Source: Bacilli bacterium (GTDB lineage: Bacteria > Bacillota_I > Bacilli_A > RF39 > UBA660). Taken from it: a stretch of 64,000 bases of DNA. The stretch lies in NCBI GenBank assembly GCA_017418945.1, contig JAFOMI010000040.1, positions 32 to 64,031 on the forward strand. Reading direction: 5' to 3'. Numbering within the stretch: position 1 is the stretch's first letter; each line of letters begins with the position of its first letter. The translations under genes were made by a program, and so were the position numbers. The notes under the pieces are model-generated. The model had not been told where the DNA came from, searched no databases, and saw only the letters and a program-made list of their open reading frames with translations. Below are positions 1 through 64,000 of this stretch, piece by piece.

Positions 1-25
1 TATGATAAAATAATATTGGAATTTG

Positions 26-51
26 AATTGGTCAGTTACAACTGACCAATT
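26..51. repeat. Perfect 10-bp inverted repeat with a 6-nt spacer (aattggtcag-ttacaa-ctgaccaatt)
   Basis: Read directly: 26-35 is the exact reverse complement of 42-51. No T-run follows, so it is more likely a protein-binding site or the stem of an upstream terminator than a classic intrinsic terminator. Confidence 0.45.
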
Positions 52-131
52 TAGAAATGAACAAATTAAAAATAATATGAAGTTAGAATATTATTTAGAT
101 TTTTTACTACAAATAAAAAGTTAATTTATAT

Positions 132-165
132 TTGTTAAAAATTATATATATTTAAATGGTATAAT
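132..165 (+). promoter_or_regulatory. Putative promoter of the 188-2133 operon (TTGTTA ... extended -10 TGgTATAAT)
   Basis: TGgTATAAT at 157-165 is a perfect extended -10, about 22 nt upstream of the ATG region. The -35-like TTGTTA at 132-137 has long spacing, so the -10 is the main evidence. Confidence 0.35.
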
Positions 166-187
166 TATAATTGGTTTAGGTGATGTT

Positions 188-1084
188 ATGTTAAGACAAT
201 TTAAAGGAATAAAATGGATAAATAATATTCCGAATTTTATTTTATATGATTATGAAAACAATATTATTGAATACAAAAAGGTTGAGGGAATTATAGATAT
301 AAAAAAAGAAGGTTTGAAAAAATGCAATGGGTATTATGATTTGGTTACACATAAATATGTTGTATGTCCAAATTTTAATAGTAGCGAATCAGATAATGTT
401 AAACAATGTGAAACATGTTCAAATATTACCGGATTTAATGAATGTCTTGGATGTGATGGTAAATATTGCAGAACTACTAATAGTATTGCAAAAGAATTTT
501 GTAATCAAAAACATGTTGTGTATATTGCTTTGTTTGGAAATAATAAATTTAAAGTTGGAACAGCAGCTGAATATAGAAAATATTCAAGAATACTTGAACA
601 AGGTGCTATAGCATCAATGTTTATTGCAGAAACACCAGATGGTAAACAGGCAAGATTTATAGAACATACAATATCAAAATTAGGATATGTACTTCAAGTG
701 AATTCATCGTTTAAATTGAAGAATTTAGTAATTGATAAGGATCGTATCGAAATTGAAAATATTTTAAAAAAACATTACAACAATATTATGAATGACATCC
801 CTGATGCTTTGAAAAAATTTTTAATTTCTCCCGAAATTAATTATTGTGAAAAAATTAATAAAATAAATAAAAGTATTTTTTCGGCAAATGATATGCAGTT
901 ATCTCTTCTTGAGGATAATATTGAAAACACATATGACATTAACTATTTGTTGCATTATGATAGTATATGTGGTAAAATAGCAAACGTTATTGGAACTTTT
1001 CTAGTAATAAAATCAAATAATGATTTTGTAATTTACGATACTAAAGAATTAGAGGGATGTATTGTAAAAATAAAATTAGGTTAG
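188..1084 (+). CDS. Cys-rich (zinc-ribbon-like) protein with a T5orf172/MUG113 GIY-YIG-like domain
   Basis: 298-aa ORF. Cysteine cluster CETC...CLGCDGKYC, followed by VYIALFGNNKFKVGTAAEYRKYSRILEQG and ARFIEHTISKLGY. This resembles the T5orf172 (GIY-YIG-like) pattern YKIGxT...RxxQL...AE..H..L. A 12-bp gap to the next ORF implies an operon. The domain call is from memory of the family consensus only. Confidence 0.5.
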   Translation: MLRQFKGIKWINNIPNFILYDYENNIIEYKKVEGIIDIKKEGLKKCNGYYDLVTHKYVVCPNFNSSESDNVKQCETCSNITGFNECLGCDGKYCRTTNSIAKEFCNQKHVVYIALFGNNKFKVGTAAEYRKYSRILEQGAIASMFIAETPDGKQARFIEHTISKLGYVLQVNSSFKLKNLVIDKDRIEIENILKKHYNNIMNDIPDALKKFLISPEINYCEKINKINKSIFSANDMQLSLLEDNIENTYDINYLLHYDSICGKIANVIGTFLVIKSNNDFVIYDTKELEGCIVKIKLG

Positions 1085-1095
1085 GGGAATTTTAA

Positions 1096-2133
1096 ATGTT
1101 TGATTATCACGGAATAGATTACAGTAGTATAGTTGATTTAGGTTATACAATGGCAACTTTTGAAAACCATTCGATGGGGCAATCACTTGAAAGATATATT
1201 GAAATGAAATTACAAGATATAATCTTTAGTGATTCAATATCAGAAATACGTGTTGTAGGTAATTATGATAGAACTAAAGGTATTTCTGTTAAAGAAAAAA
1301 ATGATAAAACTTTCAATTATAAGCGACCAACAGTTTTTGTGAATGGTGATGTTGCAACAATTAATTGTTATCCTGGTATGGATTATGTATATCATTATGC
1401 AAGTCTAGTAAAAACATATTTAGCTATATTAGGCATAAAAAAGAAAATTACAGTACAATTTCCTACAGTTCAACAAATTGAAAATCAATTAATGCGCTCT
1501 AATATAAATGAGATACCAAAATGTAAAACAGTAATATTAGGATATGTTCAAGGTTTTGAGTATTTGTCTAATACAGAAAATTGGCTTGGAACAGGAGATT
1601 TTTTGTGGAAGCAAATAACAGACGATAAAATATTAGTTGGTTGTAAGCATAGTTACTGGGGAGATATTGCTGGTTATATTGTTGCCGCATTAGCACGAAA
1701 AGGCGTAAAAAGAGTTATATATGTAGGAAAACTTGGAACATTAAACAAAAACTATGCACCAAATGAGACAATTGCTACAGGAAATAAAAGTATATTTATT
1801 GATGGTAGTTTTGTTGAATGGAATAATGTATTTGAAGATTTTAATTCTGATGCCATTAAGAATGGTATTCATTATACATTACCTAGTATAATTCAAGAAA
1901 CAAAAGAATGGGTTTTACAAAATAGAGAAGAAATTGCATTTGTTGATCCAGAAATTGGGCATATGGCTAAATCAGCAATGCAAAACGGAATTGATTATTC
2001 ATATTTACATATTATATCTGACAATTTATCAAAAAAATTCTCAGAAGACCTATCTAACGAAAGAAAAGAAGATGTCTTAATTAAAAGAAAAAAATTAATC
2101 AAGACAATAGGAAATTGCTTAATGGATATATAA
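1096..2133 (+). CDS. PNP/MTA-nucleosidase-fold (PNP_UDP_1-like) domain protein with an unassigned ~140-aa N-terminal region
   Basis: 345 aa. C-terminal half has ILVGCKHSYWGDIAGYIVAALARKGVKRVIYVGKLG, DPEIGHMAKSAMQNGI and LHIISDNL. These mirror the G-rich loop, the E..A motif and the terminal (I/V)SD motif of MTA/SAH nucleosidase and purine nucleoside phosphorylase fold proteins. The N-terminal ~140 aa was not recognised. Confidence 0.55.
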   Translation: MFDYHGIDYSSIVDLGYTMATFENHSMGQSLERYIEMKLQDIIFSDSISEIRVVGNYDRTKGISVKEKNDKTFNYKRPTVFVNGDVATINCYPGMDYVYHYASLVKTYLAILGIKKKITVQFPTVQQIENQLMRSNINEIPKCKTVILGYVQGFEYLSNTENWLGTGDFLWKQITDDKILVGCKHSYWGDIAGYIVAALARKGVKRVIYVGKLGTLNKNYAPNETIATGNKSIFIDGSFVEWNNVFEDFNSDAIKNGIHYTLPSIIQETKEWVLQNREEIAFVDPEIGHMAKSAMQNGIDYSYLHIISDNLSKKFSEDLSNERKEDVLIKRKKLIKTIGNCLMDI

Positions 2134-2136
2134 AAA

Positions 2137-2164
2137 CTGTGTATTTAAACACAGTTATTTTTTT
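2137..2164. terminator. Bidirectional intrinsic terminator between convergent genes
   Basis: Hairpin ctgtgt-atttaa-acacag (2137-2154) with an A-run before and T-run after. It sits between the + strand stop at 2133 and the - strand stop at 2145-2147. Confidence 0.5.
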
Positions 2165-2714
2165 CCATTACTAATTGAGGGTATCCTGCAAATATTTGTT
2201 TTCCAACTTTAATATTTAATTCTTCTATAGTATCCATAATATATTTCATACTATCATCCTCATTATCATATAAATTTGTTTTGAATTCTAATTCGATGAA
2301 ATCACCTAAATTTTCTATGGAATCAATTGATATAACAATATTATTATATTCGAATGAGTTTCTTTTTTTTTCAACAACTATTATTTGTTTGAAATCTAGT
2401 GCATCTAGCATTTCAATCATTCCGTTATAGTCATCTATTCCAATTTCAATTTCTTTACAAGAAATTTTATTATTACCATTATTATTACTCCAATTTTTGT
2501 AATTAATAGTTTTTTCTTCCTTTGTATCTCTTATTCTAAGCCATTCTGAAATAGGTTTTTTTTCAAGAAAATTCTCATGTGCTGGTGTATAATATATATC
2601 CTTTTGATAATTGTTTTCTTCAATTGTTTTACCTAATTCTTTTAATTTTGATATTGTTTCTTTTTTGTTATGTAAAGGAAATTTTGCTTCAATCTCAATT
2701 CTTTTTCTTTCCAT
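2145..2714 (-). CDS. CYTH-domain protein (class IV adenylyl cyclase CyaB / triphosphate-tunnel metalloenzyme family)
   Basis: N-terminal IEIEAKF matches the CYTH ExExK signature. The size (~189 aa from the internal start MERKRIEIEAKF, which has a GGAGG RBS; the ORF-track start at 2762 is less likely) is typical of CyaB-like proteins. Confidence 0.6.
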   Translation of the reverse strand: MERKRIEIEAKFPLHNKKETISKLKELGKTIEENNYQKDIYYTPAHENFLEKKPISEWLRIRDTKEEKTINYKNWSNNNGNNKISCKEIEIGIDDYNGMIEMLDALDFKQIIVVEKKRNSFEYNNIVISIDSIENLGDFIELEFKTNLYDNEDDSMKYIMDTIEELNIKVGKQIFAGYPQLVMEKNNCV

Positions 2715-2887
2715 ATCTTTACCTCCATATGAATTATATAATATTTTACTTTTTAAAGTCAATTAACTATAATCATAAATTCTAAAAATATATATTTGAA
2801 AAAAACTGTAATTAAAAAAATAAGATGTAATTAAATAGACTTGTATTTATTACTTCTAATTTCTTCAGTGCAGTTATTAAATTTAAC

Positions 2888-2975
2888 TTTTTTTGTTGCA
2901 ACTAACTAGATTTGTGGTAAATGTTCATACTGATATGTATTAATTCTTAATCGTTACTGAAAGTTGTAAATAATT
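2888..2975 (+). repeat. Copy A of a ~90-bp direct repeat carrying a sigma-A-type promoter plus conserved leader
   Basis: ttttttgTTGCAA-N16-TGgTAAATg followed by atactgatatgtattaattcttaatcgttactgaaagttgtaaataa. Aligns at about 85% identity with 3845-3943. It points into the 3' end of the convergent 2998-3822 gene. Confidence 0.6.
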
Positions 2976-2997
2976 ACTTGATTTATTTATAATATTA

Positions 2998-3822
2998 TTA
3001 TTGATATATTGCAATAGGAATTACAACAAATGCTGGACCCATTATTTTGTCTTTTATTTCTTTAGGATTGGACATATTTTTTTTAGATATCTGCCTTCTT
3101 TGTTCACGATTGATTGCCATTGATTTAACATCTTCAAATATTTCATCTAAGCATATACTATTTCCTTTTTCTATTTTCTTTTGAACTTTACATAGCATGT
3201 ATACTTGAGAAACAAAATTATCTTTAGATGTTTTTAAAAATGTTTTATCTATATTACCAATTAATGGATATTTTTTGTCTTCAAAGTTAAAAACACAGGA
3301 AAGTGAATTGTCATTTCTAGAATTAGATAACATTTGAAATCCATCTAAAGCCTCTTGTTCCTTTTCATCTATTATATTATTACCTAGAAAAGGTGCAAAT
3401 GCATCATATAGTTGTTTAAAACCATTTACAGCATTTGTTACTTCTTCTAATTTTGAAAAGCGTGGTGTTACTAAAACTTCAATAAAATCATCTCTATAAA
3501 TATTATCCCATATTTCTTGATTTATATTTTCATAATATTTTAATTCATCATTTTCTTTTAAATATTTAATTATTCTATCCAATTTACTTGCATCATTTAC
3601 TCTTGCATTTAATAATATTTTTTCTTCTTTTTGACTACCTAAGTTCCCTTCCATATTTGCTTTGGAAAATCCAACGCCTAGTTTTCCACCTTTATTAGTT
3701 GTTGAACTTTGTGTTATTTCTTGTTCTTCATAAATATATCCATCAATAATGGAAATATAATTGTCAAGTGCCTCAGTATCTGCATATAAAATTTTTCTAA
3801 GCATCTTTATCACCTCTGACAA
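2998..3822 (-). CDS. Hypothetical protein (274 aa) with a hydrophobic C-terminal tail (GPAFVVIPIAIYQ)
   Basis: Long ORF with an aggaGGTGAtaaagATG-type RBS upstream on the minus strand. No recognisable motif. Flanked by direct-repeat copies A and B. Confidence 0.6.
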   Translation of the reverse strand: MSEVIKMLRKILYADTEALDNYISIIDGYIYEEQEITQSSTTNKGGKLGVGFSKANMEGNLGSQKEEKILLNARVNDASKLDRIIKYLKENDELKYYENINQEIWDNIYRDDFIEVLVTPRFSKLEEVTNAVNGFKQLYDAFAPFLGNNIIDEKEQEALDGFQMLSNSRNDNSLSCVFNFEDKKYPLIGNIDKTFLKTSKDNFVSQVYMLCKVQKKIEKGNSICLDEIFEDVKSMAINREQRRQISKKNMSNPKEIKDKIMGPAFVVIPIAIYQ

Positions 3823-3844
3823 TATTCTATCATAAAATCAGCAC

Positions 3845-3952
3845 TTTTTTATTGCAATTAGTCAATTTTATGGTAAAATATTTATAGAGAATGATACTGA
3901 TATGTATTAATTCCTAATCGTGATGGAAAAGTTGTAAATAACTTAACCAATC
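3845..3952 (+). repeat. Copy B of the ~90-bp direct repeat (promoter plus conserved leader)
   Basis: ttttttaTTGCAA(3852-3857)-N16-TGgTAAAAT(3871-3879) followed by atgatactgatatgtattaattcctaatcgtgatggaaaagttgtaaataa. Same architecture as copy A. Confidence 0.6.
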
Positions 3953-3997
3953 GCTCCAGATTGATGAATAATACGAACTTATAGTTCGTTTTTTTTA
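3886..3997 (+). ncRNA. Candidate ~110-nt small RNA (promoter of repeat copy B to an intrinsic terminator)
   Basis: Near-consensus promoter (TTGCAA-16-TGgTAAAAT) with predicted TSS around 3886. Conserved leader, then hairpin acgaact-tat-agttcgt (3973-3989) plus T8 (3990-3997). No ORF with an RBS in between. The downstream CDS has its own RBS at 4041-4046. Confidence 0.4.
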
Positions 3998-4054
3998 TAC
4001 TTGAATAATAAGATTATGTTTGATAAAATATTTTTTATCAAGAGGGAAAACTAT

Positions 4055-4579
4055 ATGGGTTATTATAATAAAATGTTAGATTTATATTTTAAAGAAAAGA
4101 ATTATACAAAAGAAGAAATAGAAAAAATATTGGATGAAAATCCTTTTGATTCAAATTTTTCGCATTGGGAAAGTAATATATTATTTGAAGGTAAGTTATT
4201 TTCTAATTCTCTTAAGAAAAATGGAATTGTAGGTAGAGATGATTCTGTACAAGAATTAGTATTGTTTGATGAATTAGGTGTATGTAAGAATGTTACTAAT
4301 TATGTGGATTATATAAAGATAAATGATAATAATGTAAAAGGTACTAAAGTCGCTAAGAAAAAGGTAATATATAAAGGGCATTATGATGAAGAATATGAAT
4401 TTTTAAAATGCCTAGAATATAAAAGAATACCATTTGCTATTGGAATATGTACAAAAGATAAAGAATATTATAAAAGAATTTTAGAAATATATAAGTTTTA
4501 TTTATTAAAATTTAAAAATAGTAAAGTAATAGATGAAATAGATTATAATAGAGATATTTTAATATTTAAATCAAGATAA
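4055..4579 (+). CDS. Hypothetical protein (174 aa from the RBS-supported ATG)
   Basis: AGAGGG RBS 8 nt before the ATG at 4055 (MGYYNKMLDLYF...). The ORF track begins at a TTG at 4001 with no RBS. No recognisable domain. Confidence 0.55.
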   Translation: MGYYNKMLDLYFKEKNYTKEEIEKILDENPFDSNFSHWESNILFEGKLFSNSLKKNGIVGRDDSVQELVLFDELGVCKNVTNYVDYIKINDNNVKGTKVAKKKVIYKGHYDEEYEFLKCLEYKRIPFAIGICTKDKEYYKRILEIYKFYLLKFKNSKVIDEIDYNRDILIFKSR

Positions 4580-4601
4580 GGATTTTTTTTACATAAATGT
4601 A

Positions 4602-4629
4602 TTGATTAAAATAAAATTTATGGTAAAAT
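4602..4629 (+). promoter_or_regulatory. Promoter of the tRNA-Gly gene (TTGATT-N16-TGgTAAAAT)
   Basis: -35 TTGATT at 4602-4607 and extended -10 tggtaaaat at 4621-4629, about 12 nt before the tRNA 5' end. Shares the 17-nt string ttatggtaaaatattt with repeat copy B. Confidence 0.55.
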
Positions 4630-4640
4630 ATTTCTTGTAC

Positions 4641-4715
4641 GCAAGTGTAGTACAATGGTTAGTACGAGGCCTTGCCAAGGCTTAGACGAGAGTTCGATTC
4701 TCTTCACTTGCTCCA
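4641..4715 (+). tRNA. tRNA-Gly (anticodon GCC)
   Basis: Cloverleaf folded by hand: acceptor gcaagtg/cacttgc, D-arm gtac-aatggtta-gtac, anticodon stem aggcc/ggctt with loop ttGCCaa, T-arm gagag-ttcgatt-ctctt, discriminator T and encoded CCA. Confidence 0.85.
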
Positions 4716-4723
4716 AAAAAAGT

Positions 4724-4751
4724 TACTAGTCGGTTGACTAGTTTTTTTTTT
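4724..4751 (+). terminator. Intrinsic terminator after the tRNA (bidirectional-looking)
   Basis: Hairpin actagtc-ggtt-gactagt followed by T10, preceded by an A7 run. Confidence 0.7.
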
Positions 4752-4764
4752 GGAACAAGTTAAG

Positions 4765-4797
4765 CTTACTCTCGTCTAAGCTCTTTACTAACCATTG
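4765..4797 (-). repeat. Inverted, internally deleted partial copy of the tRNA-Gly gene
   Basis: The reverse complement caatggttagtaaagagcttagacgagagtaag matches the tRNA D-loop/D-stem (caatggttagta) and the variable/T-stem region (gcttagacgagag), with the anticodon arm missing. Confidence 0.55.
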
Positions 4798-4917
4798 AAA
4801 TTATTGCCTAAAAGTAATAATATCCTTTTTTTTGAACTTTTAATATAACTAATATTTATAATTGATTAAATATCAAAAAAAATATATAATAAAAATATAT
4901 AGTATAGAGGTGGTTAA

Positions 4918-5544
4918 ATGAAAAAGGTTAGAGAAGAGTATTTAAATGATAAAATTAATTATGATAAAAAGCAGTTAATTGGAATTGTTTCATTAATTAT
5001 TATATTTTCTGGTTTGTTTGGTTATGTTTATGAATTTATTTTTTATTATTTTAATGGTGGAATGAAAACTTTTTATATGCAAGGAGGTAATTTCTTACCA
5101 TGGATTAATATTTATGCGATAGGTGGTATTATTATTTTGATATTAACAAGTAAGTATAAAAAGAGTCCTTTTAATGTATTTTTTATTAGTTTAATATCAT
5201 CTCTTTTATTAGAATTTACATCTGGTTATATTTTAAATCATTTATTTGGATTAAGATTCTGGAATTATAATAATGAAATACTTAATTTTGGAAATGTAGG
5301 TGGATATATTTGTTTTAGAAGCGTTACTTTCTTTGGTATATCTGGTTTATTATTAATTTACTTCATTATTCCATTTTGTATTTATTTATCAAAAAAATTT
5401 AATCATAAAAAGTTTATGATATTATGCTTAATTATATTAAGTATAGTTTTATTAGATGAAGTTTATAATTTATTAATATGTAAGCTGTTTGATTTACCAT
5501 CTGCGATTAAAATATATAAAAGCTTAGGATTTAAATATGTATAA
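4918..5544 (+). CDS. Hypothetical polytopic membrane protein
   Basis: 208 aa with about 5-6 hydrophobic segments. RBS agaggtgg before the ATG. Confidence 0.6.
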   Translation: MKKVREEYLNDKINYDKKQLIGIVSLIIIFSGLFGYVYEFIFYYFNGGMKTFYMQGGNFLPWINIYAIGGIIILILTSKYKKSPFNVFFISLISSLLLEFTSGYILNHLFGLRFWNYNNEILNFGNVGGYICFRSVTFFGISGLLLIYFIIPFCIYLSKKFNHKKFMILCLIILSIVLLDEVYNLLICKLFDLPSAIKIYKSLGFKYV

Positions 5545-5557
5545 AAAAATAGTGAGA

Positions 5558-6907
5558 TTATTTTTTAATCTCACTATTTTTTAATGTTAAAGTCTTATTG
5601 TTATTTTTCATTTTTCCTTCATTATATAATTCTACTTCACTTACTAAGTCTAAAGGTTTATAATCTTTAATATTATTCTTTATTCTTTGAAGTTTTTCTT
5701 CTACATCACGAAGTGCGTAACTAAGACCTCTCATTTGTTTTTCTAGAGCAGGATTATTTGTATTTGAATTAAAGTATTTATCATCATGAAGAGCCCATGC
5801 ATCCATTACCATTGTTCTAACTATTACTTCCATTATAATAGGTTGAACATCATTTACCATAGGTATATTAAAGACTAAATTAATCTTATATCCTCTATAT
5901 CCAGATGGTTTTGGTTCAGCAAATCTATCACTTATACTTGTAATTTCTACATTATCCATTTTACCAATTTCTTGTTTAAATTGTTTTATAAAATCTAACG
6001 CAACTTTTTCATCTATACAAACTACTTTAAATCCAATAATATCGTGTATGTTTGTAATGATATCTTTAGCAGTACATGATAGTTTTCTCATTTTTAATTT
6101 TCTATTTATACTTGGTAAAGATTTTATTCTTGATGTTACATGAAGAATATCTCCTTTATTATCGTAATTTTTTATAAAAGTCTTTAAATCTTCATCAAAT
6201 TTATTATTTATGATTTGATAAAGGTGTCCTATTTTTTTATATTCTTCTTGTATTTTTTGTAATTCTTCATTACTTTGTTCTTCTTTATTAATACTTTCTT
6301 TTCTAATTAATTCATCTAATGCTTTATCATAGAAGAATAATTCATCACTAAGTTTTTTTAATTCATTTTTATCTTCTAAACTAGCATTACCTTTATAACT
6401 TAATTTATGTTCTTCTCTTGCGAATATATCCATGAATATAGTTCTTATTTGTATTTCTGCATAAACATAACTTATACCAGAAGATTTTTTTATTGGAACT
6501 TTTACAATAACGTGATATCCCATATATCCACTTTCTTTAGGGTCCTTGATATAATCTTTTATTTTTTCAATTTCAAAGTATTTAGTATTTTTTATTGTAT
6601 CAAGTACTTCTTTTGCATCAGTTAAGTTTAAACAAACTAATCTTACTCCAACAACATCACGTATATTATCGTAAGTTATATCTCTATTTTCTCTATTCAT
6701 TCTATCATTTATTTTATTTAAAAAACTATTTTCTTTTTTTATTCTTTCACTTTGATAGGCAACTTTATCTTTAATACCTTCGTTTTTTAATTTTTCCATT
6801 ATTTCTAAAAGATTATTTAAGGCATTAATATTATTTTCTTTTTCATATCTATAACGCACTAACTCTGATAATAGTTTTTCTTTTCTTTCATCAGTTAATG
6901 TAGCCAT
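5558..6907 (-). CDS. Tandem two-domain RelA/SpoT-family nucleotide pyrophosphokinase (duplicated small-alarmone-synthetase-like domains)
   Basis: Domain 1: DVVGVRLVC ... DYIKDPKESGYMGYH ... AEIQIRTIFMDIFAREEHKLSYK. Domain 2: DIIGFKVVC ... AEPKPSGYRGYK ... MEVIVRTMVMDAWALHDDKYF. Both match the RelQ/RelP synthetase motifs D..G.R, PK.SGY and (I/V)Q(I/V)RT..M..WA. Start taken at the RBS-supported MATLTDE (AGAGGG); the ORF track extends to 6991. Confidence 0.75.
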   Translation of the reverse strand: MATLTDERKEKLLSELVRYRYEKENNINALNNLLEIMEKLKNEGIKDKVAYQSERIKKENSFLNKINDRMNRENRDITYDNIRDVVGVRLVCLNLTDAKEVLDTIKNTKYFEIEKIKDYIKDPKESGYMGYHVIVKVPIKKSSGISYVYAEIQIRTIFMDIFAREEHKLSYKGNASLEDKNELKKLSDELFFYDKALDELIRKESINKEEQSNEELQKIQEEYKKIGHLYQIINNKFDEDLKTFIKNYDNKGDILHVTSRIKSLPSINRKLKMRKLSCTAKDIITNIHDIIGFKVVCIDEKVALDFIKQFKQEIGKMDNVEITSISDRFAEPKPSGYRGYKINLVFNIPMVNDVQPIIMEVIVRTMVMDAWALHDDKYFNSNTNNPALEKQMRGLSYALRDVEEKLQRIKNNIKDYKPLDLVSEVELYNEGKMKNNNKTLTLKNSEIKK

Positions 6908-6993
6908 TTTATCCCTCTTTTCGAAGTGAAGATAATATATCACTTTTTTGGTTAAAAAGCAAATTTTTAAAAAAAAGAAGTAAATTTTCATAT

Positions 6994-7767
6994 TTACTTC
7001 TTAATTATCTCTTTAACTTTTTGAACAGCACCTTGAGTATTTTTTTCTCCAAATGCTTGTAATACTTCGATTGGAATTGCAAATATTATTGTATTTGATT
7101 GATCTGATGATAAATCGTTTAAAGTAGCTAATGTTCTTAAATGTAATGCACCTGGTGAATTACTAAGTACATTAGCAGCTTTAGCTAAATTATCTGCAGC
7201 TTCTTTTTCACCTTTAGATTTAGTAATAACTGCTTCTTTTTCTCTTTCAGCTTCTGCAACTTTTGCAATAACTCTTTGCATTTCTTCTGGTAATTTAACA
7301 TCTTTTAATTCAACATTTTCAACTTTAATTCCCCAAGGATCAGTTGCTTCATCAATTACTTTACATATTTCAGTTGATATTTTATCTCTTTCTGATAATA
7401 ATTCATCTAGTGAAACAGCACCAACTGCATTTCTCATTGTAGTTTGTGCAAGTTGTCCAACAGCATATTGATATCTTTCAACAGCAAGAATTGCTTTAGA
7501 TGCATCAAATACTTTATAGTAAATAACTGCATTAATTCTAATAGATACATTATCTTTAGTAATTGCATCTTGTTCAGGAACATCAACTGCTTTTGTTCTT
7601 ATATCAACTTTTTTGTATGATTCTATGATAGGTAATACTAAATTCCAACCTGGTTTCATAATTCTTTTGAATTTACCAAATCTAAATTTAATACCTCTTT
7701 CATATTCAGATACTTGTCTTATTGATATAAGTATAATAAATATAATAATTCCTATAATAATTTTCAT
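6994..7767 (-). CDS. SPFH/band-7 (stomatin/prohibitin-like) membrane protein
   Basis: N-terminal TM helix, then the SPFH core (IRTKAVDVPEQDAITKDNVSIRINAVIYYKV ... WGIKVENVELKDVKLPEEMQ) and an A/E-rich coiled-coil tail. Confidence 0.85.
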   Translation of the reverse strand: MKIIIGIIIFIILISIRQVSEYERGIKFRFGKFKRIMKPGWNLVLPIIESYKKVDIRTKAVDVPEQDAITKDNVSIRINAVIYYKVFDASKAILAVERYQYAVGQLAQTTMRNAVGAVSLDELLSERDKISTEICKVIDEATDPWGIKVENVELKDVKLPEEMQRVIAKVAEAEREKEAVITKSKGEKEAADNLAKAANVLSNSPGALHLRTLATLNDLSSDQSNTIIFAIPIEVLQAFGEKNTQGAVQKVKEIIKK

Positions 7768-7832
7768 ATAATTTCCTCCCTAATATTATTATATTTTTTT
7801 TAAAATAAAAAATCAATAATACGTGTTGAAAA

Positions 7833-8405
7833 ATGAAAAATTATAATATATACTTTTTTATAGAAGGTGTAGTTGATATGTTTAAATTCGATTTTATAAA
7901 CTTAAAATATATATTCATTTCTATAATATCGTTATTAATAATATTTATAGTTATGATGATTTCTTGGTATAAACTTTTTAAAAAAGCTGGTAAAAAAGGT
8001 TATATAGCATTTATTCCTTTTTATAATATTTGGACATTATTTGAAATAGGTAATGTTAAGGGATTTTATTCTTTATTAATATTAATTCCATTATTAGGAT
8101 TATTAATATTTATTATACTTTATTATAAAGCATTAGTAGAAATAGTAAGAAGATTAGATAAGAATAAAGTTCTTGCAATTTTATGTATATTTTTTCCTAT
8201 ATTTATTTATCCATATTTAGGATTTTCTTCATCAATTTATGAGGTTAAACCTGTTGTTAAGGAAACTAGTATTTTAGATATTGATTTAGAAGGTGTTATT
8301 GAAGATAAAGAATTTAATTATGGTTATGAAAAAGAAGATACTGAGGTAATGAAACCTATTAAGAAAAAAACAGGTAATAAAAAGAAAACAACTAAAAAGA
8401 AATAA
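7833..8405 (+). CDS. Hypothetical membrane protein with a K-rich C-terminal tail
   Basis: Three to four hydrophobic segments. The C-terminus is GNKKKTTKKK. Confidence 0.6.
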   Translation: MKNYNIYFFIEGVVDMFKFDFINLKYIFISIISLLIIFIVMMISWYKLFKKAGKKGYIAFIPFYNIWTLFEIGNVKGFYSLLILIPLLGLLIFIILYYKALVEIVRRLDKNKVLAILCIFFPIFIYPYLGFSSSIYEVKPVVKETSILDIDLEGVIEDKEFNYGYEKEDTEVMKPIKKKTGNKKKTTKKK

Positions 8406-8408
8406 TTA

Positions 8409-8969
8409 TTATTTCTTTTTTTTGTTTTCATACATTTCATATAATCTTTTAAATCTTTCAAAGTGTATTATTTCTCTTTGTCTTAAAAAAGATAGGGGAG
8501 ATAGTATATCTTTATCATCTGTTAAATCCATTAGATTTTCATAAGTTGCTCTTGCTTTTTGTTCTGCTGCCATATCTTCCATAATATCTGCAATAGGATC
8601 TCCAGTTACTGCAAAGTAAGCTGCATTAAAAGGTATTCCATCAGCATTCATAGGATATACTGCATTTTTATGTTCTGTATACCAAGATGCTAATCCTTCT
8701 TTTTCTAGTTCCTTAACACTAGCTCCTTCTAGTAATTGATAAACCATGGCACTTATTATTTCCATATGTGCAAATTCTTCGGTAGCGATATCTGTTAATT
8801 CACTTTTTCCATAATCATCAGGCATAGTATATCTTTGATTTAAATATCTAAGTGCAGCCCCAAGTTCTCCATTAGGTCCCCCTGTTTGAGTAATAATATA
8901 TTTTGCCATCTTTACATTTTTGTTTTTTATATTTACAGGAAACTGTAACTTTTTTTCATATTTCCACAT
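8409..8969 (-). CDS. cotJC: Spore coat protein CotJC (manganese-catalase family)
   Basis: MWKYEKKLQFPV...GGPNGELGAALRYLNQRYTMPD...IADIMEDMAAEQKARATY is nearly collinear with Bacillus CotJC. Start set at MWKYEKK (AAAGGA RBS); the ORF track extends 24 nt further and would overlap cotJB. Confidence 0.85.
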   Translation of the reverse strand: MWKYEKKLQFPVNIKNKNVKMAKYIITQTGGPNGELGAALRYLNQRYTMPDDYGKSELTDIATEEFAHMEIISAMVYQLLEGASVKELEKEGLASWYTEHKNAVYPMNADGIPFNAAYFAVTGDPIADIMEDMAAEQKARATYENLMDLTDDKDILSPLSFLRQREIIHFERFKRLYEMYENKKKK

Positions 8970-8971
8970 AG

Positions 8972-9343
8972 TTAAATCCTTTCCCAAGGCCAAGGTGATT
9001 TTACCCAGTCCCAGTTATAACTTTCATTTATATCTAAAGTAATTTTTCCATATCTAGATTCATATTCTTTTTGTAATCTATTTTCTTCTTCCTTATATTG
9101 ATTATATAATCCAATTGCTTGAAGATCATCTGGATATAAATCTAAATATAGATTCATTTCATGCGCTGCGAAACAATATTTCATTATTTCAATAAGTAGT
9201 TCTTCTTTTGGATTATTACTACTTACATTTGCAATATATTTATATGGAGAAAATAAGTTATCAAACATATTACCTCTATTAAATCCTTCACTAACACTTA
9301 CTAGTTTATTATTAGTTGATAGATTATCATACATTTTTATCAT
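8972..9343 (-). CDS. cotJB: Spore coat protein CotJB-like (start uncertain; longer than typical CotJB)
   Basis: AHEMNLYLDLYPDD...YNQY...YESRYGKITL matches the CotJB (F/Y)LDTHP(D/H)D ... YGPL pattern. Adjacent to and co-oriented with cotJC. The 123-aa ORF may carry an N-terminal extension, or the true start may be the internal MFDNLFS. Confidence 0.7.
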   Translation of the reverse strand: MIKMYDNLSTNNKLVSVSEGFNRGNMFDNLFSPYKYIANVSSNNPKEELLIEIMKYCFAAHEMNLYLDLYPDDLQAIGLYNQYKEEENRLQKEYESRYGKITLDINESYNWDWVKSPWPWERI

Positions 9344-9428
9344 TCCTTTCCATATATATTATGATAAAAGCCCTTAATACTTATAGTTAAAAAGCCTAAT
9401 ATATGTTAAAATATTTCTAGGTGATTTT

Positions 9429-10622
9429 ATGGATAGAATAATTATGCATATTGATGTTAATTCAGCTTTTTTATCTTGGTCATCATTAAAATTATTAAGT
9501 GAAGGTTCTAATATAGATTTAAGAAATGAAATAGCAGTAGTTTCAGGAAAAGAAGAAAGTAGACATGGAATAGTTGTCGCATCTTCTATTCCTGCTAAAA
9601 AAATAGGAATTAAATCTCCTATGAATTTAAGAGATGCAAGAAGAATATATAAAGATTTAATTGTAACTCATGCGGATAAGGAATATTATAAAAAATGTTC
9701 TAATAATATGATGAAATTAATAAAATATTTATTTCCAAAATATGAACAATATTCAATAGATGAATGCTTTGTTGATTATACTGAAATGAAAAAATTATAT
9801 GGTGATGAAGTTAAATTTGCGCATAAATTAAAAGATGAAATATATAAAAGATTTGGTTTTACTGTTAATGTTGGAATAGGAAATAATAAGTTGCTTGCAA
9901 AAATGGCAAGTGATTTTGAAAAACCAAATAAAGTTCATACTTTGTATAAAAGTGAGATAAAAGAAAAAATGTGGCCTTTAAAAGTTGGAGATTTATTTAT
10001 GGCAGGAAAAGCTGCATCTATGAAATTAAATGAACTTGGAATTAATACAATAGGTGATTTGGCAAATTATGATCAAAATAAATTAATTAAAGTTTTAAAA
10101 AATCAAGGTAAAATGCTATATGAATACGCTAATGGAATAGATGATTCACCTGTAATAAATAGATATGATGATAGAAAAGGAATTGGTTTTTCAAAAACTT
10201 TAGAAGAAGATACAATAGAAAAAAATGTTATTTATAATAATTTAAGAAACTTTTCAAATAGAATCTCATTAGAATTAAAGAAGAGAAATTTATATGCTTC
10301 AACCTTAGTAGTAACAATAAGATATTCTTCTTTTAAGACATATAATCATCAAATTAAATTTGAAAATAATACAAATTTAGAAGAAGAAATATTTAATTTA
10401 TCAAAAATTGCTTTTAATAAACTATGGAATTTTGAACCAATTAGATTAATTGGACTTAGAGTTACAGATATATCATCAAATAATGATATTCAATTATCTT
10501 TATTTGATGAAAATAATAAAGTATTAAAAGATAAAGAGATAGATAAATTAATAGATTCTATTAATAAAGAATTTGGAACTGGTACTGTTTTTAAAGGTTT
10601 TAAAAATATTGATAGTAATTAA
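9429..10622 (+). CDS. dinB: Y-family DNA polymerase (DinB/Pol IV-like)
   Basis: IMHIDVNSAFLSWS (the Y-family hDxDaFFasvE-type motif) and the little-finger-region pattern. Confidence 0.8.
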   Translation: MDRIIMHIDVNSAFLSWSSLKLLSEGSNIDLRNEIAVVSGKEESRHGIVVASSIPAKKIGIKSPMNLRDARRIYKDLIVTHADKEYYKKCSNNMMKLIKYLFPKYEQYSIDECFVDYTEMKKLYGDEVKFAHKLKDEIYKRFGFTVNVGIGNNKLLAKMASDFEKPNKVHTLYKSEIKEKMWPLKVGDLFMAGKAASMKLNELGINTIGDLANYDQNKLIKVLKNQGKMLYEYANGIDDSPVINRYDDRKGIGFSKTLEEDTIEKNVIYNNLRNFSNRISLELKKRNLYASTLVVTIRYSSFKTYNHQIKFENNTNLEEEIFNLSKIAFNKLWNFEPIRLIGLRVTDISSNNDIQLSLFDENNKVLKDKEIDKLIDSINKEFGTGTVFKGFKNIDSN

Positions 10623-10660
10623 AATTTAAATAAAAAATATAATTAATAAGGAGGTTTATT

Positions 10661-10867
10661 ATGGATGAAATAAAAGATGATTATGAACTAATAATAAGAG
10701 AAGAGTATACTACAGATAAACCTGATTATATAATGTCTAAATTAAATGAGTTATATCCTAAAGAAGAAGGATTCTGGGTATTAAGTGAAACAGAAAATGT
10801 AAATAAAAAATGTAAAAAATTATATATAGATATATTTAAAGAAAATAAAAAAAGGAAAACATTTTAA
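10661..10867 (+). CDS. Small hypothetical protein (68 aa)
   Basis: AAGGAGG RBS. Followed by hairpin aaaacattttaaaatgtttt plus a T-run. Confidence 0.5.
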   Translation: MDEIKDDYELIIREEYTTDKPDYIMSKLNELYPKEEGFWVLSETENVNKKCKKLYIDIFKENKKRKTF

Positions 10868-10907
10868 AATGTTTTTTTATTTGTTATAATAACTTATGGT
10901 GAGTAAA

Positions 10908-13043
10908 ATGAATAATGAAATAATAAATGAAATAGCAAAGGAATTAGGTATTAAAGATATACAAGTTTCTAAAACATTAGAGATGCTTGAAGAAGGAAAT
11001 ACAATTCCATTTATCGCAAGATATAGAAAAGAAGTTACAGGTAACCTTGATGAAGATAAGATTAAATCGATATCTGATGTTTATGAATATCAAGTTAATT
11101 TATTAAAAAGAAAAGAAGATGTTATTAGATTAATTGATGAAAAAGGTTTATTAACAGATGAATTAAAGAGTCAAATAATGAAGGCAGAAAAGTTAGTAGA
11201 TGTTGAAGATATTTATAGACCATATAAAGAAAAGAAGAAAACAAAAGCAACTGAAGCAATTAAATATGGATTAGAACCACTTGCAAAAATAATATTATCT
11301 TTTCCAGATACTTTATATGTAGATAAGTTTATTAATGAAAATGTTAAGAGTGAAAAAGATGCTATACAAGGAGCTATGTATATAATCGCAGAATATATTT
11401 CTGATAATGCATATTATAGAAAATGGATTAGAAATTTTACTTTTAAAACAGGTAAAATAAAGTCTAAAATAAAGAAAAATTCAGTAGATGAAAAGAAAGT
11501 ATATGAAATGTATTATGATTATGATGAAGAAGTTAAATTTATTAAACCTCATAGAGTACTTGCGCTAAATAGAGGAGAAAAAGAAAATGTACTTTCTGTT
11601 TCTATTGAAGTAGATAAGAATAAGATTTTTGAATATTTAGAAAATAAAATGATAAAAAAAGAAAATGAATGCGCAGGATATGTAAGAGAATCAATTAAAG
11701 ATAGTTATGCTAGATTAATTGGTCCATCTATTGAAAGAGAAATTAGAAGTGAACTTAGTGAAAAAGCAGGAGATACTGCGATTGAAAACTTCGGTAAGAA
11801 TTTAGAAAGCTTACTTTTACAACCCCCAATTAAAAATAAAAGAGTACTTGCGTTTGATCCAGGATATACTAATGGGTGCAAACTAGCATGCCTAGATGAA
11901 ACAGGTAAATATTTATATTCATGTGTTATAAAACCATTCGCATCATCTGAAAAAGAATTCATTAATTCTAAAAATACATTATTAAAATTAATTAAAGAAT
12001 ATAAAATAGATATAGTTTCTATTGGTAATGGAACTGCATCAAGAGAATCTGAAAAATTAATTGCAGATTTAATAAAAGAATTTAATTTAGATACAAAATA
12101 TATTATTGTAAGTGAAGCAGGTGCATCAATTTATAGTACAGAAAAAGTAGCGCAAGAAGAATTTCCAAATCTTTCTCCAAATGAAAGAAGTGCAGTTTCA
12201 ATTGGAAGAAGACTTCAAGATCCACTTGCGGAACTTGTTAAAATTCCACCTGATGGAATGGGGGTAGGTTTATATCAACATGATGTATCTAATACTAAAT
12301 TAAAAGATAGATTAGATTTCGTTGTAGAAAAGAGTGTTAATACAGTTGGTGTTAATATAAATACTGCATCTTCTTCAATATTAAAATATATTTCTGGTTT
12401 AACAAAAAAATCTATAGATAAAATAATGGAATATAGAGAAGAAAATGGTAAATTTAAATCAAGAGAAGAATTAAAGAAGAAAAAGATTTTATCAGACAAG
12501 GTTTATGAACAAGCAATTGGTTTTATGAGAATAATAGATGGTGATAATGTTCTAGATAAGACATCTATCCACCCAGAAAGTTATGATATTACGTTAAAAC
12601 TACTTAGTTTAGTAGGTTTAACTTTAAATGATATTGGAACAGAAAAATTAATAACAAAACTAGATAATATTAATATAGATTCTATGTCTAAAGAATTAAA
12701 TATAGATATATATACTTTAGAAGATATAATTAATTCATTAAAGAAACCAAATAGAGATCCAAGAGATGAACTTCCAAAGCCATTACTAAAAAGTAATGTA
12801 CTTGATATTAATGATTTAGAAAAAGGAATGAAATTAGAAGGAACTGTTAGAAATGTTGTAGACTTTGGTGCGTTTATTGATATTGGACTTCATAATGATG
12901 GACTAGTTCATATATCAGAGATATCAGATACTTTTATTAAACATCCAAGTGATGTATTGTCAGTTGGTGATATAGTAACAGTATATGTTAAAGAAATATT
13001 TAAAGATAAAGAAAAAGTTGCTTTAACTATGAAAGAAGAATAG
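10908..13043 (+). CDS. tex: Transcription accessory protein Tex (YqgF/HhH/S1 domains)
   Basis: IPFIARYRKEVTGNLDE near the N-terminus and a C-terminal S1 domain (GTVRNVVDFGAFIDIGLHNDGLVHISEIS). Start at the second ATG, which has a GGTGAG RBS. Confidence 0.85.
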   Translation: MNNEIINEIAKELGIKDIQVSKTLEMLEEGNTIPFIARYRKEVTGNLDEDKIKSISDVYEYQVNLLKRKEDVIRLIDEKGLLTDELKSQIMKAEKLVDVEDIYRPYKEKKKTKATEAIKYGLEPLAKIILSFPDTLYVDKFINENVKSEKDAIQGAMYIIAEYISDNAYYRKWIRNFTFKTGKIKSKIKKNSVDEKKVYEMYYDYDEEVKFIKPHRVLALNRGEKENVLSVSIEVDKNKIFEYLENKMIKKENECAGYVRESIKDSYARLIGPSIEREIRSELSEKAGDTAIENFGKNLESLLLQPPIKNKRVLAFDPGYTNGCKLACLDETGKYLYSCVIKPFASSEKEFINSKNTLLKLIKEYKIDIVSIGNGTASRESEKLIADLIKEFNLDTKYIIVSEAGASIYSTEKVAQEEFPNLSPNERSAVSIGRRLQDPLAELVKIPPDGMGVGLYQHDVSNTKLKDRLDFVVEKSVNTVGVNINTASSSILKYISGLTKKSIDKIMEYREENGKFKSREELKKKKILSDKVYEQAIGFMRIIDGDNVLDKTSIHPESYDITLKLLSLVGLTLNDIGTEKLITKLDNINIDSMSKELNIDIYTLEDIINSLKKPNRDPRDELPKPLLKSNVLDINDLEKGMKLEGTVRNVVDFGAFIDIGLHNDGLVHISEISDTFIKHPSDVLSVGDIVTVYVKEIFKDKEKVALTMKEE

Positions 13044-13113
13044 GATTCTTCTTTTTGTTTGACTTATAAATTTTATTATGCTATATTAATGTGCGCAAAA
13101 AGGAGAATGATAT

Positions 13114-13707
13114 ATGTCAATTACCTATGAAGAAGCAATATATAAAAAAGAAAAATTAGAAAGAGATTACAAGAGAATAAAAGCGTTAAAAAAAGAAAAT
13201 AGAGTAGATCCTAATGGACCTTTTTATAGATTTAAACTAAATGATGAAGTATTTAATATGCTTGATGATTATGCTAATAAAAATGATAAAGATTTTAGTC
13301 ATAATGATATTGTAGATTTTTTTGATGAAAAAGTATTTAATAATATAGATGGTAAAATAGTTTCTAATAGAGATTATATATTTGATAATAAAAATAGTTG
13401 TAAAAAATATTTGTTAGAAATAATTGATCGTTTAAATAAAAAAGTTTCTTTAAAAGAAACTAGTGATTATTCTAGAATTGAATTTTTATTAGAAGTAGAT
13501 TTTGAATCATTAATTAAAAGTGATGAAAATTCATTAGATGAATGTAAAAAGAATTTAGAATTATTAAAAGAAGAGATTCAAAAAACTCTTAATCATACTA
13601 AAGCAAAGAATAAGTACTTAAAAAAGAGTTTTGAAAGAATGATAAAGAAATATGATAATAATCAAGAATTAATTTCTAATCTTGAAAATATTAAATTTTT
13701 TTCTTAA
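13114..13707 (+). CDS. Hypothetical protein (197 aa)
   Basis: AAAGGAG RBS. No recognisable motif. Confidence 0.55.
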   Translation: MSITYEEAIYKKEKLERDYKRIKALKKENRVDPNGPFYRFKLNDEVFNMLDDYANKNDKDFSHNDIVDFFDEKVFNNIDGKIVSNRDYIFDNKNSCKKYLLEIIDRLNKKVSLKETSDYSRIEFLLEVDFESLIKSDENSLDECKKNLELLKEEIQKTLNHTKAKNKYLKKSFERMIKKYDNNQELISNLENIKFFS

Positions 13708-13894
13708 GAATAAAATATATACTAATTATAAAGAAATTAGTTTATGAAAAATAAGTAGAAAACTTAGATAATTTAATGGAAGATAATAATTAGATAATAA
13801 GATAGAATCAAAAAAAATCATTAGAATTATTATTTGAAAAATATTATATTATAATTATAGATTCAATATATTTACTAATAAATAAGTAGTGCTA

Positions 13895-13923
13895 TTGACA
13901 TAAATTAATAATAGTTATATAAT
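13895..13923 (+). promoter_or_regulatory. Consensus sigma-A promoter (TTGACA-N17-TATAAT) driving the metG leader
   Basis: ttgacataaattaataatagttatataat read directly. Confidence 0.6.
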
Positions 13924-13939
13924 CTATTTTGTTTTAAAA

Positions 13940-14190
13940 CCTTTGATGGGAAGAGTAAAAAGAATAGTTTTATAGAGAGTCTATGTATGGTGGAAATAGA
14001 TAAATAGTTTCTTTTGAACATGGTCCTTAAATAGGTGATTAACTGATATTTAAGTTAATACAGAATTGCGCCTGTTATAGCGCTATACCGATAGGTTAAT
14101 AAGGTTAATATAGTAATATATTAATGAATAAGAGTGGTAACACGTTAATACGTCTCTTAGAAGTTTTCTTCTAGGAGTTTTTTTATTAAA
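13940..14190 (+). promoter_or_regulatory. T-box riboswitch leader (Met specifier) upstream of metG
   Basis: Conserved T-box sequence aagaGTGGTAACacg at 14130-14144. It overlaps a terminator/antiterminator element (ctcttagaagttttcttctaggag plus a T-run). An AUG-containing specifier region (tgtATGgtgg) is present. Confidence 0.65.
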
Positions 14191-14203
14191 AGGAGGAATA
14201 AAA

Positions 14204-15835
14204 ATGAATATTATTGTAGGAATAAGTTGGCCATTTGCGAATGGTGATCTTCATATTGGACATGCTGCATCAAGTTTACCAGGTGATGTAATCGCAAGAT
14301 ATCATAGATTAAAAGGAAATAATGTTTTAATGGTTTCTGGTACTGATTGTCATGGAACACCAATTGAAGTAAAAGCTCTAAAAGAAAATAGATCACCAAA
14401 AGAATTAGTAGATATTTGTCATGAATCATTTTCTAAAGATTGGAAAGATTTAGGAATGAGTTATGATTTATTTAATAGAACAGATGATGATTATCATAAA
14501 GAATTTGTAAAGGAACAATTTAAAAAATATAATGAAAATGGATATCTTTATGAAAAAGAAGATGAACAATTATTCTGCGAAAATTGTAATATGTTTTTAG
14601 CGGATCGTTATATTATTGGTATTTGTCCAAAATGTGGTGCAATGATAAAAGGTGATGAATGCGAAAAATGTGGTAGTTTATTAACTATTGATGAAGTTAA
14701 AGATACTAAATGTGCAATTTGTGGAAATAAAACTACTAAAAAGAAAAATAAAAATTTATATTTTAAATTATCTAAGTTTGAAGATGAAATTAGAAAATCA
14801 TGTGAAGAACATAAAACTCTATGGAGAGATAATGCAGTTAAATTTACAGAAAGATATTTAAATGAAGGTATACCAGATAGATGTATTTCAAGAGTACAAA
14901 AATATGGTGTAGATATTCCTGTAAAAGGATATGAAGATAAGAAATTATATGGATGGTTTGAAAATGTTTGGGGATATGTAACAGCATCTAAAAAAATTGC
15001 AGAAGAAAGAGGATTAGATTTTAATGATTTCTGGAAAAAAGATGGAGATAATAAAATTTATTTAGTTCATGCGAAAGATAATATTCCATTCCATACAGTT
15101 ATTTTCCCAATATTATTAATGGGTACAAACGATAATTATAAAATGCCAGATAAAATAGTATCTGATGAATATGTTAATATTGAAGGAGAAAAATTATCTA
15201 AGAGTAAAGGAAATTATATTCCAATAAGACATTTACTTAATAGATATTCAGTTGATACAACAAGATATTTCTTAACAAGTAATGATCCTGAAAATAAAGA
15301 CTTTAATTTTACATGGGAAGGATTTATTAATTCTCATAATGGTGAACTATTAGGTAAATGGGGTAACTTTGTTAATAGAACTCTTCAATTTATTAATAAA
15401 TCATTTGAAGGAAAACTAAGTAATAATGAAGTAGATACTGAAATAGAAAATAAATTAAAAGAATTATATGAAACAGTTGGAAATAATATTGATAATGGAG
15501 ATATTAAATTAGGTATTCAAAATATATTTGATTTTATTGCTTATTCTAATAAGTATTTTGATGAAAATGAACCTTGGACTTTAGCAAAAACTAATAAAGA
15601 TGAATGCGAAAGAGTTTTATATAATTGTGTTAATATTATTTATAATATTAATAATTTATTAAAACCATATTTAATTGAATCTACAGTTAAAGTAGAAGAT
15701 TATTTAAATAGAAGTATTGATGAATGGAAATATGTTAAATTAGATAAAGTTGAATTAAAGAATAATATAGAAGCTTTATTTGTAAGATATGATAAATCAT
15801 TAATAGATGAAGAAAAAGAAATACTAGGTAAATAA
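14204..15835 (+). CDS. metG: Methionyl-tRNA synthetase (short form)
   Basis: HIGHAAS (HIGH) and KLSKSKGN (KMSKS) motifs plus CPKCG/CEKCG zinc knuckles. AAAGGAGG RBS. Confidence 0.93.
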   Translation: MNIIVGISWPFANGDLHIGHAASSLPGDVIARYHRLKGNNVLMVSGTDCHGTPIEVKALKENRSPKELVDICHESFSKDWKDLGMSYDLFNRTDDDYHKEFVKEQFKKYNENGYLYEKEDEQLFCENCNMFLADRYIIGICPKCGAMIKGDECEKCGSLLTIDEVKDTKCAICGNKTTKKKNKNLYFKLSKFEDEIRKSCEEHKTLWRDNAVKFTERYLNEGIPDRCISRVQKYGVDIPVKGYEDKKLYGWFENVWGYVTASKKIAEERGLDFNDFWKKDGDNKIYLVHAKDNIPFHTVIFPILLMGTNDNYKMPDKIVSDEYVNIEGEKLSKSKGNYIPIRHLLNRYSVDTTRYFLTSNDPENKDFNFTWEGFINSHNGELLGKWGNFVNRTLQFINKSFEGKLSNNEVDTEIENKLKELYETVGNNIDNGDIKLGIQNIFDFIAYSNKYFDENEPWTLAKTNKDECERVLYNCVNIIYNINNLLKPYLIESTVKVEDYLNRSIDEWKYVKLDKVELKNNIEALFVRYDKSLIDEEKEILGK

Positions 15836-16075
15836 TTGACACAAGAATTAAAAAGTGCTAATATTTAAGCATAAATCGTTGATGAGGACATGATTTATAT
15901 AGTAATTATTAAAGAGAGTTAGTGGTTGGTGTAAACTAATAAATTATATATAAATTCCTACCTCAGAGTAAAATGTAAACATTTTCGGTTTAAAACCGTT
16001 ATCTAATTAAGTTAAATAAAGGATGGTACCGTCATTAGACTCCTTGTCTTGGTACTATCTTTTTTTATTTTAAAG
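15836..16075 (+). promoter_or_regulatory. Promoter (TTGACA-17-TAATAT) plus T-box riboswitch leader (Pro specifier) upstream of proS
   Basis: T-box motif aaGGATGGTACCGtc at 16019-16035. Terminator cattagactccttgtcttggtactatc plus T7. A CCU-containing candidate specifier (aattCCTacc) is present. Confidence 0.6.
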
Positions 16076-16086
16076 GAGGAATAAAT

Positions 16087-17508
16087 ATGGCAAATGAAAA
16101 GATAACTAAAAGAGATGTAGATTTTGCAAAATGGTATACAGATGTAGTTAAAGCAGCTCATCTAGCAGATTATTCATCTGTAAAAGGATGTATAGTTATT
16201 GAGCCAAATGGCTATGCAATTTGGGAAAAAATGCAAAGTATATTAGATAAAGAATTTAAAAAATTAGGACATGTTAATGTACAAATGCCTCTTCTAATTC
16301 CAGAATCTATGTTAAATAAAGAAAAAGAATTAGTAGAAGGATTTTCACCAGAAGTTGCGTGGGTAACAGTTGGAGGAAATAAAACATTAGAAGATAGATT
16401 ATGTATTAGACCAACATCTGAAACTTTATTTTGTGATTATTATAAAGATCATATTAGTTCATATAAAGATTTACCAAAATTATATAATCAATGGTGTAAT
16501 GTACTTAGATGGGAAAAAGAAACAAGACCATTTTTAAGAAGTAGAGAATTCTTATGGCAAGAAGGTCATACAATTCATTCAACAAAAGAAGAAGCTATTA
16601 AAGAAACAAATCAAATGATGGATGTATATTATAATTTCTTTCATAATTATTTAGCAATACCATCTATTAGAGGTATGAAAACAGAAAAAGAAAAATTTTC
16701 AGGAGCAGAATTTACTTTAACTAATGAAGCTTTAATGTATAATGGAGTTGCTCTTCAAGCAGGTACTTCACATTATTTTGGTCAAAAATTTTCAGAAGCT
16801 TATGATGTGAAATTTACAAATAAAAATAATGAACTTGAATATGTATATCAAACTTCATGGGGAACTACAACAAGAATGATAGGAGCATTAATAATGGTTC
16901 ATTCAGATGATTATGGTCTTGTATTACCACCTAAAATTGCGCCAAAACAAGTTGTAATTGTACCAATTGGTGATAATGAAGAAGTTAATAATTTATCAAA
17001 TAAATTTAAAGAAGAGTTAAATAATAATGATATAATCACATATATTGATGATTCAGAAAAATCTCCAGGATTTAAATTTGCTGAAGCTGAAGTAAATGGT
17101 ATTCCTGTTAGAATAGAAGTTGGTAAAAGAGATTTAGAAAAAGGGATTATTACAGTAGCAAGAAGAGATACTAGAGAAAAAATAGAAATTAGCAAAGATA
17201 CTGATATAGTTTCATTTGTTAAAGAATTATTAGATACTATTCAAAATGATATGCTTGAAAAAGCAACAAAAAGAAGAGATGAATTAACTTTTAAAGCTGA
17301 TAATTTAGATGATATGAAAAATATTCTAGAAACACAACCAGGTTTTATTCATGCAAATTGGTGTGGAGATAAAGCATGTGAAGAAAAAATAAAGGAAATA
17401 AAAGGATGCAAATCAAGATGTATAGTTCCAGATGAAAATGTTAGCGGTAAATGTGTATGCTGCTCTAAAGAAGCTAAATATCATGTTATATGGGGATTAC
17501 AATATTAA
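16087..17508 (+). CDS. proS: Prolyl-tRNA synthetase (archaeal/eukaryotic-type, with C-terminal Zn-binding domain)
   Basis: Class II aaRS motifs (FLRSREFLWQEGHT, GTSHYFGQ) and a C-terminal Cys cluster. 473 aa is typical of type-II ProRS. Confidence 0.92.
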   Translation: MANEKITKRDVDFAKWYTDVVKAAHLADYSSVKGCIVIEPNGYAIWEKMQSILDKEFKKLGHVNVQMPLLIPESMLNKEKELVEGFSPEVAWVTVGGNKTLEDRLCIRPTSETLFCDYYKDHISSYKDLPKLYNQWCNVLRWEKETRPFLRSREFLWQEGHTIHSTKEEAIKETNQMMDVYYNFFHNYLAIPSIRGMKTEKEKFSGAEFTLTNEALMYNGVALQAGTSHYFGQKFSEAYDVKFTNKNNELEYVYQTSWGTTTRMIGALIMVHSDDYGLVLPPKIAPKQVVIVPIGDNEEVNNLSNKFKEELNNNDIITYIDDSEKSPGFKFAEAEVNGIPVRIEVGKRDLEKGIITVARRDTREKIEISKDTDIVSFVKELLDTIQNDMLEKATKRRDELTFKADNLDDMKNILETQPGFIHANWCGDKACEEKIKEIKGCKSRCIVPDENVSGKCVCCSKEAKYHVIWGLQY

Positions 17509-17867
17509 TGAATAAATTAATTAAAGACATAAAAAATAATTTAATTGTAATAATATTTATAATTATATATTTTGCATTAACAAAAATAATATTTGGTTAT
17601 TCATGCATTTTTAGAATACTATTTCATATTAAGTGCCCGGGTTGTGGTTTAACAAGAGCGCTTAAATCATTATTAAAGGGCGATATAACTAAGGCAATGC
17701 ATTATAATTATTCAATTATATTTTGGTTAATATTATTGATTATATTTATTATTAATAGATATATAAAACCATTAAAAGTAAATGTATTAGTATTATTTAT
17801 TATTACTGTTTTAATAACTTTAATTAGATATATATTAATTGTATTTTTTAATGAACCTATTTTTTAG
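17508..17867 (+). CDS. DUF2752-family membrane protein
   Basis: The CPGCGLTRA motif is diagnostic of DUF2752. Start is ambiguous between 17490 and 17508. Confidence 0.65.
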   Translation: MNKLIKDIKNNLIVIIFIIIYFALTKIIFGYSCIFRILFHIKCPGCGLTRALKSLLKGDITKAMHYNYSIIFWLILLIIFIINRYIKPLKVNVLVLFIITVLITLIRYILIVFFNEPIF

Positions 17868-17925
17868 GTTTATTTTTTTTTATTATTTGGTATAATAATA
17901 ATTAAGTAATAGAGGAGGAATATAT

Positions 17926-18027
17926 ATGGAAAAGAAATGTAATTGTGATAAAACTTGTAAATGTGGATGTAATGAAGGAAAGAAATGTAATTGTAAAGAT
18001 AAGAAATGTAAATGCAATAAAAAATAA
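17926..18027 (+). CDS. 33-aa Cys/Lys-rich metallothionein-like peptide (not in the ORF track)
   Basis: MEKKCNCDKTCKCGCNEGKKCNCKDKKCKCNKK, with 9 Cys in 33 residues as CxC/CxxxC repeats. Near-perfect RBS AGAGGAGGA 6 nt upstream. TAA stop, then the RBS of the next gene. Confidence 0.6.
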   Translation: MEKKCNCDKTCKCGCNEGKKCNCKDKKCKCNKK

Positions 18028-18041
18028 TTATTGGAGGAATT

Positions 18042-18434
18042 ATGGAAGAAGTATTAAAGTTTTTAAAAGAAGCAGGAGTTTACTATCTTGCTACAGTAGA
18101 AGATAATAAACCTAAAGTTAGACCATTTGGAACAATTGAAATATATGATAATCATTTATATATACAAACAGGTATGAAAAAAAATGTATTTAAACAAATA
18201 GAAAAGAATAACAATGTAGAAATATGTGCATTTAAAGATGGCAAATGGATAAGATTATCTGGTGAACTTTTAGTAGATGAAAGAATAGAAGCAAAAAAAC
18301 ATATGCTTGATAATTATCCTGAATTAAGAGGTATGTATAGTGAAGATGATCTTAATACTAAAGTATTATATTTTAAAAATGGACATGCTGTAATATCATC
18401 ATTTACAGATGAAGATATAGTTATAGATTTTTAG
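18042..18434 (+). CDS. Pyridoxamine 5'-phosphate oxidase-like FMN-binding split-barrel protein
   Basis: YYLATVEDNKPKVRPFG....YIQTG pattern typical of PNPOx-like/general stress protein 26 family. Confidence 0.65.
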   Translation: MEEVLKFLKEAGVYYLATVEDNKPKVRPFGTIEIYDNHLYIQTGMKKNVFKQIEKNNNVEICAFKDGKWIRLSGELLVDERIEAKKHMLDNYPELRGMYSEDDLNTKVLYFKNGHAVISSFTDEDIVIDF

Positions 18435-18442
18435 GAGGTAAT

Positions 18443-18841
18443 ATGAAAAAGGAAAAATCTTGTGGAATAATAGTGTTTGATAATGATAAAGTACTTGTTG
18501 TAAAGCATCTTGATGGGCATTATGGATTTCCAAAAGGACATGTTGAAAACAACGAAACAGAAGAAGAAACTGCAATTAGAGAAGTAAAAGAAGAAACTAA
18601 TTGTGATGCTAAAATTATCCCAGGCTTTAGAGAAGTTATAACTTATAGTCCAAAACAAAATGTTATAAAAGATGTAGTATATTTTATTGGTAAACCTATT
18701 TCAATTGAAATAAAACCACAAGAATCAGAAATAAGTAATGTTAAATTCTTATCATTTGAAGATATTTTAAATGTTATTACTTTTTCTGATGAAAAGGAAT
18801 TATTTATTGAAGCATTAAATTATTATAAGACTATTAATTAG
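18443..18841 (+). CDS. NUDIX hydrolase
   Basis: Nudix box GHYGFPKGHVENNETEEETAIREVKEETN (G-x5-E-x7-REUxEExGU). Confidence 0.85.
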   Translation: MKKEKSCGIIVFDNDKVLVVKHLDGHYGFPKGHVENNETEEETAIREVKEETNCDAKIIPGFREVITYSPKQNVIKDVVYFIGKPISIEIKPQESEISNVKFLSFEDILNVITFSDEKELFIEALNYYKTIN

Positions 18842-18922
18842 TCTTTTTTTGTTGCATTTTTTTTAAAATGGTGTATAATGAATATGAAAATGATTTTCAA
18901 ATTAAGGAGTGAGGTATATTAT

Positions 18923-19765
18923 ATGTTTGATTTATTTATGGATGCACTTATTGATAGTGTTAAGTTATTACCATATTTATTAGTTACATTTTTATTCTTA
19001 GAATTAGTAGAACATAAATTTGGTGATAAGAATGAAAAAGTTCTTTCAAAGAATAAAAAATTTGGTCCTTTATTAGGAGGTTTATTCGGAGCATTCCCAC
19101 AATGTGGATTTAGTGCAATGGCTTCTAATTTATTCTCAAGTAAAGTTATTACTTTAGGAACATTAGTCGCAGTATTTTTATCAACTAGTGATGAAATGAT
19201 TCCAGTAATGCTTGGTGAAAAAATGGACTTTGTGTTAATGCTTAGAATAGTATTATTTAAAGTATTAGTGGGTATAACTGTTGGTTATATTATAGATTTT
19301 ATATATAGAAGAAAAATAGTTAAACCAGTAGAAAGTATTCATCATTTATGTGAAGAAGAACATTGTAGTTGTAAAAAGAATGGAATTATTCTTTCAAGTA
19401 TTATGCATACAATTAAAACTGGATTATTTGTTTTAATTGCAAATATATTAATTAATTTCTTAATATTTAAAATAGGTGAAGAAAATTTATCAAAAATTCT
19501 TTTAAGTAAAAATATTTGGACTTATTTTGCATGTTCATTACTTGGTTTAATTCCAAACTGCGCACCTAGTGTTATTATGACTGAATTATATTTATCTAAC
19601 TTTATTACTATAGGTAATTTGATTGGTGGTTTATTAACAGGTTCTGGTTTAGGTATTTTATTATTATTTAAATCAAATAAAAATTTAAAGGAAAATATAA
19701 GTGTTTTATCTATCATTTACATAATAGGTGTATTAGTAGGAATACTTGTAGATTTATTTATATAA
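18923..19765 (+). CDS. Polytopic membrane protein (permease-like, related to the downstream gene)
   Basis: About 8 TM segments. Motif FPQCGFS and a Cys/His loop HHLCEEEHCSCKK. Start at the RBS-supported MFDLFMD. Confidence 0.6.
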   Translation: MFDLFMDALIDSVKLLPYLLVTFLFLELVEHKFGDKNEKVLSKNKKFGPLLGGLFGAFPQCGFSAMASNLFSSKVITLGTLVAVFLSTSDEMIPVMLGEKMDFVLMLRIVLFKVLVGITVGYIIDFIYRRKIVKPVESIHHLCEEEHCSCKKNGIILSSIMHTIKTGLFVLIANILINFLIFKIGEENLSKILLSKNIWTYFACSLLGLIPNCAPSVIMTELYLSNFITIGNLIGGLLTGSGLGILLLFKSNKNLKENISVLSIIYIIGVLVGILVDLFI

Positions 19766-19811
19766 GATTGAATTATCAATCTTTTTTTTATATAATAATT
19801 AGGGTGATAAT

Positions 19812-20699
19812 ATGGATATAATTAAAAATATTTCGGTTATTTTTATGTCAATTTTTTTTGAAAGTTTACCTTTTTTGTTGCTTGGTTCTTTTATTTCAGC
19901 AATTATAGAAACCTATATTTCAAACGAGAAAATAATTAAATTAATACCAAGGAATAAGTTTTTAGGTTCTTTAGTAGGTGTTTTATTAGGATTCTTTTTA
20001 CCAGCATGTGATTGCGCAGTTATTCCTATATCTAAAAGATTAATAAAGAAAAAAGTGCCAATAAATGTATCTATCAGTTTTATGCTTGCATCTCCAATAA
20101 TTAATCCTGTTGTTTTATTATCAACTTATTATGCATTTTATAAAACAGAGCCGGAATTATTTTGGTATAGATTAATTTATGGAGTAATTATATCTTTAGT
20201 AATAGGTACTATTATGGGATTTTTATATAATAAAAAAGAAGTAATAAATGAAACTTCTTTAATGGAATCAACTTGTTGTCATCATGATCATCATGAAAAT
20301 AAAATAATAGGAGTTTTTAAACATACAGCATTAGATTTATTTGATGTTATTAAATATCTGATGTTTGGAGCTTTAATTGCAAGTATTATTCAAGTACTAG
20401 TACCAAGAAGTATTATTTCTATATTTAATAATAGTAATACTTTATCAATTATTATTTTAATGCTTTTTGCATATTTAATATCTTTATGTTCAACATCTGA
20501 TTCTTTTGTTGGTAAATCTTTACTTAGTACTTTTACTAAAGGTTCTATATTGGCTTATCTCCTTCTTGGACCTATGATAGATATTAAGAATACTATAGTT
20601 TTATTAGGAAATTATAATAAAAAATTTGTAGCAACATTAATTATATTAATTTTTATTGTTATATTTATATTTACAAGATTGGCGGCGAATATATTATGA
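19812..20699 (+). CDS. Predicted permease (DUF318/ArsP_1-type, CxC motif) with a His-rich loop
   Basis: FLPACDCAVIP motif typical of the PF03773-type permeases. CCHHDHHENK loop suggests a metal-binding loop. Confidence 0.6.
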   Translation: MDIIKNISVIFMSIFFESLPFLLLGSFISAIIETYISNEKIIKLIPRNKFLGSLVGVLLGFFLPACDCAVIPISKRLIKKKVPINVSISFMLASPIINPVVLLSTYYAFYKTEPELFWYRLIYGVIISLVIGTIMGFLYNKKEVINETSLMESTCCHHDHHENKIIGVFKHTALDLFDVIKYLMFGALIASIIQVLVPRSIISIFNNSNTLSIIILMLFAYLISLCSTSDSFVGKSLLSTFTKGSILAYLLLGPMIDIKNTIVLLGNYNKKFVATLIILIFIVIFIFTRLAANIL

Positions 20700-21487
20700 G
20701 GAAGAAATATTTAGGATTAATATGTTTATTGTATGCTTTTATAATTTTATATGTTTATTTAAATAATATATTAAAAAATTTTTTAGCACCAAGAATGCAT
20801 ATATATTTATTACTAGCTATGTTTATATTAGTAATTATGTCTTTTATTATATTTTTTAGTGATTGCTTTCATTATAAATTTAAAGTATTAGATTTAATTC
20901 TTTTATTACCATTATTAATGATTATAACTGCGCAAGATGGGAAATTATCAATAGAGTCTTCTAATAATAGAATATCTACTTTTAAACCTAAAAAAATTGT
21001 AAAAGTTAAAATAAAAAAAGTTGATAATAAAACTGATAATTCTAAATTGAATTTTGATAATCCTGATTTTGTAGTTGAAGATGAAAATTATATAGATTTA
21101 GTAAATTATTTATCTTCTAATGAAAATGCAAAAAATTATGTAGGAAAAACAATTAAAGTAAAAGGATTTACAGTAGGTAATAATAATTATTTACCAAATG
21201 GATTATATGAACTTGGAAAATATCTTGTTACTTGTTGTGCAGCAGATTCTAGTTTTAAAGGATTTATTTTAAATTCTAATAATCATATTATTGAAGGAAG
21301 TACTTGGTACGAAGTAGAAGGATATTTAGATATATCTAAAGATTTTAAAGGAAAAGATATTATTGTAATAACTGTTGTTAATATAAAAGAAATAGATGAA
21401 AAGAGTGAAGATGAATATATTTATCCTTGTTATGAATATGGTGATAGAAATTGCGAAAAAACAAAAAAATATAATTTAAAATATTAG
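20696..21487 (+). CDS. TIGR03943-family membrane protein (partner of the DUF318 permease)
   Basis: N-terminal TM helices and a conserved CC motif (YLVTCCAADSSFKGF). ATGA start/stop overlap with the permease gene suggests translational coupling. Confidence 0.55.
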   Translation: MRKKYLGLICLLYAFIILYVYLNNILKNFLAPRMHIYLLLAMFILVIMSFIIFFSDCFHYKFKVLDLILLLPLLMIITAQDGKLSIESSNNRISTFKPKKIVKVKIKKVDNKTDNSKLNFDNPDFVVEDENYIDLVNYLSSNENAKNYVGKTIKVKGFTVGNNNYLPNGLYELGKYLVTCCAADSSFKGFILNSNNHIIEGSTWYEVEGYLDISKDFKGKDIIVITVVNIKEIDEKSEDEYIYPCYEYGDRNCEKTKKYNLKY

Positions 21488-21526
21488 ATATATGATATAA
21501 TTATATCTATAATAAAGGAGTAAAAA

Positions 21527-22177
21527 ATGAAAAAGAAAAGAAATATTATTGTATCTGTATTAATGACAATTATTTCATTAGTATATGTTTATTTAGTTAA
21601 AAATTTTGATGTAAGTGCGATAGGTCCAAAGAATTCAAAAGTAGGTTTTTCTACTATTAATTCTATTTTTATTAAACATGTAGGAAGACATATGGAAATA
21701 TATAAATTAACTGAAGTACTTGGTTATGTAATATTATTATTAGTATTGTTATATGGTTTAGTTGGATTTATAGAATTAATTAAGAGAAAAAGTATATTTA
21801 AGATTGATAGAGAAATAATATGCGTTGGAATACTTTATGTAATGATGATTAGTGTATATGTTTTCTTTGAAAAATTTATTATTAATTATAGACCAGTATT
21901 AATAGATGGTGTGTTAGAAGCATCTTTCCCATCAAGTCACACTATGCTTTCACTTTGCACTATTATTAGTTCTTTGATAATATCAAAAAAATATATAAAA
22001 GATAATAAATTTTATAATGTTACTGTATTTATATCAATGTTATTACTTACATTAGTATTTGTAGGAAGAACAATTTCAGGTGTTCATTATTTATCTGATA
22101 TAGTTGGTGGAGTTTTAATATCAATTACTTTATTAAGTTATTTTTATACTATTTTAAGATGGAAAAAACAAGATTAA
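21527..22177 (+). CDS. PAP2-family membrane phosphatase
   Basis: PAP2 motifs SFPSSHT and SGVHYLSDIVGG. Confidence 0.8.
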   Translation: MKKKRNIIVSVLMTIISLVYVYLVKNFDVSAIGPKNSKVGFSTINSIFIKHVGRHMEIYKLTEVLGYVILLLVLLYGLVGFIELIKRKSIFKIDREIICVGILYVMMISVYVFFEKFIINYRPVLIDGVLEASFPSSHTMLSLCTIISSLIISKKYIKDNKFYNVTVFISMLLLTLVFVGRTISGVHYLSDIVGGVLISITLLSYFYTILRWKKQD

Positions 22178-22251
22178 TCTTGTTTTTTTGTTTATAAATA
22201 AATGCTTGAAAAGATAGGAATTGGTGTTATAATGTAATTAAAGGTGATCAT

Positions 22252-22797
22252 ATGAAGTATATTTATAGGGTCTCAAATATGGAAAATTATGATGAGACTA
22301 GTCCATATTTCTCACTATTCTTTGTAAAATTTAATATGGATAATTCTGTCAAAAATACATTTGATGAAAGCAAACAACTAAAGCATTATTTTTTAAGAGC
22401 TAGTGATGCTTATATTTATAATGTATTATCTTTAAAAGATAGTTCTCAATCTAAGAGAATAAATGTTTTTTCTGTTAGTGATTTATTACTTGAAGATTGT
22501 TATGGTAAAACTATTTATAATGATGATGGAGAATTAAGTGAAGTAGATGAAGTTGCAATTCCAAGAGAAAAAATACTTAAATATCTAGGTAATAAAAATA
22601 GTGTTTCAGACGGAATGGTAGATATGTTAAAAAAAGAAGAGTTTGAAAGATTTTATTTAGGATACATAGATTTAGAAAAAAATGAAATGGTATATTTTAA
22701 TGAATATTTAAGAGATAATAACGAAGATTATAGCGTTAATCTTTTGCTTGACAGTTTAAAACCAAAGACAAAAACTTATACGAATAAAGAGCAGTAA
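22252..22797 (+). CDS. Hypothetical protein (181 aa)
   Basis: ORF with a GGTGA RBS. No motif recognised. Confidence 0.5.
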   Translation: MKYIYRVSNMENYDETSPYFSLFFVKFNMDNSVKNTFDESKQLKHYFLRASDAYIYNVLSLKDSSQSKRINVFSVSDLLLEDCYGKTIYNDDGELSEVDEVAIPREKILKYLGNKNSVSDGMVDMLKKEEFERFYLGYIDLEKNEMVYFNEYLRDNNEDYSVNLLLDSLKPKTKTYTNKEQ

Positions 22798-22845
22798 TTG
22801 TTCTTTATTTTTTTGTGTGATATACTTAATAATAGAGGTGATAGA

Positions 22846-23553
22846 ATGGCAACTGCGCATAATAAAGCAAATCAAAATGATATTGCGGATATTGTAATAA
22901 TGAGTGGTGATCCACTTAGAATAAAAAGAATTAAAGATAAGTATCTAGAAGATGCAATTTTGGTTAATGATATTAGAAATATATATGCTTATACTGGTAC
23001 TTATAAGGGTAAAAGAATTACTCTTATGGCTCATGGAATGGGTATTCCAAGTATGGGAATATATGCTTATGAATTATTTAAATTCTATAATGTAAAGAAG
23101 ATTATTAGATTAGGTTCTTGTGGAGCTTATAGTGAAGATTTAAATTTACTAGATATTATAATGGTTGATAAAAGTTATACTGAAAGTAATTTTTCTTATG
23201 AATTAAATAATGAAAAAGTAAATGTATCTTCTTCCTCAGAAGAATTAAATAAAATGTTACTTGATAGCGCAAATAAATTAGGCATTAAATTAAATATTGG
23301 TAATGTTATGAGTACTGATTGTTTTGATTGGTATGTTAAAGATATAAATGTTTTATTATCTAGATTACCAAAAGATGTTATTGCTGCTGAAATGGAAAGT
23401 TTTGCTCTTTTCTATTTAGCAAAAATGTTTAATAGAGAAGCATCTTGTTTATTAACTGTTGTTGATTCACATTATAAAAAAGAAGAATTAACTGGGGAAG
23501 AAAGAGAATCTAAATTAGATAAAATGGCATTAGTTGCATTAGAAAGTATATAG
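22846..23553 (+). CDS. deoD: Purine nucleoside phosphorylase, DeoD-type
   Basis: MATAHNKANQNDIADIVIMSGDPLRIKRI...TGTYKGKRITLMAHGMGIPS...IIRLGSCGA is collinear with E. coli/B. subtilis DeoD. Start at the RBS-supported MATAH. Confidence 0.9.
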   Translation: MATAHNKANQNDIADIVIMSGDPLRIKRIKDKYLEDAILVNDIRNIYAYTGTYKGKRITLMAHGMGIPSMGIYAYELFKFYNVKKIIRLGSCGAYSEDLNLLDIIMVDKSYTESNFSYELNNEKVNVSSSSEELNKMLLDSANKLGIKLNIGNVMSTDCFDWYVKDINVLLSRLPKDVIAAEMESFALFYLAKMFNREASCLLTVVDSHYKKEELTGEERESKLDKMALVALESI

Positions 23554-24849
<1,296 letters not shown>

Positions 24850-24907
24850 TAGTTAATTATTGATATAATAAAAAAATTCTTTATAATAAAATTAAGGGGA
24901 CTAATTT

Positions 24908-25309
24908 ATGAGAAAATACGTTAAAACAAAAAATTTTATTCTTCATACAATGAAGGAAATATATTATCCAAATAAAACTAATAATTATGATTGGATGGGT
25001 TATTTAATAACTGATTTAAATAAACCAACTTATCATCACATAATAAAAGCATGTGAATTAAGAAGAGATAGTTTGAGTTCTATCGCAACTTTAGAAAATG
25101 GAGCGTATCTTGGTAAACTTAGTCATGAAAAATTACATAGAATTGAAAATGTAGATATAGATTTATATAACGAATGGAATATCTTATTTAGAGAAATAAA
25201 TGATTCTAAAACATTTATATCAGAGGAATTATGGAGAGAAATCTTTATACTACAAGCTATTACAAAACAAAAAGAAAAAGATATAAAAATAAAGAAATTA
25301 GTTAGGTAG
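24908..25309 (+). CDS. Hypothetical protein (133 aa)
   Basis: AAGGGGA RBS. No motif recognised. Confidence 0.5.
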   Translation: MRKYVKTKNFILHTMKEIYYPNKTNNYDWMGYLITDLNKPTYHHIIKACELRRDSLSSIATLENGAYLGKLSHEKLHRIENVDIDLYNEWNILFREINDSKTFISEELWREIFILQAITKQKEKDIKIKKLVR

Positions 25310-25316
25310 GTGAAAT

Positions 25317-26207
25317 ATGTTCGATATAATTATAGTTGGTGGTGGTGTAGCAGGTTTAACTGCTGCTATATATGCTAAAAGAGCAAATAAAAGTGTCCTT
25401 GTTTTAGAAGCAAAAGCTGTTGGAGGACAAATTATTAATGCAAGTAAAATATCTAATTATCCAGGTATAGAAAATATATCAGGTCCTGATTTTGCTATGA
25501 ATTTATATAATCAAGCAACAAATTTAGGTATTGAAATAAAATATGAAACAGTAGTATCAATTACAAAAGAAAAAGAAGTATATACTAATAAAGCAAAGTA
25601 TTTAGCTAAAGCCATTATATTAGCAACAGGATCTTCTTATAGAAAATTAAATATTACAAATGAAGAAGAATTAGTTGGAAAAGGTGTTAGTTATTGCGCT
25701 ACTTGTGATGGTAATTTTTATAAAAATAAAATAGTTGCAGTAGTAGGTGGAGGTAATACTGCTATTCAGGATGCTATTTATTTATCATCAATAGCTAAAA
25801 AAGTATATGTTATTCATAGAAGAGATAGTTTTAGAAGTGAAGAGGTTCTAGTAGATGAACTTAGTAAAAAAGATAATATAGAATATATATTTAATGCTAA
25901 TGTAATTAAATTAAATAAAGATGAAGTTTTAAAATCTATTACTATTTCTAAAGATAATAAAGAAGAAGATATTTTAGTAGATGGTGTTTTTATTGCGGTT
26001 GGACAAGAACCTAAGAATTCTATTTTTAAGAATATAATAGATATAGATGAAAAAGGATATATAAAAACAAATGATGGTGTGCATACTAATATTAAAGGTA
26101 TATATGTTGCAGGAGATGCTAGAAATAAAGCACTAAGACAATTAACAACGGCAGCAGCAGATGGTGCAATAGCTTCTACACTAGCAATTAAAGAAATGGA
26201 GAGTTAA
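25317..26207 (+). CDS. trxB: Thioredoxin reductase (low-Mr type)
   Basis: FAD motif GGGVAGLTAA, redox-active CATCDG, NADPH motif GGGNTA. Confidence 0.92.
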   Translation: MFDIIIVGGGVAGLTAAIYAKRANKSVLVLEAKAVGGQIINASKISNYPGIENISGPDFAMNLYNQATNLGIEIKYETVVSITKEKEVYTNKAKYLAKAIILATGSSYRKLNITNEEELVGKGVSYCATCDGNFYKNKIVAVVGGGNTAIQDAIYLSSIAKKVYVIHRRDSFRSEEVLVDELSKKDNIEYIFNANVIKLNKDEVLKSITISKDNKEEDILVDGVFIAVGQEPKNSIFKNIIDIDEKGYIKTNDGVHTNIKGIYVAGDARNKALRQLTTAAADGAIASTLAIKEMES

Positions 26208-26208
26208 T

Positions 26209-26508
26209 ATGGTTGAAAAAATAGATGATTTAAATTATGAAGAATTAATTAAAGAAGGAAAAGTTTTAATTGATTGTTATGCGGTTTGGTGTGGTCCATG
26301 TAAAATGATTTCACCAATAATTGAAGAACTATCTAAAGAACATGATGAAATAAAATTTTATAAGGTGGATGTTGATGAATCAAATAGAATTACTAGAGAT
26401 TATCAAATAATGTCAATTCCAACTTTATTATATTTTAAAGATGGTAATTTAGTAAATAAAATAATTGGTTTAAGAAGTAAAAGTGAAATAGAGGAAATAT
26501 TAAAATAA
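26209..26508 (+). CDS. trxA: Thioredoxin
   Basis: WCGPC active site. 99 aa. Confidence 0.93.
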   Translation: MVEKIDDLNYEELIKEGKVLIDCYAVWCGPCKMISPIIEELSKEHDEIKFYKVDVDESNRITRDYQIMSIPTLLYFKDGNLVNKIIGLRSKSEIEEILK

Positions 26509-26530
26509 TACAAGAAAGGCAATATAATAT

Positions 26531-26821
26531 ATGACAGATCAAGAAAAAGATTTATATCAAGAAAGAAGTAATTTTAAAACATTAAAAAAATATTATTCTA
26601 TTAAAGAACAAATTAATGATGAAGCAATTAAAAAGATTGCAAATTTTTCATTAGCGAAAAGTATATCTGATGTTTTAAAAAATGGTGAAGATAAAGAATT
26701 AGAAAATAGTAGATTAGATGCTTTAAAAATGTGTTTAAATAATATTAAAAAAGAAAAGAATTTGACTATTGAATTAAACGAAATGAAAAAACAAAGTAGA
26801 ATTCTTAAGTTAAAGAAATAA
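26531..26821 (+). CDS. Hypothetical protein (96 aa)
   Basis: ORF followed by an intrinsic terminator (aaataatgacaaattatttc plus a T-run). Confidence 0.5.
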   Translation: MTDQEKDLYQERSNFKTLKKYYSIKEQINDEAIKKIANFSLAKSISDVLKNGEDKELENSRLDALKMCLNNIKKEKNLTIELNEMKKQSRILKLKK

Positions 26822-26879
26822 TGACAAATTATTTCTTTTTTTGTGCTATAATTAAGAAAAGTTTATAAAGGATGATTAT

Positions 26880-27935
26880 ATGAATGATTTAAGAAAAAAG
26901 ATTGGACAAATGACAATTGTTAGAATGCAAGGTAAATCAGTTAGTGATGATCTTATTAGTTTAATAAGAGATTATCATATTGGAGGAATATCTTTATATT
27001 CTAATAATTATGATTCTTATGAAGATATGATAGATTTAATTAATCAAATAAAAGATATAAATAAAAAATATAATAATACGCCTTTATTTATTACTATGGA
27101 TGAAGAAGGTGGAAGAGTTAATAGATTACCAAAAGATTTTTTAAGATTACCATCTAGTAAACTTGTTAGTAAAGATATAAAGTATGTAAAAGAATCTAGT
27201 AATATAATTGGAAATATTTTAAATGATATAGGTGTTAATATGAATTTTTCGCCTGTACTTGATATTCAAAGATTTGATGATAATCATGCTATTGGAGATA
27301 GATGCTTTGGATATAACAAAGATGATGTTATAAAAAATGGTCTTACAGTTGTGAAAGAGTTAGAAGATAAAAAAGTAGTACCAGTTGTTAAACATTTTCC
27401 AGGACATGGATTAGTAAAAATAGATTCACATATATTTTTGCCGATTTCAAAAAATATTAGAAATAAAGAAGATATTGAACCATTTATAAGTGCTATTAAT
27501 ATGAAAGCACCAGTATTAATGGTTAGTCATATATTAGTGCCAAGTATAGATATATTTCATCCATCAAGTTTATCAAGTAAGATGATAAAGGGTTATATTA
27601 GAAAAGAATTAAAATATGAAGGTCTTATTATGACTGATGATTTAAAAATGAAATCTGTTAATATATTATATGGATATAAAAGATCTTTTTATAAATCTAT
27701 AAAAGCAGGTAATAATCTTATAGTAATAGGAGCAGATTATGATTCTGTCAAAAAATCTATTGATTATACAGTATCTAAATTAGGTAAGAATTTAAAAAAA
27801 GATGTAGATTATTCTTATAAAAAGATTATTTCTTTAAAAGAAGAATATGATATAAATCATAATAAAGTAAATAAGATTAATATTGATAATTATAATAAGA
27901 AAATTGAAAAATTAAGAAATGAAGTAAAGGACTAG
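26880..27935 (+). CDS. nagZ: Beta-N-acetylhexosaminidase (GH3, NagZ-like)
   Basis: GH3 N-terminal domain motifs (ITMDEEGGRVNRL, KHFPGHG). Confidence 0.8.
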   Translation: MNDLRKKIGQMTIVRMQGKSVSDDLISLIRDYHIGGISLYSNNYDSYEDMIDLINQIKDINKKYNNTPLFITMDEEGGRVNRLPKDFLRLPSSKLVSKDIKYVKESSNIIGNILNDIGVNMNFSPVLDIQRFDDNHAIGDRCFGYNKDDVIKNGLTVVKELEDKKVVPVVKHFPGHGLVKIDSHIFLPISKNIRNKEDIEPFISAINMKAPVLMVSHILVPSIDIFHPSSLSSKMIKGYIRKELKYEGLIMTDDLKMKSVNILYGYKRSFYKSIKAGNNLIVIGADYDSVKKSIDYTVSKLGKNLKKDVDYSYKKIISLKEEYDINHNKVNKINIDNYNKKIEKLRNEVKD

Positions 27936-27995
27936 TTCCTTTTTTTATTTGTATATTATTTTATAATATACATAGAATAATACTAGGAGGAAAAT

Positions 27996-28448
27996 ATGAA
28001 AGATATTAAGAAACTAGTATTCTATATTTTTATAACTATTATTATTGGTTCATTACCAGCATTATTTATCAAGTTTTCAGATACATATAATTATTTAAAT
28101 AAACCACCATTAGCGCCAAGTGGAATTGTATTTCCAATAGTTTGGACTATATTATTTATATTAATGGGAATATCTATTTATAGAGTTAGTTTAAAAGATG
28201 ATGATGTTAATTTAAAAATAATATATTTTTCTAATTTATTAATTAATGCTTTATGGACACCATTATTTTTTGGATTAAATCTATATTTATTTTCATTTTT
28301 ATGGATTATAATTCTTTTAATAGTAACATTTATTATGTTTTATAAATTTTATATAGTTGATAAAATAAGTGGATATTTATTAATTCCTTATATTATTTGG
28401 TTATTATTTGCGGGTTATTTAAATTTATTTATCTATTTATTAAATTAA
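27996..28448 (+). CDS. tspO: TspO/MBR-family tryptophan-rich sensory protein
   Basis: NKPPLAPSGIVFPIVWTILFILMG and 5 TM helices. Confidence 0.8.
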   Translation: MKDIKKLVFYIFITIIIGSLPALFIKFSDTYNYLNKPPLAPSGIVFPIVWTILFILMGISIYRVSLKDDDVNLKIIYFSNLLINALWTPLFFGLNLYLFSFLWIIILLIVTFIMFYKFYIVDKISGYLLIPYIIWLLFAGYLNLFIYLLN

Positions 28449-28490
28449 TGTGTTAAAATATAAATTACTTTTTAAAAAGTTGGTGAAATA

Positions 28491-29252
28491 GTGAATACAA
28501 TTGATTATAATGCATTTGATAAAGATAAATTAGTTAAATATAGTCCTATTATGTTTTCAAGAAATAAATTTTATTTAGATAAAGATTCTATATATAAAGT
28601 ATTTGATGAAAATAAAATAGAAGAAAGAAAAAGAGCGGAAAAAGTTATAGATTATTTTTCTGATATAGATACTGATTATATAGTTAATGCGGATAATAAA
28701 ATAGTAAAAGATGATACTATGATTATGTATGGTTCTAAATATATTAATGGTTTATCTTTAAGGGAATTAATTGAGGAAAAAGGTATGCTTAAGTGTATGA
28801 AATATATAATTAATGCATCTAAAAAATTAGAAGAATTTCATAATTTGGATGATAATTCAATTATGGGTGATATACATTTTGGTAATATTATGGTTGATTC
28901 AAATGATAAGTTATTTTTTATAGATCATGATAGTTATGGGATAAAAGATATTAAACCAGAAACTTATTCAATATATTTATATAGATATTTTAATAATATA
29001 GAATGTAAGTCTTTAAAAGATAGCGATTATTCTAAAGATTTAGATAGATTAGCGTTTTTATTATCAGTACTTAATTTAACTTTTAAAAGAGAAGTATATA
29101 TGACTAGATCACTTTTATATGATGATAAAAAAGATGAATATCCATATTTAAAAGATTTAAAAGAAATATATTTGGATATAAAAAATGGATATAAAGATGG
29201 CACTAAAGTACCATATATACATGAATTAATAAAGAATTACGATTATTCGTAA
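28491..29252 (+). CDS. Kinase-like protein (aminoglycoside/choline-kinase-fold phosphotransferase family)
   Basis: GDIHFGNIMVD...FFIDHDSYG is an HxDxxxxN...D-type catalytic/Mg loop. GTG start as given by the ORF track. Confidence 0.5.
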   Translation: MNTIDYNAFDKDKLVKYSPIMFSRNKFYLDKDSIYKVFDENKIEERKRAEKVIDYFSDIDTDYIVNADNKIVKDDTMIMYGSKYINGLSLRELIEEKGMLKCMKYIINASKKLEEFHNLDDNSIMGDIHFGNIMVDSNDKLFFIDHDSYGIKDIKPETYSIYLYRYFNNIECKSLKDSDYSKDLDRLAFLLSVLNLTFKREVYMTRSLLYDDKKDEYPYLKDLKEIYLDIKNGYKDGTKVPYIHELIKNYDYS

Positions 29253-29270
29253 TTCTTTTTATTGTATTCC

Positions 29271-29283
29271 TACTAAATTAGTA
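29271..29283. promoter_or_regulatory. Palindromic operator candidate (TACTAA-A-TTAGTA) overlapping the -10 of the Rrf2 regulator gene
   Basis: Perfect 6-1-6 palindrome read directly, immediately followed by TAGTATAAT. Likely the autoregulatory site of the downstream Rrf2-family repressor. Confidence 0.45.
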
Positions 29284-29312
29284 GTATAATCTTTTATTGA
29301 GGGAAGTTTATT

Positions 29313-29705
29313 ATGAGAATAGGTACAAGAGGTAGATATGCATTAGTAATAATGTTTTATCTTGCAAAAAGTTATAGTGAAAATAGATATGTTTCTCTAA
29401 AAGAAATATCTGAAAGTGAAGGTTTATCTTTTAAGTATCTTGAAAAGATAATGGTTGATTTAAATAAAGATAATTATTTAGATGTTTTAAGAGGTAATAA
29501 TGGTGGTTATAAATTAAAAAAAGAACCTAAATATTATACTCTTGGAGAAATACTTAGAAGGGTTGAAGGAGATCTTGCGAGTAATAGTTGTATAGATGGA
29601 ACTTGTAATAAAAATAGTAAATGTACTAGTTTTAAATTTTTTAATGAATTATATAAAGAGATAAATAATTATGTAGATAATAAAACTTTAGAAGATTATT
29701 TATAA
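29313..29705 (+). CDS. Rrf2-family transcriptional regulator (IscR/SufR-like, Cys-containing)
   Basis: N-terminal Rrf2 wHTH (RYALVIMFYLAKS...VSLKEISESEGLSFKYLEKIM). C-terminal Cys residues. Located upstream of sufCBD. Confidence 0.8.
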   Translation: MRIGTRGRYALVIMFYLAKSYSENRYVSLKEISESEGLSFKYLEKIMVDLNKDNYLDVLRGNNGGYKLKKEPKYYTLGEILRRVEGDLASNSCIDGTCNKNSKCTSFKFFNELYKEINNYVDNKTLEDYL

Positions 29706-29714
29706 GGAGGATAT

Positions 29715-30446
29715 ATGTTAGTAATAAAGAATTTATATGCAAAAGCAAAAGATGGTAAAGAAATACTTAAGGGATTAGATTTAGAAATAAAAAAAGGTGA
29801 AATACATGTTATTATGGGACCAAATGGTTCTGGTAAATCAACTTTATCTAATGTTATATTAAATAATCCTAAATATGAAATAACAAGTGGAGAAATATAT
29901 TTTGAAAATGAATTAATTAATAATTTAAAAACAAATGAAATTGCTAAAAAAGGAATATTTATGTCATTTCAAACACCAGTAGAAGTAGAAGGTGTTAAGA
30001 TATCAGAGTTTTTAAAAACAGCAAAGAATTCAATTAGTGATGAAAGAGTAAATTTATTTAAATTTATAACAAATTTAGAAGAAAATATGGATAAATTAAG
30101 CATAAAAAAAGATTTCATAAATAGAGAATTAAATGTTGGCTTTTCTGGTGGAGAAAAAAAGAAAAATGAAATATTACAATTACTTACTTTAAATCCTAAA
30201 CTTGCTATTTTAGATGAAACAGATTCAGGTCTTGATATAGATGCAATTAAAGTAGTATCTAATGGAATAAACTTATTTAAAAATGAAAATAATTCAGTAA
30301 TAATTATTACTCATAATGCTAAAATATTAGAGAATTTAAAAGTAGATTATGTACATGTTTTAGTAAATGGAAAAATAATTAAAACAGGAGATTCTTCATT
30401 AGCGAAAGAAATAGAAGAAAATGGATATTCTAAATATTTAAAATAG
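29715..30446 (+). CDS. sufC: Fe-S cluster assembly ATPase SufC
   Basis: Walker A GPNGSGKST, ABC signature FSGGEKKKNE, Walker B LAILDETDSGLD. Confidence 0.9.
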   Translation: MLVIKNLYAKAKDGKEILKGLDLEIKKGEIHVIMGPNGSGKSTLSNVILNNPKYEITSGEIYFENELINNLKTNEIAKKGIFMSFQTPVEVEGVKISEFLKTAKNSISDERVNLFKFITNLEENMDKLSIKKDFINRELNVGFSGGEKKKNEILQLLTLNPKLAILDETDSGLDIDAIKVVSNGINLFKNENNSVIIITHNAKILENLKVDYVHVLVNGKIIKTGDSSLAKEIEENGYSKYLK

Positions 30447-30453
30447 GTGTTAT

Positions 30454-31842
30454 ATGAAAACAAGAATAGAATTAGATGATAATATATATAATAAAAAAGT
30501 AAAAGAAGAATCTGTTAGTAAAATAGTAGGTTTAACTAAAGAAATAGTAGAGGAAATAAGTAAAGAAAAAGATGAACCAAAATGGGTTCTTGATATTAGA
30601 TTAAAAGCTCTTGATTATTTTAATAAATTACCTATGCCAAATTGGGGACCAGATTTATCTATGCTTAATTTAGATGAAATAAGTACCTATGTTAAAAGAG
30701 GAATTAATACTTCTGATAAATGGGAAGATGTTCCAGAAGAAATTAAAAATGTATTTGATAAACTTGGTATCCCAGAAGCTGAGAAGAAAAGTTTAGCGGG
30801 TGTTGGTGCACAATTCGATTCAGAAATGGTATATCATAAAGTACAAGATGATTTAAAAAAACAAGGTGTTATATATTGTAATTTTGATACTGCGATTAAA
30901 GAATATCCTGATCTTGTTAAAGAATATTTTACTAAAGCAGTACCTATAATGGATCATAAATTTATCGCACTTCATTATGCTTTATTTTCAGGTGGTTCAT
31001 TTGTATATATACCAAAAGGAGTACATTTAGATAATCCTCTTCAATCATATTTTAGATTAAATTCAAAAGGTGCTGGTCAGTTTGAACATACATTAATAAT
31101 AGTGGAAGAGGATTCATATTTAGAGTTTATTGAAGGATGTTCAGCACCTGGTTATAATACATTAAATCTACATGCAGGATGCGTGGAATTATTTGTTAAA
31201 AAAAATGCATTATTAAGATTTTCTACAATAGAAAATTGGTCTAAAAATATGCTAAATTTAAATACAAAAAAAGCATATGTAGATGAAAATGGTAAGATAG
31301 AATGGATAATGGGTTCTTTTGGTTCAAAGATATCTATGCTTTATCCTATGAGTATTTTAGAAGATAATGCTAAATGTGAAATGACACAGCTTTCATTTGC
31401 GGGTAAAGGTCAAAATTTAGATACTGGATTAAAAGTAGTATGTAATGGTAAAAATACAAGTACAGTTGTTAATTCTAAATCTATATCAAAAGATGGAGGA
31501 ATATGTACTTTTAGAAGTAATGTTTTAGTAAATAAAAAAGCATCTAATTCTAAATTATCTCTTTCTTGTGAATCATTAATGCTTGATAGTATTTCAAGAA
31601 GTGATACCATTCCATCATGTACTATATTAAATGATGATACTATTTTTTCTCATGAAGCTAAAATAGGTAAAATATCAGATGATACTATATTTTATCTTAT
31701 GAGTAGAGGTCTATCTGAAGAAGAAGCTAAATCTATAATAGTAAGAGGATTCGCAGAACCAATATCAAAAGTATTCCCAGTTGAATATGCAGTTGAAATG
31801 AATAGATTAATTAATATGGAATTAGAAGGAACAATAGGTTAG
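30454..31842 (+). CDS. sufB: Fe-S cluster assembly protein SufB
   Basis: 462 aa with SufB/SufD beta-helix core. Operon position after sufC. Confidence 0.85.
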   Translation: MKTRIELDDNIYNKKVKEESVSKIVGLTKEIVEEISKEKDEPKWVLDIRLKALDYFNKLPMPNWGPDLSMLNLDEISTYVKRGINTSDKWEDVPEEIKNVFDKLGIPEAEKKSLAGVGAQFDSEMVYHKVQDDLKKQGVIYCNFDTAIKEYPDLVKEYFTKAVPIMDHKFIALHYALFSGGSFVYIPKGVHLDNPLQSYFRLNSKGAGQFEHTLIIVEEDSYLEFIEGCSAPGYNTLNLHAGCVELFVKKNALLRFSTIENWSKNMLNLNTKKAYVDENGKIEWIMGSFGSKISMLYPMSILEDNAKCEMTQLSFAGKGQNLDTGLKVVCNGKNTSTVVNSKSISKDGGICTFRSNVLVNKKASNSKLSLSCESLMLDSISRSDTIPSCTILNDDTIFSHEAKIGKISDDTIFYLMSRGLSEEEAKSIIVRGFAEPISKVFPVEYAVEMNRLINMELEGTIG

Positions 31843-31851
31843 GAGGAAGTT

Positions 31852-32805
31852 ATGGAATATATATTAAATAAGACTCCTATTAGGACTACAAATAATTTTA
31901 AAGTAAATGATTTAAAATTAGATTTAGATATTATAAAAACTAAGTTTAAAGATTTTAAAACAAAGAATGTAAATATTAATACTAGAATAGAAAATAATTT
32001 TGAATCTAAGATAGGATTATTAGAAGATAAATATTTATTTGTAGATGTATTTAATAATAATGAAGTGGGTTATTTAGAGTATGACTTTGATAATGATTAT
32101 TTAACTTCTTTAATTAATGTAAATGCATCTAATCTAATAATTATTTTTAAAGGAGATAATGCGTTTTTAAATACTAAAATAGTTATTAATAAAGCAAAAT
32201 CTGTTAGTATTGTTAATTTAACTAGTAAAGATTCTAAATCATTTATATCTATTGAAAATAATACTAATTCTATAGTTAATTTTATTGAACTGGGTGGAAA
32301 AATAAAAGTATCTAATTATTATTCAGTTATTAATGAAGAAAACTCTATAAATACTTTTAATTCTATATATTTAGGTAAAGAAGATGAAGTGTTAGATTTA
32401 AATTATTATATAGGCTTTAATAATAAAAATACTAAGGGTTCTATTAATGTAGAAGGTGTACTTTTAGATAATGCACATAAATCATTTAAAGGCACAATAG
32501 ATTTTTATGAAGGATCTAAAGGTTCTTCTGGTGATGAACTTGAAAACGTAGTTTTATTAAGTGATAAAGTAATATCTAGATCACTTCCTATGCTTCTATG
32601 TCATGAAGAAGATGTTTCTGGAACACATGCTGTTTCTAAGGGAAAAATAGATGAAGAAAAATTGTTCTATTTAATGAGTAGAGGACTTAGTGAAAAAGAA
32701 TCTAAAATAATGATTATATTATCTAATTTTAATAAGATATTAGATAATATTCCTGATATAAATTTAAAAAATGAAATAATAAATGAAATTAGTAAAAGGT
32801 TATAA
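31852..32805 (+). CDS. sufD: Fe-S cluster assembly protein SufD (divergent)
   Basis: C-terminal EEKLFYLMSRGLSEKESKIMI parallels SufB's DDTIFYLMSRGLSEEEAKSII. Operon position. Confidence 0.7.
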   Translation: MEYILNKTPIRTTNNFKVNDLKLDLDIIKTKFKDFKTKNVNINTRIENNFESKIGLLEDKYLFVDVFNNNEVGYLEYDFDNDYLTSLINVNASNLIIIFKGDNAFLNTKIVINKAKSVSIVNLTSKDSKSFISIENNTNSIVNFIELGGKIKVSNYYSVINEENSINTFNSIYLGKEDEVLDLNYYIGFNNKNTKGSINVEGVLLDNAHKSFKGTIDFYEGSKGSSGDELENVVLLSDKVISRSLPMLLCHEEDVSGTHAVSKGKIDEEKLFYLMSRGLSEKESKIMIILSNFNKILDNIPDINLKNEIINEISKRL

Positions 32806-32902
32806 TATAACCTTTTTTTTGATTGAAATAAAATAAAAAAATGTGTATAATAAATAATAATAGATACTACAAGAGAAGCAAAATGTCGTTAGGAGAATAG
32901 TG

Positions 32903-33436
32903 ATGAAAAATTTTATTAAGAATAATTTAAACTTAGTTTTTGCTTTTATAATAGGCGTCTTAATTGCGGGAACTTCAGCGTTTGCAGCCGCAACTATGGC
33001 TGCATCTGATGTAGGATATGATAATTCTAATAGTGGGATAAGTGCGTCAAATGTTCAAGAAGCTTTAGATCAACTTGATCAAAAAGCAAATTATCATGCA
33101 GTTAATCCTGCTTATTTTGGAGATTTTTCGGTATTAAAATTTAATTCTAGTAAAACTATTATGGCATCAAAATATTTACTTTGTATAACTATGTATAATA
33201 GCCGTTATTCAGTTGCGTGTTTTAGAAATAATAACTGGGCAGTAGAACAGAATCATATTCAGGATGTATTTTATGATGGTACTTGTACATGGGGAACTAA
33301 TAATGCAAATATACAATGTAGTAATACTAAATTTCTATGTACATTTCAAAGTAGTGGATATGTATCTTGTACTTATAAAACTAATAATACTTGGTGTTCT
33401 GTTTACGCAGGTAATACTTGTAACTGCGGTACGTAG
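32903..33436 (+). CDS. Secreted/membrane-anchored Cys-rich protein, paralog A (tail-fibre-like N-terminal motif)
   Basis: N-terminal TM/signal (LVFAFIIGVLIAGTSAFAAAT). Motif YDNSNSGISASNVQEALDQL. C-terminal domain with about 10 Cys. Paralogous to the next ORF. Confidence 0.65.
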   Translation: MKNFIKNNLNLVFAFIIGVLIAGTSAFAAATMAASDVGYDNSNSGISASNVQEALDQLDQKANYHAVNPAYFGDFSVLKFNSSKTIMASKYLLCITMYNSRYSVACFRNNNWAVEQNHIQDVFYDGTCTWGTNNANIQCSNTKFLCTFQSSGYVSCTYKTNNTWCSVYAGNTCNCGT

Positions 33437-33445
33437 GAGGAAAAT

Positions 33446-34006
33446 ATGAATAAAATAAAGAATTTAATAAAGAAAAAATATAAAGTTATTATTTCGTTTT
33501 TCCTAGGTATGTTTGTTGCGGGCACAACAGTATTTGCGGCAACTTATTATTTTAAGGCAACAGACACTACTTATACTAATTCAAATAGTACTCTTTCATC
33601 AACTAATGTTAATGATGCATTAGATGAATTATATAATAAAACAAAAGCAATGGTAAACACAGGATATATATCAATTTTTTCAAACCTAAAGTTTTCATCA
33701 AACAAAAAAATTATGGCATCTAATTATATGGTTTGTATAGATTATTATGCTAATAATTATTCAGTTGTGTGTTTTAAATATAATAATTTTAATGTTGAAA
33801 AATATAGAATTAGAAGAGTATTTGGAAGTGGAGCCTGTACAGTTACCGGTGGAAATTTTTACGCTTCAAATGATCCTGGAACAACAACTAAAGTATCTTG
33901 TACTGCGAATAATTTTACTTGTGAAGTGCAAAAAACTGGATATGTTTACTGTGGTACTGCGGGTAAATCCTGCTATATATCATCAGGAACAGCAACTTGT
34001 AATTAA
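33446..34006 (+). CDS. Secreted/membrane-anchored Cys-rich protein, paralog B
   Basis: Same architecture as paralog A: signal/TM, YTNSNSTLSSTNVNDALDELY, and a Cys-rich C-terminal domain alignable with A (KIMAS(K/N)Y(L/M)(L/V)CI...YSV(A/V)CF). Confidence 0.65.
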   Translation: MNKIKNLIKKKYKVIISFFLGMFVAGTTVFAATYYFKATDTTYTNSNSTLSSTNVNDALDELYNKTKAMVNTGYISIFSNLKFSSNKKIMASNYMVCIDYYANNYSVVCFKYNNFNVEKYRIRRVFGSGACTVTGGNFYASNDPGTTTKVSCTANNFTCEVQKTGYVYCGTAGKSCYISSGTATCN

Positions 34007-34051
34007 GAAGATTTTTATCTTCTTTTTTAATATATTTTTTTGGGAGGACTT

Positions 34052-34498
34052 ATGAATAAAGAAGAATTATTAAATTTTAGAAGAAACTATATGGAGGCAA
34101 GAAATAAAAGAAGAAATATTTTTGATGAAGATAAGTGCTATCTTAATGAAGCTGTTTCTAAGACTAAGATAAAAAAAGAAAATAGTAATAATATAGTTGT
34201 ATATGAAGGAACATATAATAAAGATAAATTTGGTTTATCAATTACATTTGATGATGATTTAAATGCATCTTTTAAACAATTTAGAGATATAGAAACTAAA
34301 GAATTATATTTAGTTTCATTAAATGAATTAGATAGTTTTTATAAAGAACATATTATAGTTAATTGTAATGTTAATATTGTAAATATAGATATATATGATA
34401 AGAGTTATGATGATACTAGAGAAACATTCTTTAAAGGAGTATTAGAAGAATCACAAGATAAAGTTATATTAAAGTTAATAAGAAAAGATTATAATTAA
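34052..34498 (+). CDS. Hypothetical cytoplasmic protein (149 aa)
   Basis: GGGAGG RBS before the ATG at 34052. No motif recognised. Confidence 0.5.
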   Translation: MNKEELLNFRRNYMEARNKRRNIFDEDKCYLNEAVSKTKIKKENSNNIVVYEGTYNKDKFGLSITFDDDLNASFKQFRDIETKELYLVSLNELDSFYKEHIIVNCNVNIVNIDIYDKSYDDTRETFFKGVLEESQDKVILKLIRKDYN

Positions 34499-34564
34499 TC
34501 TTTTTTTAGTAAATATATAATTTGTTAATATAAATTTCAATCATATTATATTCTAGGTGATAAT

Positions 34565-35254
34565 ATGAAACTTGGAATAGATATTTCTTCACTTGATGAT
34601 ATAGATTATAGTTTGTTAAAAAAGAATAATATTAGTTTTGTAATTATAAAAGGAGATACTAGTTTTAATAAACATTATTATAATTTGTTAAAGAATAAAA
34701 TAGATATAGGAGTGTATTTTGAATCAAAAGCTAAATGTAAAAGTGAATTGGTTAAAGAAGTAGATACTTTATTAAATATATTAGATGATAAAGTATTTAG
34801 TTATCCTATTTTTTTATCAATTACAAATTTAGATACTAATATAGAAGAAGTTATAAAGTATTATGATTTTGTTTTAAAAAGAGAAGGTTATTATTTTGGA
34901 ATATATTCTAACTTAAGTATTTATAAAAGTATATTAAATAAGTATGACTATGAATATTGGATATCTATTTATGATGATAAGAAACCTGATATTAAACTTG
35001 GAATATGGCAAAATACAAATGATTTTTATTTAGGAAAAAGTAAGCTGCGATTATCTTATTCTTATAAAGATTATTCTAAAATAATAAAAGAAAAATATTT
35101 GAATAATAATTATGATTTTAAACCGGATGTTTATATTATAAAAAAAGGGGATACAATAAATAAAATAAGTAAAAAGTATAATATTCAAAAAGAAATATTA
35201 AAAAATAATATTTCTTTAGAACCTGGAAGTACTATTAATATTGACAATTTATAA
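34565..35254 (+). CDS. GH25-family muramidase (lysozyme) with C-terminal LysM domain, no signal peptide
   Basis: N-terminal GIDISS...FVIIKG pattern of GH25 (Lyz2-like). C-terminal YIIKKGDTINKISKKYNIQKEILKNNISLEPGSTINI is a LysM repeat. No N-terminal hydrophobic segment. Confidence 0.6.
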   Translation: MKLGIDISSLDDIDYSLLKKNNISFVIIKGDTSFNKHYYNLLKNKIDIGVYFESKAKCKSELVKEVDTLLNILDDKVFSYPIFLSITNLDTNIEEVIKYYDFVLKREGYYFGIYSNLSIYKSILNKYDYEYWISIYDDKKPDIKLGIWQNTNDFYLGKSKLRLSYSYKDYSKIIKEKYLNNNYDFKPDVYIIKKGDTINKISKKYNIQKEILKNNISLEPGSTINIDNL

Positions 35255-35286
35255 TATATTTTTAAAATTAATTATAGGGAGGCTTT

Positions 35287-36318
35287 ATGACAAAGGGAGA
35301 TATTTATACTAAAGAAATAATAAAAAGAATATTAGAAGAGGGTACTCTTGATGAAAATCCAAGACCTAGATATTTAGATAGGACACCTGCGCATACTTTA
35401 TCTTGTAATCATGGTATGTGTACTTATGATTTAACTAAGAATGAATCACCAATAATAACTTTAAGACCAATTGCGGTAAAGTTATCAATTGGAGAATTAT
35501 TATGGATATATAGAGATGCTGATAATAATATATATAATTTAGAAAAGAATTATGGAGTACGTTGGTGGAGAGAATGGTGTGTTAATAAAATGCATTATTC
35601 TTTAAGTGGAGATTTAGTTGATGGACCAAATCCATTTAAAGGATATTATTTTGATTCTAAAGGTAAAATGATTGAACTAGGTGAAAAATCTAGTGATGTT
35701 AATCCTAAAACAGATATTGATAGTAATGAATTTATACTTGATTCAAAATTTGGAAATGTTTTAACTAAAGACGCTAGTTTAGGATATTGTTATGGTGGAA
35801 CTGTTAGAGAACATAATTTATTTAATAAATGTGTTAATGATATTAAAACAAATCCTTTTGGTAGAAGACACATTATTAATTTATGGCAAGATGAAGATTT
35901 TAAAAAGATACATGGACTTGAACCATGTGCATTCTTAACTGAATGGAATGTTAGAAAAGTAAATGGTGAATATTATTTAGATATGTGTTTAACACAAAGA
36001 TCAAGTGACTTTATAACCGCAGGATGTATTAATCAAACTCAATATATGGTATTTTTATATATGATGGCAAGAGAAGTAGGTATGAAACCTGGAAGATTTA
36101 CTTGGTTTTATAATAATATACAAATATATGATAGACATATAGATGACGCTAAAGAATTACTTTCAAGAGAACCTATTTTCTGTGAACCAAAAATAGTAAT
36201 TGATGATAATGTTAAATCATTTGATGATATGACACAAAATAATGTAAGATTAGAAGGATATCCAATTGAAGAAATAAATAAGAAAAACAAAAAGTTAAAA
36301 CTTGAAGTTGCAATATAA
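35287..36318 (+). CDS. thyA: Thymidylate-synthase-family enzyme (ThyA/dNMP-hydroxymethylase fold), divergent, 343 aa
   Basis: DRTPAHTLS (compare DRTGTGTLS), ELLWIYRD, NPFGRRHIINLWQDED, LEPCAFLTEW (catalytic Cys, but no His after PC) and CLTQRSSDF (QRS.D). Insertions make it longer than canonical ThyA. Confidence 0.7.
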   Translation: MTKGDIYTKEIIKRILEEGTLDENPRPRYLDRTPAHTLSCNHGMCTYDLTKNESPIITLRPIAVKLSIGELLWIYRDADNNIYNLEKNYGVRWWREWCVNKMHYSLSGDLVDGPNPFKGYYFDSKGKMIELGEKSSDVNPKTDIDSNEFILDSKFGNVLTKDASLGYCYGGTVREHNLFNKCVNDIKTNPFGRRHIINLWQDEDFKKIHGLEPCAFLTEWNVRKVNGEYYLDMCLTQRSSDFITAGCINQTQYMVFLYMMAREVGMKPGRFTWFYNNIQIYDRHIDDAKELLSREPIFCEPKIVIDDNVKSFDDMTQNNVRLEGYPIEEINKKNKKLKLEVAI

Positions 36319-36323
36319 AAGAA

Positions 36324-36953
36324 TCACTTATATAGTAAAGTGATTCTTTTTCCTGTTACTTTAATAAAACCTTCTTCTTTTAATATTTTTAATTCTCTTG
36401 TCATTGCACTTCTATCAATTCCTAAATAATCAGCCATTTCTGTAAATGTAAATGGTAAATAAATATTTCTTGAATTACTATTAATAAATCTTTTTTCAAA
36501 AAAAGCAAGTAACTTATTTCTGATTCCTTTTCTTGTTAAAATATCAATTCTTTCATTAATATCTTTATTTTTTAAATTCATAATAACAAGTAAGTTTTTT
36601 ATTAAAGTACTATAGTATTTATTTTTTCCTCTATAATTTATTAAATCAATATAATTCATTATTATTATATCTGTTTCTTCATTTGTTACTAAACTATAAT
36701 CATCTTTATTTATATTATAAACTATATCACTTATAATATTATTTTCGTCAATTATATCTAGAATAAAATCATTTCCATTTTCACTATTTCTAATTAAATT
36801 AATACTTCCATTTATTACTAAAGATATACTATTTCTTTCTAAAACTATATTAGTAATATCTTCGTTTTTATTAAAATGATGAGTGTCTGATCTAAAGGAA
36901 TGTAGTAATTTATACTTATTTTTACTATCGATATTATTGAAAAAAGTTACCAT
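36324..36953 (-). CDS. Crp/Fnr-family transcriptional regulator
   Basis: N-terminal cNMP-binding-like beta-roll region. C-terminal HTH (TFTEMADYLGIDRSAMTRELKILKEEGFI). Confidence 0.75.
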   Translation of the reverse strand: MVTFFNNIDSKNKYKLLHSFRSDTHHFNKNEDITNIVLERNSISLVINGSINLIRNSENGNDFILDIIDENNIISDIVYNINKDDYSLVTNEETDIIIMNYIDLINYRGKNKYYSTLIKNLLVIMNLKNKDINERIDILTRKGIRNKLLAFFEKRFINSNSRNIYLPFTFTEMADYLGIDRSAMTRELKILKEEGFIKVTGKRITLLYK

Positions 36954-37066
36954 GTTTACACCTCTTGTAAAAATTTTATCATTTTATCTAAAATGTTGCA
37001 ACTGCAACAATATATATTTTATAAAAGATGCTATACTTAAGTCATAAAGTAGGAGGAAGTAGACAC

Positions 37067-39256
37067 ATGAAAGTAATTAAAAGAGATGGACATATTGTTG
37101 ATTATAGTCCAGATAAAATTGAAAATGCTATATTAAAAGCTAATGCTGAAGTTGCTGAAGAGGATAGAGTAACTGATACGCAAATTAGAAATATTATTAA
37201 ATATATTGAGGGTTTGAAAAAGAAAAGAATGCTTGTTGAAGATATTCAAGATGCTATTGAAATGAGATTAATGGCTTTAGGTAAATATACTTTAGCTAAA
37301 TCATATATTACTTATAGATATACAAGAGAACTTGTAAGAAGAAGTAATACAACAGATTTATCAATTAAAGAATTAATTAATGGAGAAAGTGAATATTGGA
37401 ATACAGAAAATTCTAATAAGAATGCAACTGTTGTTACTACTCAAAGAGATTATTTAGCAGGTATTACAAGTACTGATATAACAAGAAGATTCTTATTACC
37501 AGAAGATATTGTAAAAGCTCATGATGAAGGTATAATTCATTTCCATGATGCAGATTATTTTGCACAAAATGCACTTCATAATTGTGAACTTATTAACTTA
37601 GATGATATGCTTCAAAATGGAACTATCATTAATGAAGTAATGATTGAAAAACCTCATAGATTTTTAACTGCTGCAACTATTGCTACTCAAATCATACTTG
37701 CTGTATCATCATCTAGTTATGGTGGTGCTACTATATCTTTAACTCATCTAGCTCCTTTTGTTAGATCTAGTTATGAAAAATATTTAGAAAAATATAAAAA
37801 AGCTAAATTAAGCAAAGAAATGTGTGAAAAGCTTGCTAAAGAAGATACTAAAAAAGAAGTAGAAGCAGGTGTTCAAACATTTAATTACCAAGTTAATTCA
37901 ATGACTAATACTAATGGTCAAGCTCCATTCTTATCAGTTGCTATGTACTTAGGTGAAACTGATGAATATAAAGAAGAACTTGCTATGATTATAGAAGAAT
38001 TTTTAAATCAAAGAATTATGGGATTTAAAAATGAAAAAGGCGTTTATATAACTCCTGCATTTCCAAAACTTTTATATGTTCTTGAAGAAGATAATATGAA
38101 TCCAAATGGTAAATATTATTACTTAACTAAGTTAGCAGCTAAATGTACTGCTAAACGTATGGTTCCAGATTATATATCTGAAAAAGTAATGAAAGAATAT
38201 AAGAAAAATGAAAAGGGAGATGGAGATTGTTATCCATGTATGGGATGTAGAAGTTTCTTAACTCCTGATAGAACAATGAGTCTTGGAAATATTGCTAAAG
38301 CTAAAAATTATGTAGAAGGTAAAGGAAAATATTATGGTAGATTTAATCAAGGTGTTGTTACTATTAATTTACCAGATATAGCATTAACTTCTGGAAAAGA
38401 TATGGATATATTTTGGAAGGTATTTGATGAAAGACTTGAACTTTGCCATAGAGCACTTCAAATTAGACATAAAAGATTATCTAAGGTAACAAGTGATGTT
38501 GCACCAATATTATGGCAACATGGAGCTTTAGCAAGACTTGAAAAGGGTGAAAGTATACATGAATTACTTCATCATGGTTATTCAACTATATCTCTTGGTT
38601 ATGCAGGTCTTTATGAATGTGTTAAATATATGACTGGTCATTCTCATACTGATAATGGTAAAGGTAAAGAATTTGGTATTGCAGTAATGCAAAAATTAAA
38701 TGATGCTTGTGCTAAATGGAAAGAACAAGAAGATATTGATTATTCAGTTTATGGTACTCCAATTGAAAGTACTACATATAAATTTGCTAAATGTTTAAGA
38801 GATAGATTTGGTAAAATAAAAGGAATAACAGATAGAGATTATATTACTAACTCATATCATGTTCCTGTATTTGAAGAAATAGATGCATTTACTAAATTAA
38901 GTTTAGAAAGTGAGTTTCAAAAATTATCTCCAGGAGGAGCAATTTCATATGTTGAAACTCCAAATCTTGAAAATAATTTAGATACAGTAATGGAAGTTAT
39001 TAAGTTTATTTATAATAATGTTATGTATGCTGAATTAAATACTAAATCTGATTATTGCCAAGAATGTGGATATACTGGAGAAATATTAATTGATGATAAT
39101 ATGGAATGGTATTGTCCAAATTGTGGAAATAGAAATCATGATACTTTGAATGTAGCTAGAAGAACATGTGGTTATATAGGAACTAATTTCTGGAATAAAG
39201 GTAGAACTCAAGAAATAAAAGAAAGAGTTATCCATATAGATAATAAAGATGCTTAA
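37067..39256 (+). CDS. nrdD: Anaerobic ribonucleoside-triphosphate reductase NrdD
   Basis: N-terminal ATP-cone (MKVIKRDGHIVDYSPDKIENAI). C-terminal Zn-ribbon CQECG/CPNCG and glycyl-radical motif RTCGYIG. Start at the RBS-supported MKVIKRDG. Confidence 0.93.
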   Translation: MKVIKRDGHIVDYSPDKIENAILKANAEVAEEDRVTDTQIRNIIKYIEGLKKKRMLVEDIQDAIEMRLMALGKYTLAKSYITYRYTRELVRRSNTTDLSIKELINGESEYWNTENSNKNATVVTTQRDYLAGITSTDITRRFLLPEDIVKAHDEGIIHFHDADYFAQNALHNCELINLDDMLQNGTIINEVMIEKPHRFLTAATIATQIILAVSSSSYGGATISLTHLAPFVRSSYEKYLEKYKKAKLSKEMCEKLAKEDTKKEVEAGVQTFNYQVNSMTNTNGQAPFLSVAMYLGETDEYKEELAMIIEEFLNQRIMGFKNEKGVYITPAFPKLLYVLEEDNMNPNGKYYYLTKLAAKCTAKRMVPDYISEKVMKEYKKNEKGDGDCYPCMGCRSFLTPDRTMSLGNIAKAKNYVEGKGKYYGRFNQGVVTINLPDIALTSGKDMDIFWKVFDERLELCHRALQIRHKRLSKVTSDVAPILWQHGALARLEKGESIHELLHHGYSTISLGYAGLYECVKYMTGHSHTDNGKGKEFGIAVMQKLNDACAKWKEQEDIDYSVYGTPIESTTYKFAKCLRDRFGKIKGITDRDYITNSYHVPVFEEIDAFTKLSLESEFQKLSPGGAISYVETPNLENNLDTVMEVIKFIYNNVMYAELNTKSDYCQECGYTGEILIDDNMEWYCPNCGNRNHDTLNVARRTCGYIGTNFWNKGRTQEIKERVIHIDNKDA

Positions 39257-39258
39257 TA

Positions 39259-39759
39259 ATGAGATATAATAAAATTAGAAAAATGGATATCTCTAATGGA
39301 CCTGGTATTAGAGTATCAATATTTTTTCAAGGATGTAGTTTTCATTGTGATGGCTGCTTTAATGAAGATACATGGGATTTTTGTAAAGGATTAGAGTTTA
39401 CAGATGAAACTATAGAAAAAGTACTTGATTTATGTAAGGAAGATTATATTGTAGGTTTATCTATGCTTGGTGGTGAACCAATGCATCCAAAGAATATATC
39501 TGGTTCTACTAAACTAGCTAAAATGTTTAAAGAAAGATATCCTAAAAAATCATTATGGTCTTGGACAGGTTTTACTTATGAAACTATAAAAGATTATGAA
39601 ATATTTAATTATTTAGATGTTTTAGTAGATGGTCAATTTAAAAAAGATTTATTTGATCCAAGATTAAAATATAAGGGTTCATCTAATCAAAGAGTAATAG
39701 ATATAAAAAAGAGTCAAAAAAAGGGAGAAATTATCCTATATAAAGATGAAGAATACTAA
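39259..39759 (+). CDS. nrdG: Anaerobic ribonucleotide reductase activating protein NrdG (radical SAM)
   Basis: CSFHCDGC radical-SAM cluster motif. Immediately follows nrdD. Confidence 0.9.
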   Translation: MRYNKIRKMDISNGPGIRVSIFFQGCSFHCDGCFNEDTWDFCKGLEFTDETIEKVLDLCKEDYIVGLSMLGGEPMHPKNISGSTKLAKMFKERYPKKSLWSWTGFTYETIKDYEIFNYLDVLVDGQFKKDLFDPRLKYKGSSNQRVIDIKKSQKKGEIILYKDEEY

Positions 39760-39866
39760 AGATAAGTTTTTACTTATCTTTTTTTTGTTTACTAAGAGTT
39801 ATTTTATCGCCTTTTACTAGGTGTAAATTGATTTTTATTTTAAGTAAAATTAAAGAAGTGGTGGTG

Positions 39867-40145
39867 ATGTATTTGACTACAGTTGAAGATTATATTGTTC
39901 AAGAAGTATTTTGCATTAATATAAAATGGTATAGATTTAATAAAGGTCTTTCACAAGAACAACTTGCAGAATTATCAAATACAACACCAAAGTATATTAG
40001 TGATTTAGAAAGAGGTAAGTTTTGTCCTAGTTTTACTAAATTACAAGAAATTGCGAAAGCTCTTGATATAGAAGCATATGAACTTCTTAAACCAGATCAT
40101 ATAAAAGATAAAATTAGATTTAAAAGAATAGATGGTAAGAGATAA
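39867..40145 (+). CDS. XRE-family HTH transcriptional regulator
   Basis: LSQEQLAELSNTTPKYISDLERGK helix-turn-helix. Start at the RBS-supported MYLTT. Confidence 0.7.
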   Translation: MYLTTVEDYIVQEVFCINIKWYRFNKGLSQEQLAELSNTTPKYISDLERGKFCPSFTKLQEIAKALDIEAYELLKPDHIKDKIRFKRIDGKR

Positions 40146-40205
40146 GTTTTTATTGAAAAAGACTTATCTTTTTGTTATAATTTTTATAGTAAAGGAGAAC
40201 TCATT

Positions 40206-40454
40206 ATGAATGAAGAAAATAATAATTTAATTATAGAAATGACAGATGATAAAGGTGAAAAAGTTAAAGTAGAAATAGTAAATCACTTTGAAGATAATGG
40301 AAAAGTATATGTAATCGCAAATGATTTAAGTAATGATACAGATTCTTATTTATTAGAATATAAAGTTAGTGAAAATGGTGAAGAATTAGTTAGTATTGAT
40401 GATGAAGAAGAATTTGAAAGATTATGTAAATTAGTTGAAGAAATGGAAGAATAA
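40206..40454 (+). CDS. DUF1292-family small acidic protein
   Basis: 82 aa acidic protein with a GKVYVIA...YLLEY pattern typical of DUF1292. Confidence 0.6.
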   Translation: MNEENNNLIIEMTDDKGEKVKVEIVNHFEDNGKVYVIANDLSNDTDSYLLEYKVSENGEELVSIDDEEEFERLCKLVEEMEE

Positions 40455-40521
40455 TTACTCTTTAAGAGTAATTTTTTTTATTTACTTAAAATAATTAATT
40501 TGATATACTTTTATTATAGGA

Positions 40522-41868
40522 ATGATCTTTATGAAAAATAAAATAGTATATTTTATGATTTTTTTATTATGTATTATTATAGTTTTACTTTTATTTTTAG
40601 AAGATTATAATACTGCGCCAACTATTACAAAAGTATATTATAAAAATGAATATAATAGTGATAAAACAAGAGATGTTTTTATTAAGATTAAAAGACATAA
40701 TAAAAATAATATATATTGTAAATTTATAGATGAAAAGAATAATGAAAGTGATTATTTATTAGCGTCAAATAATAGATGTACTTATAGTATTAAAACTGGT
40801 AAATATAAAATTATTATTAAATATAATGGTAATAAAAAAGTTAGTTATGAAAAGAAATTTGATATAGATGATATATTATCTATTAAGATAACTAATCATA
40901 AAAAGTATTTAGCTCTTGGTGATAGTATAAATTTAAATGTTAAATTAGATTATGTTGGTAATGTTGATACTAATGTTAAATATGAATCTAGTAATAATGA
41001 TATATTAAGTGTTGATGAAAACGGTAATGTTAGAGCTAATAATGTAGGAAGTGCAGTTATTAAAGTAAAATCATCAAATAATTTAAGTGATGAAGTAGAA
41101 ATAATAAGTACTAATTTAATTAGACCTAAAACTTTAGATAATAATAAGCAAATAGTTTCATGTAATTCTTATAGTCAAGAAGATATAGCTATTTTAGATG
41201 ATATATTAGATAGTAGAGTAAAAGAAGCAGGTGTAGGAACTAGAGCAGCAGTTGCGGTAGCATCTAGATTTTTAACTTTAGAGTTTCCATATAAAGTACC
41301 ATATTTTTATGAAAATGGAAGACTTACTTTAAATGGTGTTACTGGAGAAGGAAGATATTATAAAAAAGGATTATATCTTGGAAAAGAAAAAGAAAATGAG
41401 ATGACTAAAGTAGTTGCAGGTCCATCATCTTGGGGATGTCCACTTCTTAATTATGAAGATGATGGATATAGAATTCCAAGACATTATTATCCTAATGGAT
41501 TAGATTGTAGTGGATATGTTACTTGGGTTTTAGTACAAGCAGGATTTGATTTAGGTGATATAGGTGCAGGTATTAATCCTTACGATTATGATTATACTGA
41601 TGTTGGTGAACTTAGATATAATTCTTATGATTTACTTCATTCTGGTTCTGTTAAAGTAGGAGATTTAATAGGATGGGATGGACATATTGCGATAATAGGA
41701 GCGATGAGTGATACTAAGATATATGTTACTGAAAGTTTACTTCCAGGAGTTATAATGGATGAGTATGATTATTCTAGTCCATATAGTAAATTTTATAGTA
41801 GATATGATTATATAATAGATATGTCTAATGTTTATAAAGAAGATGGAAATTTAGAAAACATGTTTTAG
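40522..41868 (+). CDS. Cell-wall hydrolase: signal/TM, Big_2-like domain, C-terminal NlpC/P60 peptidase
   Basis: N-terminal hydrophobic segment. Ig-like region (ITNHKKYLALGDSINLNV...SVDENGNVRANNVGSAVIKV). C-terminal DCSGYVTWVL (catalytic Cys) and GDLIGWDGHIAIIG (His). Confidence 0.75.
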   Translation: MIFMKNKIVYFMIFLLCIIIVLLLFLEDYNTAPTITKVYYKNEYNSDKTRDVFIKIKRHNKNNIYCKFIDEKNNESDYLLASNNRCTYSIKTGKYKIIIKYNGNKKVSYEKKFDIDDILSIKITNHKKYLALGDSINLNVKLDYVGNVDTNVKYESSNNDILSVDENGNVRANNVGSAVIKVKSSNNLSDEVEIISTNLIRPKTLDNNKQIVSCNSYSQEDIAILDDILDSRVKEAGVGTRAAVAVASRFLTLEFPYKVPYFYENGRLTLNGVTGEGRYYKKGLYLGKEKENEMTKVVAGPSSWGCPLLNYEDDGYRIPRHYYPNGLDCSGYVTWVLVQAGFDLGDIGAGINPYDYDYTDVGELRYNSYDLLHSGSVKVGDLIGWDGHIAIIGAMSDTKIYVTESLLPGVIMDEYDYSSPYSKFYSRYDYIIDMSNVYKEDGNLENMF

Positions 41869-41953
41869 CTCTGTAAAAAGAAAGTCATTTTATGAAAAAT
41901 GCATTGTAAAATGTACTTTTTTTTTCTATAATAAATGTAGAGGGTGATATTAG

Positions 41954-42409
41954 ATGAATGAATATAAATTAACAACTAGATGTGAAGAAGATACAATCTC
42001 AATTGCAGAAAATTTAGAAGCAGAAAAGTTTCCTGGAATGGTAATTTGCCTTAATGGAGAATTAGGTTCTGGAAAAACTGTTTTTACTAAAGGTTTTGCT
42101 GCAGCACTTGGAATTAGTGAAACTATAACAAGTCCTACTTTTAATATAATTAAAGAATATTTAAATGGAGAAATGCCTCTATATCATATGGATATATATA
42201 GATTAGAAGATAATCCTGAATCAACAGGTTTACTTGATTATTTCGATAAAGATGGTGTAGTTATTATTGAATGGGCTAACATGATTGAAGATTATTTACC
42301 TGAAGAAAGATTAGATGTATATTTTAAAGTTATTGAAGAAGATAAGAGAATAATTAAATTTATACCACATGGTCAAAAATATGAAGAATTATGCGAGGAC
42401 GCTTTATGA
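41954..42409 (+). CDS. tsaE: tRNA threonylcarbamoyladenosine biosynthesis ATPase TsaE
   Basis: Walker A GELGSGKT. About 150 aa. Confidence 0.88.
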   Translation: MNEYKLTTRCEEDTISIAENLEAEKFPGMVICLNGELGSGKTVFTKGFAAALGISETITSPTFNIIKEYLNGEMPLYHMDIYRLEDNPESTGLLDYFDKDGVVIIEWANMIEDYLPEERLDVYFKVIEEDKRIIKFIPHGQKYEELCEDAL

Positions 42410-43020
42410 TCTCGCTTTTTTTAGATACTAGTTCAAAAAAACTTGTTGTAATACTAGTTAAAGATAAAGAAATAATTGGAAAAAAAGAATTAGAATCTAT
42501 TAATGACCATTCTTCATATTTAGTACCATTTATTAAAGAATTACTTGATTTAAATAATATTAAAACTAATGATATTAATAAGATATTTGTAGTTAATGGA
42601 CCAGGTTCGTTTACTGGTACTAGAATTGGTGTTACTGTTGGTAAAGTACTTGCGTTTTCAAATAATATACCTGTAATACCAGTTTCATCTTTAAAACAAT
42701 ATATATTTTCTTTAGAAAATTATGATTATTATGTTTCTATAATTAAAGATAAAAACAATAGAATGTATTATGGAATATATGATAAAGATTATAATGATAT
42801 AGTAGTAGATAAGTATCAAACTAAAGATGTATTTTTAAAAGATATAAATGATTTAAAAAATGTAGTATTTATATCAGAAGAAGAAATAGATGGAATAGAT
42901 ACTATAAAACCTATACTTAATATTAATAAATTAATTGATTATTATAAAGATAAAGAAATAAATGCGCATTATTTAAAACCTAATTATTTAAAGAAAATAG
43001 ATGCGGAAGATAAATTATGA
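42406..43020 (+). CDS. tsaB: tRNA t6A biosynthesis protein TsaB (YeaZ)
   Basis: Inactive Kae1/YgjD paralog fold (VVNGPGSFTGTRIGVT). ATGA overlap with the tsaE stop. Confidence 0.85.
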   Translation: MISLFLDTSSKKLVVILVKDKEIIGKKELESINDHSSYLVPFIKELLDLNNIKTNDINKIFVVNGPGSFTGTRIGVTVGKVLAFSNNIPVIPVSSLKQYIFSLENYDYYVSIIKDKNNRMYYGIYDKDYNDIVVDKYQTKDVFLKDINDLKNVVFISEEEIDGIDTIKPILNINKLIDYYKDKEINAHYLKPNYLKKIDAEDKL

Positions 43021-43409
43021 TAGAAGAAATAAAAGATATTAGTAAGATAAAAGAATTATTTGATAAATATAAAGAAAAGTATAATCCTATCATAAATGAT
43101 TATACTTTTATTCTTGCTTTTAAAGAAAATGATAAATATGTAGGTTTTTTAATATATCAATTATTATATGAAAATGCTGAAATAATAGATATTTTTGTAT
43201 TAGATGAATATAGAAATAAAGGAATAGGAAAAAGTTTAATATTAAAAATGCTTGAGAATAAGAGTATTTTAAATGTTACTTTAGAAGTAAAAGTTGATAA
43301 TGAAAATGCAATTATGTTATATAATAGTATTGGTTTTAAAAAAGTGGCTATTAGAAAAGGTTACTATAATGGAATAGATGGAATATTAATGCTTAAGGAA
43401 GTGAAATAA
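43017..43409 (+). CDS. rimI: Ribosomal-protein-alanine N-acetyltransferase RimI (GNAT)
   Basis: GNAT motif YRNKGIGKSL. Operon position between tsaB and tsaD. Confidence 0.8.
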   Translation: MIEEIKDISKIKELFDKYKEKYNPIINDYTFILAFKENDKYVGFLIYQLLYENAEIIDIFVLDEYRNKGIGKSLILKMLENKSILNVTLEVKVDNENAIMLYNSIGFKKVAIRKGYYNGIDGILMLKEVK

Positions 43410-44410
43410 TGAAAGATGTTTATATACTTGGAATAGAATCATCATGTGATGAGACTAGTATTTCTATTGTAAAAAATGGTAAAGAGGAAATAGTAACAAC
43501 TACTTTATCTCAAATAGATATACATAAAAAATTTGGTGGTGTTGTACCTGAAATAGCATCAAGATCTCATGCTGAATGTATAACTATTGTTATTGAAGAT
43601 TGTTTTAAAAAAGCTAATATGACTATGGATCAAATAGATGCTATTGCGGTTACATATGGTCCTGGTCTTGCTGGTTCATTACTTGTTGGAGTAGAAGCTG
43701 CTAAAACTTTAGCTTTAGCATATAATAAACCATTAATAGGTGTTAATCATATGGCAGGTCATATATATGCAAATAACTTAGTTGATACTATGGATTTTCC
43801 ACTTATTTGTTTAGTTATATCAGGTGGTCATACAGAAATAATTTATATGGATGAAGATTTATCATTTAAAAGAATAGGTTCAACTATAGATGATTCTGTA
43901 GGAGAAGCATTTGATAAAGTAGCAAGAGTAATAGATGTACCATATCCAGGAGGACCTGTTATTGATAAATTAAGTAAGATAGGAAAAGATAGTTATGAAC
44001 TTCCTTTACCAATGGATGATAATAGTTATAATTTTAGTTTTAGTGGAATTAAATCTGCTGTTATTAATTTAGTTCATAACGAAAAACAAAGAGGTAATGA
44101 AATAAGAAAAGAAGATTTAGCTACTTCTTTTGAAAATATAGTTGTTAAAACTTTAACTAAAAAAACTATGAAAGCAATTGATGAATATAAAGTAAAAGAA
44201 TTATTAGTTGCAGGTGGAGTATCTGCTAATTCTGGAATAAGAGATGAATTTAAGAGATTATGCGATAAAAAAGGAATTAAGTTAGTTGTTCCTAATATAA
44301 ATTATTGTACTGATAATGGTGCAATGATAGCAGCAGCAGGATATTATTATTATAAAAAGGGATTGTTTAGTGATTACTCATTAAAAATAAATCCTTCATT
44401 AGATTTATAA
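43409..44410 (+). CDS. tsaD: tRNA N6-adenosine threonylcarbamoyltransferase TsaD
   Basis: LGIESSCDETS and VNHMAGHI His motif. 333 aa. Confidence 0.93.
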   Translation: MKDVYILGIESSCDETSISIVKNGKEEIVTTTLSQIDIHKKFGGVVPEIASRSHAECITIVIEDCFKKANMTMDQIDAIAVTYGPGLAGSLLVGVEAAKTLALAYNKPLIGVNHMAGHIYANNLVDTMDFPLICLVISGGHTEIIYMDEDLSFKRIGSTIDDSVGEAFDKVARVIDVPYPGGPVIDKLSKIGKDSYELPLPMDDNSYNFSFSGIKSAVINLVHNEKQRGNEIRKEDLATSFENIVVKTLTKKTMKAIDEYKVKELLVAGGVSANSGIRDEFKRLCDKKGIKLVVPNINYCTDNGAMIAAAGYYYYKKGLFSDYSLKINPSLDL

Positions 44411-44421
44411 GGAGGAAATAT

Positions 44422-45126
44422 ATGATAGAAATAAAAAATGTTACAAAAAAATATGGCGATAAAAAAGCATTAGATAATGTTTCTTTTACAGTAAATGATG
44501 GAGATATATTTGCTTTTATTGGACATAATGGTGCAGGTAAAACTACATTGATTAAATCAATAGTAGGAATACATGATTTTGATGAAGGAGAAATATTAAT
44601 TAATAATATATCAATTAAAGATAATCCTGTTGAATGTAAAAAATTAATGGCATTTGTTCCAGATAATCCAGAAACATATGAACATATGAAGGCAATAGAT
44701 TATATTAATTTTATTTGTGATATGTATGATGTTCCAAAAGATGTTAGAAGAAATAATATAGAAAAGTATTCTAAGATATTTGGAATGGAAAACAAATTAA
44801 ATGATACTATTGATAGTTTTTCTCATGGTATGAAACAAAAGGTAGTTTTAATATCAGCTTTAGCTCATGATCCTAAAATTCTTGTTATGGATGAACCTTT
44901 TGTTGGTTTAGACCCAAAGGCAGTATTTGAAATAAAAGAAATATTAAACGAAATGGTAAAGGAAGGTAAAATAGTATTTTATTCAACACATATATTAGAT
45001 GTTGCAGAAAAATTATGTTCTAGAGTAGCAATTATTAAAAATGGTAAATTAGTAAAGAGTGGAAGCATGAAAGAAATTAAAGGCGATAAATCATTAGAAA
45101 ATGTATTTATGGAACTTGAGGGATAA
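44422..45126 (+). CDS. ABC transporter ATP-binding protein
   Basis: Walker A GHNGAGKTT, signature SHGMKQK, Walker B ILVMDEP. Confidence 0.88.
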   Translation: MIEIKNVTKKYGDKKALDNVSFTVNDGDIFAFIGHNGAGKTTLIKSIVGIHDFDEGEILINNISIKDNPVECKKLMAFVPDNPETYEHMKAIDYINFICDMYDVPKDVRRNNIEKYSKIFGMENKLNDTIDSFSHGMKQKVVLISALAHDPKILVMDEPFVGLDPKAVFEIKEILNEMVKEGKIVFYSTHILDVAEKLCSRVAIIKNGKLVKSGSMKEIKGDKSLENVFMELEG

Positions 45127-45127
45127 A

Positions 45128-46753
45128 ATGAAAAAAATATTCTCATTATTAAAAGCATGCATGACTAGTGACATGAATCTTTTTAAAGTTAAATCTAAAA
45201 AGAAAAGTAAACAATCAAATAATTTATTAGTAGCTTTTTTATTAATGCTTGTATTCATGTTCTCTATATTTTCAAATGTAAATAATTTATTTCAAAAAGT
45301 AGCAGAATATCATTTACAATCTTTATTACTAGTATTATTTTCATTTATGACATCTTTAATGGTTATAATTGAAGGAGTTTATAAAACAGGTCCTTTAATA
45401 TTTAATTGTAGAGATGATCAATTACTTTTATCATTACCAATAGATAGAAAATTAGTATTATTTGTTAGAATATTTAAATTTTATGTATTTGAATTAATAT
45501 TTAATTCATTATTCATGATTCCAATAATGGGTGCGTATATTTTATGGGCAGATAATATTAATTCTACATTCTATTTAACAAGTATAATTATGTTATTTAT
45601 TATGCCAATAATACCAATTATTATATCTTGTATTATTGGTTTAATCACATCATTTTTATCTAGTAAATTTAAATTTAAAAATTTGACTCAAATATTATTA
45701 TCTATGATATTTTTACTTGGAATATTATTTTTCACTATGAACTTAGAATCAATATTTGAATACTTTAAAAATAATTCTAATTCAATAAGTGATATTATTA
45801 AAAAGATATATTATCCTTCGGCAGTATATTTAGATTTGATTAATGAATTTAATTTATTTGAATTAATTAAATTCATATTAGTTAATATATTTATATATGT
45901 AATTGGAATATTAATATTAAATAAATATTATTTCAAAATTAATAGTGGTTTAAAAAGAGTAGTAAATAATAAGAAAGTAAATGTAAAAGATATAAAAATT
46001 AAGCAAAACAGTAAAAATAATTCTTTAATAAAAAAAGAATTAAATATATTTTTTAAGACACCAGTATTTATAGTAAATGCAGGATTTAGTTTGGTACTAT
46101 TTATTATAATGTCAATTATGCTTTGTATTAAATTTGATGGTTTTATGAATACTTTAGGTTCAATGGAAGGCTTTATCTTTTTAAAAGATTTATTAGAAAA
46201 TAATGTACCATTAATTATATTATTACTTGTAATTATGACATCATTTATGACTTCTATTACTAGTTCTTTAATTAGTTTAGAAGGTAAAAATATTACTTTA
46301 TTAAAATCGTTACCATTAAAAACTAAAGATATACTTTTATCTAAAATATATGCGTGTTTAGTTTTAACAACACCAGTATTATTTATTGGAGATATAATTA
46401 TGTTTATTAGATTTAAAATAGGTATTATTCCAAGTATATTTATTTTATTATTATCTGTTTTATTACCACTTGCATCACATTTAATTGGTATTATTATTAA
46501 TTTAAAATATCCTAAATTAGATTTTGAAAATAGTGCGGAAGTAGTTAAACAAAGTATGAGTTCATTTATATCTGTTATGCTTGGTATGCTTTTGTTAATA
46601 ATAAATTATGTATTAGTATTTATTACTATTGATATTTTTAATTATAATATAATTTTATTTTTAATTATTATTTTCTATTTATTATTAGATTATATTTTAT
46701 ATTTAATATTAATAAAAAAAGGTGTTAAAAGATTTAATGATTTAACAATATAA
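45128..46753 (+). CDS. ABC-2-type membrane permease-like protein (about 12 TM)
   Basis: Highly hydrophobic 541-aa protein directly downstream of the ATPase. Start at the RBS-supported MKKIFSLL. Confidence 0.65.
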   Translation: MKKIFSLLKACMTSDMNLFKVKSKKKSKQSNNLLVAFLLMLVFMFSIFSNVNNLFQKVAEYHLQSLLLVLFSFMTSLMVIIEGVYKTGPLIFNCRDDQLLLSLPIDRKLVLFVRIFKFYVFELIFNSLFMIPIMGAYILWADNINSTFYLTSIIMLFIMPIIPIIISCIIGLITSFLSSKFKFKNLTQILLSMIFLLGILFFTMNLESIFEYFKNNSNSISDIIKKIYYPSAVYLDLINEFNLFELIKFILVNIFIYVIGILILNKYYFKINSGLKRVVNNKKVNVKDIKIKQNSKNNSLIKKELNIFFKTPVFIVNAGFSLVLFIIMSIMLCIKFDGFMNTLGSMEGFIFLKDLLENNVPLIILLLVIMTSFMTSITSSLISLEGKNITLLKSLPLKTKDILLSKIYACLVLTTPVLFIGDIIMFIRFKIGIIPSIFILLLSVLLPLASHLIGIIINLKYPKLDFENSAEVVKQSMSSFISVMLGMLLLIINYVLVFITIDIFNYNIILFLIIIFYLLLDYILYLILIKKGVKRFNDLTI

Positions 46754-46761
46754 AAAGGTAT

Positions 46762-47550
46762 TTAATACCTTTTTATTTTTTTTATTATTAAATTAATTAT
46801 TAAGTATAAAATAATAGTTAATAAAACTAATAATATAATACCTGTTAAAACTAAATTCATATTAAATATTTGAGAACCATAATTTATTAAATATCCGATA
46901 CCTTCTTTAGATACTAAAAACTCTCCCATAATGACACCAACGAAACACATACTTATATTAACTTTAAATGAATCAAGTATATAATTTAAATTACTTGGCA
47001 CAACTACTCTAAAAAATATATCATATTTATTACCACCCATAGTTTTAATAATTTTAATTATATTTTTATCTGTATTCTTAAAAAATGTATTCATATTTAG
47101 TATACTTACTATACTAGATATTAGTAATGACATTATTATAATAGAATTGGTATTAGCACCAACTAATATTATTATAAGTGGTCCAAAAGCTACTTTAGGC
47201 AAACTATTTATAATTGTTAAATATGGATCTAAAATTAATGATAGTTTTTTATTAAACCAAAGAATTGATGATATTATAAAACCAATAATATTTCCTAAAA
47301 CAAAACTAATAATTATTTCATCTAGTGTTTTAAATATATGACTAAATAGATTATTACTTTTATATAGTTTAATTATTGTTTTTAATATGTTTGATGGAGA
47401 AGATAGTAAAAATGTATCTATTATTTTAAATCTTGATAGTAATTCCCATATTATTATAAATAGAAATAGAATTAGTATTTGAAAAAATAGTATTAGTATT
47501 TTTTCTTTTTTTCTTTTCTTTAAGTATTTTTTTCTTTCATTACTAATCAT
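46762..47550 (-). CDS. ABC transporter permease (NitT/TauT/SsuC family)
   Basis: Binding-protein-dependent permease fold. Operon with the ATPase and NMT1-like binding protein. Confidence 0.8.
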   Translation of the reverse strand: MISNERKKYLKKRKKEKILILFFQILILFLFIIIWELLSRFKIIDTFLLSSPSNILKTIIKLYKSNNLFSHIFKTLDEIIISFVLGNIIGFIISSILWFNKKLSLILDPYLTIINSLPKVAFGPLIIILVGANTNSIIIMSLLISSIVSILNMNTFFKNTDKNIIKIIKTMGGNKYDIFFRVVVPSNLNYILDSFKVNISMCFVGVIMGEFLVSKEGIGYLINYGSQIFNMNLVLTGIILLVLLTIILYLIINLIIKKIKRY

Positions 47551-48259
47551 TTGTTAGATCACTCCATATTTTTTTATATAAATACATTTCATCTTTATTA
47601 TCTTCATCTATTTTATAAATAGATTTTATTTTAGCTGGAGTATTTGAAAGTACTATTATTCTATTACACATATTAATTGCTTCATTTATATCATGTGTAA
47701 CTATTATTAATGTCTTTTTTTCTTCTTTGATTATGTTTTTTATATCTTTTGAAATATTAAGTCTTGTTTGATAATCTAGTGCGGAAAATGGTTCATCTAA
47801 AAGTAATATATCAGGATCTAGAACTAAAGTTCTTATTAATGCCGCTCTTTGTCTTTGTCCTCCCGATAAATCATCTGGATAACTATTTATATATTTTCCA
47901 AGTCCATATTTTATAAGCATCTTTTTAGTTTTTTCTATATTTTCTTTAGTGCATTTTTTATTAATTTTTAAACCTATTAAACAATTATCTAAAATAGTTA
48001 AGTAGGGCATTAGATAATCTTTTTGAAGCATATAACCAATTTTTAAATTATCTTTTTTTATTATTGAACCTAAATCATAATCTTCTAAATTTGCGATTAT
48101 AGATAGAATAGTTGATTTACCAGAACCAGATGGTCCGATTATTCCTAAAAAATCATTTTGGAAAACGTTAATATTAATATTATCTAAAACATGTATTTCT
48201 TTTTCATTTGTTTGGTAGAATTTACTTAAGTTTTTAATCTCTAATATTTTATTCATCAT
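47543..48259 (-). CDS. ABC transporter ATP-binding protein (SsuB/TauB-like)
   Basis: Walker A GPSGSGKST, signature LSGGQRQR, Walker B LLLDEPFS. Confidence 0.88.
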   Translation of the reverse strand: MMNKILEIKNLSKFYQTNEKEIHVLDNININVFQNDFLGIIGPSGSGKSTILSIIANLEDYDLGSIIKKDNLKIGYMLQKDYLMPYLTILDNCLIGLKINKKCTKENIEKTKKMLIKYGLGKYINSYPDDLSGGQRQRAALIRTLVLDPDILLLDEPFSALDYQTRLNISKDIKNIIKEEKKTLIIVTHDINEAINMCNRIIVLSNTPAKIKSIYKIDEDNKDEMYLYKKIWSDLTND

Positions 48260-49244
48260 TAAAACTAGTATCTACTAATTTATTATAAGGTACTTTTTTA
48301 TCAATTATTCCAGCTTCAATTATAATGTCTTCTAAGTGTTCAAATTCTTTTTTTGTTAGTTTAGTATTCTTTTTCCATGCGTCATTGTCTTTATATCTTT
48401 TAATCATTTTTTCTAAATCATTAATAGTCATATCTGGAAAGAATTCTACTAGTTCTTTTGCTATTTTATTGTTATCTTCTTTTTGAACATATTTTAATCC
48501 TTTATTTATTGCTTTAGTAAATTTTTTAATAGTATCTTTATTATTCTTTATATAACTTTTTAATGCATTATATGAAGTATATGGAACTTCACCACCATAT
48601 TCACCAAGGTAACCAACTATATATCCTTTTCCTTCTTTTTCAAGTAAAGTGGCATTAGGCTCAAATAATGTAACGTAATCACCAGTTCCAGAAATAAATG
48701 CGGATGCCATTGATGCAAATTCTATTGATGTATCAATAGTTAAATCGTTAATATCAACTTTATTTTCTTTAAGAGTATATTCTAAAGTCATTTCAGGCAT
48801 ACCACCTTTTCTTCCTCCAATAATATACTTTCCTTTTAAATCACTTAATTTAAAATTCTTATTTTTTTCTCTTCCTACTATAAAAGATCCATCTCTTTTA
48901 GTTAGTCCTGCGAATGAGACTATATAGTCTTTTTTCTTATTATTATAGACATATATTGATGCTTCACTTCCACAAAAACCAATATCAACATCTTTTGATA
49001 ATACTGCTGATGTAACTTTATCTGCACCAGGTGTTAGTATTAAATCAATATCTAATCCTTCATCTTTAAAGTATCCTTTTTTTATTGCAATATACTGAGG
49101 TGCGTAGAATACTGAATGCGCAACTTCTGCGACTTTAACTTTTTTTAAATCATTCTTTTTTGTTTTATTAATATCTTTATTAATAAATATAATTCCAATT
49201 ATTGCTAAAACAAAAAGAATAACTCCAATAATTATTTTTTTCAA
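48249..49244 (-). CDS. ABC substrate-binding lipoprotein (NMT1/THI5-like, SsuA family)
   Basis: N-terminal signal/TM, then a periplasmic-binding-protein-type fold. Gene order SBP-ATPase-permease. Confidence 0.75.
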   Translation of the reverse strand: MKKIIIGVILFVLAIIGIIFINKDINKTKKNDLKKVKVAEVAHSVFYAPQYIAIKKGYFKDEGLDIDLILTPGADKVTSAVLSKDVDIGFCGSEASIYVYNNKKKDYIVSFAGLTKRDGSFIVGREKNKNFKLSDLKGKYIIGGRKGGMPEMTLEYTLKENKVDINDLTIDTSIEFASMASAFISGTGDYVTLFEPNATLLEKEGKGYIVGYLGEYGGEVPYTSYNALKSYIKNNKDTIKKFTKAINKGLKYVQKEDNNKIAKELVEFFPDMTINDLEKMIKRYKDNDAWKKNTKLTKKEFEHLEDIIIEAGIIDKKVPYNKLVDTSFNDE

Positions 49245-49314
49245 AATTCATCTTCCTTTCAAAGTATTATATGAAAAAAGCATTATTTATGATACAATTA
49301 AAGTGGAGGATATT

Positions 49315-51402
49315 ATGATAGAAAACTTAAACGAAAGACAATTAGAGGCCGTACAAAACATAGATGGACCAATGCTTGTACTTGCAGGTGCAGGTTCTGG
49401 TAAAACAAGAGTTTTGACAACAAAAGTTATGTACCTTTTAGAACATAGAGATATTTCTCCAAGAAATATTTTAGCGATAACTTTTACTAATAAAGCTGCT
49501 AAAGAAATGAAGGAAAGAATTTATAATTTAATTGGTAGAGAAGCTTTTTTAATACAAATATCAACATTCCATTCATTTGGATTAAAATTATTAAAAGAAA
49601 ATTATGAATTACTTGGTTATGATAGCAATTTTACTATAATAGATGCTGATGATTCATTAACAATGATTAAGAAAATAATGAAAGAATTAGATATAGATTC
49701 TAATAAATATAATTATAGAGCAATTAGATCTAGTATTTCAGATAATAAAAATGAAATGGTTTCAGTAAAAGAATATGAAAAATTTGTTTATACTGATTAT
49801 GATGAAGTAGTATATAAAGTATATGATGAATATGAAAAAAGTTTAAAAAGAAGTAATGCAATAGATTTTGATGATTTACTTTTATTACCAATAAAGTTAT
49901 TTAATGAACATGAAGATGTTTTAATTAAATATCAAGATTTATATAAATATGTATTTATAGATGAGTATCAAGATACTAATAAACCTCAATATTTATTAAG
50001 TAAAATGATAAGTGGAAAATACAAGAATATTACTGTTGTTGGAGATAATGACCAAGCAATATTTACTTGGAGAGGTGCAGATTATAAAAATATATTAAAT
50101 TTTGAAAAAGATTATCCTAATGCGAAAGTAGTTATATTAGATGAAAATTATCGTTCTACTAAAACTATTTTAAAAGCAGCGAATAATGTTATTAAGAATA
50201 ATAAAATTAGAAAAGAAAAGAATTTATGGACTAATAATGAAGAGGGTAATTTAATAAAATATTATAAAGCATATGATGAAAAAGATGAATCTAGTTTTGT
50301 TGTTAAAGAAACAAAAAAATTAATTAGTGAAGGAATAAGTCCTGATGAAATATGTGTTTTATATAGAGCAAATGCTCAAAGTAGAAATGTTGAAGAAGCA
50401 TTCTTGCAAAATAATATTTCATATAAAATAGTTGGTTCTTATGCATTCTATAATAGAAAAGAAATTAAAGATTTAATTGCGTATTTAAAACTAATTCATA
50501 ATGAAAAAGATGATGTTTCTTTACTTAGAGTTATTAATTATCCAAAAAGAGGAATAGGTCAAAAAACAATAGAAAATTTAAGTATAGTAGGAAGAAATGA
50601 AAATAAGTCTTTATATGAATCAATTACGTCTAATAAAGAATTAGAATTTAAAAATATAATAGAAGCATTAAAAAAAGAAAAAGATTCAATGCCTTTAGTA
50701 GATTTTATTGAACTTGTTTTAAATAAAACTGGTATTAAAGAAAGTCTTAAAAGTGAAAAAACTCTAGAAGCAGATATTAGACTTGAAAACTTAGAGGAAT
50801 TTAAGTCAATTGCGCACAATGCTGAAGAAGTTAGTGGAATAGTAACATTAGAAGATTTTTTAGATGAAATTAGTTTAGTAACTGATGCATCTGAAAATCA
50901 AAGTGATAATGAAGAAAAGGTTACTTTAATGACTATGCATGCAGTTAAGGGACTTGAATTTGATTATGTATTTGTAGTAGGAGTAGAAGAAGGATTATTT
51001 CCTCATTTAAATTCTATGAATAGTGAAGAAGAACTTGAAGAAGAAAGAAGACTTTGTTATGTTGCTATTACAAGAGCTAGAAAGAAACTATATATAATTA
51101 ATTCTAGAAGTAGATTATTGTATGGTAAAGTAACAAGTAATATACCTAGTAGATTTATATCTGAAATAGGTGATGATTTATTAGATCAAGAAAGAAAAGA
51201 TAATGTTTTCTCTAAGAAAATTAATAGAGAAGATATGATTACTAATAATGATTTAAAAAGAGGAGATTTAATAAGACACGATAAATATGGAAATGGTGTT
51301 GTTATTGATATAGATGGAAAAATTGCAACTATTTCATTTACAAAAGAAGGCGTTAAGAAATTATTAAAAGATCATAAAGCAATAAAGAAAGTGAGTGAGT
51401 AA
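49315..51402 (+). CDS. pcrA: ATP-dependent DNA helicase PcrA (UvrD family)
   Basis: LNERQLEAV...GPMLVLAGAGSGKTRVLT (motif I), DEYQDTN (motif II), VGDNDQAIFTWRGA, TMHAVKGLEFDYVFV. Start at the ATG after the GGAGGA RBS. Confidence 0.93.
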   Translation: MIENLNERQLEAVQNIDGPMLVLAGAGSGKTRVLTTKVMYLLEHRDISPRNILAITFTNKAAKEMKERIYNLIGREAFLIQISTFHSFGLKLLKENYELLGYDSNFTIIDADDSLTMIKKIMKELDIDSNKYNYRAIRSSISDNKNEMVSVKEYEKFVYTDYDEVVYKVYDEYEKSLKRSNAIDFDDLLLLPIKLFNEHEDVLIKYQDLYKYVFIDEYQDTNKPQYLLSKMISGKYKNITVVGDNDQAIFTWRGADYKNILNFEKDYPNAKVVILDENYRSTKTILKAANNVIKNNKIRKEKNLWTNNEEGNLIKYYKAYDEKDESSFVVKETKKLISEGISPDEICVLYRANAQSRNVEEAFLQNNISYKIVGSYAFYNRKEIKDLIAYLKLIHNEKDDVSLLRVINYPKRGIGQKTIENLSIVGRNENKSLYESITSNKELEFKNIIEALKKEKDSMPLVDFIELVLNKTGIKESLKSEKTLEADIRLENLEEFKSIAHNAEEVSGIVTLEDFLDEISLVTDASENQSDNEEKVTLMTMHAVKGLEFDYVFVVGVEEGLFPHLNSMNSEEELEEERRLCYVAITRARKKLYIINSRSRLLYGKVTSNIPSRFISEIGDDLLDQERKDNVFSKKINREDMITNNDLKRGDLIRHDKYGNGVVIDIDGKIATISFTKEGVKKLLKDHKAIKKVSE

Positions 51403-51403
51403 T

Positions 51404-52297
51404 ATGGAATTATTGATTATGGCTGCGGGTATGGGTAGTAGATTTGGTGGATTAAAACAAATTGAACCTATGGGACCAAATGGAGAATTTATAATAGATT
51501 ATTCTATTTATGATGCCAAAAAAGCGGGTTTTGATAAAGTAGTATTTATTATCAAAGAAGAAAATTATGAAGTATTTAAAAATACTATTGGTAAAAGAAT
51601 TGAACCATATATTGATGTAGATTATGTATTTCAAAAAATGGAAGATATTCCATCTTTTGTAAATATACCAGAAAATAGAGTTAAACCTTGGGGAACTGCG
51701 CAAGCTATTTATGCTGCAAAAGATAAAATAACTGGACCATTTTTAGTAATAAATGCAGATGACTTTTATGGAAGAGATGCATATTTTGTTGCAAGAGATT
51801 TCTTAAAAAGTGATAGAGATAATAAATTTTCTACAATAGGTTATAAAGCAAATAATACGATGACAGAAAATGGTTCTGTTAAAAGAGGGGTAATAAAACA
51901 TAAGAATGGTAATTTATTATCAATTAATGAATCTAAATTAGAATATGTTGATGGAGAAATAATTGCGACATCGTTAGTAGATAATGAAGTATTTAAAGTA
52001 GAAAAAGATGATTTAGTTTCTATGAATATGTTAACTTTTGATTTATCAATATTTCCATTTTTAAAAGAAAGAATGGATATATTCTTTAAAGAAAATGAAA
52101 ATGATTTAGAAAAATGTGAATTCTTAATTCCGGTGGAAATAGAAAATGCGTTAAAGGCAGGAAAAGAAGTTAAAGTATTAGATACAAAAGCAAAATGGCA
52201 TGGTGTTACATACAAAGAAGATACTGATAATGTAAAGAAATCTATTAAAAAAATGGTATTAAAAAAAGAATATCCTAATAATTTATGGGAAAACTAA
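51404..52297 (+). CDS. Sugar-phosphate nucleotidyltransferase-family protein
   Basis: N-terminal LIMAAGMGSRFGG (the G-x-G-T/S-R nucleotidyltransferase loop). Confidence 0.7.
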   Translation: MELLIMAAGMGSRFGGLKQIEPMGPNGEFIIDYSIYDAKKAGFDKVVFIIKEENYEVFKNTIGKRIEPYIDVDYVFQKMEDIPSFVNIPENRVKPWGTAQAIYAAKDKITGPFLVINADDFYGRDAYFVARDFLKSDRDNKFSTIGYKANNTMTENGSVKRGVIKHKNGNLLSINESKLEYVDGEIIATSLVDNEVFKVEKDDLVSMNMLTFDLSIFPFLKERMDIFFKENENDLEKCEFLIPVEIENALKAGKEVKVLDTKAKWHGVTYKEDTDNVKKSIKKMVLKKEYPNNLWEN

Positions 52298-52379
52298 AAA
52301 AGATTTTATTATAAATCTTTTTTTATTTACTTTAAACTAAAAAAATGTTAATATTTATATATATAGTAGAGGTGTTTAT

Positions 52380-54422
52380 ATGAATATAAATGATTTTGAA
52401 AAAGAAATAAACATTATTAATAATAGAGTACAACTTTTAGATGAACAAATTAAAAAATTAGAAGAAGATAGATTAAGAAGAGAAGAATCTCAAATAACTT
52501 TAGTTGGTCAAGAAAAACCAAAGATTCCTAAAACCCCTGAACAAGTTAGTCTAGAAAATGAAAGACAAGAATTAATTATTAATAAGAATAGAATTATTAA
52601 TACTATGAACTCATATAATAGAATTAAAAAAGATTCAGATAATAGTGATTTCAAAGGTATGGATATTAATGATTTTATAAGAATTAGAGATAATTATGAT
52701 AAAGAAAGAAAAGAAATATTAAAGAATATAAATAAACTTGAAGGAGAAAGAATCCAAAAAGAATTAGATTCCTTAACTGTTGTTGGAAAAATACCTAAGG
52801 TTTCAAAATCAAAAGAACAAATAGAATTAGAAGAAAAGAAACAACTTTCAGAAACTAGATATCAATTAATGGTTAATACAATTAATATTTATAACGGTTA
52901 TAAAAAAGAATTAGAATCGTTAGCAAATGAAACTGATTTAAAAAAGAAAGCAGATGGAATAGCAAGCATTATTTATAATGCAAATAAAAGAGGATTTCCT
53001 GAACAATTATTAGTTAACTTACTTGAAGGTAAAGAACCTGTAAAAAAGGAAGAAGCAGTAGTTAGTAATGAACCTAAAGAAGAAATAATAGAAGTAATTG
53101 AAGATAATACTAATAATATAGAAAAAGATATTAAAAAAGAATTTATTAGTGATAAAAAAACTATATTTAATTCAAGAGAAGAAGAAATTAAATTTGAATT
53201 AGATAAGAGTATGAAAAGATTACAAGTTGCTATTTTAAATGATGATGAAAATGCTATTGCAGAAGAAAGAAGTTATAGACAAAGTTTATTAAATGAATTA
53301 TTTGAAATAAAGAGACTTGCTAAAGAAGAAGAAATTAATAAAAAAGTTAAAGAATTAGAAGAAGAACTTAAAAAGACAGTAAGTAATATTGATGAAGCAA
53401 AATTAATTGGTGATGATAACTTAATTGCTAGAGAAATTGGAAATAGACAAAGAATTCAATCTGAAATAGCAAGATTAAAAGGATTTGAAGAACCTAAAAA
53501 AATAAATAGTCCAGTAATAAAAAATGTTGAAAAAGAAGAAAAAAATAAAGTTAATCCGATAAAGGTTGAAAATCCAAAAATAATTGAACCAGAAAAGGTT
53601 AAAGAAACAAATAAAATTAATCCTATTAAGATTGAAAATCCACGTGTGAATGAAGAACCTAAAAAGGTAGGTATATCTAAAGAAGAAATAAATAAAATGA
53701 TTTCTATATTAAATGCTAAAAAAGAAGATATAGATTCTAAAATAATAAAAATAGATTTAAATGCACCTTTTGAAGAAACAGCAAAACAAATGAAAGAATA
53801 TATTAAAACATGTAAAGAAATTAATAAACTTAAAGAAGAATTATATTCATTAGAAGAAAAACCTAAAGCTAAAGAAGAAATTTCTGAAGTTAAGGAAGAA
53901 TCTAATAAAGAAGAAGTTTCTGAAGTTAAGGAAGAATCTAATAAAGAAGAAGTTTCTGAAGTTAAGGAAGAATCTAATAAAGAAGAAAAGTCTGAAGTTA
54001 AGAATGAAGAAAAAGAAGAAAAGAAAAAGAGAACTCCAAAATTCAAACGTTTCTTAACAAAATCAGTCCCAGGATTCTTAAAAAGAACAGGTTTTAAAAT
54101 AAGAAGTATATTTGATAGAAGTGATGAAATAGATTTTAGTTCAATAATTAAAAATGAAGATGATAAATCTATAGATGATGAGAAAAAGAATCAAACATCT
54201 TCTGATACTGTTTTAGATGAAATTGGTAAAGAAAAAGAAACAAAAGAAACAGTAGAAATAAAAGAAAAAATTGGTAAAGATATTGATAATTTATTAAAAG
54301 AAAAAGAATTATTAAATGAGAAAAAGAATGAATTAAATAGTAAATTGGAAGATGAAACTAAAAAACAAATAGATGAATTTTTTAAAGAAGTAAATGAAAA
54401 TTTAAATTCAATGAAAAGATAA
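52380..54422 (+). CDS. K/E-rich coiled-coil protein with three 12-aa tandem repeats (EVKEESNKEEVS)
   Basis: 680 aa, low complexity, predicted long coiled-coil. Internal 36-nt x3 DNA repeat. Confidence 0.6.
   Translation: MNINDFEKEINIINNRVQLLDEQIKKLEEDRLRREESQITLVGQEKPKIPKTPEQVSLENERQELIINKNRIINTMNSYNRIKKDSDNSDFKGMDINDFIRIRDNYDKERKEILKNINKLEGERIQKELDSLTVVGKIPKVSKSKEQIELEEKKQLSETRYQLMVNTINIYNGYKKELESLANETDLKKKADGIASIIYNANKRGFPEQLLVNLLEGKEPVKKEEAVVSNEPKEEIIEVIEDNTNNIEKDIKKEFISDKKTIFNSREEEIKFELDKSMKRLQVAILNDDENAIAEERSYRQSLLNELFEIKRLAKEEEINKKVKELEEELKKTVSNIDEAKLIGDDNLIAREIGNRQRIQSEIARLKGFEEPKKINSPVIKNVEKEEKNKVNPIKVENPKIIEPEKVKETNKINPIKIENPRVNEEPKKVGISKEEINKMISILNAKKEDIDSKIIKIDLNAPFEETAKQMKEYIKTCKEINKLKEELYSLEEKPKAKEEISEVKEESNKEEVSEVKEESNKEEVSEVKEESNKEEKSEVKNEEKEEKKKRTPKFKRFLTKSVPGFLKRTGFKIRSIFDRSDEIDFSSIIKNEDDKSIDDEKKNQTSSDTVLDEIGKEKETKETVEIKEKIGKDIDNLLKEKELLNEKKNELNSKLEDETKKQIDEFFKEVNENLNSMKR
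53886..53993 (+). repeat. 3 x 36-nt perfect/near-perfect tandem repeat inside the K/E-rich gene
   Basis: gaagttaaggaagaatctaataaagaagaagtttct repeated three times; the last copy ends aagtct. Confidence 0.8.
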
Positions 54423-54481
54423 TAAAAAAGGCTATTAAAAAAGCCTTTTTTTCTTTTATTTAATTGTAAAAAATAGTATAA

Positions 54482-56488
<2,007 letters not shown>

Positions 56489-56621
56489 AATAATATTTTG
56501 ATATTTAAATTTTGGTATTAATAAAATTTGATTTTTGATAAAGAGTGCTTACAAAATAAGCATTCTTTTCGTTTGTTTATATTTTTTATTTATGTTAGTA
56601 TTTTTGCTCGAGGTGAGAAAA

Positions 56622-58019
56622 ATGAATAAAAAATATAAAATTTTAGTATTTTTAATGTTACTTTTTATAAGTGTTTCAGTTAAGGCAGAAACAGTTACTC
56701 AAGAATTTATTGATGGAGTATGGTCATATCATTATCGAAATGGTGATGTATGGACTTTTGGTAATTTACCATATAATTATTTGGAAGGGAAACTAGTTTA
56801 TTGTATTCAACCAGATGCAAGAATAACAACTAGTAACTATTATACTTATGGAGATTTTTCTTTATCAGGATATAGTGAAGATGTAAGAAGAGAGATGGAA
56901 CTAATTTCATATTATGGATATGGGTATGAAGGACATAATACTTTAAAATATTATATGGCTACTCAAGAATTATTATGGCTTTTTTCAAAAGATGAATATA
57001 TAAAATGGACTACTTCTAATAGTAGAAGTTCTAGTGAAATTGATATTAGTTATGAAAAGGAAGAAATTAAAAAATTAATTAGGTCTCATGATGTACTCCC
57101 ATCATTTAGTAATATAAATTTTGAAACAAATGTCAATGATGAAATAGAATTAATTGATTATAATAGTGTTTTAGGTAAATATGATATAGAAATAGATGAA
57201 AGCATTAACTATGAAATAAATGATAATAAGTTAATATTAAAACCATCTATAAAAGGAGAATATATTATTAATTTTAATCCTAAAGTTAACTATAATTCTG
57301 ACACTCTTATATATGATGATTTTTCAATTAGAACTCAAACACTCGCATCTTTTGGTAAACCATCTTTAAATAGTTTTAGTATTAAATTAATTGTAAATCC
57401 AAAAAATAGAATTATTATTAATAAGACTGATGAAGATAATAATAATTTAGAAGGAGTATCATTTGAGATATATGATAAAGATTATAATATTGTAGATAAT
57501 ATAGTAAGTTCTAATGATAAGACAAGTTCAAAAGAATTAGCGAAAGGAACATATTATGTAAAAGAAACAAAAGAATTATATGGTTTTGTTAAAGATGATA
57601 ATTTATATGAAATAAATTTAAATGATAAAGATGAGGAATTAAATATTATAAATGAAAAGATTAAATGTGAAGTTACTGTTATATCAATGGGTAATGATAA
57701 TAAAATAGATGCTAGTTTTAATATATTTGATAGAAATGGTTATTTAATATATTCAGGTTCTACTATAAATGGAGTATTAAAAGTAGAACTTCCATATGGA
57801 GACTATGTCTTAAAAGAAATTAGTGTAGATAATGGTTATTTACTTAATAATAAAGAAGTTAATTTTACTGTTAATGATATATCATGCACTTCAACTTTAA
57901 GTATTTTGAATGAAGAAATAAAAATGCCAATAACAACTTCAACTAATTATAAATTAAATTATATGCTTTTATTCTTGTTTAATATAGGTGGGTTATTTTT
58001 TGTTAAAAAGAATAATTAA
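56622..58019 (+). CDS. Surface adhesin-like protein with thioester domain (TED) and Ig-like repeats; probable sortase substrate
   Basis: Signal peptide MNKKYKILVFLMLLFISVSVKA. YCIQP (Cys-Gln thioester pair context) and MATQELLWLF (the TQxxxW TED motif). C-terminal hydrophobic segment plus KKNN tail. Start at the RBS-supported ATG. Confidence 0.6.
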   Translation: MNKKYKILVFLMLLFISVSVKAETVTQEFIDGVWSYHYRNGDVWTFGNLPYNYLEGKLVYCIQPDARITTSNYYTYGDFSLSGYSEDVRREMELISYYGYGYEGHNTLKYYMATQELLWLFSKDEYIKWTTSNSRSSSEIDISYEKEEIKKLIRSHDVLPSFSNINFETNVNDEIELIDYNSVLGKYDIEIDESINYEINDNKLILKPSIKGEYIINFNPKVNYNSDTLIYDDFSIRTQTLASFGKPSLNSFSIKLIVNPKNRIIINKTDEDNNNLEGVSFEIYDKDYNIVDNIVSSNDKTSSKELAKGTYYVKETKELYGFVKDDNLYEINLNDKDEELNIINEKIKCEVTVISMGNDNKIDASFNIFDRNGYLIYSGSTINGVLKVELPYGDYVLKEISVDNGYLLNNKEVNFTVNDISCTSTLSILNEEIKMPITTSTNYKLNYMLLFLFNIGGLFFVKKNN

Positions 58020-58479
58020 ATTGTTTATATTTATTTCTTCATTTTTTTTATTTATTCCAACTATAAAAGAATATGAGTATAAAAGAAAAGTCAAAAGAAT
58101 TATTAAAGAAAATAATAATACTTATTTGGGTTATATCAGTATACCTAAATTTAATTATGAAAATGTAATAGATAATAAGGATAATGCTCTAGATAATAAT
58201 CAAATTTATTTAACAGATTTTAGTGATAAAATAGGTGGAAATAATATAGTACTTGCGGGTCATAATAACAGATATGTTTTTAATAAGATATATTATTTAA
58301 ATGTAGGTGATAGTATTATAATTAGTGATTTTAATATGGATTATTTATATGAAGTTATTGATTCTAAATATATAAATGTTGATGATTTTGACAGTTTAAA
58401 AATAGATAATTCTCTTATTTTATTAACATGTTCTTCTGATAATCAAAAAAGATATATAGTTATATCAATTAGAAAATAA
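58000..58479 (+). CDS. Sortase-family transpeptidase
   Basis: N-terminal TM anchor, LAGHN (His) and LLTCSSD (TLxTC catalytic Cys). Start ambiguous (TTG at 58000 with GGTGGG RBS versus GTG at 57988). Confidence 0.7.
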   Translation: MLKRIIKLFIFISSFFLFIPTIKEYEYKRKVKRIIKENNNTYLGYISIPKFNYENVIDNKDNALDNNQIYLTDFSDKIGGNNIVLAGHNNRYVFNKIYYLNVGDSIIISDFNMDYLYEVIDSKYINVDDFDSLKIDNSLILLTCSSDNQKRYIVISIRK

Positions 58480-58545
58480 TTGTAAAGTAATTATTAAAGT
58501 TATTGTAAAGTAAATAACTCATGATATAATAAAATAGGAGGATTT

Positions 58546-58935
58546 ATGAAGGTATTAACAATAAGAGAACCATGGGCTTCTTTAATAATTGAAGGTTATA
58601 AAAATTATGAGTTTAGAAGCTGGAAAACTAATTATAGAGGTAAGATATTAATTCACTCTGGACTAAATATTGAAAAAGATAATCTTGTTAAATTTAAAGA
58701 TTATGATATTAATGTTCAAAAAGGAAAAATAATTGGAGAAGCAACTTTAGTTGATTGTATTAAAGTGACTGAAGATTTTCAAAATGAATTATTAAAAGAA
58801 GATAGAATAGTATATGGTCAAAGTGATCATGATGGTACTTATGCATGGAAATTAGAAAATGTAATTAAGTATGATGAACCAATTAGTGTAAAGGGAAAGT
58901 TGGGGTTATGGAACTATGAATTTGATAAAAAATAA
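58546..58935 (+). CDS. ASCH-domain protein
   Basis: IREPWASLIIEGYKNYEFRSW is the ASCH (PUA-like) N-terminal signature. Confidence 0.7.
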   Translation: MKVLTIREPWASLIIEGYKNYEFRSWKTNYRGKILIHSGLNIEKDNLVKFKDYDINVQKGKIIGEATLVDCIKVTEDFQNELLKEDRIVYGQSDHDGTYAWKLENVIKYDEPISVKGKLGLWNYEFDKK

Positions 58936-58975
58936 GAAATGTGTTAGAATAAGGAACTATTAAATGGGGGACAGT

Positions 58976-60856
58976 ATGAATAGAGAAGATTTAATAAGCT
59001 ACAAAGAAAAACTTTCTAAATTAAGTTTAGAAGAAAATAAGAAGAGGGAAAAGTATTTAATGGATATGGCTAGAGGTAAAATAGCTGGGCCACAAGTTGG
59101 ATATCCTACAATTGATATGCCTTGGATGCATGTATATGATGAAGAGATATATTTTAGTGAAAAACCAAAAGAAACTGTAGTAGAAGCATTATTTAATAAT
59201 AATAAAGATAATTTAGATACAGTTGCTTTAAATTATTTTGGAAATAAAATAACTTATAGACAATTTGAAATAAATATATTAGATTTAGCAAGATCATTTA
59301 AACATAATGGAGTTGGTAATAATAGTTATGTTGGTGTATGCTTAGCGGGTATACCAGAAGCAATGGCTTCAATATATTCACTTAATTATCTTGGTGCGGT
59401 TGGTATGTTTATGGCACCTTATCAAGATGAAGAAAATATGATTAAAGATTTAAAAAAGAATGGTACTAAAGTATTATTCATGATGGATTTATTCTACGAA
59501 AAAGGCAAAGAAAAATTTGATAGAGTAGTTGAAAAAGCTGGAATTGAAAAATTAGTTATAGTACCAACTTTAAATTCATCTATTATAGGTAAATTTTTAA
59601 AGAAAAAGAAGTATAAGAATAAAAAGATTGTTACATATAATGATTTTATAAAAGAAGGAAAAGATGAAGTATTAGACGAAATGGTTGGATATGAAAAAGA
59701 TAAACCAGCTGCAGTAGTTTATTCATCTGGAACAACAGGAATATTAAAAGGAGTATTATTAAGTAATGATTCTATTAATAATATTTCTCGTGCTTATACT
59801 GCATTTGGCTTTGATCTAAGTAGAGGACAAAGTATTTATCAAGCTATACCAGTTTGGTCTTCAACAGGATTAGTTGCGGTAGGTACAATACCATTATTCT
59901 TCGGTGCAACATTATTTGAAAATCCAAAATTTGATCCAGTAGTATTTTGTAAAAATTTAGGTGCACATGATATAAATTGGGGAGTTGGAACAACAGAACT
60001 TCTTAATGGTTTAGAAAAAATTGAAAAGAGTAAAATTGGTAAATTTAAAATAAAACATAGAAAACTACGTTATAACAAATTACATACTGTATTAATTGGA
60101 GGAACTTTCTCTAGTCCAAAAGATAAAAAGAGATTAAATAATCTATTTAAAAGAATAGGATGCCCTGCGAAAGCAAATAGTGGTTATGGTACATGTGAAA
60201 ATGGTTCTACTGTAACTGCGGAATTAAATAAGTATGATTATCCAGATTATTCTATTGGTCATCCAATTCCAGGTGTTAAGATAATGGCAATAGATGAAAA
60301 TGATAATGAACTTCCATATAATGTAAGAGGACAGTTAGCGGTTAAAACTGATTGCGGTATGCTTAGATACTATAATAGAGATGATTTAAATAAAAAAATA
60401 TTCTTTAAAGATAAAGGATCTAATATTTTATTTAAACATACTGGTGATATAGGTTATGTTAGACCTGATGGTATTGTTATATATGAAGGAAGAGGCAATG
60501 ATACTTCTGTTATAAATGGTGAAACTTTATATAATTTTGATGTTAAAAAAGTTTTCCTTGATGATAAAGATGTAGAAGATGCTGAAGTATTTATAAATCC
60601 AAATGGTAATTTATGTGCTAATATAGTTTTCTTTGATAAAGAATTAGATATTAATGAAAAAATTAAGGAATTACAATCAAAGATATATGAAAAATTTAAT
60701 AATAAAAATTATATACCAACAGATTATAAAATTAGGGATTCATTCCCAATGGCAAGTTCTACAAAAAGAGATTATGCAAAAATTAAAGCTGAGAAAGATG
60801 GATACATTAATATTCCATATGAATCTCATAAAACACTAAAAAAAATCATTAAATAA
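58976..60856 (+). CDS. AMP-binding (adenylate-forming) enzyme, acyl-CoA/acyl-AMP ligase family
   Basis: AMP-binding motif YSSGTTGILKGV, plus the downstream GYG(T/S)(C/T)E and D-x-G-Y motifs. Confidence 0.8.
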   Translation: MNREDLISYKEKLSKLSLEENKKREKYLMDMARGKIAGPQVGYPTIDMPWMHVYDEEIYFSEKPKETVVEALFNNNKDNLDTVALNYFGNKITYRQFEINILDLARSFKHNGVGNNSYVGVCLAGIPEAMASIYSLNYLGAVGMFMAPYQDEENMIKDLKKNGTKVLFMMDLFYEKGKEKFDRVVEKAGIEKLVIVPTLNSSIIGKFLKKKKYKNKKIVTYNDFIKEGKDEVLDEMVGYEKDKPAAVVYSSGTTGILKGVLLSNDSINNISRAYTAFGFDLSRGQSIYQAIPVWSSTGLVAVGTIPLFFGATLFENPKFDPVVFCKNLGAHDINWGVGTTELLNGLEKIEKSKIGKFKIKHRKLRYNKLHTVLIGGTFSSPKDKKRLNNLFKRIGCPAKANSGYGTCENGSTVTAELNKYDYPDYSIGHPIPGVKIMAIDENDNELPYNVRGQLAVKTDCGMLRYYNRDDLNKKIFFKDKGSNILFKHTGDIGYVRPDGIVIYEGRGNDTSVINGETLYNFDVKKVFLDDKDVEDAEVFINPNGNLCANIVFFDKELDINEKIKELQSKIYEKFNNKNYIPTDYKIRDSFPMASSTKRDYAKIKAEKDGYINIPYESHKTLKKIIK

Positions 60857-60909
60857 TGATTTTTTTTTTAATATATGATATTATTTATATATAGTAGAGG
60901 TGAATAATT

Positions 60910-62742
60910 ATGATTATAACAAAGCTTACATTTCTTACATTTTTTTGTATTTTGTTAATACTTTCAATTATAATTTTATATGCATCTAAAAAGAGACTAA
61001 AAACTAATGAAGCACTTATATTTAAAATAATGTGTTATTCAAATTTGATTGCATTAATTCTTCAATATGCAATATCTCAAGTATCATATTATTATGATTA
61101 TGTACCTAAAACAGTTTCAGATTTACTTATTAAATCATATATATTTATGTTAGTTTTCTTTGGTTTATTACTTCTTTGTTATTTAATAGATTTAATAGCA
61201 AAAAACAGTAAGCCATTAAATTTATTTATAGGATTTGTCTATGAGTTATTAAGTATAGTAATATTCTTTTTACCATTAGATATTTATATTGATAATAAAA
61301 AACAAATATATTATTCGTATGGTTTAGCTAATGATTATGCATCGATGCTTAGTTTATTTGCATCAAGTGCAATATTCTTATTAATGTTCTTTAATATTAA
61401 CAAATTAAAGAAAAGAAAAGTTGTTCCAATTATTACTTATTTAACACTTTGCTTTATATGTTTTATGATTCAATTAGAACATCCTGAAATAGTTATTATT
61501 TGTTTTGTTGAATCATTCTTATGTTTTATTATGTATCATAGTATTGAAAATCCAGATATGCGTTTAATAGAAAAACTAAATATAGCAAAAGATGAAGCTG
61601 AAAAAGCAAATAGAGCAAAATCTGATTTCTTATCTAGTATGTCACATGAAATAAGAACTCCACTTAATGCAATTGCGGGATTATCAGAGGATATATTAAC
61701 TTATAAAAATCAAGTTCCAAAACAAGTTAAAGAAGACTGTGAAGATATAATTGAAGCTTCTAATACTCTTCTTGAAATAGTTGGAAATATATTAAATATA
61801 AGTAAGATTGAAAGTAATAAATTAGATATTGTACAAGAACCTTATAGATTTTCTAAAGAAATAACTAATTTAGTAAAAATTAATAAAACAAGAATTGGTG
61901 AAAAACCAATAAAATTAGAAATAGAAATTGCAGAAGATTTACCATATGAATTAATTGGAGATAAAGTTCATATTAAGGAAATAGTAAATAATTTATTATC
62001 TAATGCGATTAAATATACTGAAGAAGGAAGTGTATTTTTAAGAGTTAAATGTATTAATAAAGATAATAAATGTAATTTATTTATTAGTGTTGAAGATACT
62101 GGAAGAGGTATTAAAAAAGAATATATTAATAGATTATTTGAAAAGTTTGATAGACTAGATATTGATAAAAAGACTACTATTGAAGGAACTGGACTTGGTC
62201 TTGCGATTACTAAAAAACTTGTTAATATGATGGGTGGAACTATTAATGTTAGTAGTGTTTATGGAAAAGGTTCTATCTTTGTTGTTAATATTGCACAAGG
62301 AATTAGTAAGATGACTAAACCAGAAGAAGAAAAAGTAATAGTACCAAAAGAAAATGAAATAGATTATTCTAAGAAAAGAATTTTAGTTGTAGATGATAAT
62401 TTATTAAATTTAAAAGTTGCTAATAGAGCACTTTCAGATTTAAAGTTAAAAATTGATGAAGTAACTAGTGGAGCAGAAGCACTTAAGAAAGTTAAAGAAA
62501 ATAAATATGATGTTATTCTTCTTGATATAATGATGCCTGAAATGAATGGTGAAGAAACATTAGTAGAATTAAAAAAAATACAAGGTTTTAATACACCGGT
62601 AATTGCGGTAACCGCAGATGCTCTTGAGGGTGCTAAAGAAAAATATTTAAAAGAAGGATTTGATCAATATGTTGCTAAACCATTTTCAAGAGATCAAATA
62701 AAAGAAAAATTAGATAGAGTATTTACAAAAGATTCTAAATAG
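60910..62742 (+). CDS. Hybrid sensor histidine kinase/response regulator (membrane sensor, HisKA, HATPase_c, REC)
   Basis: About 6 TM N-terminus. H-box SHEIRTPLNAI. G-boxes (GTGLGLAI). C-terminal receiver (VDDNLLN...DIMMPEMNG...K). Confidence 0.88.
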   Translation: MIITKLTFLTFFCILLILSIIILYASKKRLKTNEALIFKIMCYSNLIALILQYAISQVSYYYDYVPKTVSDLLIKSYIFMLVFFGLLLLCYLIDLIAKNSKPLNLFIGFVYELLSIVIFFLPLDIYIDNKKQIYYSYGLANDYASMLSLFASSAIFLLMFFNINKLKKRKVVPIITYLTLCFICFMIQLEHPEIVIICFVESFLCFIMYHSIENPDMRLIEKLNIAKDEAEKANRAKSDFLSSMSHEIRTPLNAIAGLSEDILTYKNQVPKQVKEDCEDIIEASNTLLEIVGNILNISKIESNKLDIVQEPYRFSKEITNLVKINKTRIGEKPIKLEIEIAEDLPYELIGDKVHIKEIVNNLLSNAIKYTEEGSVFLRVKCINKDNKCNLFISVEDTGRGIKKEYINRLFEKFDRLDIDKKTTIEGTGLGLAITKKLVNMMGGTINVSSVYGKGSIFVVNIAQGISKMTKPEEEKVIVPKENEIDYSKKRILVVDDNLLNLKVANRALSDLKLKIDEVTSGAEALKKVKENKYDVILLDIMMPEMNGEETLVELKKIQGFNTPVIAVTADALEGAKEKYLKEGFDQYVAKPFSRDQIKEKLDRVFTKDSK

Positions 62743-62803
62743 AATCTTTTTTTTATACTAGTTTTTATTTTAAAAATATAATATAATTAGAAAGGTGATT
62801 AAT

Positions 62804-63433
62804 TTGAGACTTAGAAATAATAAAAATGCAAAAAATATATTAGAAGAATCTAAATATGTTATTAAAAATCCAGAAGATTATAAAGGAAAATGGAATGAAG
62901 TATTTAAAAATGATAATCCTATATATATAGAAATTGGTTGTGGTAAAGGTAATTTCATGATTGAAAATGCTTTAAGATATCCTGATATAAACTTTATTGG
63001 TATAGAAATGTATGATACAGTTTTAATGTACGCTGTTAATAAAATTGAAAAAGAAATACCAAATTTAAGATTTATTAGAATGGATGCAAGATTAATAGAG
63101 GATGTTTTTGATAAAGAAATAGATTTAATTTATTTGAACTTCTCAGACCCATGGCCAAAAAATAGAAATGCAAAGAGAAGATTAACCCATGAAAGATTTT
63201 TAAATAGATATGAAAATATATTTAAGGGAGAAAAAAAGATTTTTATGAAAACAGATAATATATCATTATTTGCATTCTCTTTAGAATCTTTATCTTGTTT
63301 TGGTTATAAATTAAAATTTGTTTCTCTTGATTTAGCAAATTCTAAATATGAAGATAATATTATGACTGAATATGAAAAAAAGTTTACAGAAAAAGGAATA
63401 AGAATTAATAGGTTAGAAGCCTATAAAGATTAA
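62804..63433 (+). CDS. trmB: tRNA (guanine46-N7)-methyltransferase TrmB
   Basis: IEIGCGKGNF SAM motif and YLNFSDPWPK (the TrmB DPWPK signature). TTG start (MRLR...) with an AAAGGTGA RBS. Confidence 0.88.
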   Translation: MRLRNNKNAKNILEESKYVIKNPEDYKGKWNEVFKNDNPIYIEIGCGKGNFMIENALRYPDINFIGIEMYDTVLMYAVNKIEKEIPNLRFIRMDARLIEDVFDKEIDLIYLNFSDPWPKNRNAKRRLTHERFLNRYENIFKGEKKIFMKTDNISLFAFSLESLSCFGYKLKFVSLDLANSKYEDNIMTEYEKKFTEKGIRINRLEAYKD

Positions 63434-63507
63434 TTTTATAAAAAGTACTTTAAATAAGTATTTTTTTTTGATATAATATAAAAGATAAGAGTAGGTGTTT
63501 AAATAAT

Positions 63508-64000
63508 ATGCGTAAAATACTTGTATTAATGCTTGTAGTATTTACTATGAGTGCTTGTACAGTTGTTAATATTAACACAAACAATTATATTGATAATATT
63601 AATAAAGTAATTAAAAGAGAAAGTAAATATACAAATAAAAATGCAGTAGGTTTTCAATATTATTTACCTAATGGTGTTATTCAAACAGAAGTAAATAATT
63701 TTAATCAAAGATTAATGTCAAAAGGTGATATATATTACTTATATGCAGATGTTGTAAGTTATTATCATAAAGTAGAATTTAAATATAAAGAGAATAAAAA
63801 AGCATATTTATCAAAGACTATATCTTATGATGGTAAATATGGTTATGTAGAAGTAAATGAAGATAATGGAAAATATTTTGTTGAAATGATGTTTAATTAT
63901 GCAAAAATAGAAAGTTATGTTAAAAAAGAAAATTTAAAAGATGCATTAAATAATATGGCTTTTATTTTATCTAGTGTTAAATATAATGATGACATAGTAA
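63508..64000 (+). CDS. Lipoprotein (partial, runs off the window end)
   Basis: Signal peptide with lipobox MRKILVLMLVVFTMSAC. ORF continues to the end of the window. Confidence 0.6.
   Translation, partial: MRKILVLMLVVFTMSACTVVNINTNNYIDNINKVIKRESKYTNKNAVGFQYYLPNGVIQTEVNNFNQRLMSKGDIYYLYADVVSYYHKVEFKYKENKKAYLSKTISYDGKYGYVEVNEDNGKYFVEMMFNYAKIESYVKKENLKDALNNMAFILSSVKYNDDIV

Follow-up and report, generated by a model that had tools for sequence, protein, structure and literature searches.

A tandem small alarmone synthetase of uncultured Bacilli with a canonical N-terminal domain and a derived C-terminal copy

Introduction

Small alarmone synthetases (SAS) are usually viewed as single-domain proteins, regulated through homo-oligomers in the case of RelQ and RelP or through antitoxins in the case of the toxic enzymes (toxSAS). 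A gene within a 64-kb stretch of genomic DNA from a member of the Bacilli (the whole stretch analysed, hereafter the window) encodes two such domains in a single chain. The locus raises the question of what each domain does and whether the neighbouring genes take part. The original prediction described two complete synthetase domains and pointed to a toxSAS-like role in phage defence and to an association with an SPFH membrane scaffold; it suggested that the fusion could produce unusual alarmones or form a pseudo-dimer.

Gene structure and domain architecture

The gene and the segments of its product are arranged as follows.

5558..6907, minus strand: tandem SAS gene (ORF, ribosome-binding site, NCBI protein, Pfam RelA_SpoT in two stretches)
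6764..6907, minus strand: N-terminal helices, residues 1-48 (AlphaFold2 helices 6-21 and 23-48)
6383..6763, minus strand: N-domain core, residues 49-175, with a canonical SAS active site (residue counts, RelP 6fgk match)
6149..6382, minus strand: inter-domain helices, residues 176-253 (AlphaFold2 helices 177-202 and 213-247)
5768..6148, minus strand: C-domain core, residues 254-380, a derived SAS domain (motif table, residue counts, 6fgk match, dN/dS)
5561..5767, minus strand: C-terminal helices, residues 381-437, and disordered basic tail (AlphaFold2 helices 386-411 and 421-437; alignments)

The product comprises 449 amino acids plus a stop codon and is identical to MBQ1496241.1, named 'hypothetical protein' by NCBI. 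Its ATG start codon lies at 6907, inside a longer minus-strand ORF (5558-6991) of the ORF listing. A GAGGG ribosome-binding site at 6913-6917 supports this start, and aligned homologues begin at the matching position, with MATLT. A 477-aa product initiated at the first ATG (6991) was ruled out, since its reading frame would run across both the SPFH terminator and the promoter, it is missing from the protein collection and it extends beyond the start shared by homologues. The GC content of the gene (23.6%) is native to the window (mean 23.8%), and no foreign composition is present.

The predicted tandem architecture is real. Pfam RelA_SpoT (PF04607) scores 128.2 bits against a cut-off of 27 and falls on two separate stretches of the protein. 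The N- and C-terminal halves share 32% identity in an internal comparison (E 2e-14), and the AlphaFold2 model (pLDDT 89.1, pTM 0.82) contains two full SAS folds. Foldseek aligned this model with SaRelP and BsRelQ over ~190 columns (E 2e-13, target TM-score 0.79-0.83), in agreement with the alpha/beta nucleotidyltransferase-like fold of SAS enzymes. Each half, taken alone, also matches the sequences of RelP/RelQ crystal structures. Against the NCBIfam RelQ equivalog model NF053588, the protein scores 155.6 bits, below the cut-off of 320. A match to 2CompARG (PF22545) over the helical linker reached 21.5 bits against a cut-off of 27 and was treated as noise.

The coiled N-terminal region, estimated beforehand at ~95 residues, proved shorter, as ~48 residues precede the first strand. 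Part of this region is shared with known enzymes: its second helix corresponds to RelP helix alpha-1, and residues 30-194 align to SaRelP 52-218. The inter-domain stretch consists of helix alpha-5 of the first domain, a short low-confidence linker (~203-212) and helix alpha-1 of the second domain, with a dip in pLDDT at residues 201-210. At the other end, the basic tail terminates in a recurrent K-x-L-x-L motif, and pLDDT falls below 50 at residues 439-449.

The N-terminal domain

The N-domain retains every ATP, Mg2+ and acceptor-site residue that was checked, among them R55, K57, S61, K65, D84, G87, R89, K124, G127, Y128, H132, E151, Q153, R155 and T156. The active-site set of RelP and RelQ (RxKx3Sx3K, DxxGxR, a G-loop tyrosine followed by histidine, and ExQxRT) is complete here and incomplete in the C-domain. 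Across 34 clade-A sequences, 15 of 16 checked positions are invariant; the exception is G87, which is glycine or alanine. The best match among solved structures is BsRelP (6fgk, E 8.5e-24). The motif (I/V)Q(I/V)RT..M..WA was announced for both domains, but the N-domain reads MDIFA, without 'WA', and the C-domain reads EVIVRT, without the glutamine. The N-domain would operate as a conventional Mg2+-dependent ATP:GTP/GDP 3'-pyrophosphotransferase, with (p)ppGpp as its presumed product.

The C-terminal domain

The C-domain also has BsRelP 6fgk as its best solved-structure match (E 1.5e-16) and preserves a large part of the active site. R260, K262, S266, K270, D289, K333, G336, Y337, E360 and R364 are present, and all of them apart from R260 are invariant in the 34 clade-A sequences. 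Three signature positions differ. The arginine of DxxGxR is replaced by K294 (DIIGFK), the histidine of GYxxxH by K341 (SGYRGYK) and the glutamine of ExQ by I362. Within clade A, position 294 is lysine in 34/34 sequences, position 341 is lysine in 33/34, and position 362 is leucine or isoleucine in 34/34. The description of two complete domains is not supported, as the second has lost conserved contacts to the ATP adenine.

Solved structures clarify the meaning of these positions. SaRelP pi-stacks the adenine between R78 and R112, coordinates Mg2+ through D107 and E174 and binds the phosphates with K80, S84, K88 and R91 (PMC5794853). RelSeq sandwiches the adenine between R241 and R269, while Y308 stacks the guanine (PMC7983052). 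FaRel2 uses R64, R95, Q147 and G93 to hold the adenine (PMC11782079). At two of the three substituted positions of the C-domain, the residue in such structures touches the adenine of the donor ATP. Since these adenine-ring residues are lost, we infer that the C-domain has most likely ceased to carry out the standard reaction.

The extent of substitution differs among tandem proteins. Clade B, a more distant group, has fully canonical motifs in both domains. Three C-domains (P0150, P0155 and P0164) show the arginine-to-lysine change only, with histidine and glutamine still in place, and those of clade A carry all three changes. Five proteins (P0018, P0020, P0023, P0025 and P0031) show the further losses R260G and G292R. 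Read from sequence, this series appears to reflect a stepwise decay, and it would supply a natural set of variants in donor-binding residues, running from canonical/canonical through R-to-K and K/K/L to loss of the second arginine.

Purifying selection acts on both domains, with dN/dS of 0.25-0.36 in the N-domain and C-domain alike. The N-core averages a pairwise identity of 0.57 and the C-core one of 0.53. For a core enzyme, ~0.35 is a rather relaxed dN/dS. The candidates from a search for stand-alone proteins of the C-domain type were discarded, being either pieces of tandem proteins or single-domain SAS of canonical type.

Distribution and affinity of the family

Tandem proteins form ~50 clusters at 50% identity, and almost all of these come from low-GC Bacilli that have not been cultured. 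Searches of 50,697 phage and 72,556 plasmid records found no tandem homologue. Our literature search, whose incomplete coverage does not prove absence, found no description of tandem or double SYNTH domains. In neighbour-joining trees, the clade-A N-domains form one group and the C-domains another, with the same sister sequences.

Sequence and fold comparisons show that both domains are closest to the housekeeping enzymes RelP and RelQ and not to the CapRel or FaRel toxins. The match to CapRel (E 7e-4) is far weaker than those to RelP given above for the two domains. Foldseek likewise ranks RelP and RelQ first, with FaRel2 at E 4e-6. In these sequence and fold comparisons, the closest affinity is not to toxSYNTH subfamilies.

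Genomic context

The surroundings of the synthetase gene contain the following features.

4641-4715: tRNA-Gly
4918..5544, plus strand: membrane-protein gene (PF06541, CmpB-like; Pfam), convergent with and downstream of the synthetase gene
6908..6966, minus strand: promoter-like block and short leader (sequence; conservation in 10 loci)
6969..7002, minus strand: terminator-like hairpin (RNA fold), overlapping the SPFH stop codon
6994..7767, minus strand: SPFH/Band_7 gene ('slipin' in NCBI naming), upstream neighbour (PF01145, E 1.7e-41)

The SPFH gene lies upstream on the same strand, as predicted, with an 86-nt gap to the synthetase start. A functional pairing built on this arrangement is not supported by comparison with relatives. 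Of 12 distinct neighbourhoods, 3 have SPFH next to the synthetase, namely the window and those of P0002 (84% identity) and P0006 (58% identity), none of them below 58% identity. The adjacency is lost in all 9 others examined. In a scan of GTDB genomes with the pattern EIQ[LI]RT.., the 80 loci among the matches listed were all single-domain RelP/Q-like genes, and no SPFH gene occurred within 10 kb of them.

The interval between the two genes holds both a terminator-like hairpin and a promoter. The hairpin has an 11-bp A/T-rich stem, a 6-nt loop and a T run, with a centroid energy of -9.9 kcal/mol and a z-score of -2.5. Its stem contains under three G-C pairs, which is why a simple scan overlooked it. 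At locus L087, an analogous and stronger hairpin is located 3' of SPFH. The promoter block consists of AAATTTGCTT, with a -35-like TTGCTT (6957-6962), a 17-nt spacer and an extended -10 element TGATATATT (6934-6942); the leader and GAGGG follow. This block is kept in 10 loci, where the upstream genes show six different arrangements. The synthetase would accordingly be transcribed from its own conserved sigma-A-like promoter, and the best reading of the SPFH gene is that of a lineage-specific neighbour rather than a functional partner. The 64-kb window contains no further exact copy of the promoter block; one-mismatch matches to the promoter 13-mer number 6, against ~2 expected. Near the synthetase gene, Rfam returned no riboswitch or leader, its matches being confined to tRNA-Gly and an unrelated sRNA.

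The wider region had been described as tRNA-adjacent and accessory. A tRNA-Gly does lie ~850 bp away, but the accessory character is contradicted by the native GC content and by the order of the SPFH, synthetase and CmpB-like genes, which is collinear in related contigs. Together with the lack of phage or plasmid copies in the records searched, this speaks against a location in a mobile element or defence island. The CmpB-like gene is syntenic only in close relatives that also have SPFH. In one related contig, gene content is variable beyond the tRNA. Neighbours across relatives include SPFH, a receiver-domain gene, UvrB, a PASTA protein, an RluB-like gene and an Exo_endo_phos gene; these neighbourhoods are core-chromosomal and vary between relatives. 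The 12 neighbourhoods show no conserved small gene that could be a toxin-antitoxin-like partner, and the protein itself carries no zinc-finger-like antitoxin domain as a fusion.

Candidate functions of the tandem enzyme

The reading we favour, with moderate confidence, is that an active (p)ppGpp synthetase at the N terminus is joined to a derived domain of pseudo-synthetase or regulatory character, in a protein encoded on the chromosome and vertically inherited. The tandem gene would have arisen by internal duplication of a RelP/RelQ-type enzyme. The C-domain keeps the overall fold together with the basic residues that bind the triphosphate, both acidic metal ligands and the tyrosine of the G-loop, and it lacks the adenine-holding DxxGxR arginine (now lysine) and ExQ glutamine (now isoleucine or leucine). 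One sub-clade has lost the second stacking arginine too. Such a domain could serve as a built-in partner subunit, packing on the active domain as neighbours do in RelP/RelQ tetramers, and it may in addition tune activity by binding an alarmone or guanine nucleotide. The putative pseudo-dimer of the original prediction fits the confident two-domain model (pTM 0.82). Overall, the protein looks like a housekeeping or regulatory enzyme, 'housekeeping' resting on neighbourhood and phylogenetic affinity, and its function is probably still (p)ppGpp synthesis.

Some observations count against the favoured reading. The metal ligands D289/E360, the phosphate binders K262/S266/K270 and the acceptor-stacking Y337 are strictly conserved, as would be expected if the C-domain still catalyses, and lysine can partly replace arginine. 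The rather relaxed dN/dS of ~0.35 also weighs against it. A somewhat unlikely alternative is that both domains are active and the C-domain uses a non-ATP donor or another acceptor; a single chain would then produce two alarmones, the second being, for example, pGpp or (p)ppApp. The metal ligands, the phosphate-binding residues (with R260G in one sub-clade) and K333/G336/Y337 are conserved, and purifying selection on the C-domain equals that on the N-domain. K294 and K341 are themselves invariant or nearly so, and their fixation therefore suggests a new constrained function over decay. The existence of clade B, canonical in both domains, points in the same direction. However, the adenine-stacking arginine is highly conserved in active RSH synthetases (PMC7983052, PMC5794853), and we found no precedent for a non-ATP donor in the literature consulted on these enzymes. 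The sub-clade that lacks the second stacking arginine and the DxxG glycine nevertheless retains the domain, which better fits a non-catalytic role. A bolder and likewise rather unlikely reading is that the C-domain forms a novel type of RSH module, a pseudo-synthetase with a phosphate/metal/guanine pocket and no ATP-adenine pocket. It would sense nucleotides or alarmones in cis, gate the N-domain accordingly and be coupled to an Hpt-receiver phosphorelay in most clade-A lineages; or else it would be a pyrophosphotransferase with a non-adenine donor. If the sensor reading is true, the protein would represent a hard-wired version of RelQ's allosteric pppGpp control.

In a less probable proposal, the synthetase is the output of a small phosphorelay, a stand-alone Hpt-like protein and a receiver protein control it by protein contact, and the pair was lost or relocated in the lineage of the window. 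A 118-aa Hpt-like gene (PF01627, E 1e-5 to 8e-5, close to the cut-off) and a 133-134-aa receiver gene lie upstream of the synthetase in 5 loci with 38-48% identity, genes farther upstream differ among these loci, and a receiver-SAS fusion protein (P0112) exists. Yet no such pair occurs beside the gene or elsewhere in the 64 kb, where a weak receiver match at 62371-62703 is the only trace. At one of the loci (L098), two unrelated genes separate the pair from the SAS gene, which retains its own promoter in the Hpt/receiver loci, and synteny common to related genomes may represent inheritance instead of function. Far less plausible still is a toxic SAS or anti-phage effector working with an SPFH membrane scaffold in an accessory island. 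This proposal draws on the same-strand SPFH neighbour across an 86-nt gap, the nearby tRNA-Gly, the variable related contig and a match to the PADLOC candidate PDC-S33 (E 1e-33). Ordinary single-domain GTP pyrophosphokinases match PDC-S33 equally, so the match is domain-level only, and this control removed it as defence evidence. The sparse SPFH adjacency, its absence from the single-domain loci sampled, the intervening hairpin and synthetase-linked promoter, the RelP/RelQ affinity in sequence and fold, the lack of an antitoxin-like partner or fused sensor domain in the neighbourhoods searched, the native GC and the empty phage and plasmid searches all oppose it. The phage-defence role suggested at the outset is hence not upheld, and the fusion of an active synthetase to a derived domain remains the reading that we prefer.

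A conserved family of fused SAS pairs would widen the range of regulatory architectures in the stringent response. In practical terms it matters only modestly, as there are few members and all belong to uncultured gut Bacilli of very high AT content.

Comparison with known systems

RelP and RelQ offer the closest parallel. Each domain of the tandem protein shares their fold (Foldseek TM ~0.8) and is nearest to them in sequence, and the N-domain has the full set of RelP active-site residues. The known enzymes are single-domain proteins of 210-230 aa that assemble into homotetramers, whereas here two copies occupy one 449-aa chain and the second is devoid of the adenine-stacking arginine, the ExQ glutamine and the histidine after the G-loop. 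The dual-domain SAS of Mycobacterium smegmatis is likewise a small alarmone synthetase with an extra domain. That domain is reportedly an RNase HII and not a second synthetase.

The toxSAS enzymes (CapRel, FaRel, FaRel2, PhRel and Tas1) share the RelA/SpoT synthetase fold, and CapRel also joins a C-terminal regulatory domain to the synthetase in a single chain. In CapRel, however, the domain joined to the synthetase is a pseudo-zinc-finger bearing a YXXY motif (PMC11782079) instead of a second SAS domain. Furthermore, toxSAS genes belong to conserved, bicistronic toxin-antitoxin loci or lie in prophages (Jimmy et al., 10.1101/575399), unlike the tandem gene.

Gammaproteobacterial RelA combines an active synthetase with a degenerate pseudo-hydrolase domain (Atkinson et al. 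2011, PMC3153485). Both cases would involve an RSH catalytic domain that lacks catalytic residues and is retained for a structural or regulatory role. RelA carries ribosome-binding C-terminal domains, whereas the tandem protein is free of TGS or ACT-type domains. In addition, the dead domain of RelA is a hydrolase, and the altered domain here is a second synthetase. A C-domain that progressively loses its ATP-adenine contacts yet stays under selection would thus be the synthetase counterpart of RelA's dead hydrolase.

Gene model and local map

The tandem small alarmone synthetase (SAS) gene was assigned an ATG at 6907, which has GAGGG upstream (6913-6917). Its product matches NCBI MBQ1496241.1 exactly, a 'hypothetical protein' encoded on a 66.5-kb contig of a 'Bacilli bacterium' MAG. 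The start of the mechanical ORF was rejected, since its first ATG falls within the SPFH terminator/promoter stretch and the 477-aa form is absent from the protein collection. GC content is 23.6% for the gene and 23.8% for the window. The 86-nt gap to SPFH agrees with the original prediction.

5558-6907, minus strand: tandem SAS gene, 449 aa
5558-6991, minus strand: mechanical ORF, 477 aa
6994-7767, minus strand: upstream Band_7/SPFH gene (PF01145, E 1.7e-41; NCBI 'slipin family protein')
4641-4715: tRNA-Gly(GCC)
Convergent on the tandem SAS 3' end: PF06541 (CmpB-like) membrane-protein gene (Pfam)
Divergent from SPFH: DUF5684 gene (Pfam)

A CYTH-domain (triphosphate tunnel metalloenzyme) gene lies at 2145-2762 (minus), about 3 kb from the tandem SAS; its Pfam assignment is taken from the orthologue in L081, a relative's contig. 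At 51012-51110 (plus), the window matches Rfam RF03531 (n00280, a Clostridioides difficile sRNA inside a helicase gene) with 69.5 bits against a gathering score of 65.2.

Two synthetase folds with unequal active sites

The presence of two RelA_SpoT domains was confirmed by Pfam matches in two stretches (128 bits), and the halves share 32% identity (E 2e-14). For each half alone, the top crystal-structure sequence is B. subtilis RelP 6fgk (N-domain E 8.5e-24, C-domain E 1.5e-16). An AlphaFold2 model built with 42 homologues (pLDDT 89.1, pTM 0.82) displays two complete SAS folds connected by long joining helices. In the Foldseek ranking the top matches are S. aureus RelP and B. subtilis RelQ (E about 1e-13, target TM 0.8), with CapRel and FaRel2 far below. 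The N-terminal region, originally described as coiled and ~95 aa long, comprises only about 48 helical residues, partly RelP's own helix alpha-1.

In published structures, the ATP adenine is sandwiched by R78 and R112 in SaRelP, where D107 and E174 are Mg2+ ligands and K80, S84, K88, and R91 bind phosphate (PMC5794853). The RelSeq sandwich is formed by R241/R269, with the guanine stacked by Y308 (PMC7983052), and FaRel2 contacts adenine through R64, R95, Q147, and G93 (PMC11782079).

Residue roles mapped from published SaRelP, RelSeq, and FaRel2 structures
Role; N-domain; C-domain
Arg sandwich 1 and phosphate binders; R55 K57 S61 K65; R260 K262 S266 K270
Mg2+ ligand, DxxGxR Asp; D84; D289
Adenine-stacking Arg, DxxGxR; R89; K294 (changed)
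G-loop; K124 G127 Y128; K333 G336 Y337
His past G-loop Tyr; H132; K341 (changed)
Mg2+ ligand, ExQ Glu; E151; E360
Adenine-contacting Gln, ExQ; Q153; I362 (changed)

The description of two complete domains is thus only partly right: every mapped role is kept in the N-domain, but K294, K341, and I362 replace Arg, His, and Gln in the C-domain.

The C-terminal tail (window 5561-5600, residues about 437-449) is disordered, with pLDDT below 50. In most family members a basic K(K/T)-L-x-L sequence recurs at its end (for example KTLTLK, KKLTLQ, KKLVLK, KKLIIE), which may represent a short docking or degradation motif.

Family distribution and evolution

A word-indexed search recovered proteins of 410-480 aa that span both domains, in about 55 clusters at 90% identity. 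Nearly all are metagenomic, and the few with a name bear the label 'hypothetical protein [Bacilli bacterium]'. A profile search run exhaustively over 1.84 billion representatives (E ≤ 1e-10) yielded 9,533 proteins resembling SAS, and full-length tandem proteins account for only about 50 of the 50%-identity clusters. Among the candidates examined, none was a stand-alone C-type domain.

The window protein belongs to clade A, as defined by tabulated motifs and by residue counts in 34 sequences. The clade-A N-domain is invariant at 14/14 catalytic positions. In the C-domain, the metal, phosphate, and G-loop positions are likewise invariant, with K at 294 and L/I at 362 in all 34 sequences and K at 341 in 33. 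In the more distant clade B, both domains have the canonical residues R, H, and Q. Three intermediates (P0150, P0155, and P0164) have GFK, yet keep H and Q. Within the series, degeneration has gone furthest in a sub-clade (P0018, P0020, P0023, P0025, and P0031) where the C-domain additionally lacks the first adenine-stacking arginine (R260G) and the glycine of DxxG (G292R), with the G-loop and both acidic residues kept.

Neighbour joining of 294 domains places the clade-A N-domains in one group and the clade-A C-domains in another, with the same intermediates sister to each; the tree is distance-based, carries no support values, and does not order clade B relative to single-domain SAS. The topology suggests a single duplication, after which donor-adenine contacts were lost step by step. 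At the sequence level both cores are similarly constrained, with mean pairwise identities of 0.57 (N) and 0.53 (C) and dN/dS of 0.25-0.36 for both against two relatives.

Genomic contexts and transcription

Twelve distinct tandem SAS contexts were read, a small and phylogenetically clustered sample.

Gene contexts of tandem SAS proteins (identity to the window protein in brackets)
Window, P0002 (84%), P0006 (58%): SPFH, tandem SAS, convergent CmpB-like gene
P0010 (50%): PASTA/Ltp lipoprotein upstream
P0014 (48%): divergent UvrB upstream; PcsB/FtsX/FtsE downstream
P0013, P0017, P0034, P0038, P0020 (38-48%): 118-aa Hpt-like and 133-aa receiver genes upstream; DUF2179, OGG downstream
Clade B members: MreB, ECF transporter, TruA, RluB-like gene, PBP5; or dCMP deaminase and nitroreductase

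Co-conservation with SPFH does not hold across the contexts read, as SPFH adjoins the tandem SAS only in the first row. The upstream fragment of the P0006 contig (L087 1-522) is an SPFH gene about 90% identical to that of the window (6994-7767). Beside it, the tandem SAS is only 58% identical, evolving much more rapidly than its neighbour.

The window and the P0002 contig are collinear except for two insertions elsewhere, one IS and one KilA-N/HTH. L081 carries a KilA-N/HTH insertion at about window 3985 and an IS (rve) insertion at about window 8405. Segment 545-4002, with the DUF2797, 345-aa, CYTH, and DUF6414 genes, shares 98.3% identity with L081, whereas the flanking collinear DNA in the rest of 545-11564 reaches only 88-90%, which suggests recent exchange of this segment.

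Overlapping the SPFH stop codon is an 11-bp A/T-rich hairpin with a T run (centroid -9.9 kcal/mol, z -2.5); a stronger hairpin occurs at the P0006 locus. Located 3' of the hairpin is:

6908-6966, minus strand: predicted promoter block AAATTTGCTT-N17-TG(A/G)TATA(T/G)TA, short leader, GGGG-type ribosome-binding site

Upstream of the tandem gene, this block hardly varies among ten loci (the window, L081, L084, L085, L087, L088, L089, L090, L097, and L098). Since it persists despite six upstream-gene arrangements, the tandem SAS gene has its own predicted promoter wherever located. It is unlikely that SPFH and the tandem SAS form an obligate operon, although some read-through from SPFH may occur. 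A CGTT..AAAAGGGG leader accompanies the block, nearly invariant in the ten loci, whose proteins are 38-84% identical. Such intergenic conservation is unusually strong, and the promoter/leader region could include a regulator site.

Functional interpretation and comparison with known systems

The best supported reading is a predicted (p)ppGpp-making, RelP-like N-domain fused to a derived C-domain that is predicted to lack canonical ATP binding and would have been kept as a partner in cis or as a regulatory (pseudo-synthetase) domain. The main rival, in which the C-domain still catalyses with a changed choice of donor or acceptor, draws on the invariance of the metal ligands; the existence of the R260G/G292R sub-clade argues against it, and we consider it improbable. 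A toxSAS, defence, or SPFH-partner role, as originally envisaged, is not supported and is very improbable. No toxin-antitoxin pair, prophage, or defence-island likeness appeared among the contexts read, and tblastn against phage and plasmid collections found no tandem copies, every match (≤741 nt) covering one domain. The protein matches the PADLOC candidate PDC-S33, but so do ordinary GTP pyrophosphokinases.

Phosphorelay control of SAS enzymes is suggested by stand-alone Hpt-like (118 aa, HSIKSDSKYLG motif, PF01627 near cut-off) and receiver (133-134 aa) genes recurring upstream of the tandem SAS in five relatives, together with P0112, a 334-aa receiver-SAS fusion; it is not visibly applicable to this window.

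L084 5160-5924: Hpt-like and receiver pair
L085 5157-5917: Hpt-like and receiver pair
L089 5180-5940: Hpt-like and receiver pair
L090 5180-5940: Hpt-like and receiver pair
L098 3583-4346: Hpt-like and receiver pair

No papers on tandem SYNTH (RelA_SpoT) domains were found in the literature, which was covered incompletely. The RelA/SpoT superfamily classifications of Atkinson 2011 (PMC3153485) and Jimmy 2019 (10.1101/575399) describe SAS as single-domain proteins. The tandem architecture is not a new system class and should be of moderate interest to stringent-response specialists.

Follow-up and report, generated by a model that had tools for sequence, protein, structure and literature searches.

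A likely metallothionein-like peptide of 33 residues, encoded by one member of an uncatalogued Cys-rich module family of gut and rumen bacteria

A 33-codon open reading frame (ORF) at positions 17926 to 18027 of the 64-kb stretch of bacterial DNA analyzed here (hereafter the window) is very likely a genuine gene. Its product is likely to be a metallothionein-like metal binder, probably located in the cytosol, a reading to which we assign a probability of about 0.7. Metal binding is inferred, as there are no binding, expression, or phenotype data. The case rests on a family of homologs that share a seven-Cys module with the peptide, on the selection acting on that module, and on the company that its genes keep.

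Results and Discussion

The ORF and its expression signals

The ORF and the signals surrounding it are as follows.

17888–17896, + strand: extended −10 promoter-like box TGGTATAAT, 30 nt 5′ of the ATG
17911–17919, + strand: Shine-Dalgarno sequence AGAGGAGGA, with GGAGG at 17914–17918 and a 7-nt spacer to the ATG
17926–18027, + strand: coding sequence of 33 codons for a 33-aa protein, with ATG at 17926 and a TAA that ends at 18027
18033–18037, + strand: GGAGG ribosome-binding site of the next gene, whose ATG (18042) lies 14 nt after the peptide stop

The translated peptide, MEKKCNCDKTCKCGCNEGKKCNCKDKKCKCNKK, contains 9 Cys and 12 Lys in 33 aa. Cys accounts for 27% of its residues, and there are no aromatic residues and no His. 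The Cys residues (positions 5, 7, 11, 13, 15, 21, 23, 28, and 30) follow the layout CxC-x3-CxCxC-x5-CxC-x4-CxC, which consists of a seven-Cys core module (residues 5–23) and a C-terminal CxC. No other short ORF in the window exceeds 20% Cys. The high Lys and Asn content of the peptide could be due in part to the ~26% GC genome rather than to function.

The extended −10 box is inferred to be the promoter of the peptide gene. The sequence TTTGGTATAAT is also kept 5′ of the ortholog in L011–L013, and 13 of the 14 matches to TGnTATAAT in the window are found on the gene strand, the total count being not above chance. The −35 box of the peptide gene is poor. Because a promoter scan of the locus gave matches only at the level expected by chance in such AT-rich DNA, the promoter call rests solely on the conserved extended −10 box.

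Searches for terminators were negative both across 17300–22400 and within 80 nt of the peptide stop. Given the strong Shine-Dalgarno sequence and the lack of a terminator, the peptide gene probably heads a multi-gene unit. An Rfam scan at the locus returned no match, and no riboswitch, leader, or attenuator-like structure was found there. Likewise, no Fur/Zur/PerR- or CsoR-like palindrome and no recognizable operator was seen 5′ of the ORF. The inverted repeats near the ORF are mere A/T runs, and the coding sequence contains three 25-nt direct repeats. The open frame at 17926–18027 is not in itself evidence of a gene, since base composition leaves five of the six frames across the coding sequence free of stops.

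Homologs and selection on the module

That the ORF exceeds chance follows from its conservation, with more than 120 homologs under clear protein-level selection. The exact peptide has been gene-called on at least 24 metagenome contigs, with the same synteny. An exhaustive HMMER search with the peptide against 1.84 billion representatives returned five matches, all belonging to its own family, and provided four relatives. A follow-up profile search returned 127 small Cys-rich proteins, and a scan of GTDB species genomes identified 80 loci.

All family members share the core C-x-C-x3-C-x-C-G-C-x-E-G-K-x-C-x-C, and ten positions are invariant in the family alignments (C5, C7, C11, C13, G14, C15, G18, K19, C21, and C23). 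Every invariant residue is present in the window peptide, which departs from the family at variable positions only. These are module position 12, where it has Asn for Gln (Asn in 18 of the 82 module sequences compared), and module position 18, where it has Asn for Thr (2 of 82).

The Cys frame of the module is under purifying selection. Across the 82 distinct module DNAs, drawn from at least eight phylum-level groups, mean pS is 0.89, with synonymous sites near saturation, versus a mean pN of 0.16. The seven Cys, two Gly, and the Glu are unchanged in all 82 although their codons vary: TGT and TGC are used about equally in the Cys columns, and all four codons occur in the invariant Gly columns. 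L016 and L017 encode an identical 35-aa protein with several synonymous differences and diverged flanks. Expression signals accompany the gene elsewhere in the family as well. A Shine-Dalgarno core is found at −16 to −4 in 38 of the 42 stand-alone homologs, and a terminator with a perfect stem-loop and a T-run lies just past the stop in 22 of them. The ORF is therefore judged very likely to be a genuine gene, and its translation in vivo is inferred.

Catalogue, structure, and literature searches

The module family is absent from protein catalogues. Pfam and NCBIfam scans of the peptide gave no match at E ≤ 1, and no model in either collection covers the module in multi-module relatives, even where it forms an eightfold array. 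A PDB sequence search with the family profile returned nothing at E ≤ 10. The AF2 model of the peptide, which contains no metal, has no secondary structure (pLDDT 73), and a Foldseek search of this model against the PDB found no fold match. The module motif string was absent from the roughly 8 million papers searched, and in the clusters looked up no member of the family bore a name from any source. The exact peptide is known only from ENA and Logan gene calls, where it is unnamed.

The initial annotation, made from the DNA letters only, had described an unannotated 33-aa ORF with 9 Cys, a near-perfect ribosome-binding site, and the next gene's ribosome-binding site following it. The description held exactly, and the lack of annotation held as far as we could see. 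Its remark that bacterial metallothionein-like peptides are poorly catalogued also held, with no Pfam, NCBIfam, PDB, or literature match. It had named a lack of protein-level conservation as an observation that would refute it; this was checked, and the proposal was not refuted, as synonymous change is strongly favored.

Members and hosts of the family

Members of the module family come almost entirely from gut and rumen metagenome-assembled genomes (MAGs), and none is from a cultured isolate. The host labels include Bacilli, “Tenericutes” (RF39-like), Erysipelotrichaceae, Clostridia, Alphaproteobacteria, Akkermansia, Gastranaerophilales, and Elusimicrobia. Beyond these, small numbers of members come from Planctomycetes, Parachlamydiaceae, Myxococcota, and Propioniciclava, and others from low-GC contigs binned as Bacteroidales. 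A scan of phage contigs gave no confirmed copy of the module.

Stand-alone proteins make up 33 of the 80 GTDB loci and are 30–100 aa long, with one to four modules. The 42 stand-alone homologs have a median length of 52.5 aa and a median Cys content of 27%, and only four of them contain any aromatic residue. One relative in the family, MEEKKCNCGPDCKCGCQEGKECTCQDENCKCGCQEEKDK, is acidic. Signal peptides are found in a few members (L061, P0119, and L040). The thiols of these members would be oxidized, an observation that counts against a cytosolic metallothionein reading.

Fusions of the module

In the other GTDB loci the module is fused to larger proteins of various kinds. The fusion partners, confirmed by Pfam, and the location of the module in each are as follows.

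GrpE: module at the N-terminus, in at least 10 loci (L026, L032, L035, L036, L041, L042, L055, L063, L091, and L093)
SIMPL/DUF541 membrane proteins of gut Alphaproteobacteria: at the N-terminus, before the signal-anchor, with up to eight tandem modules (L089 and others)
MIP aquaporin: on the C-terminal tail (L069 and L080)
HisRS: at the C-terminus (L085 and L086)
LysRS: as an insertion (L030)
MinD-like ATPase: in the N-terminal region (L039)
Jag/KhpB: in the C-terminal region (L079)
DUF805: in the N-terminal region (L025)
DsbA/ScsC-like (thioredoxin-fold) protein: in the N-terminal region (L054)
DUF1207: near the N-terminus, behind a signal peptide (L040)
HMA/CopZ domain: at the N-terminus (L102 and P0122)

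The number of tandem modules ranges from one to eight (L088, L089, and L084). In the SIMPL and aquaporin fusions the module is found on the predicted cytoplasmic ends of the proteins, a location that fits reduced thiols. The truncated L043 and L094 resemble GrpE fusions. The GrpE, HisRS, LysRS, MinD, and Jag fusions are not explained by simple detoxification.

Neighboring genes in the window

The genes surrounding the ORF in the window are as follows.

17508–17867, + strand: upstream neighbor, a DUF2752 membrane protein with a CPGCG motif (PF10825, E = 6.5e-18)
18042–18434, + strand: PNPOx-like FMN-binding split-barrel protein (PF01243, E = 4.7e-9)
18443–18841, + strand: NUDIX hydrolase, 8 nt after the PNPOx gene (PF00293, E = 6.7e-18)
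18878–19765, + strand: ArsP_2, a putative 10-TM metal(loid) exporter with a Cys/His loop (PF11449 and NF037962, E = 2e-83); the start is taken at 18878, versus 18923 in the gene-caller output
19812–20699, + strand: ArsP_1 permease with a CCHHDHH loop (PF03773, E = 4e-64)
20696–21487, + strand: DUF1980/TIGR03943 putative permease subunit, whose gene shares 4 nt with that of ArsP_1 (PF21537, TIGR03943)

The DUF2752 gene is found 5′ of the peptide gene in the window and in L011, L023, and L028, a linkage that may possibly reflect synteny by descent. The PNPOx-like gene, whose product is MBQ1496253.1 from a “Bacilli bacterium” MAG, is inferred to be co-transcribed with the peptide gene, which we consider likely. 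A PNPOx gene is also found 3′ of the homologs in L011–L013 and, in a different lineage, in L021. The Cys/His loops of the permeases are visible in the translations as HHLCEEEHCSCKK and TCCHHDHHE, and the match of ArsP_1 to the SO_0444 Cu/Zn efflux family stays below threshold. Genes for CsoR, Fur, CDF, and glutathione peroxidase were sought across the 64-kb window, and none was found. As the window contains no such sensor gene and no operator was found, metal-responsive control of the window copy is unsupported.

Linkage of the family to metal homeostasis genes

The neighbors of the stand-alone genes were clustered and then annotated, and the family proved to be repeatedly linked to genes of copper and zinc homeostasis. 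In four loci (L034, L044, L052, and L073) a gene for a CsoR-family repressor (PF02583) ends 10–11 nt 5′ of the peptide gene. The adjacent CsoR proteins contain Cys/His/Cys at +25/+29 spacing, the fingerprint of Cu(I)-sensing CsoR, and their best NCBIfam match is the copper sensor RicR. A conserved ATACCCCC motif is found 5′ of csoR in the CsoR-linked loci. In one actinobacterium (L102) the N-terminus of an HMA/CopZ protein, encoded in a canonical csoR-copZ-copA operon, consists of the module, and P0122 shows a comparable fusion. A genome typically contains only one or two CsoR-family genes, so it is very unlikely that the CsoR adjacency in three or four separate species and the CopZ fusion arose by chance, a judgment for which no formal enrichment was computed.

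Other metal-related genes are found near family members as well. CDF pumps (PF01545 and ZT_dimer) adjoin family genes in four lineages (L027, L052, L077, and the P0070 locus). ArsP_2 lies one to three genes 3′ of the homologs in L011–L013, which represent sister species of the window, and in the unrelated L016 and L017; in L011–L013 it is preceded by a FUR-family gene. Glutathione peroxidase genes are found within one to three genes of the homologs in L022, L031, and L077. No metal gene was found nearby in the P0016, P0026, and P0069 loci.

Proposed function

Metallothioneins are defined operationally by low mass (<~10 kDa), by a very high content of Cys in motifs of the CxC/CxxC type, by a near or complete lack of aromatic residues, by the binding of several metal ions in metal-thiolate clusters, and by expression that responds to metal. 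The peptide meets the sequence-based parts of this definition with its 33 aa, its CxC-rich layout, and its lack of aromatic residues. Metal binding is inferred and supported only indirectly, by the CopZ fusion and by the CsoR, CopA, CDF, and ArsP_2 neighbors. The indications of a response to metal come from relatives in operons with a Cu-type CsoR and its upstream ATACCCCC motif, the window copy having neither a sensor gene within 64 kb nor a recognizable operator.

In the reading that we favor, this stand-alone copy of the seven-Cys module, together with one extra CxC, would act as a cytosolic metallothionein. The unstructured apo-peptide would wrap its nine thiolates around a small metal-thiolate cluster and would buffer or sequester excess soft metal, and the Lys residues may offset the negative charge of the cluster. 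By analogy with metallothionein domains of 7 to 9 Cys, the cluster may hold about three Zn(II)/Cd(II) or four to six Cu(I). The gene would be transcribed from its own extended −10 promoter and translated from a strong Shine-Dalgarno sequence, and is probably the first of a peptide-PNPOx-NUDIX unit located upstream of the three putative metal(loid) permeases. Both the stoichiometry and the co-transcription are inferred. Cu(I) is inferred to be the best-supported metal for the family, and Zn or Cd remains possible given the CDF and ArsP neighbors.

The suggestion in the initial annotation that the peptide is metallothionein-like is thus supported by comparative evidence, with metal binding itself remaining an inference. 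Its suggestion of a metal-handling neighborhood was upheld and strengthened by ArsP_2 in an unrelated context, by the csoR operons, by the CDF pumps, and by the CopZ fusion. The initial annotation had not anticipated that the peptide represents a portable module, further copies of which are fused to many housekeeping proteins.

A bolder reading is that the 19-residue unit is a portable metal-thiolate domain that has gone unrecognized and has spread horizontally in gut and rumen bacteria. In this view it exists free, as in the window, and is also attached in one to eight copies to essential cytosolic machinery (GrpE, HisRS, LysRS, and MinD) and to the cytoplasmic ends of aquaporin and SIMPL proteins, with a role that exceeds mere detoxification. 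We consider this reading possible but less likely than not. If it is true, the module could couple proteostasis, translation, or membrane transport to copper/zinc status. Alternatively, it could serve as a distributed metal buffer with which uncultivated, small-genome gut anaerobes withstand metal stress imposed by host or diet. The diets of farm animals are heavily supplemented with Cu and Zn, which makes the gut and rumen habitat of the family relevant. It was unexpected that the module is portable and turns up in many gut phyla joined to membrane proteins, chaperones, and components of translation. Its fusions to GrpE, aminoacyl-tRNA synthetases, aquaporin, and SIMPL proteins are unexplained. 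The module is short enough for chemical synthesis, so that metal binding is directly testable.

Alternative explanations

The peptide could instead be a thiol redox buffer or scavenger. In anaerobes without glutathione, oxidants, electrophiles, or persulfides would be taken up by its Cys residues, which would be either sacrificed or recycled, and metal binding would be incidental. The glutathione peroxidase genes near three homologs are consistent with this proposal, as are the PNPOx-like flavoprotein gene after the peptide gene in the window, L011, and L021 and the DsbA-like thioredoxin-fold fusion partner (L054). In addition, the CsoR family includes persulfide sensors (CstR). However, the adjacent CsoR proteins bear the Cys-His-Cys fingerprint of copper sensors and not the pattern of CstR, which lacks His, and the CopZ fusion in csoR-copZ-copA and the CDF neighbors indicate metals. 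The invariant Gly, Glu, Gly, and Lys and the fixed Cys spacing suggest a defined cluster geometry, for which a generic thiol sink would have no need. We consider this explanation unlikely.

Also unlikely is a structural or regulatory zinc-cluster mini-domain that holds one or two structural ions and mediates protein contacts or metal-dependent regulation. In that case the free 33-mer would serve as an adaptor or regulator and not as a metal sink. The many mutually unrelated housekeeping proteins that carry the module (GrpE in no fewer than 10 loci, HisRS, LysRS, MinD-like, Jag/KhpB, and aquaporin) favor this explanation, and AF2 is moderately confident (pLDDT 73) without metal. Against it, tandem arrays of one to eight modules are typical of metal stores that scale in capacity rather than of docking domains, there is no predicted secondary structure and no fold match, and the family is linked to CsoR, CopZ-CopA, and CDF.

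It is very unlikely that the ORF encodes a RiPP or secreted Cys-rich peptide precursor, whether ranthipeptide/SCIFF-like or a defensin-like antimicrobial. The peptide is short and Cys-rich and comes from a Firmicutes genome, a radical SAM gene is found ~3 kb upstream in L016 and L017, and the signal peptides of a few relatives (L061 and P0119) could be taken in support. However, there is no NCBIfam or Pfam match to SCIFF (TIGR03973) or to any RiPP precursor (E ≤ 1), and the window locus contains no maturase, radical SAM gene, protease, or exporter. Leader/core architecture is absent, the module beginning at residue 5, and elsewhere in the family the same module forms part of cytosolic enzymes and chaperones.

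Finally, a non-coding origin, either as a chance frame in AT-rich DNA or as a Cys-codon-rich leader ORF regulating PNPOx-NUDIX, is compatible with the uninformative openness of the frames, the 14-nt distance to the next gene with no terminator between, and the apparent lack of GenBank annotation, but it is all but excluded by codon-level purifying selection across the 82 sequences, by the conservation of non-Cys residues (Gly, Glu, Gly, and Lys), by the monocistronic arrangement of most homologs with their own terminator, by the presence of the module inside long bona fide proteins, and by the absence of an Rfam element or attenuator-like structure at the locus.

Comparison with known systems

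The metallothionein-like reading can be placed beside several characterized systems. Csp3 proteins are cytosolic copper storage proteins, Cys-lined four-helix bundles that bind many Cu(I) (PMC7558416). The peptide would likewise provide cytosolic Cu(I) storage by Cys thiolates. Csp proteins differ in being pre-folded helical bundles of ~120 aa that form tetramers, whereas the peptide has 33 aa, no helices, and no Pfam match.

The fungal copper metallothioneins of the Neurospora crassa/Agaricus type have 7 Cys in ~25 residues, and the mammalian metallothionein β-domain has 9; such units hold ~6 Cu(I) or three M(II) each. These capacities are the basis of the stoichiometry proposed here. The Cys counts are equal to those of the module core (7) and the whole peptide (9), and the dominance of CxC, the location of Lys beside Cys, and the lack of aromatic residues are also shared. 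However, they come from eukaryotes, the peptide matches none of the Pfam metallothionein models, and the invariant G-C-x-E-G-K is specific to the module family. The likeness is one of composition or convergence and gives no evidence of homology.

SmtA/BmtA (PF02069, metallothionein family 14), the classical bacterial zinc metallothionein, is similarly a small, Cys-rich, metal-sequestering bacterial protein. Neither the peptide nor its multi-module relatives match PF02069, the limit for the peptide being E ≤ 1. SmtA has ~56 aa, ~16% Cys, His ligands, aromatic residues, and a zinc-finger-like fold, in contrast to the peptide with its 27% Cys, no His, no aromatic residues, and no predicted secondary structure. 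The regulator of SmtA is SmtB/ArsR and not CsoR. Fusion precedents exist for both families, that for SmtA/BmtA being a thioredoxin-metallothionein chimera (PMC13578184). This chimera was considered as a carrier of the module and rejected, its domain being SmtA-type.

MymT of Mycobacterium tuberculosis, a 4.9-kDa copper metallothionein encoded by a previously non-annotated ORF and reported to hold as many as six Cu(I) (PMC7558416, PMC7387436), is functionally the closest known protein. Like the peptide, it is a tiny, unannotated, Cys-rich bacterial protein, and it is cytosolic, as is proposed for the peptide. MymT is controlled by RicR, a CsoR-family repressor, and module family members are found directly behind a CsoR gene whose product best matches RicR. 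The two differ in sequence, as HMMER found only the peptide's own family (no direct pairwise comparison was made), and in Cys pattern; MymT also uses His, of which the peptide has none. MymT is confined to mycobacteria, whereas the family described here spans many phyla among gut and rumen MAGs, is built of modules, and includes fusions to other proteins.

The present case also shows that entire conserved families may escape notice among ORFs too short for the length limits used in annotation. Only the SmtA/BmtA and MymT families of bacterial metallothioneins have been functionally examined (PMC7387436, PMC7558416), and a third, unrelated family of this type, if that is what the module represents, would broaden the current view of soft-metal buffering in bacteria.

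Fusions of the module to other proteins

The seven-cysteine module is found fused to several unrelated proteins, and these fusions occur at the following loci carrying homologues of the module.

Loci encoding module fusions, with locus coordinates where given
L026 1849-2535; also L032, L035, L036, L041, L042, L055, L063, L091 and L093: GrpE with the module
L089 4926-6077 and L088 5001-6029; also L024, L029, L038, L045, L049, L050, L064, L065, L098 and L101: SIMPL/DUF541 protein with the module
L085 and L086 3663-5234: histidyl-tRNA synthetase with a C-terminal module and extra His-rich repeats
L030 4086-5690: lysyl-tRNA synthetase of a Thermoguttaceae MAG, with the module as an insertion
L069 2344-3204 and L080 3066-3926: MIP aquaporin with the module on its cytoplasmic C-terminal tail
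L039 4956-6095: MinD-like ATPase with the module ahead of the ATPase

In at least 10 GTDB species, represented by MAGs of Bacilli and Clostridia, the nucleotide-exchange factor GrpE bears the Cys-rich module at its N-terminus, in a single copy or in several. The GrpE domain (Pfam) of the L026 protein spans residues 65–228. To our knowledge, no metal-binding extension of GrpE has been described. Truncated reading frames of similar appearance are also seen at two further loci, L043 and L094.

The SIMPL/DUF541 membrane proteins, from MAGs of gut Alphaproteobacteria, carry 1 to 8 tandem modules, located on the side of the signal-anchor helix that is predicted to face the cytoplasm. At L089, the eight repeat units are nearly identical to one another, suggesting a recent expansion of this array.

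Exported members of the family

A few members of the family possess an N-terminal signal peptide (L061 4917-5084, the homologous protein P0119, and L040 4821-6101), and the module would therefore be exported. In one such member, from a Parachlamydiaceae MAG, the module precedes a DUF1207 outer-membrane-type domain. These proteins conflict with a purely cytosolic, reduced-thiol role for the module.

The peptide gene and its surroundings

Within the peptide ORF, window positions 17929-18022 contain three imperfect 25-nt direct repeats (80–84% identity), each of which codes for (E/G/D)KKC(N/K)C. It is possible that the peptide grew by internal duplication, a proposal consistent with these repeats and with the varying number of modules in the family. 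Upstream, the DUF2752 gene bears a strain-level indel of ~30 bp at its 3′ end (window 17840-17885 compared with the homologous loci L003, L007, L008 and L010). This indel results in a product of 119 aa or 123 aa and a gap to the peptide gene of 58 nt or 16 nt, and spares both the TGGTATAAT box and the SD of the peptide gene.

Downstream, the window lineage has ArsP_2 followed by ArsP_1/DUF1980. In its sister species (L011-L013, 6906-8705), by contrast, a 162-aa protein without a Pfam match and a FUR-family regulator, both lacking in the window lineage, lie between NUDIX and ArsP_2, while ArsP_1/DUF1980 is absent from the region compared with window 18841-21487. Metal-related cargo has thus, in effect, been swapped at a single syntenic site.

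Other features of the window

Extended -10 matches to TGNTATAAT number 14 in the window (for example at 157, 6547, 17888, 21493 and 22225), with 13 of the 14 on the + strand. Several directly precede gene starts (21493 before 21527; 22225 before 22252), and the total number of matches is at chance level. Rfam searches of the window returned the following matches, and gave no T-box hit ahead of the MetRS (14204) or ProRS (16087) genes.

4641-4712, + strand: tRNA, single match
51012-51110, + strand: RF03531 (n00280), above the gathering score; the family is described as an sRNA of Clostridioides difficile contained within a helicase gene

A conserved motif upstream of csoR

In four species, a conserved ATACCCCC motif (…ATACCCCC[TG]NATTTAC…) is found 30–70 nt upstream of the csoR-peptide operons, at about 1690-1715 in L034 and at the equivalent site upstream of csoR in L044, L052 and L073. 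This motif could represent a CsoR operator half-site. Classical CsoR boxes have a G-tract second half, which the ATACCCCC motif upstream of csoR lacks.

Follow-up and report, generated by a model that had tools for sequence, protein, structure and literature searches.

Tandem Cys-rich proteins with predicted signal peptides in a Bacilli genome have relatives targeted by diversity-generating retroelements

To our knowledge, the variable proteins of diversity-generating retroelements (DGRs) are the only natural case of targeted protein hypervariation in prokaryotes. Published surveys found that DGR targets are mainly binding proteins and that their variable regions (VRs) are essentially always C-type-lectin folds (PMC8144416, PMC5758913). 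A DUF6273-like domain of phage DGR targets is also reported to resemble the C-lec fold (tentaclin paper, PMC10743442). We analyzed a 64-kb window (the whole stretch of DNA, 64,000 nucleotides) from a Bacilli bacterium, in which two adjacent genes encode small Cys-rich proteins whose relatives are targets of this kind. The features of this locus are as follows.

32794..32820, + strand: terminator-like hairpin and U-tract closing the upstream sufD gene (10-bp stem followed by U8; RNA fold -7.7 kcal/mol)
32823..32851, + strand: sigma-70-like promoter candidate for the paralog pair (TTGAAA-17-TATAAT; 11/12 consensus matches, the top of the scanned region; a consensus match only, as the total count of such sites equals the shuffled expectation and does not exceed it)
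32903..33436, + strand: paralog 1, ORF of 177 aa, with AGGAG at 32891-32895
32903-32986, + strand: signal peptide of paralog 1 (aa 1-28), read from the sequence
33008-33082, + strand: tail-fiber-type motif of paralog 1 (aa 36-60)
33128-33433, + strand: Cys-rich beta domain of paralog 1 (aa 76-177), 9 Cys
33446..34006, + strand: paralog 2, ORF of 186 aa, 41% identical to paralog 1
33446-33538, + strand: signal peptide of paralog 2 (aa 1-31), read from the sequence
33563-33634, + strand: motif of paralog 2 (aa 40-63)
33680-34003, + strand: Cys-rich domain of paralog 2 (aa 79-186), 8 Cys
34005..34030, + strand: terminator-like hairpin (AAGAAGAT-TTTT-ATCTTCTT) with T-tract, 3' of paralog 2 (RNA fold -8.9 kcal/mol; missed by a strict terminator scanner because its stem has few G-C pairs)
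34052..34498, + strand: hydrophilic ORF of 148 aa (149 codons counting the stop)
34565..35254, + strand: protein with a GH25-like domain (aa 1 to ~170) and one LysM, without a signal (Pfam, tblastn)
35287..36318, + strand: ThyA-family thymidylate synthase, a neighbor outside the feature (Pfam PF00303, 3e-56)

The gene upstream of the pair is sufD (Pfam SUFBD_core, 5e-43), the second hairpin sits between paralog 2 and the 148-aa gene, and the wider flanks consist of housekeeping genes (Suf, ThyA, Crp, NrdDG). Base composition is uniform across the region, with a GC content of 0.21-0.27. The paralogs lie in tandem on the same strand and are related over 157 aa (E=2e-36). A preliminary description of this DNA had given their lengths as 178 and 186 aa; the tandem arrangement and the second length stand, whereas paralog 1 has 177 aa when read from the ATG 7 nt past AGGAG, the longer version starting at a GTG at 32900. 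Both N-termini have a K-rich n-region, a hydrophobic stretch of 17-20 residues, and an A-x-A site, with cleavage predicted between AFA and AA in paralog 1 and between VFA and AT in paralog 2. The family alignments show no variation at the predicted -1 position, which is always Ala. On inspection, then, both paralogs have the Lys-containing n-region, h-region, and A-x-A site of Sec/SPase I export, in agreement with the N-terminal signals claimed for them earlier, and we infer that the proteins are exported and the signal peptides cleaved rather than kept as membrane anchors. The C-terminal domains are Cys-rich as described, although they contain 9 and 8 Cys, not 9-10; these presumably form disulfides.

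Orthologs of paralog 1 share 94% and 75% identity with it, and a protein identical to paralog 2 is on record as 'MAG: hypothetical protein IIZ40_02845 [Bacilli bacterium]'. The order SufD, pair, 148-aa ORF, GH25-like protein, ThyA is retained in a diverged relative (locus L024). The paralogs are 75-80% identical between the two loci, the four neighboring proteins 86-90%; the paralogs evolve faster than the genes around them.

Eight Cys positions align between the paralogs and are kept in most family members. Across an alignment of 71 sequences, two Cys positions never vary and another five reach at least 90% conservation. A HMMER profile search returned 3535 proteins at E<=1e-3, among them dozens of full-length relatives of 165-200 aa and giant proteins with up to 53 repeats of the motif. 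The window pair belongs to this family and has its three-part architecture of signal peptide, motif, and Cys-rich domain. The Cys-rich domain had no significant match in Pfam, NCBIfam, PHROGs, PADLOC, PDB sequences, or in Foldseek searches of PDB and BFVD, the last being a check that the preliminary description had called for. Paralog 1 as a whole was without a match in Pfam, NCBIfam, and PADLOC, and no Pfam, PDB, or Foldseek match linked the domain to C-type-lectin folds. In 80 IMG/VR loci and 50,697 phage records, the motif alone was matched and the Cys-rich domain was not found. In an AF2 model built from the 71-sequence alignment, the block-mean pLDDT of the C-terminal domain is 79-96 (mostly >90 for paralog 1), with strands at residues 127-130, 136-140, 144-149, 154-158, 163-167, and 173-176. 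The domain also occurs fused to the C-terminus of TasA/camelysin-like proteins (P0216, Peptidase_M73 9e-10). We propose that these proteins form an uncatalogued family of gut/rumen Bacilli and Erysipelotrichaceae-type MAGs.

Most of the homologous loci have a DGR VR in the ~50 codons that close the Cys-rich domain, adjoined by a template repeat (TR), the accessory protein Avd, and a reverse transcriptase (RT). Loci in which the domain has Avd or RT as a neighbor are L012/13, L014, L018, L029, L031, and L038. The order in L014 is target, TR, bAvd, and a split RT; in L018, the target shares 42% identity with paralog 1, and Avd (NF033474, 9e-9) and a 373-aa RVT_1 protein come after it. Mismatches between VR and TR fall at TR adenines in 20/22 (L014), 27/27 (L018), 22/22 (L031), and 26/28 (L038) cases. 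The 3' 150 nt are GC-rich in 19 of ~29 distinct loci (0.47-0.60, against 0.26-0.37 upstream). In four subfamilies, the entropy of positions matching residues 129-176 of paralog 1 alternates between 2-2.9 bits and near zero, while Cys are essentially invariant and positions upstream of this stretch mostly have low entropy. Hypervariable and conserved positions take turns along the predicted strands, and the invariant Cys are out of register with the hypervariable ones. Peptides encoded by the TRs read ...CNVNSSNVNCNASDFNCNVNSNGNVNCNDNSDNSNCNVNSDGSVNCN. The homologous domain is thus a DGR target in these relatives. Because it serves as their VR, the domain looks like a binding scaffold; by analogy it is probably a ligand-binding one in the window proteins too, and the receptor-binding-like reading offered earlier gains indirect but strong support from this comparison. 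Three loci (L008, L009, and L016) have a GC-rich VR without a local TR or RT, so either remote targeting or loss of the cassette occurs in the family.

The DGR evidence comes from these relatives and not from the window's own genes. Within the 64-kb window, the pair lacks the hallmarks of a DGR: no TR-like repeat of either paralog is present, and tblastn with the relatives' Avd and RT proteins gave a best E of 0.02, inside an AMP-binding enzyme. No GC-rich IMH-like element follows either stop codon. In paralog 1, the last 150 nt have a GC content of 0.31 and the rest of the gene 0.30; in paralog 2, the values are 0.35 and 0.25, and DGR-type relatives reach 0.49-0.60 in the same stretch. Conservation of the final 26-27 residues in the L024 orthologs is 100%, while the linker after the signal peptide is 53-60% identical; in P0011, a further relative of paralog 2, the last 26 residues are 92% conserved. 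Judged within 64 kb, the window copies are not diversified and are not themselves DGR targets.

The segment Y(D/T)NSNS...NV(Q/N)(E/D)ALD(Q/E)L is present in both paralogs, as had been noted, and the suggested likeness to phage tail-fiber N-termini was borne out by the searches. Proteins with motif repeats match phrog_2137 'tail fiber protein' with E values of 1e-11 to 1e-17; the same profile matches paralog 2 in the motif only (E=0.0063) and does not match paralog 1. In IMG/VR contigs, the motif lies inside large fiber-like ORFs having collagen-like repeats. In gp68 of the cultured Faecalibacterium phage FP_Taranis, it spans aa 20-44; this protein is annotated as 'DUF6273 domain-containing protein; DGR target' and is encoded directly after baseplate and tail-fiber genes, with a reverse transcriptase downstream. 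The signal plus N-terminal motif module is also fused to DUF6273 in a cellular protein (P0219). Judging from these matches, the segment is a genuine motif of phage tail fibers and receptor-binding proteins. Its most likely role is that of an adaptor for docking or oligomerization. The pair itself has neither a phage structural neighborhood nor virion architecture: its flanks are housekeeping genes, and its products are short and bear signal peptides.

The 148-aa ORF, described at first as a 149-aa cytoplasmic protein, is indeed hydrophilic and without a signal; the extra residue was the stop codon. It has no match in Pfam, PHROGs, NCBIfam, PADLOC, PDB, or phages and no similarity to Avd, is 86% conserved in L024, and probably lies outside the functional unit of the pair. 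The GH25-like protein scores 26.0 bits against Pfam PF01183, below the gathering score of 27.0, and has a tblastn match (2e-16) to an endolysin of the GH25 type from Erysipelothrix phage phi1605, a protein entered as an amidase in its own record. Further tblastn matches are annotated as 'GH25 PlyB-like endolysin' or '1,4-beta-N-acetylmuramidase'. On these matches, we regard the GH25 homology as real despite the sub-threshold Pfam score. The LysM (aa 190-221, 35132-35227) reaches 25.0 bits, above the gathering score of 20.9 (PF01476). The protein was aligned with two phage GH25 enzymes and Cpl-1, whose catalytic acids we take to be Asp10, Asp92, Glu94, and Asp182. D6 is kept, the catalytic D-x-E is replaced by S-I-T, and an Asp column of the two closer phage enzymes is Arg; Cpl-1 is poorly aligned at this column, which is therefore not equated with Asp182. 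The ortholog in L024 (87% identical overall) has the same S-I-T and Arg. Of the earlier label, a signal-less GH25-LysM lysozyme of endolysin-like architecture, the homology, the LysM, and the lack of a signal hold; given the loss of D-x-E, lysozyme as an activity is probably wrong, and the protein is probably a non-catalytic, endolysin-derived peptidoglycan-binding protein. The next gene is a divergent member of the ThyA family, as had been reported, with an insertion of ~60-70 aa (NF002495, 260 bits, below the cut-off; 87% identical in L024). The synteny in L024 may reflect a functional link between the pair and its neighbors within this lineage. The 148-aa and GH25-like proteins had no tblastn match in the other family loci fetched from outside this lineage, and we infer that the pair has lineage-specific neighbors, not partners, in the 148-aa ORF, the inactivated GH25-like/LysM protein, and ThyA.

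We consider it fairly probable that the two genes form a unit whose products are Sec-exported, duplicated, and germline-fixed versions of a binder that is DGR-diversified in relatives. Each protein would consist of a cleavable signal peptide, a ~25-aa motif (YxNxxSxLxS(T)NVQxALDEL), and a ~100-aa all-beta domain with 8 conserved Cys. The motif is predicted to form a short extended stretch and then a helix, and is homologous to a unit in phage tail fibers and at the N-termini of phage DGR targets; the C-terminal half of the beta domain is predicted to be a five-stranded beta-meander. In the relatives, the adjacent TR encodes Asn (AAC/AAT) at alternate strand positions; adenine-specific mutagenic retrohoming randomizes these positions but leaves unchanged the Cys, whose codons (TGC/TGT) have no adenine, and other scaffold residues. 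That variable positions alternate, taken together with the predicted strands, suggests a single variable, exposed face of the sheet that would act as a programmable ligand-binding surface, with the Cys lining the opposite face. The window copies would have been duplicated and would have diverged to their present 41% identity, each with a fixed ligand. Both are probably lectin- or adhesin-like and either secreted or associated with the cell surface. With slightly more doubt than belief, we further suggest that the Cys-rich domain is a distinct DGR scaffold that is not a C-type lectin, in which a whole beta-meander face, with at least 12 AAC codons and thus ~10^14 or more variants, is randomized and the Cys hold the fold, the window proteins being its frozen, duplicated form.

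The locus might instead be a decayed prophage tail/lysis relic, in which a phage gene for a DGR target or receptor-binding protein gave rise to the pair and an adjacent endolysin gene to the GH25-like/LysM gene, the other phage genes having been lost and the survivors domesticated. The phage fiber and DGR-target affinity of the motif fits this idea, as does a signal-less protein homologous to phage endolysins. Phage phi1605 encodes a large protein, a holin, and GH25 in this order; in L023, a LysM-bearing amidase (Amidase_3 + 3 LysM) directly follows a family member; and several DGR-bearing relatives adjoin large serine recombinases. However, no phage, integrase, or recombinase gene was found near the pair, which is embedded among Suf, ThyA, Crp, and NrdDG genes at uniform GC. 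The Cys-rich domain was not found in the IMG/VR loci and phage records searched, the signal peptides are unlike virion proteins, and the 148-aa ORF neither resembles a holin nor has a phage match. We regard this origin as rather unlikely; a phage-derived source of the window genes is possible as a remote relic only. The preliminary description had read the same genes as a bacteriocin-like or toxin pair with the 148-aa protein as immunity factor and the GH25-LysM protein as release lysin. Small, Cys-rich, fast-evolving tandem proteins of predicted secretion beside a lysin-like gene, in an order conserved in L024, would suit such a module. Against it, the GH25-like domain has lost the DxE catalytic acids, the candidate immunity protein is soluble and confined to this lineage, the pair has promoter- and terminator-like signals of its own, and its neighbors are not conserved elsewhere. 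No transporter, immunity-like membrane protein, processing gene, or bacteriocin or defense match was found with Pfam, NCBIfam, and PADLOC, and binding proteins predominate among the DGR targets surveyed in the literature (PMC8144416, PMC5758913). We find no support for a toxin role of the paralogs and judge the module to be very improbable.

A different role would be that of fiber-associated adhesins, which would sit at the tip of TasA-like, SipW-processed extracellular fibers or serve as their accessory subunits, the N-terminal motif docking on the matching motif of the fiber subunit. Directly upstream of the family member, L018, L037, and L038 encode DUF5305 and a signal peptidase of the SipW type (TIGR02228, 77 bits). 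A further upstream protein in L018, which has a TasA-like signal sequence and no family match, ends in the same motif (...LSYDNTNTGLNCSDAQCAIDAL), and in P0216, P0233, and P0238 Peptidase_M73/TasA-like N-terminal domains are joined to the Cys domain. Yet the 64-kb window yielded no SipW, DUF5305, or TasA-like gene, SipW-type signal models match neither the window proteins nor P0171, and many family loci are without such neighbors, which leaves this role quite improbable. Finally, the window genes could be remote trans targets of a DGR elsewhere in the genome, with diversification ongoing, as the GC-rich VRs without a local cassette in L008, L009, and L016 and the slight GC enrichment at the 3' end of paralog 2 might indicate. 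Against this, neither 3' end has a GC-rich IMH-like sequence; the terminal residues are identical in the L024 orthologs of proteins only 75-80% identical overall, and the differences from L024 fall elsewhere and are not confined to alternate positions. We consider ongoing diversification extremely improbable.

The reading of the pair as fixed versions of a diversified binder turns hypothetical Cys-rich proteins into a testable prediction of secreted ligand binders with fixed specificity, and removes the misleading label of a lysozyme or bacteriocin module. If the domain is a distinct DGR scaffold, a compact, Cys-braced beta-sheet that tolerates randomized residues at alternate strand positions would be a second solution to DGR scaffolding, relevant to DGR biology and to binder engineering, and the frozen copies would be fixed-specificity reference points for the ligands of this binder class in gut/rumen Bacilli.

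Compared with the DGR variable proteins Bordetella phage BPP-1 Mtd, Treponema TvpA, and Legionella LdtA, all with C-type-lectin VR scaffolds, the window's relatives are alike in the C-terminal ~50-codon VR, the TR, Avd, and RT, the adenine-specific changes, and the AAC codons. Like LdtA, family members are predicted to be exported or surface proteins, and ligand binding is the presumed role. The relatives differ in that their VR scaffold is a Cys-rich beta-meander with variable positions alternating across predicted strands, and the window genes differ from DGR targets in having no VR/TR/IMH, Avd, or RT within 64 kb. TasA/CalY/camelysin proteins (Peptidase_M73) are connected to the family through members that fuse the Cys-rich domain to TasA-like N-terminal domains and through loci encoding SipW-type peptidases alongside; the window proteins have no Peptidase_M73 match, and no SipW is nearby. 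With the GH25 phage endolysins (Cpl-1, PlyB-like), the neighboring gene product shares a GH25-like TIM-barrel domain, a C-terminal LysM, and the lack of a signal at 28-31% identity; in contrast to them, it has S-I-T in place of DxE and no accompanying holin, and, conserved at 87%, is a probable pseudo-enzyme.

The tail fibers of phrog_2137 and the giant repeat proteins share the unit YxNxxSGLxAxNVQxAIDEL with the window proteins, which hold one copy of it, have no fiber shaft or collagen-like region, and match the profile directly only in paralog 2 and weakly (E=0.006). Phage FP_Taranis gp68 and tentaclin-type targets resemble the window proteins in the N-terminal motif (ISYDNSKSGISAANVQEAIDAL vs. 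VGYDNSNSGISASNVQEALDQL, 71% identity over 24 aa). The phage protein has 546 aa, no signal peptide, Ig-like repeats, a DUF6273 VR domain, and a place in a tail gene cluster, whereas the window proteins have 177 and 186 aa, signal peptides, a different C-terminal domain, and a chromosomal housekeeping context. The cellular protein P0219 combines the signal and motif module with DUF6273, and this widespread short motif ties together the N-termini of DGR targets in phages and in cells, suggesting a docking adaptor shared by both.

The window has ~24% GC along its whole length. The paralogs and the genes around them, all on the forward strand, are as follows.

29715-32805, forward strand: sufC-sufB-sufD (SUFBD_core 5e-43), upstream of the five genes below
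32903-33436, forward strand: paralog 1, 177 aa from the ATG that follows AGGAG at 32891-32895
33446-34006, forward strand: paralog 2, 186 aa
34052-34498, forward strand: 148-aa hydrophilic ORF
34565-35254, forward strand: GH25-like + LysM protein
35287-36318, forward strand: ThyA-family gene

Past the ThyA-family gene, an opposite-strand gene for a Crp-family regulator precedes nrdD and nrdG. The window ThyA (343 aa) has a ~60-70-aa insertion after its N-terminal region, reads ...LEPCAF... at the canonical PCH site, and scores under the cut-offs of the NCBIfam equivalogs. A sequence identical to paralog 2 is present in NCBI as 'MAG: hypothetical protein IIZ40_02845 [Bacilli bacterium]', and short contigs from ruminant gastrointestinal metagenomes carry the same genes as the window.

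The two paralogs are 41% identical (E=2e-36). Each begins with a Lys-rich n-region, a hydrophobic core of 17-20 residues and an A-x-A site, and each contains a ~25-aa tail-fibre-type segment, Y-x-N-S-N-S...NV(Q/N)(E/D)ALD(Q/E)L (the motif); the tandem pair with a signal-type N-terminus and a conserved segment, proposed in a preliminary description of this DNA, was thus borne out. The C-terminal region is Cys-rich, as that description had it; however, we counted nine cysteines in paralog 1 and eight in paralog 2, not nine to ten. The pair looks like a transcription unit of its own, judging from signals that are at the consensus level only. A hairpin and U-tract (-7.7 kcal/mol) terminates sufD, the region's best promoter-like site (TTGAAA-17-TATAAT at 32823-32851) lies 5' of paralog 1, and a second hairpin and U-tract (34005-34030, -8.9 kcal/mol) lies 3' of paralog 2.

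Five proteins were scanned against Pfam, NCBIfam, PHROGs, and PADLOC; the paralogs and the 148-aa ORF had no significant match in these libraries. The single weak library match for the paralogs was that of the paralog 2 motif to phrog_2137 'tail fiber protein' (E=0.006). Word-indexed searches with single paralogs returned close orthologs only, and the family emerged only in an exhaustive profile search, which recovered 3535 proteins at E<=1e-3. One class of matches comprises dozens of clusters of 165-200-aa proteins that match end to end; in the other, large proteins match only profile positions ~35-65, which correspond to the motif. The motif may recur in the latter, with 53 stretches in 5298 aa (P0014) and 25 in 2706 aa (P0015); these two giant proteins, together with P0016 and P0017, contain up to 53 copies of a ~25-aa unit, YDNxxSGLxAxNVQxAIDEL. 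No Pfam family recurred among the 71 aligned members when all were scanned, and none of them was named in any source looked up. Comparison by sequence with solved structures gave no meaningful match for the family profiles A2 and A5, the GH25-like domain, or the 148-aa ORF.

The alignments divide the family proteins into a signal peptide, the motif plus a variable linker, and a domain of ~100 aa whose consensus is ...K-T-I-x-A-S-x-x-G-V-C-I-x-R-N-x-x-x-x-C-F-K-x-N-N-[WYF]-x-x-E-K-x-H-I-Q-Q-V-F-S-D-x-x-C, followed by five short Cys-ended segments. The Cys domain and the module of signal and motif are both mobile. Some proteins have two Cys domains (P0022, P0028), and in P0216 the Cys domain is C-terminal to a TasA/camelysin-like part (Peptidase_M73 9e-10; weak TasA/BsaA NCBIfam matches); the signal and motif module is also joined to DUF6273 (P0219, 8e-21) or to other domains. 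An AlphaFold2 model calculated from a 13-sequence alignment was unusable (pLDDT 42) and was replaced by one from the 71-sequence alignment, which predicts the Cys-rich domain with block-mean pLDDT values of 79-96, mostly >90. The modelled domain has a helix at 112-122 and strands at 86-88, 92-96, 104-108, 127-130, 136-140, 144-149, 154-158, 163-167, and 173-176; the motif region, predicted with lower confidence, forms an extended stretch and then a helix (51-63). A reindeer-gut Bacilli MAG (L011:2-1191) encodes a tandem pair sharing the module, followed by ligA: the first protein (173 aa) has the same signal and motif and an unrelated Cys-free C-terminal domain, and the second (174 aa) is an AT-rich (non-DGR) Cys-domain member.

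In relatives, the Cys-rich proteins are targets of diversity-generating retroelements (DGRs). Locus L018 encodes a family protein (P0161) with 42% identity to paralog 1. Downstream of its gene come a repeat, an accessory Avd gene (NF033474, 9e-9), and a reverse transcriptase (RT) of 373 aa that is intact; within the aligned repeat, 27/27 differences are at template adenines. At L014, the 3' end of the P0171 gene recurs downstream as a 149-nt direct repeat, after which come bAvd and a split RVT_1 gene, and 20/22 differences between the repeat copies are at adenines of the downstream copy. Differences located at adenines number 22/22 at L031 and 26/28 at L038; partial template remnants are present at L030 and L023, and Avd and RT remnants at L012/13. 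The decayed cassettes beside family members occupy L014:8508-9514 (RT split into two ORFs) and L012:7825-8210 (short Avd, RT remnants). The template repeat (TR) remnant beside the L023 family member (805-871) spans 57-67 nt, and L016/L017 have the flanks of L014 with the cassette wholly absent.

The template repeats encode ...C-N-V-N-S-S-N-V-N-C-N-A-S-D-F-N-C-N-V-N-S-N-G-N-V-N-C-N-D-N-S-D-N-S-N-C-N-V-N-S-D-G-S-V-N-C-N, with Asn (AAC/AAT) at every other position and Cys codons that are free of adenine. Across metagenomes, family proteins that are near-identical over their N-terminal ~125 residues diverge massively over the last ~50. Across four subfamilies, column entropy at the equivalents of paralog 1 residues 129-176 alternates between 2-2.9 bits and ~0; Cys columns hardly vary at all, and entropy is mostly low upstream. 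This i, i+2, i+4 alternation matches the predicted strands, with Cys at the positions in between. From sequence and predicted secondary structure, we infer a variable sheet face and a Cys-lined opposite face. The GC content of the DGR-type variable regions is 0.47-0.60, compared to 0.26-0.37 upstream (19 of ~29 distinct loci).

The window paralogs have a conservation pattern opposite to that of the DGR-type relatives. Gene order at the ortholog locus L024 (SufD - paralog 1 - paralog 2 - 146 aa - GH25-like - ThyA) is as in the window; the neighbours are 86-90% identical between the two loci, whereas the paralogs are only 75-80% identical. These differences concentrate in the post-signal linker (53-60% identity), and in paralog 1 the first hairpins of the region equivalent to the variable region are also divergent (43%). 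Over the final 26-27 residues the L024 orthologs do not differ from the paralogs (100% identity), and P0011, a further relative of paralog 2, is 92% identical over the final 26. The 3' ends of the window genes are AT-rich (GC 0.31 for paralog 1 and 0.35 for paralog 2), and a GC-rich element resembling an IMH was not found 3' of either stop codon. A DGR inside the window was rejected, since the 64 kb contain no repeat of either paralog's 3' end and no Avd or RT homolog. Together with a small number of other loci, L011 among them, the window lineage (window, L024, and L028) is a non-DGR minority.

The likeness of the motif to phage tail-fibre N-termini, noted in the preliminary description, held in database searches. 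Motif-repeat proteins matched phrog_2137 at 1e-11 to 1e-17, and the paralog 1 motif is 71% identical to aa 20-44 of gp68 from Faecalibacterium phage FP_Taranis. The gp68 record reads 'DUF6273 domain-containing protein; hypothetical protein, DGR target'; its gene comes immediately behind the baseplate and tail-fibre genes, and a reverse transcriptase is encoded 1.2 kb downstream. A resemblance to the C-lec fold has been reported for a DUF6273-like domain found in phage DGR targets (PMC10743442). A three-repeat protein had weak matches to genes annotated as tail fibre in a Pelagibacter phage and in an uncultured marine phage. In IMG/VR the motif occurs within large fibre-like ORFs, among them one of 1030 aa (L108) with collagen-like repeats and ...GYSNTGSGLEATNVQEAIDEL...LPLTGGTM.... 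In human-gut contigs (L063, L093, L095, and others), motif-only cellular proteins adjoin RTs. Given the gp68 match and these cellular proteins beside RTs, the motif is a recurrent N-terminal element of DGR targets, in phages and in cells; its role may be docking or oligomerisation. The search for a phage-encoded Cys-rich domain was negative in phage records and in the 80 viral (IMG/VR) loci fetched, where only the motif matched.

Phage GH25 endolysins are true relatives of the GH25-like protein (28-31% identity, best E 2e-16), whose single LysM exceeds the Pfam threshold. When it is aligned with Cpl-1 (catalytic residues numbered as in the Cpl-1 literature) and two phage enzymes, the first Asp is kept and D-x-E is replaced by S-I-T; the Asp column of the two closer phage enzymes is Arg, a column in which Cpl-1 is poorly aligned. 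The L024 ortholog (87% identical) has the same replacements. Because of these replacements and their recurrence in the ortholog, the conserved protein is most likely non-catalytic and peptidoglycan-binding, perhaps a pseudo-enzyme of endolysin origin. Of the GH25-LysM lysozyme in the preliminary description, the GH25 relatedness and the LysM stood, whereas the lysozyme activity is probably wrong. The 148-aa ORF had no match in any library, structure, or phage search, and the possibility that it is a degenerate Avd was rejected (BLASTP E=0.42). Outside the L024-type lineage, tblastn with the 148-aa and GH25-like proteins was negative in all other fetched family loci, whose contexts vary widely (e.g., PFOR, YchF/RpsF, LigA, serine recombinases, SipW/DUF5305). 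With D-x-E replaced and these partners not found at other family loci, a module of bacteriocin, immunity protein, and release lysin is not supported. A parallel exists at L023, where the family member with the TR remnant is followed by a signal-less protein with Amidase_3 and three LysM.

The best-supported reading is that the pair would be exported binding proteins of fixed specificity, built on a scaffold that sister lineages diversify by DGRs, with the motif as the adaptor common to these proteins. That the pair and the dead endolysin descend together from a remote prophage appears unlikely. We consider an association of the pair with TasA-like fibres more doubtful still: family members at L018, L037, and L038 are preceded by a SipW-type peptidase and DUF5305, and at L018 another upstream protein, which has a TasA-like signal sequence, carries the motif at its end, but the 64-kb window has no SipW, DUF5305, or TasA-like gene.

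A recurrent operon surrounds the Cys-rich DGR target at L018:595-6898 (also L037, L038, L019, and L067). It begins with a TasA-like-signal protein, a SipW-type signal peptidase I with a long multi-TM N-terminal extension (TIGR02228, 77 bits), and DUF5305, and continues with a second TasA-like-signal protein with the terminal tail-fibre motif, the Cys-rich DGR target, TR, Avd, and RT. The L018-type operon resembles a TasA-like fibre system in which a DGR diversifies an adhesin.

Elsewhere in the window, an exported 448-aa protein with a Big_2 domain (40522-41868) has an NlpC/P60-like C-terminal region (…GLDCSGYV…GHIAII…), for which no peptidase domain was reported at the E-value threshold used. 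A match to Rfam RF03531 (69.5 bits), which is n00280, a Clostridioides difficile sRNA 'included into helicase gene', lies at 51012-51110 within a UvrD/PcrA-like gene. Between the PcrA-like helicase operon and ligA, a highly charged, coiled-coil-like ORF of 680 aa (52380-54422), with no Pfam match, contains three 36-nt tandem repeats (~53896-54000; peptide EEVSEVKEESNK). The gene at 56535-58019 encodes a surface protein of a Gram-positive adhesin type, in which a thioester domain (TED) is combined with SpaA prealbumin-like domains.

Taken by itself, the window gives a modest result, a pair of static members from a family that is uncharacterised, and the value lies in what was found for the family. 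Our literature search found no description of a Cys-rich DGR scaffold, which might be present as an anonymous cluster in the large DGR catalogues, and no paper linking DGRs and SipW. The variable region (VR) domains of DGR targets have been described as systematically C-Lec, with the older 'Ig' classes reinterpreted (PMC8144416 with Supplementary Note 7; PMC5758913; PMC10743442). The 'Ig1' VR class of Wu et al. was considered as a possible home for the Cys-rich domain; for classes of that type, Roux et al. and the tentaclin paper (PMC10743442) point to DUF6273/C-lec.
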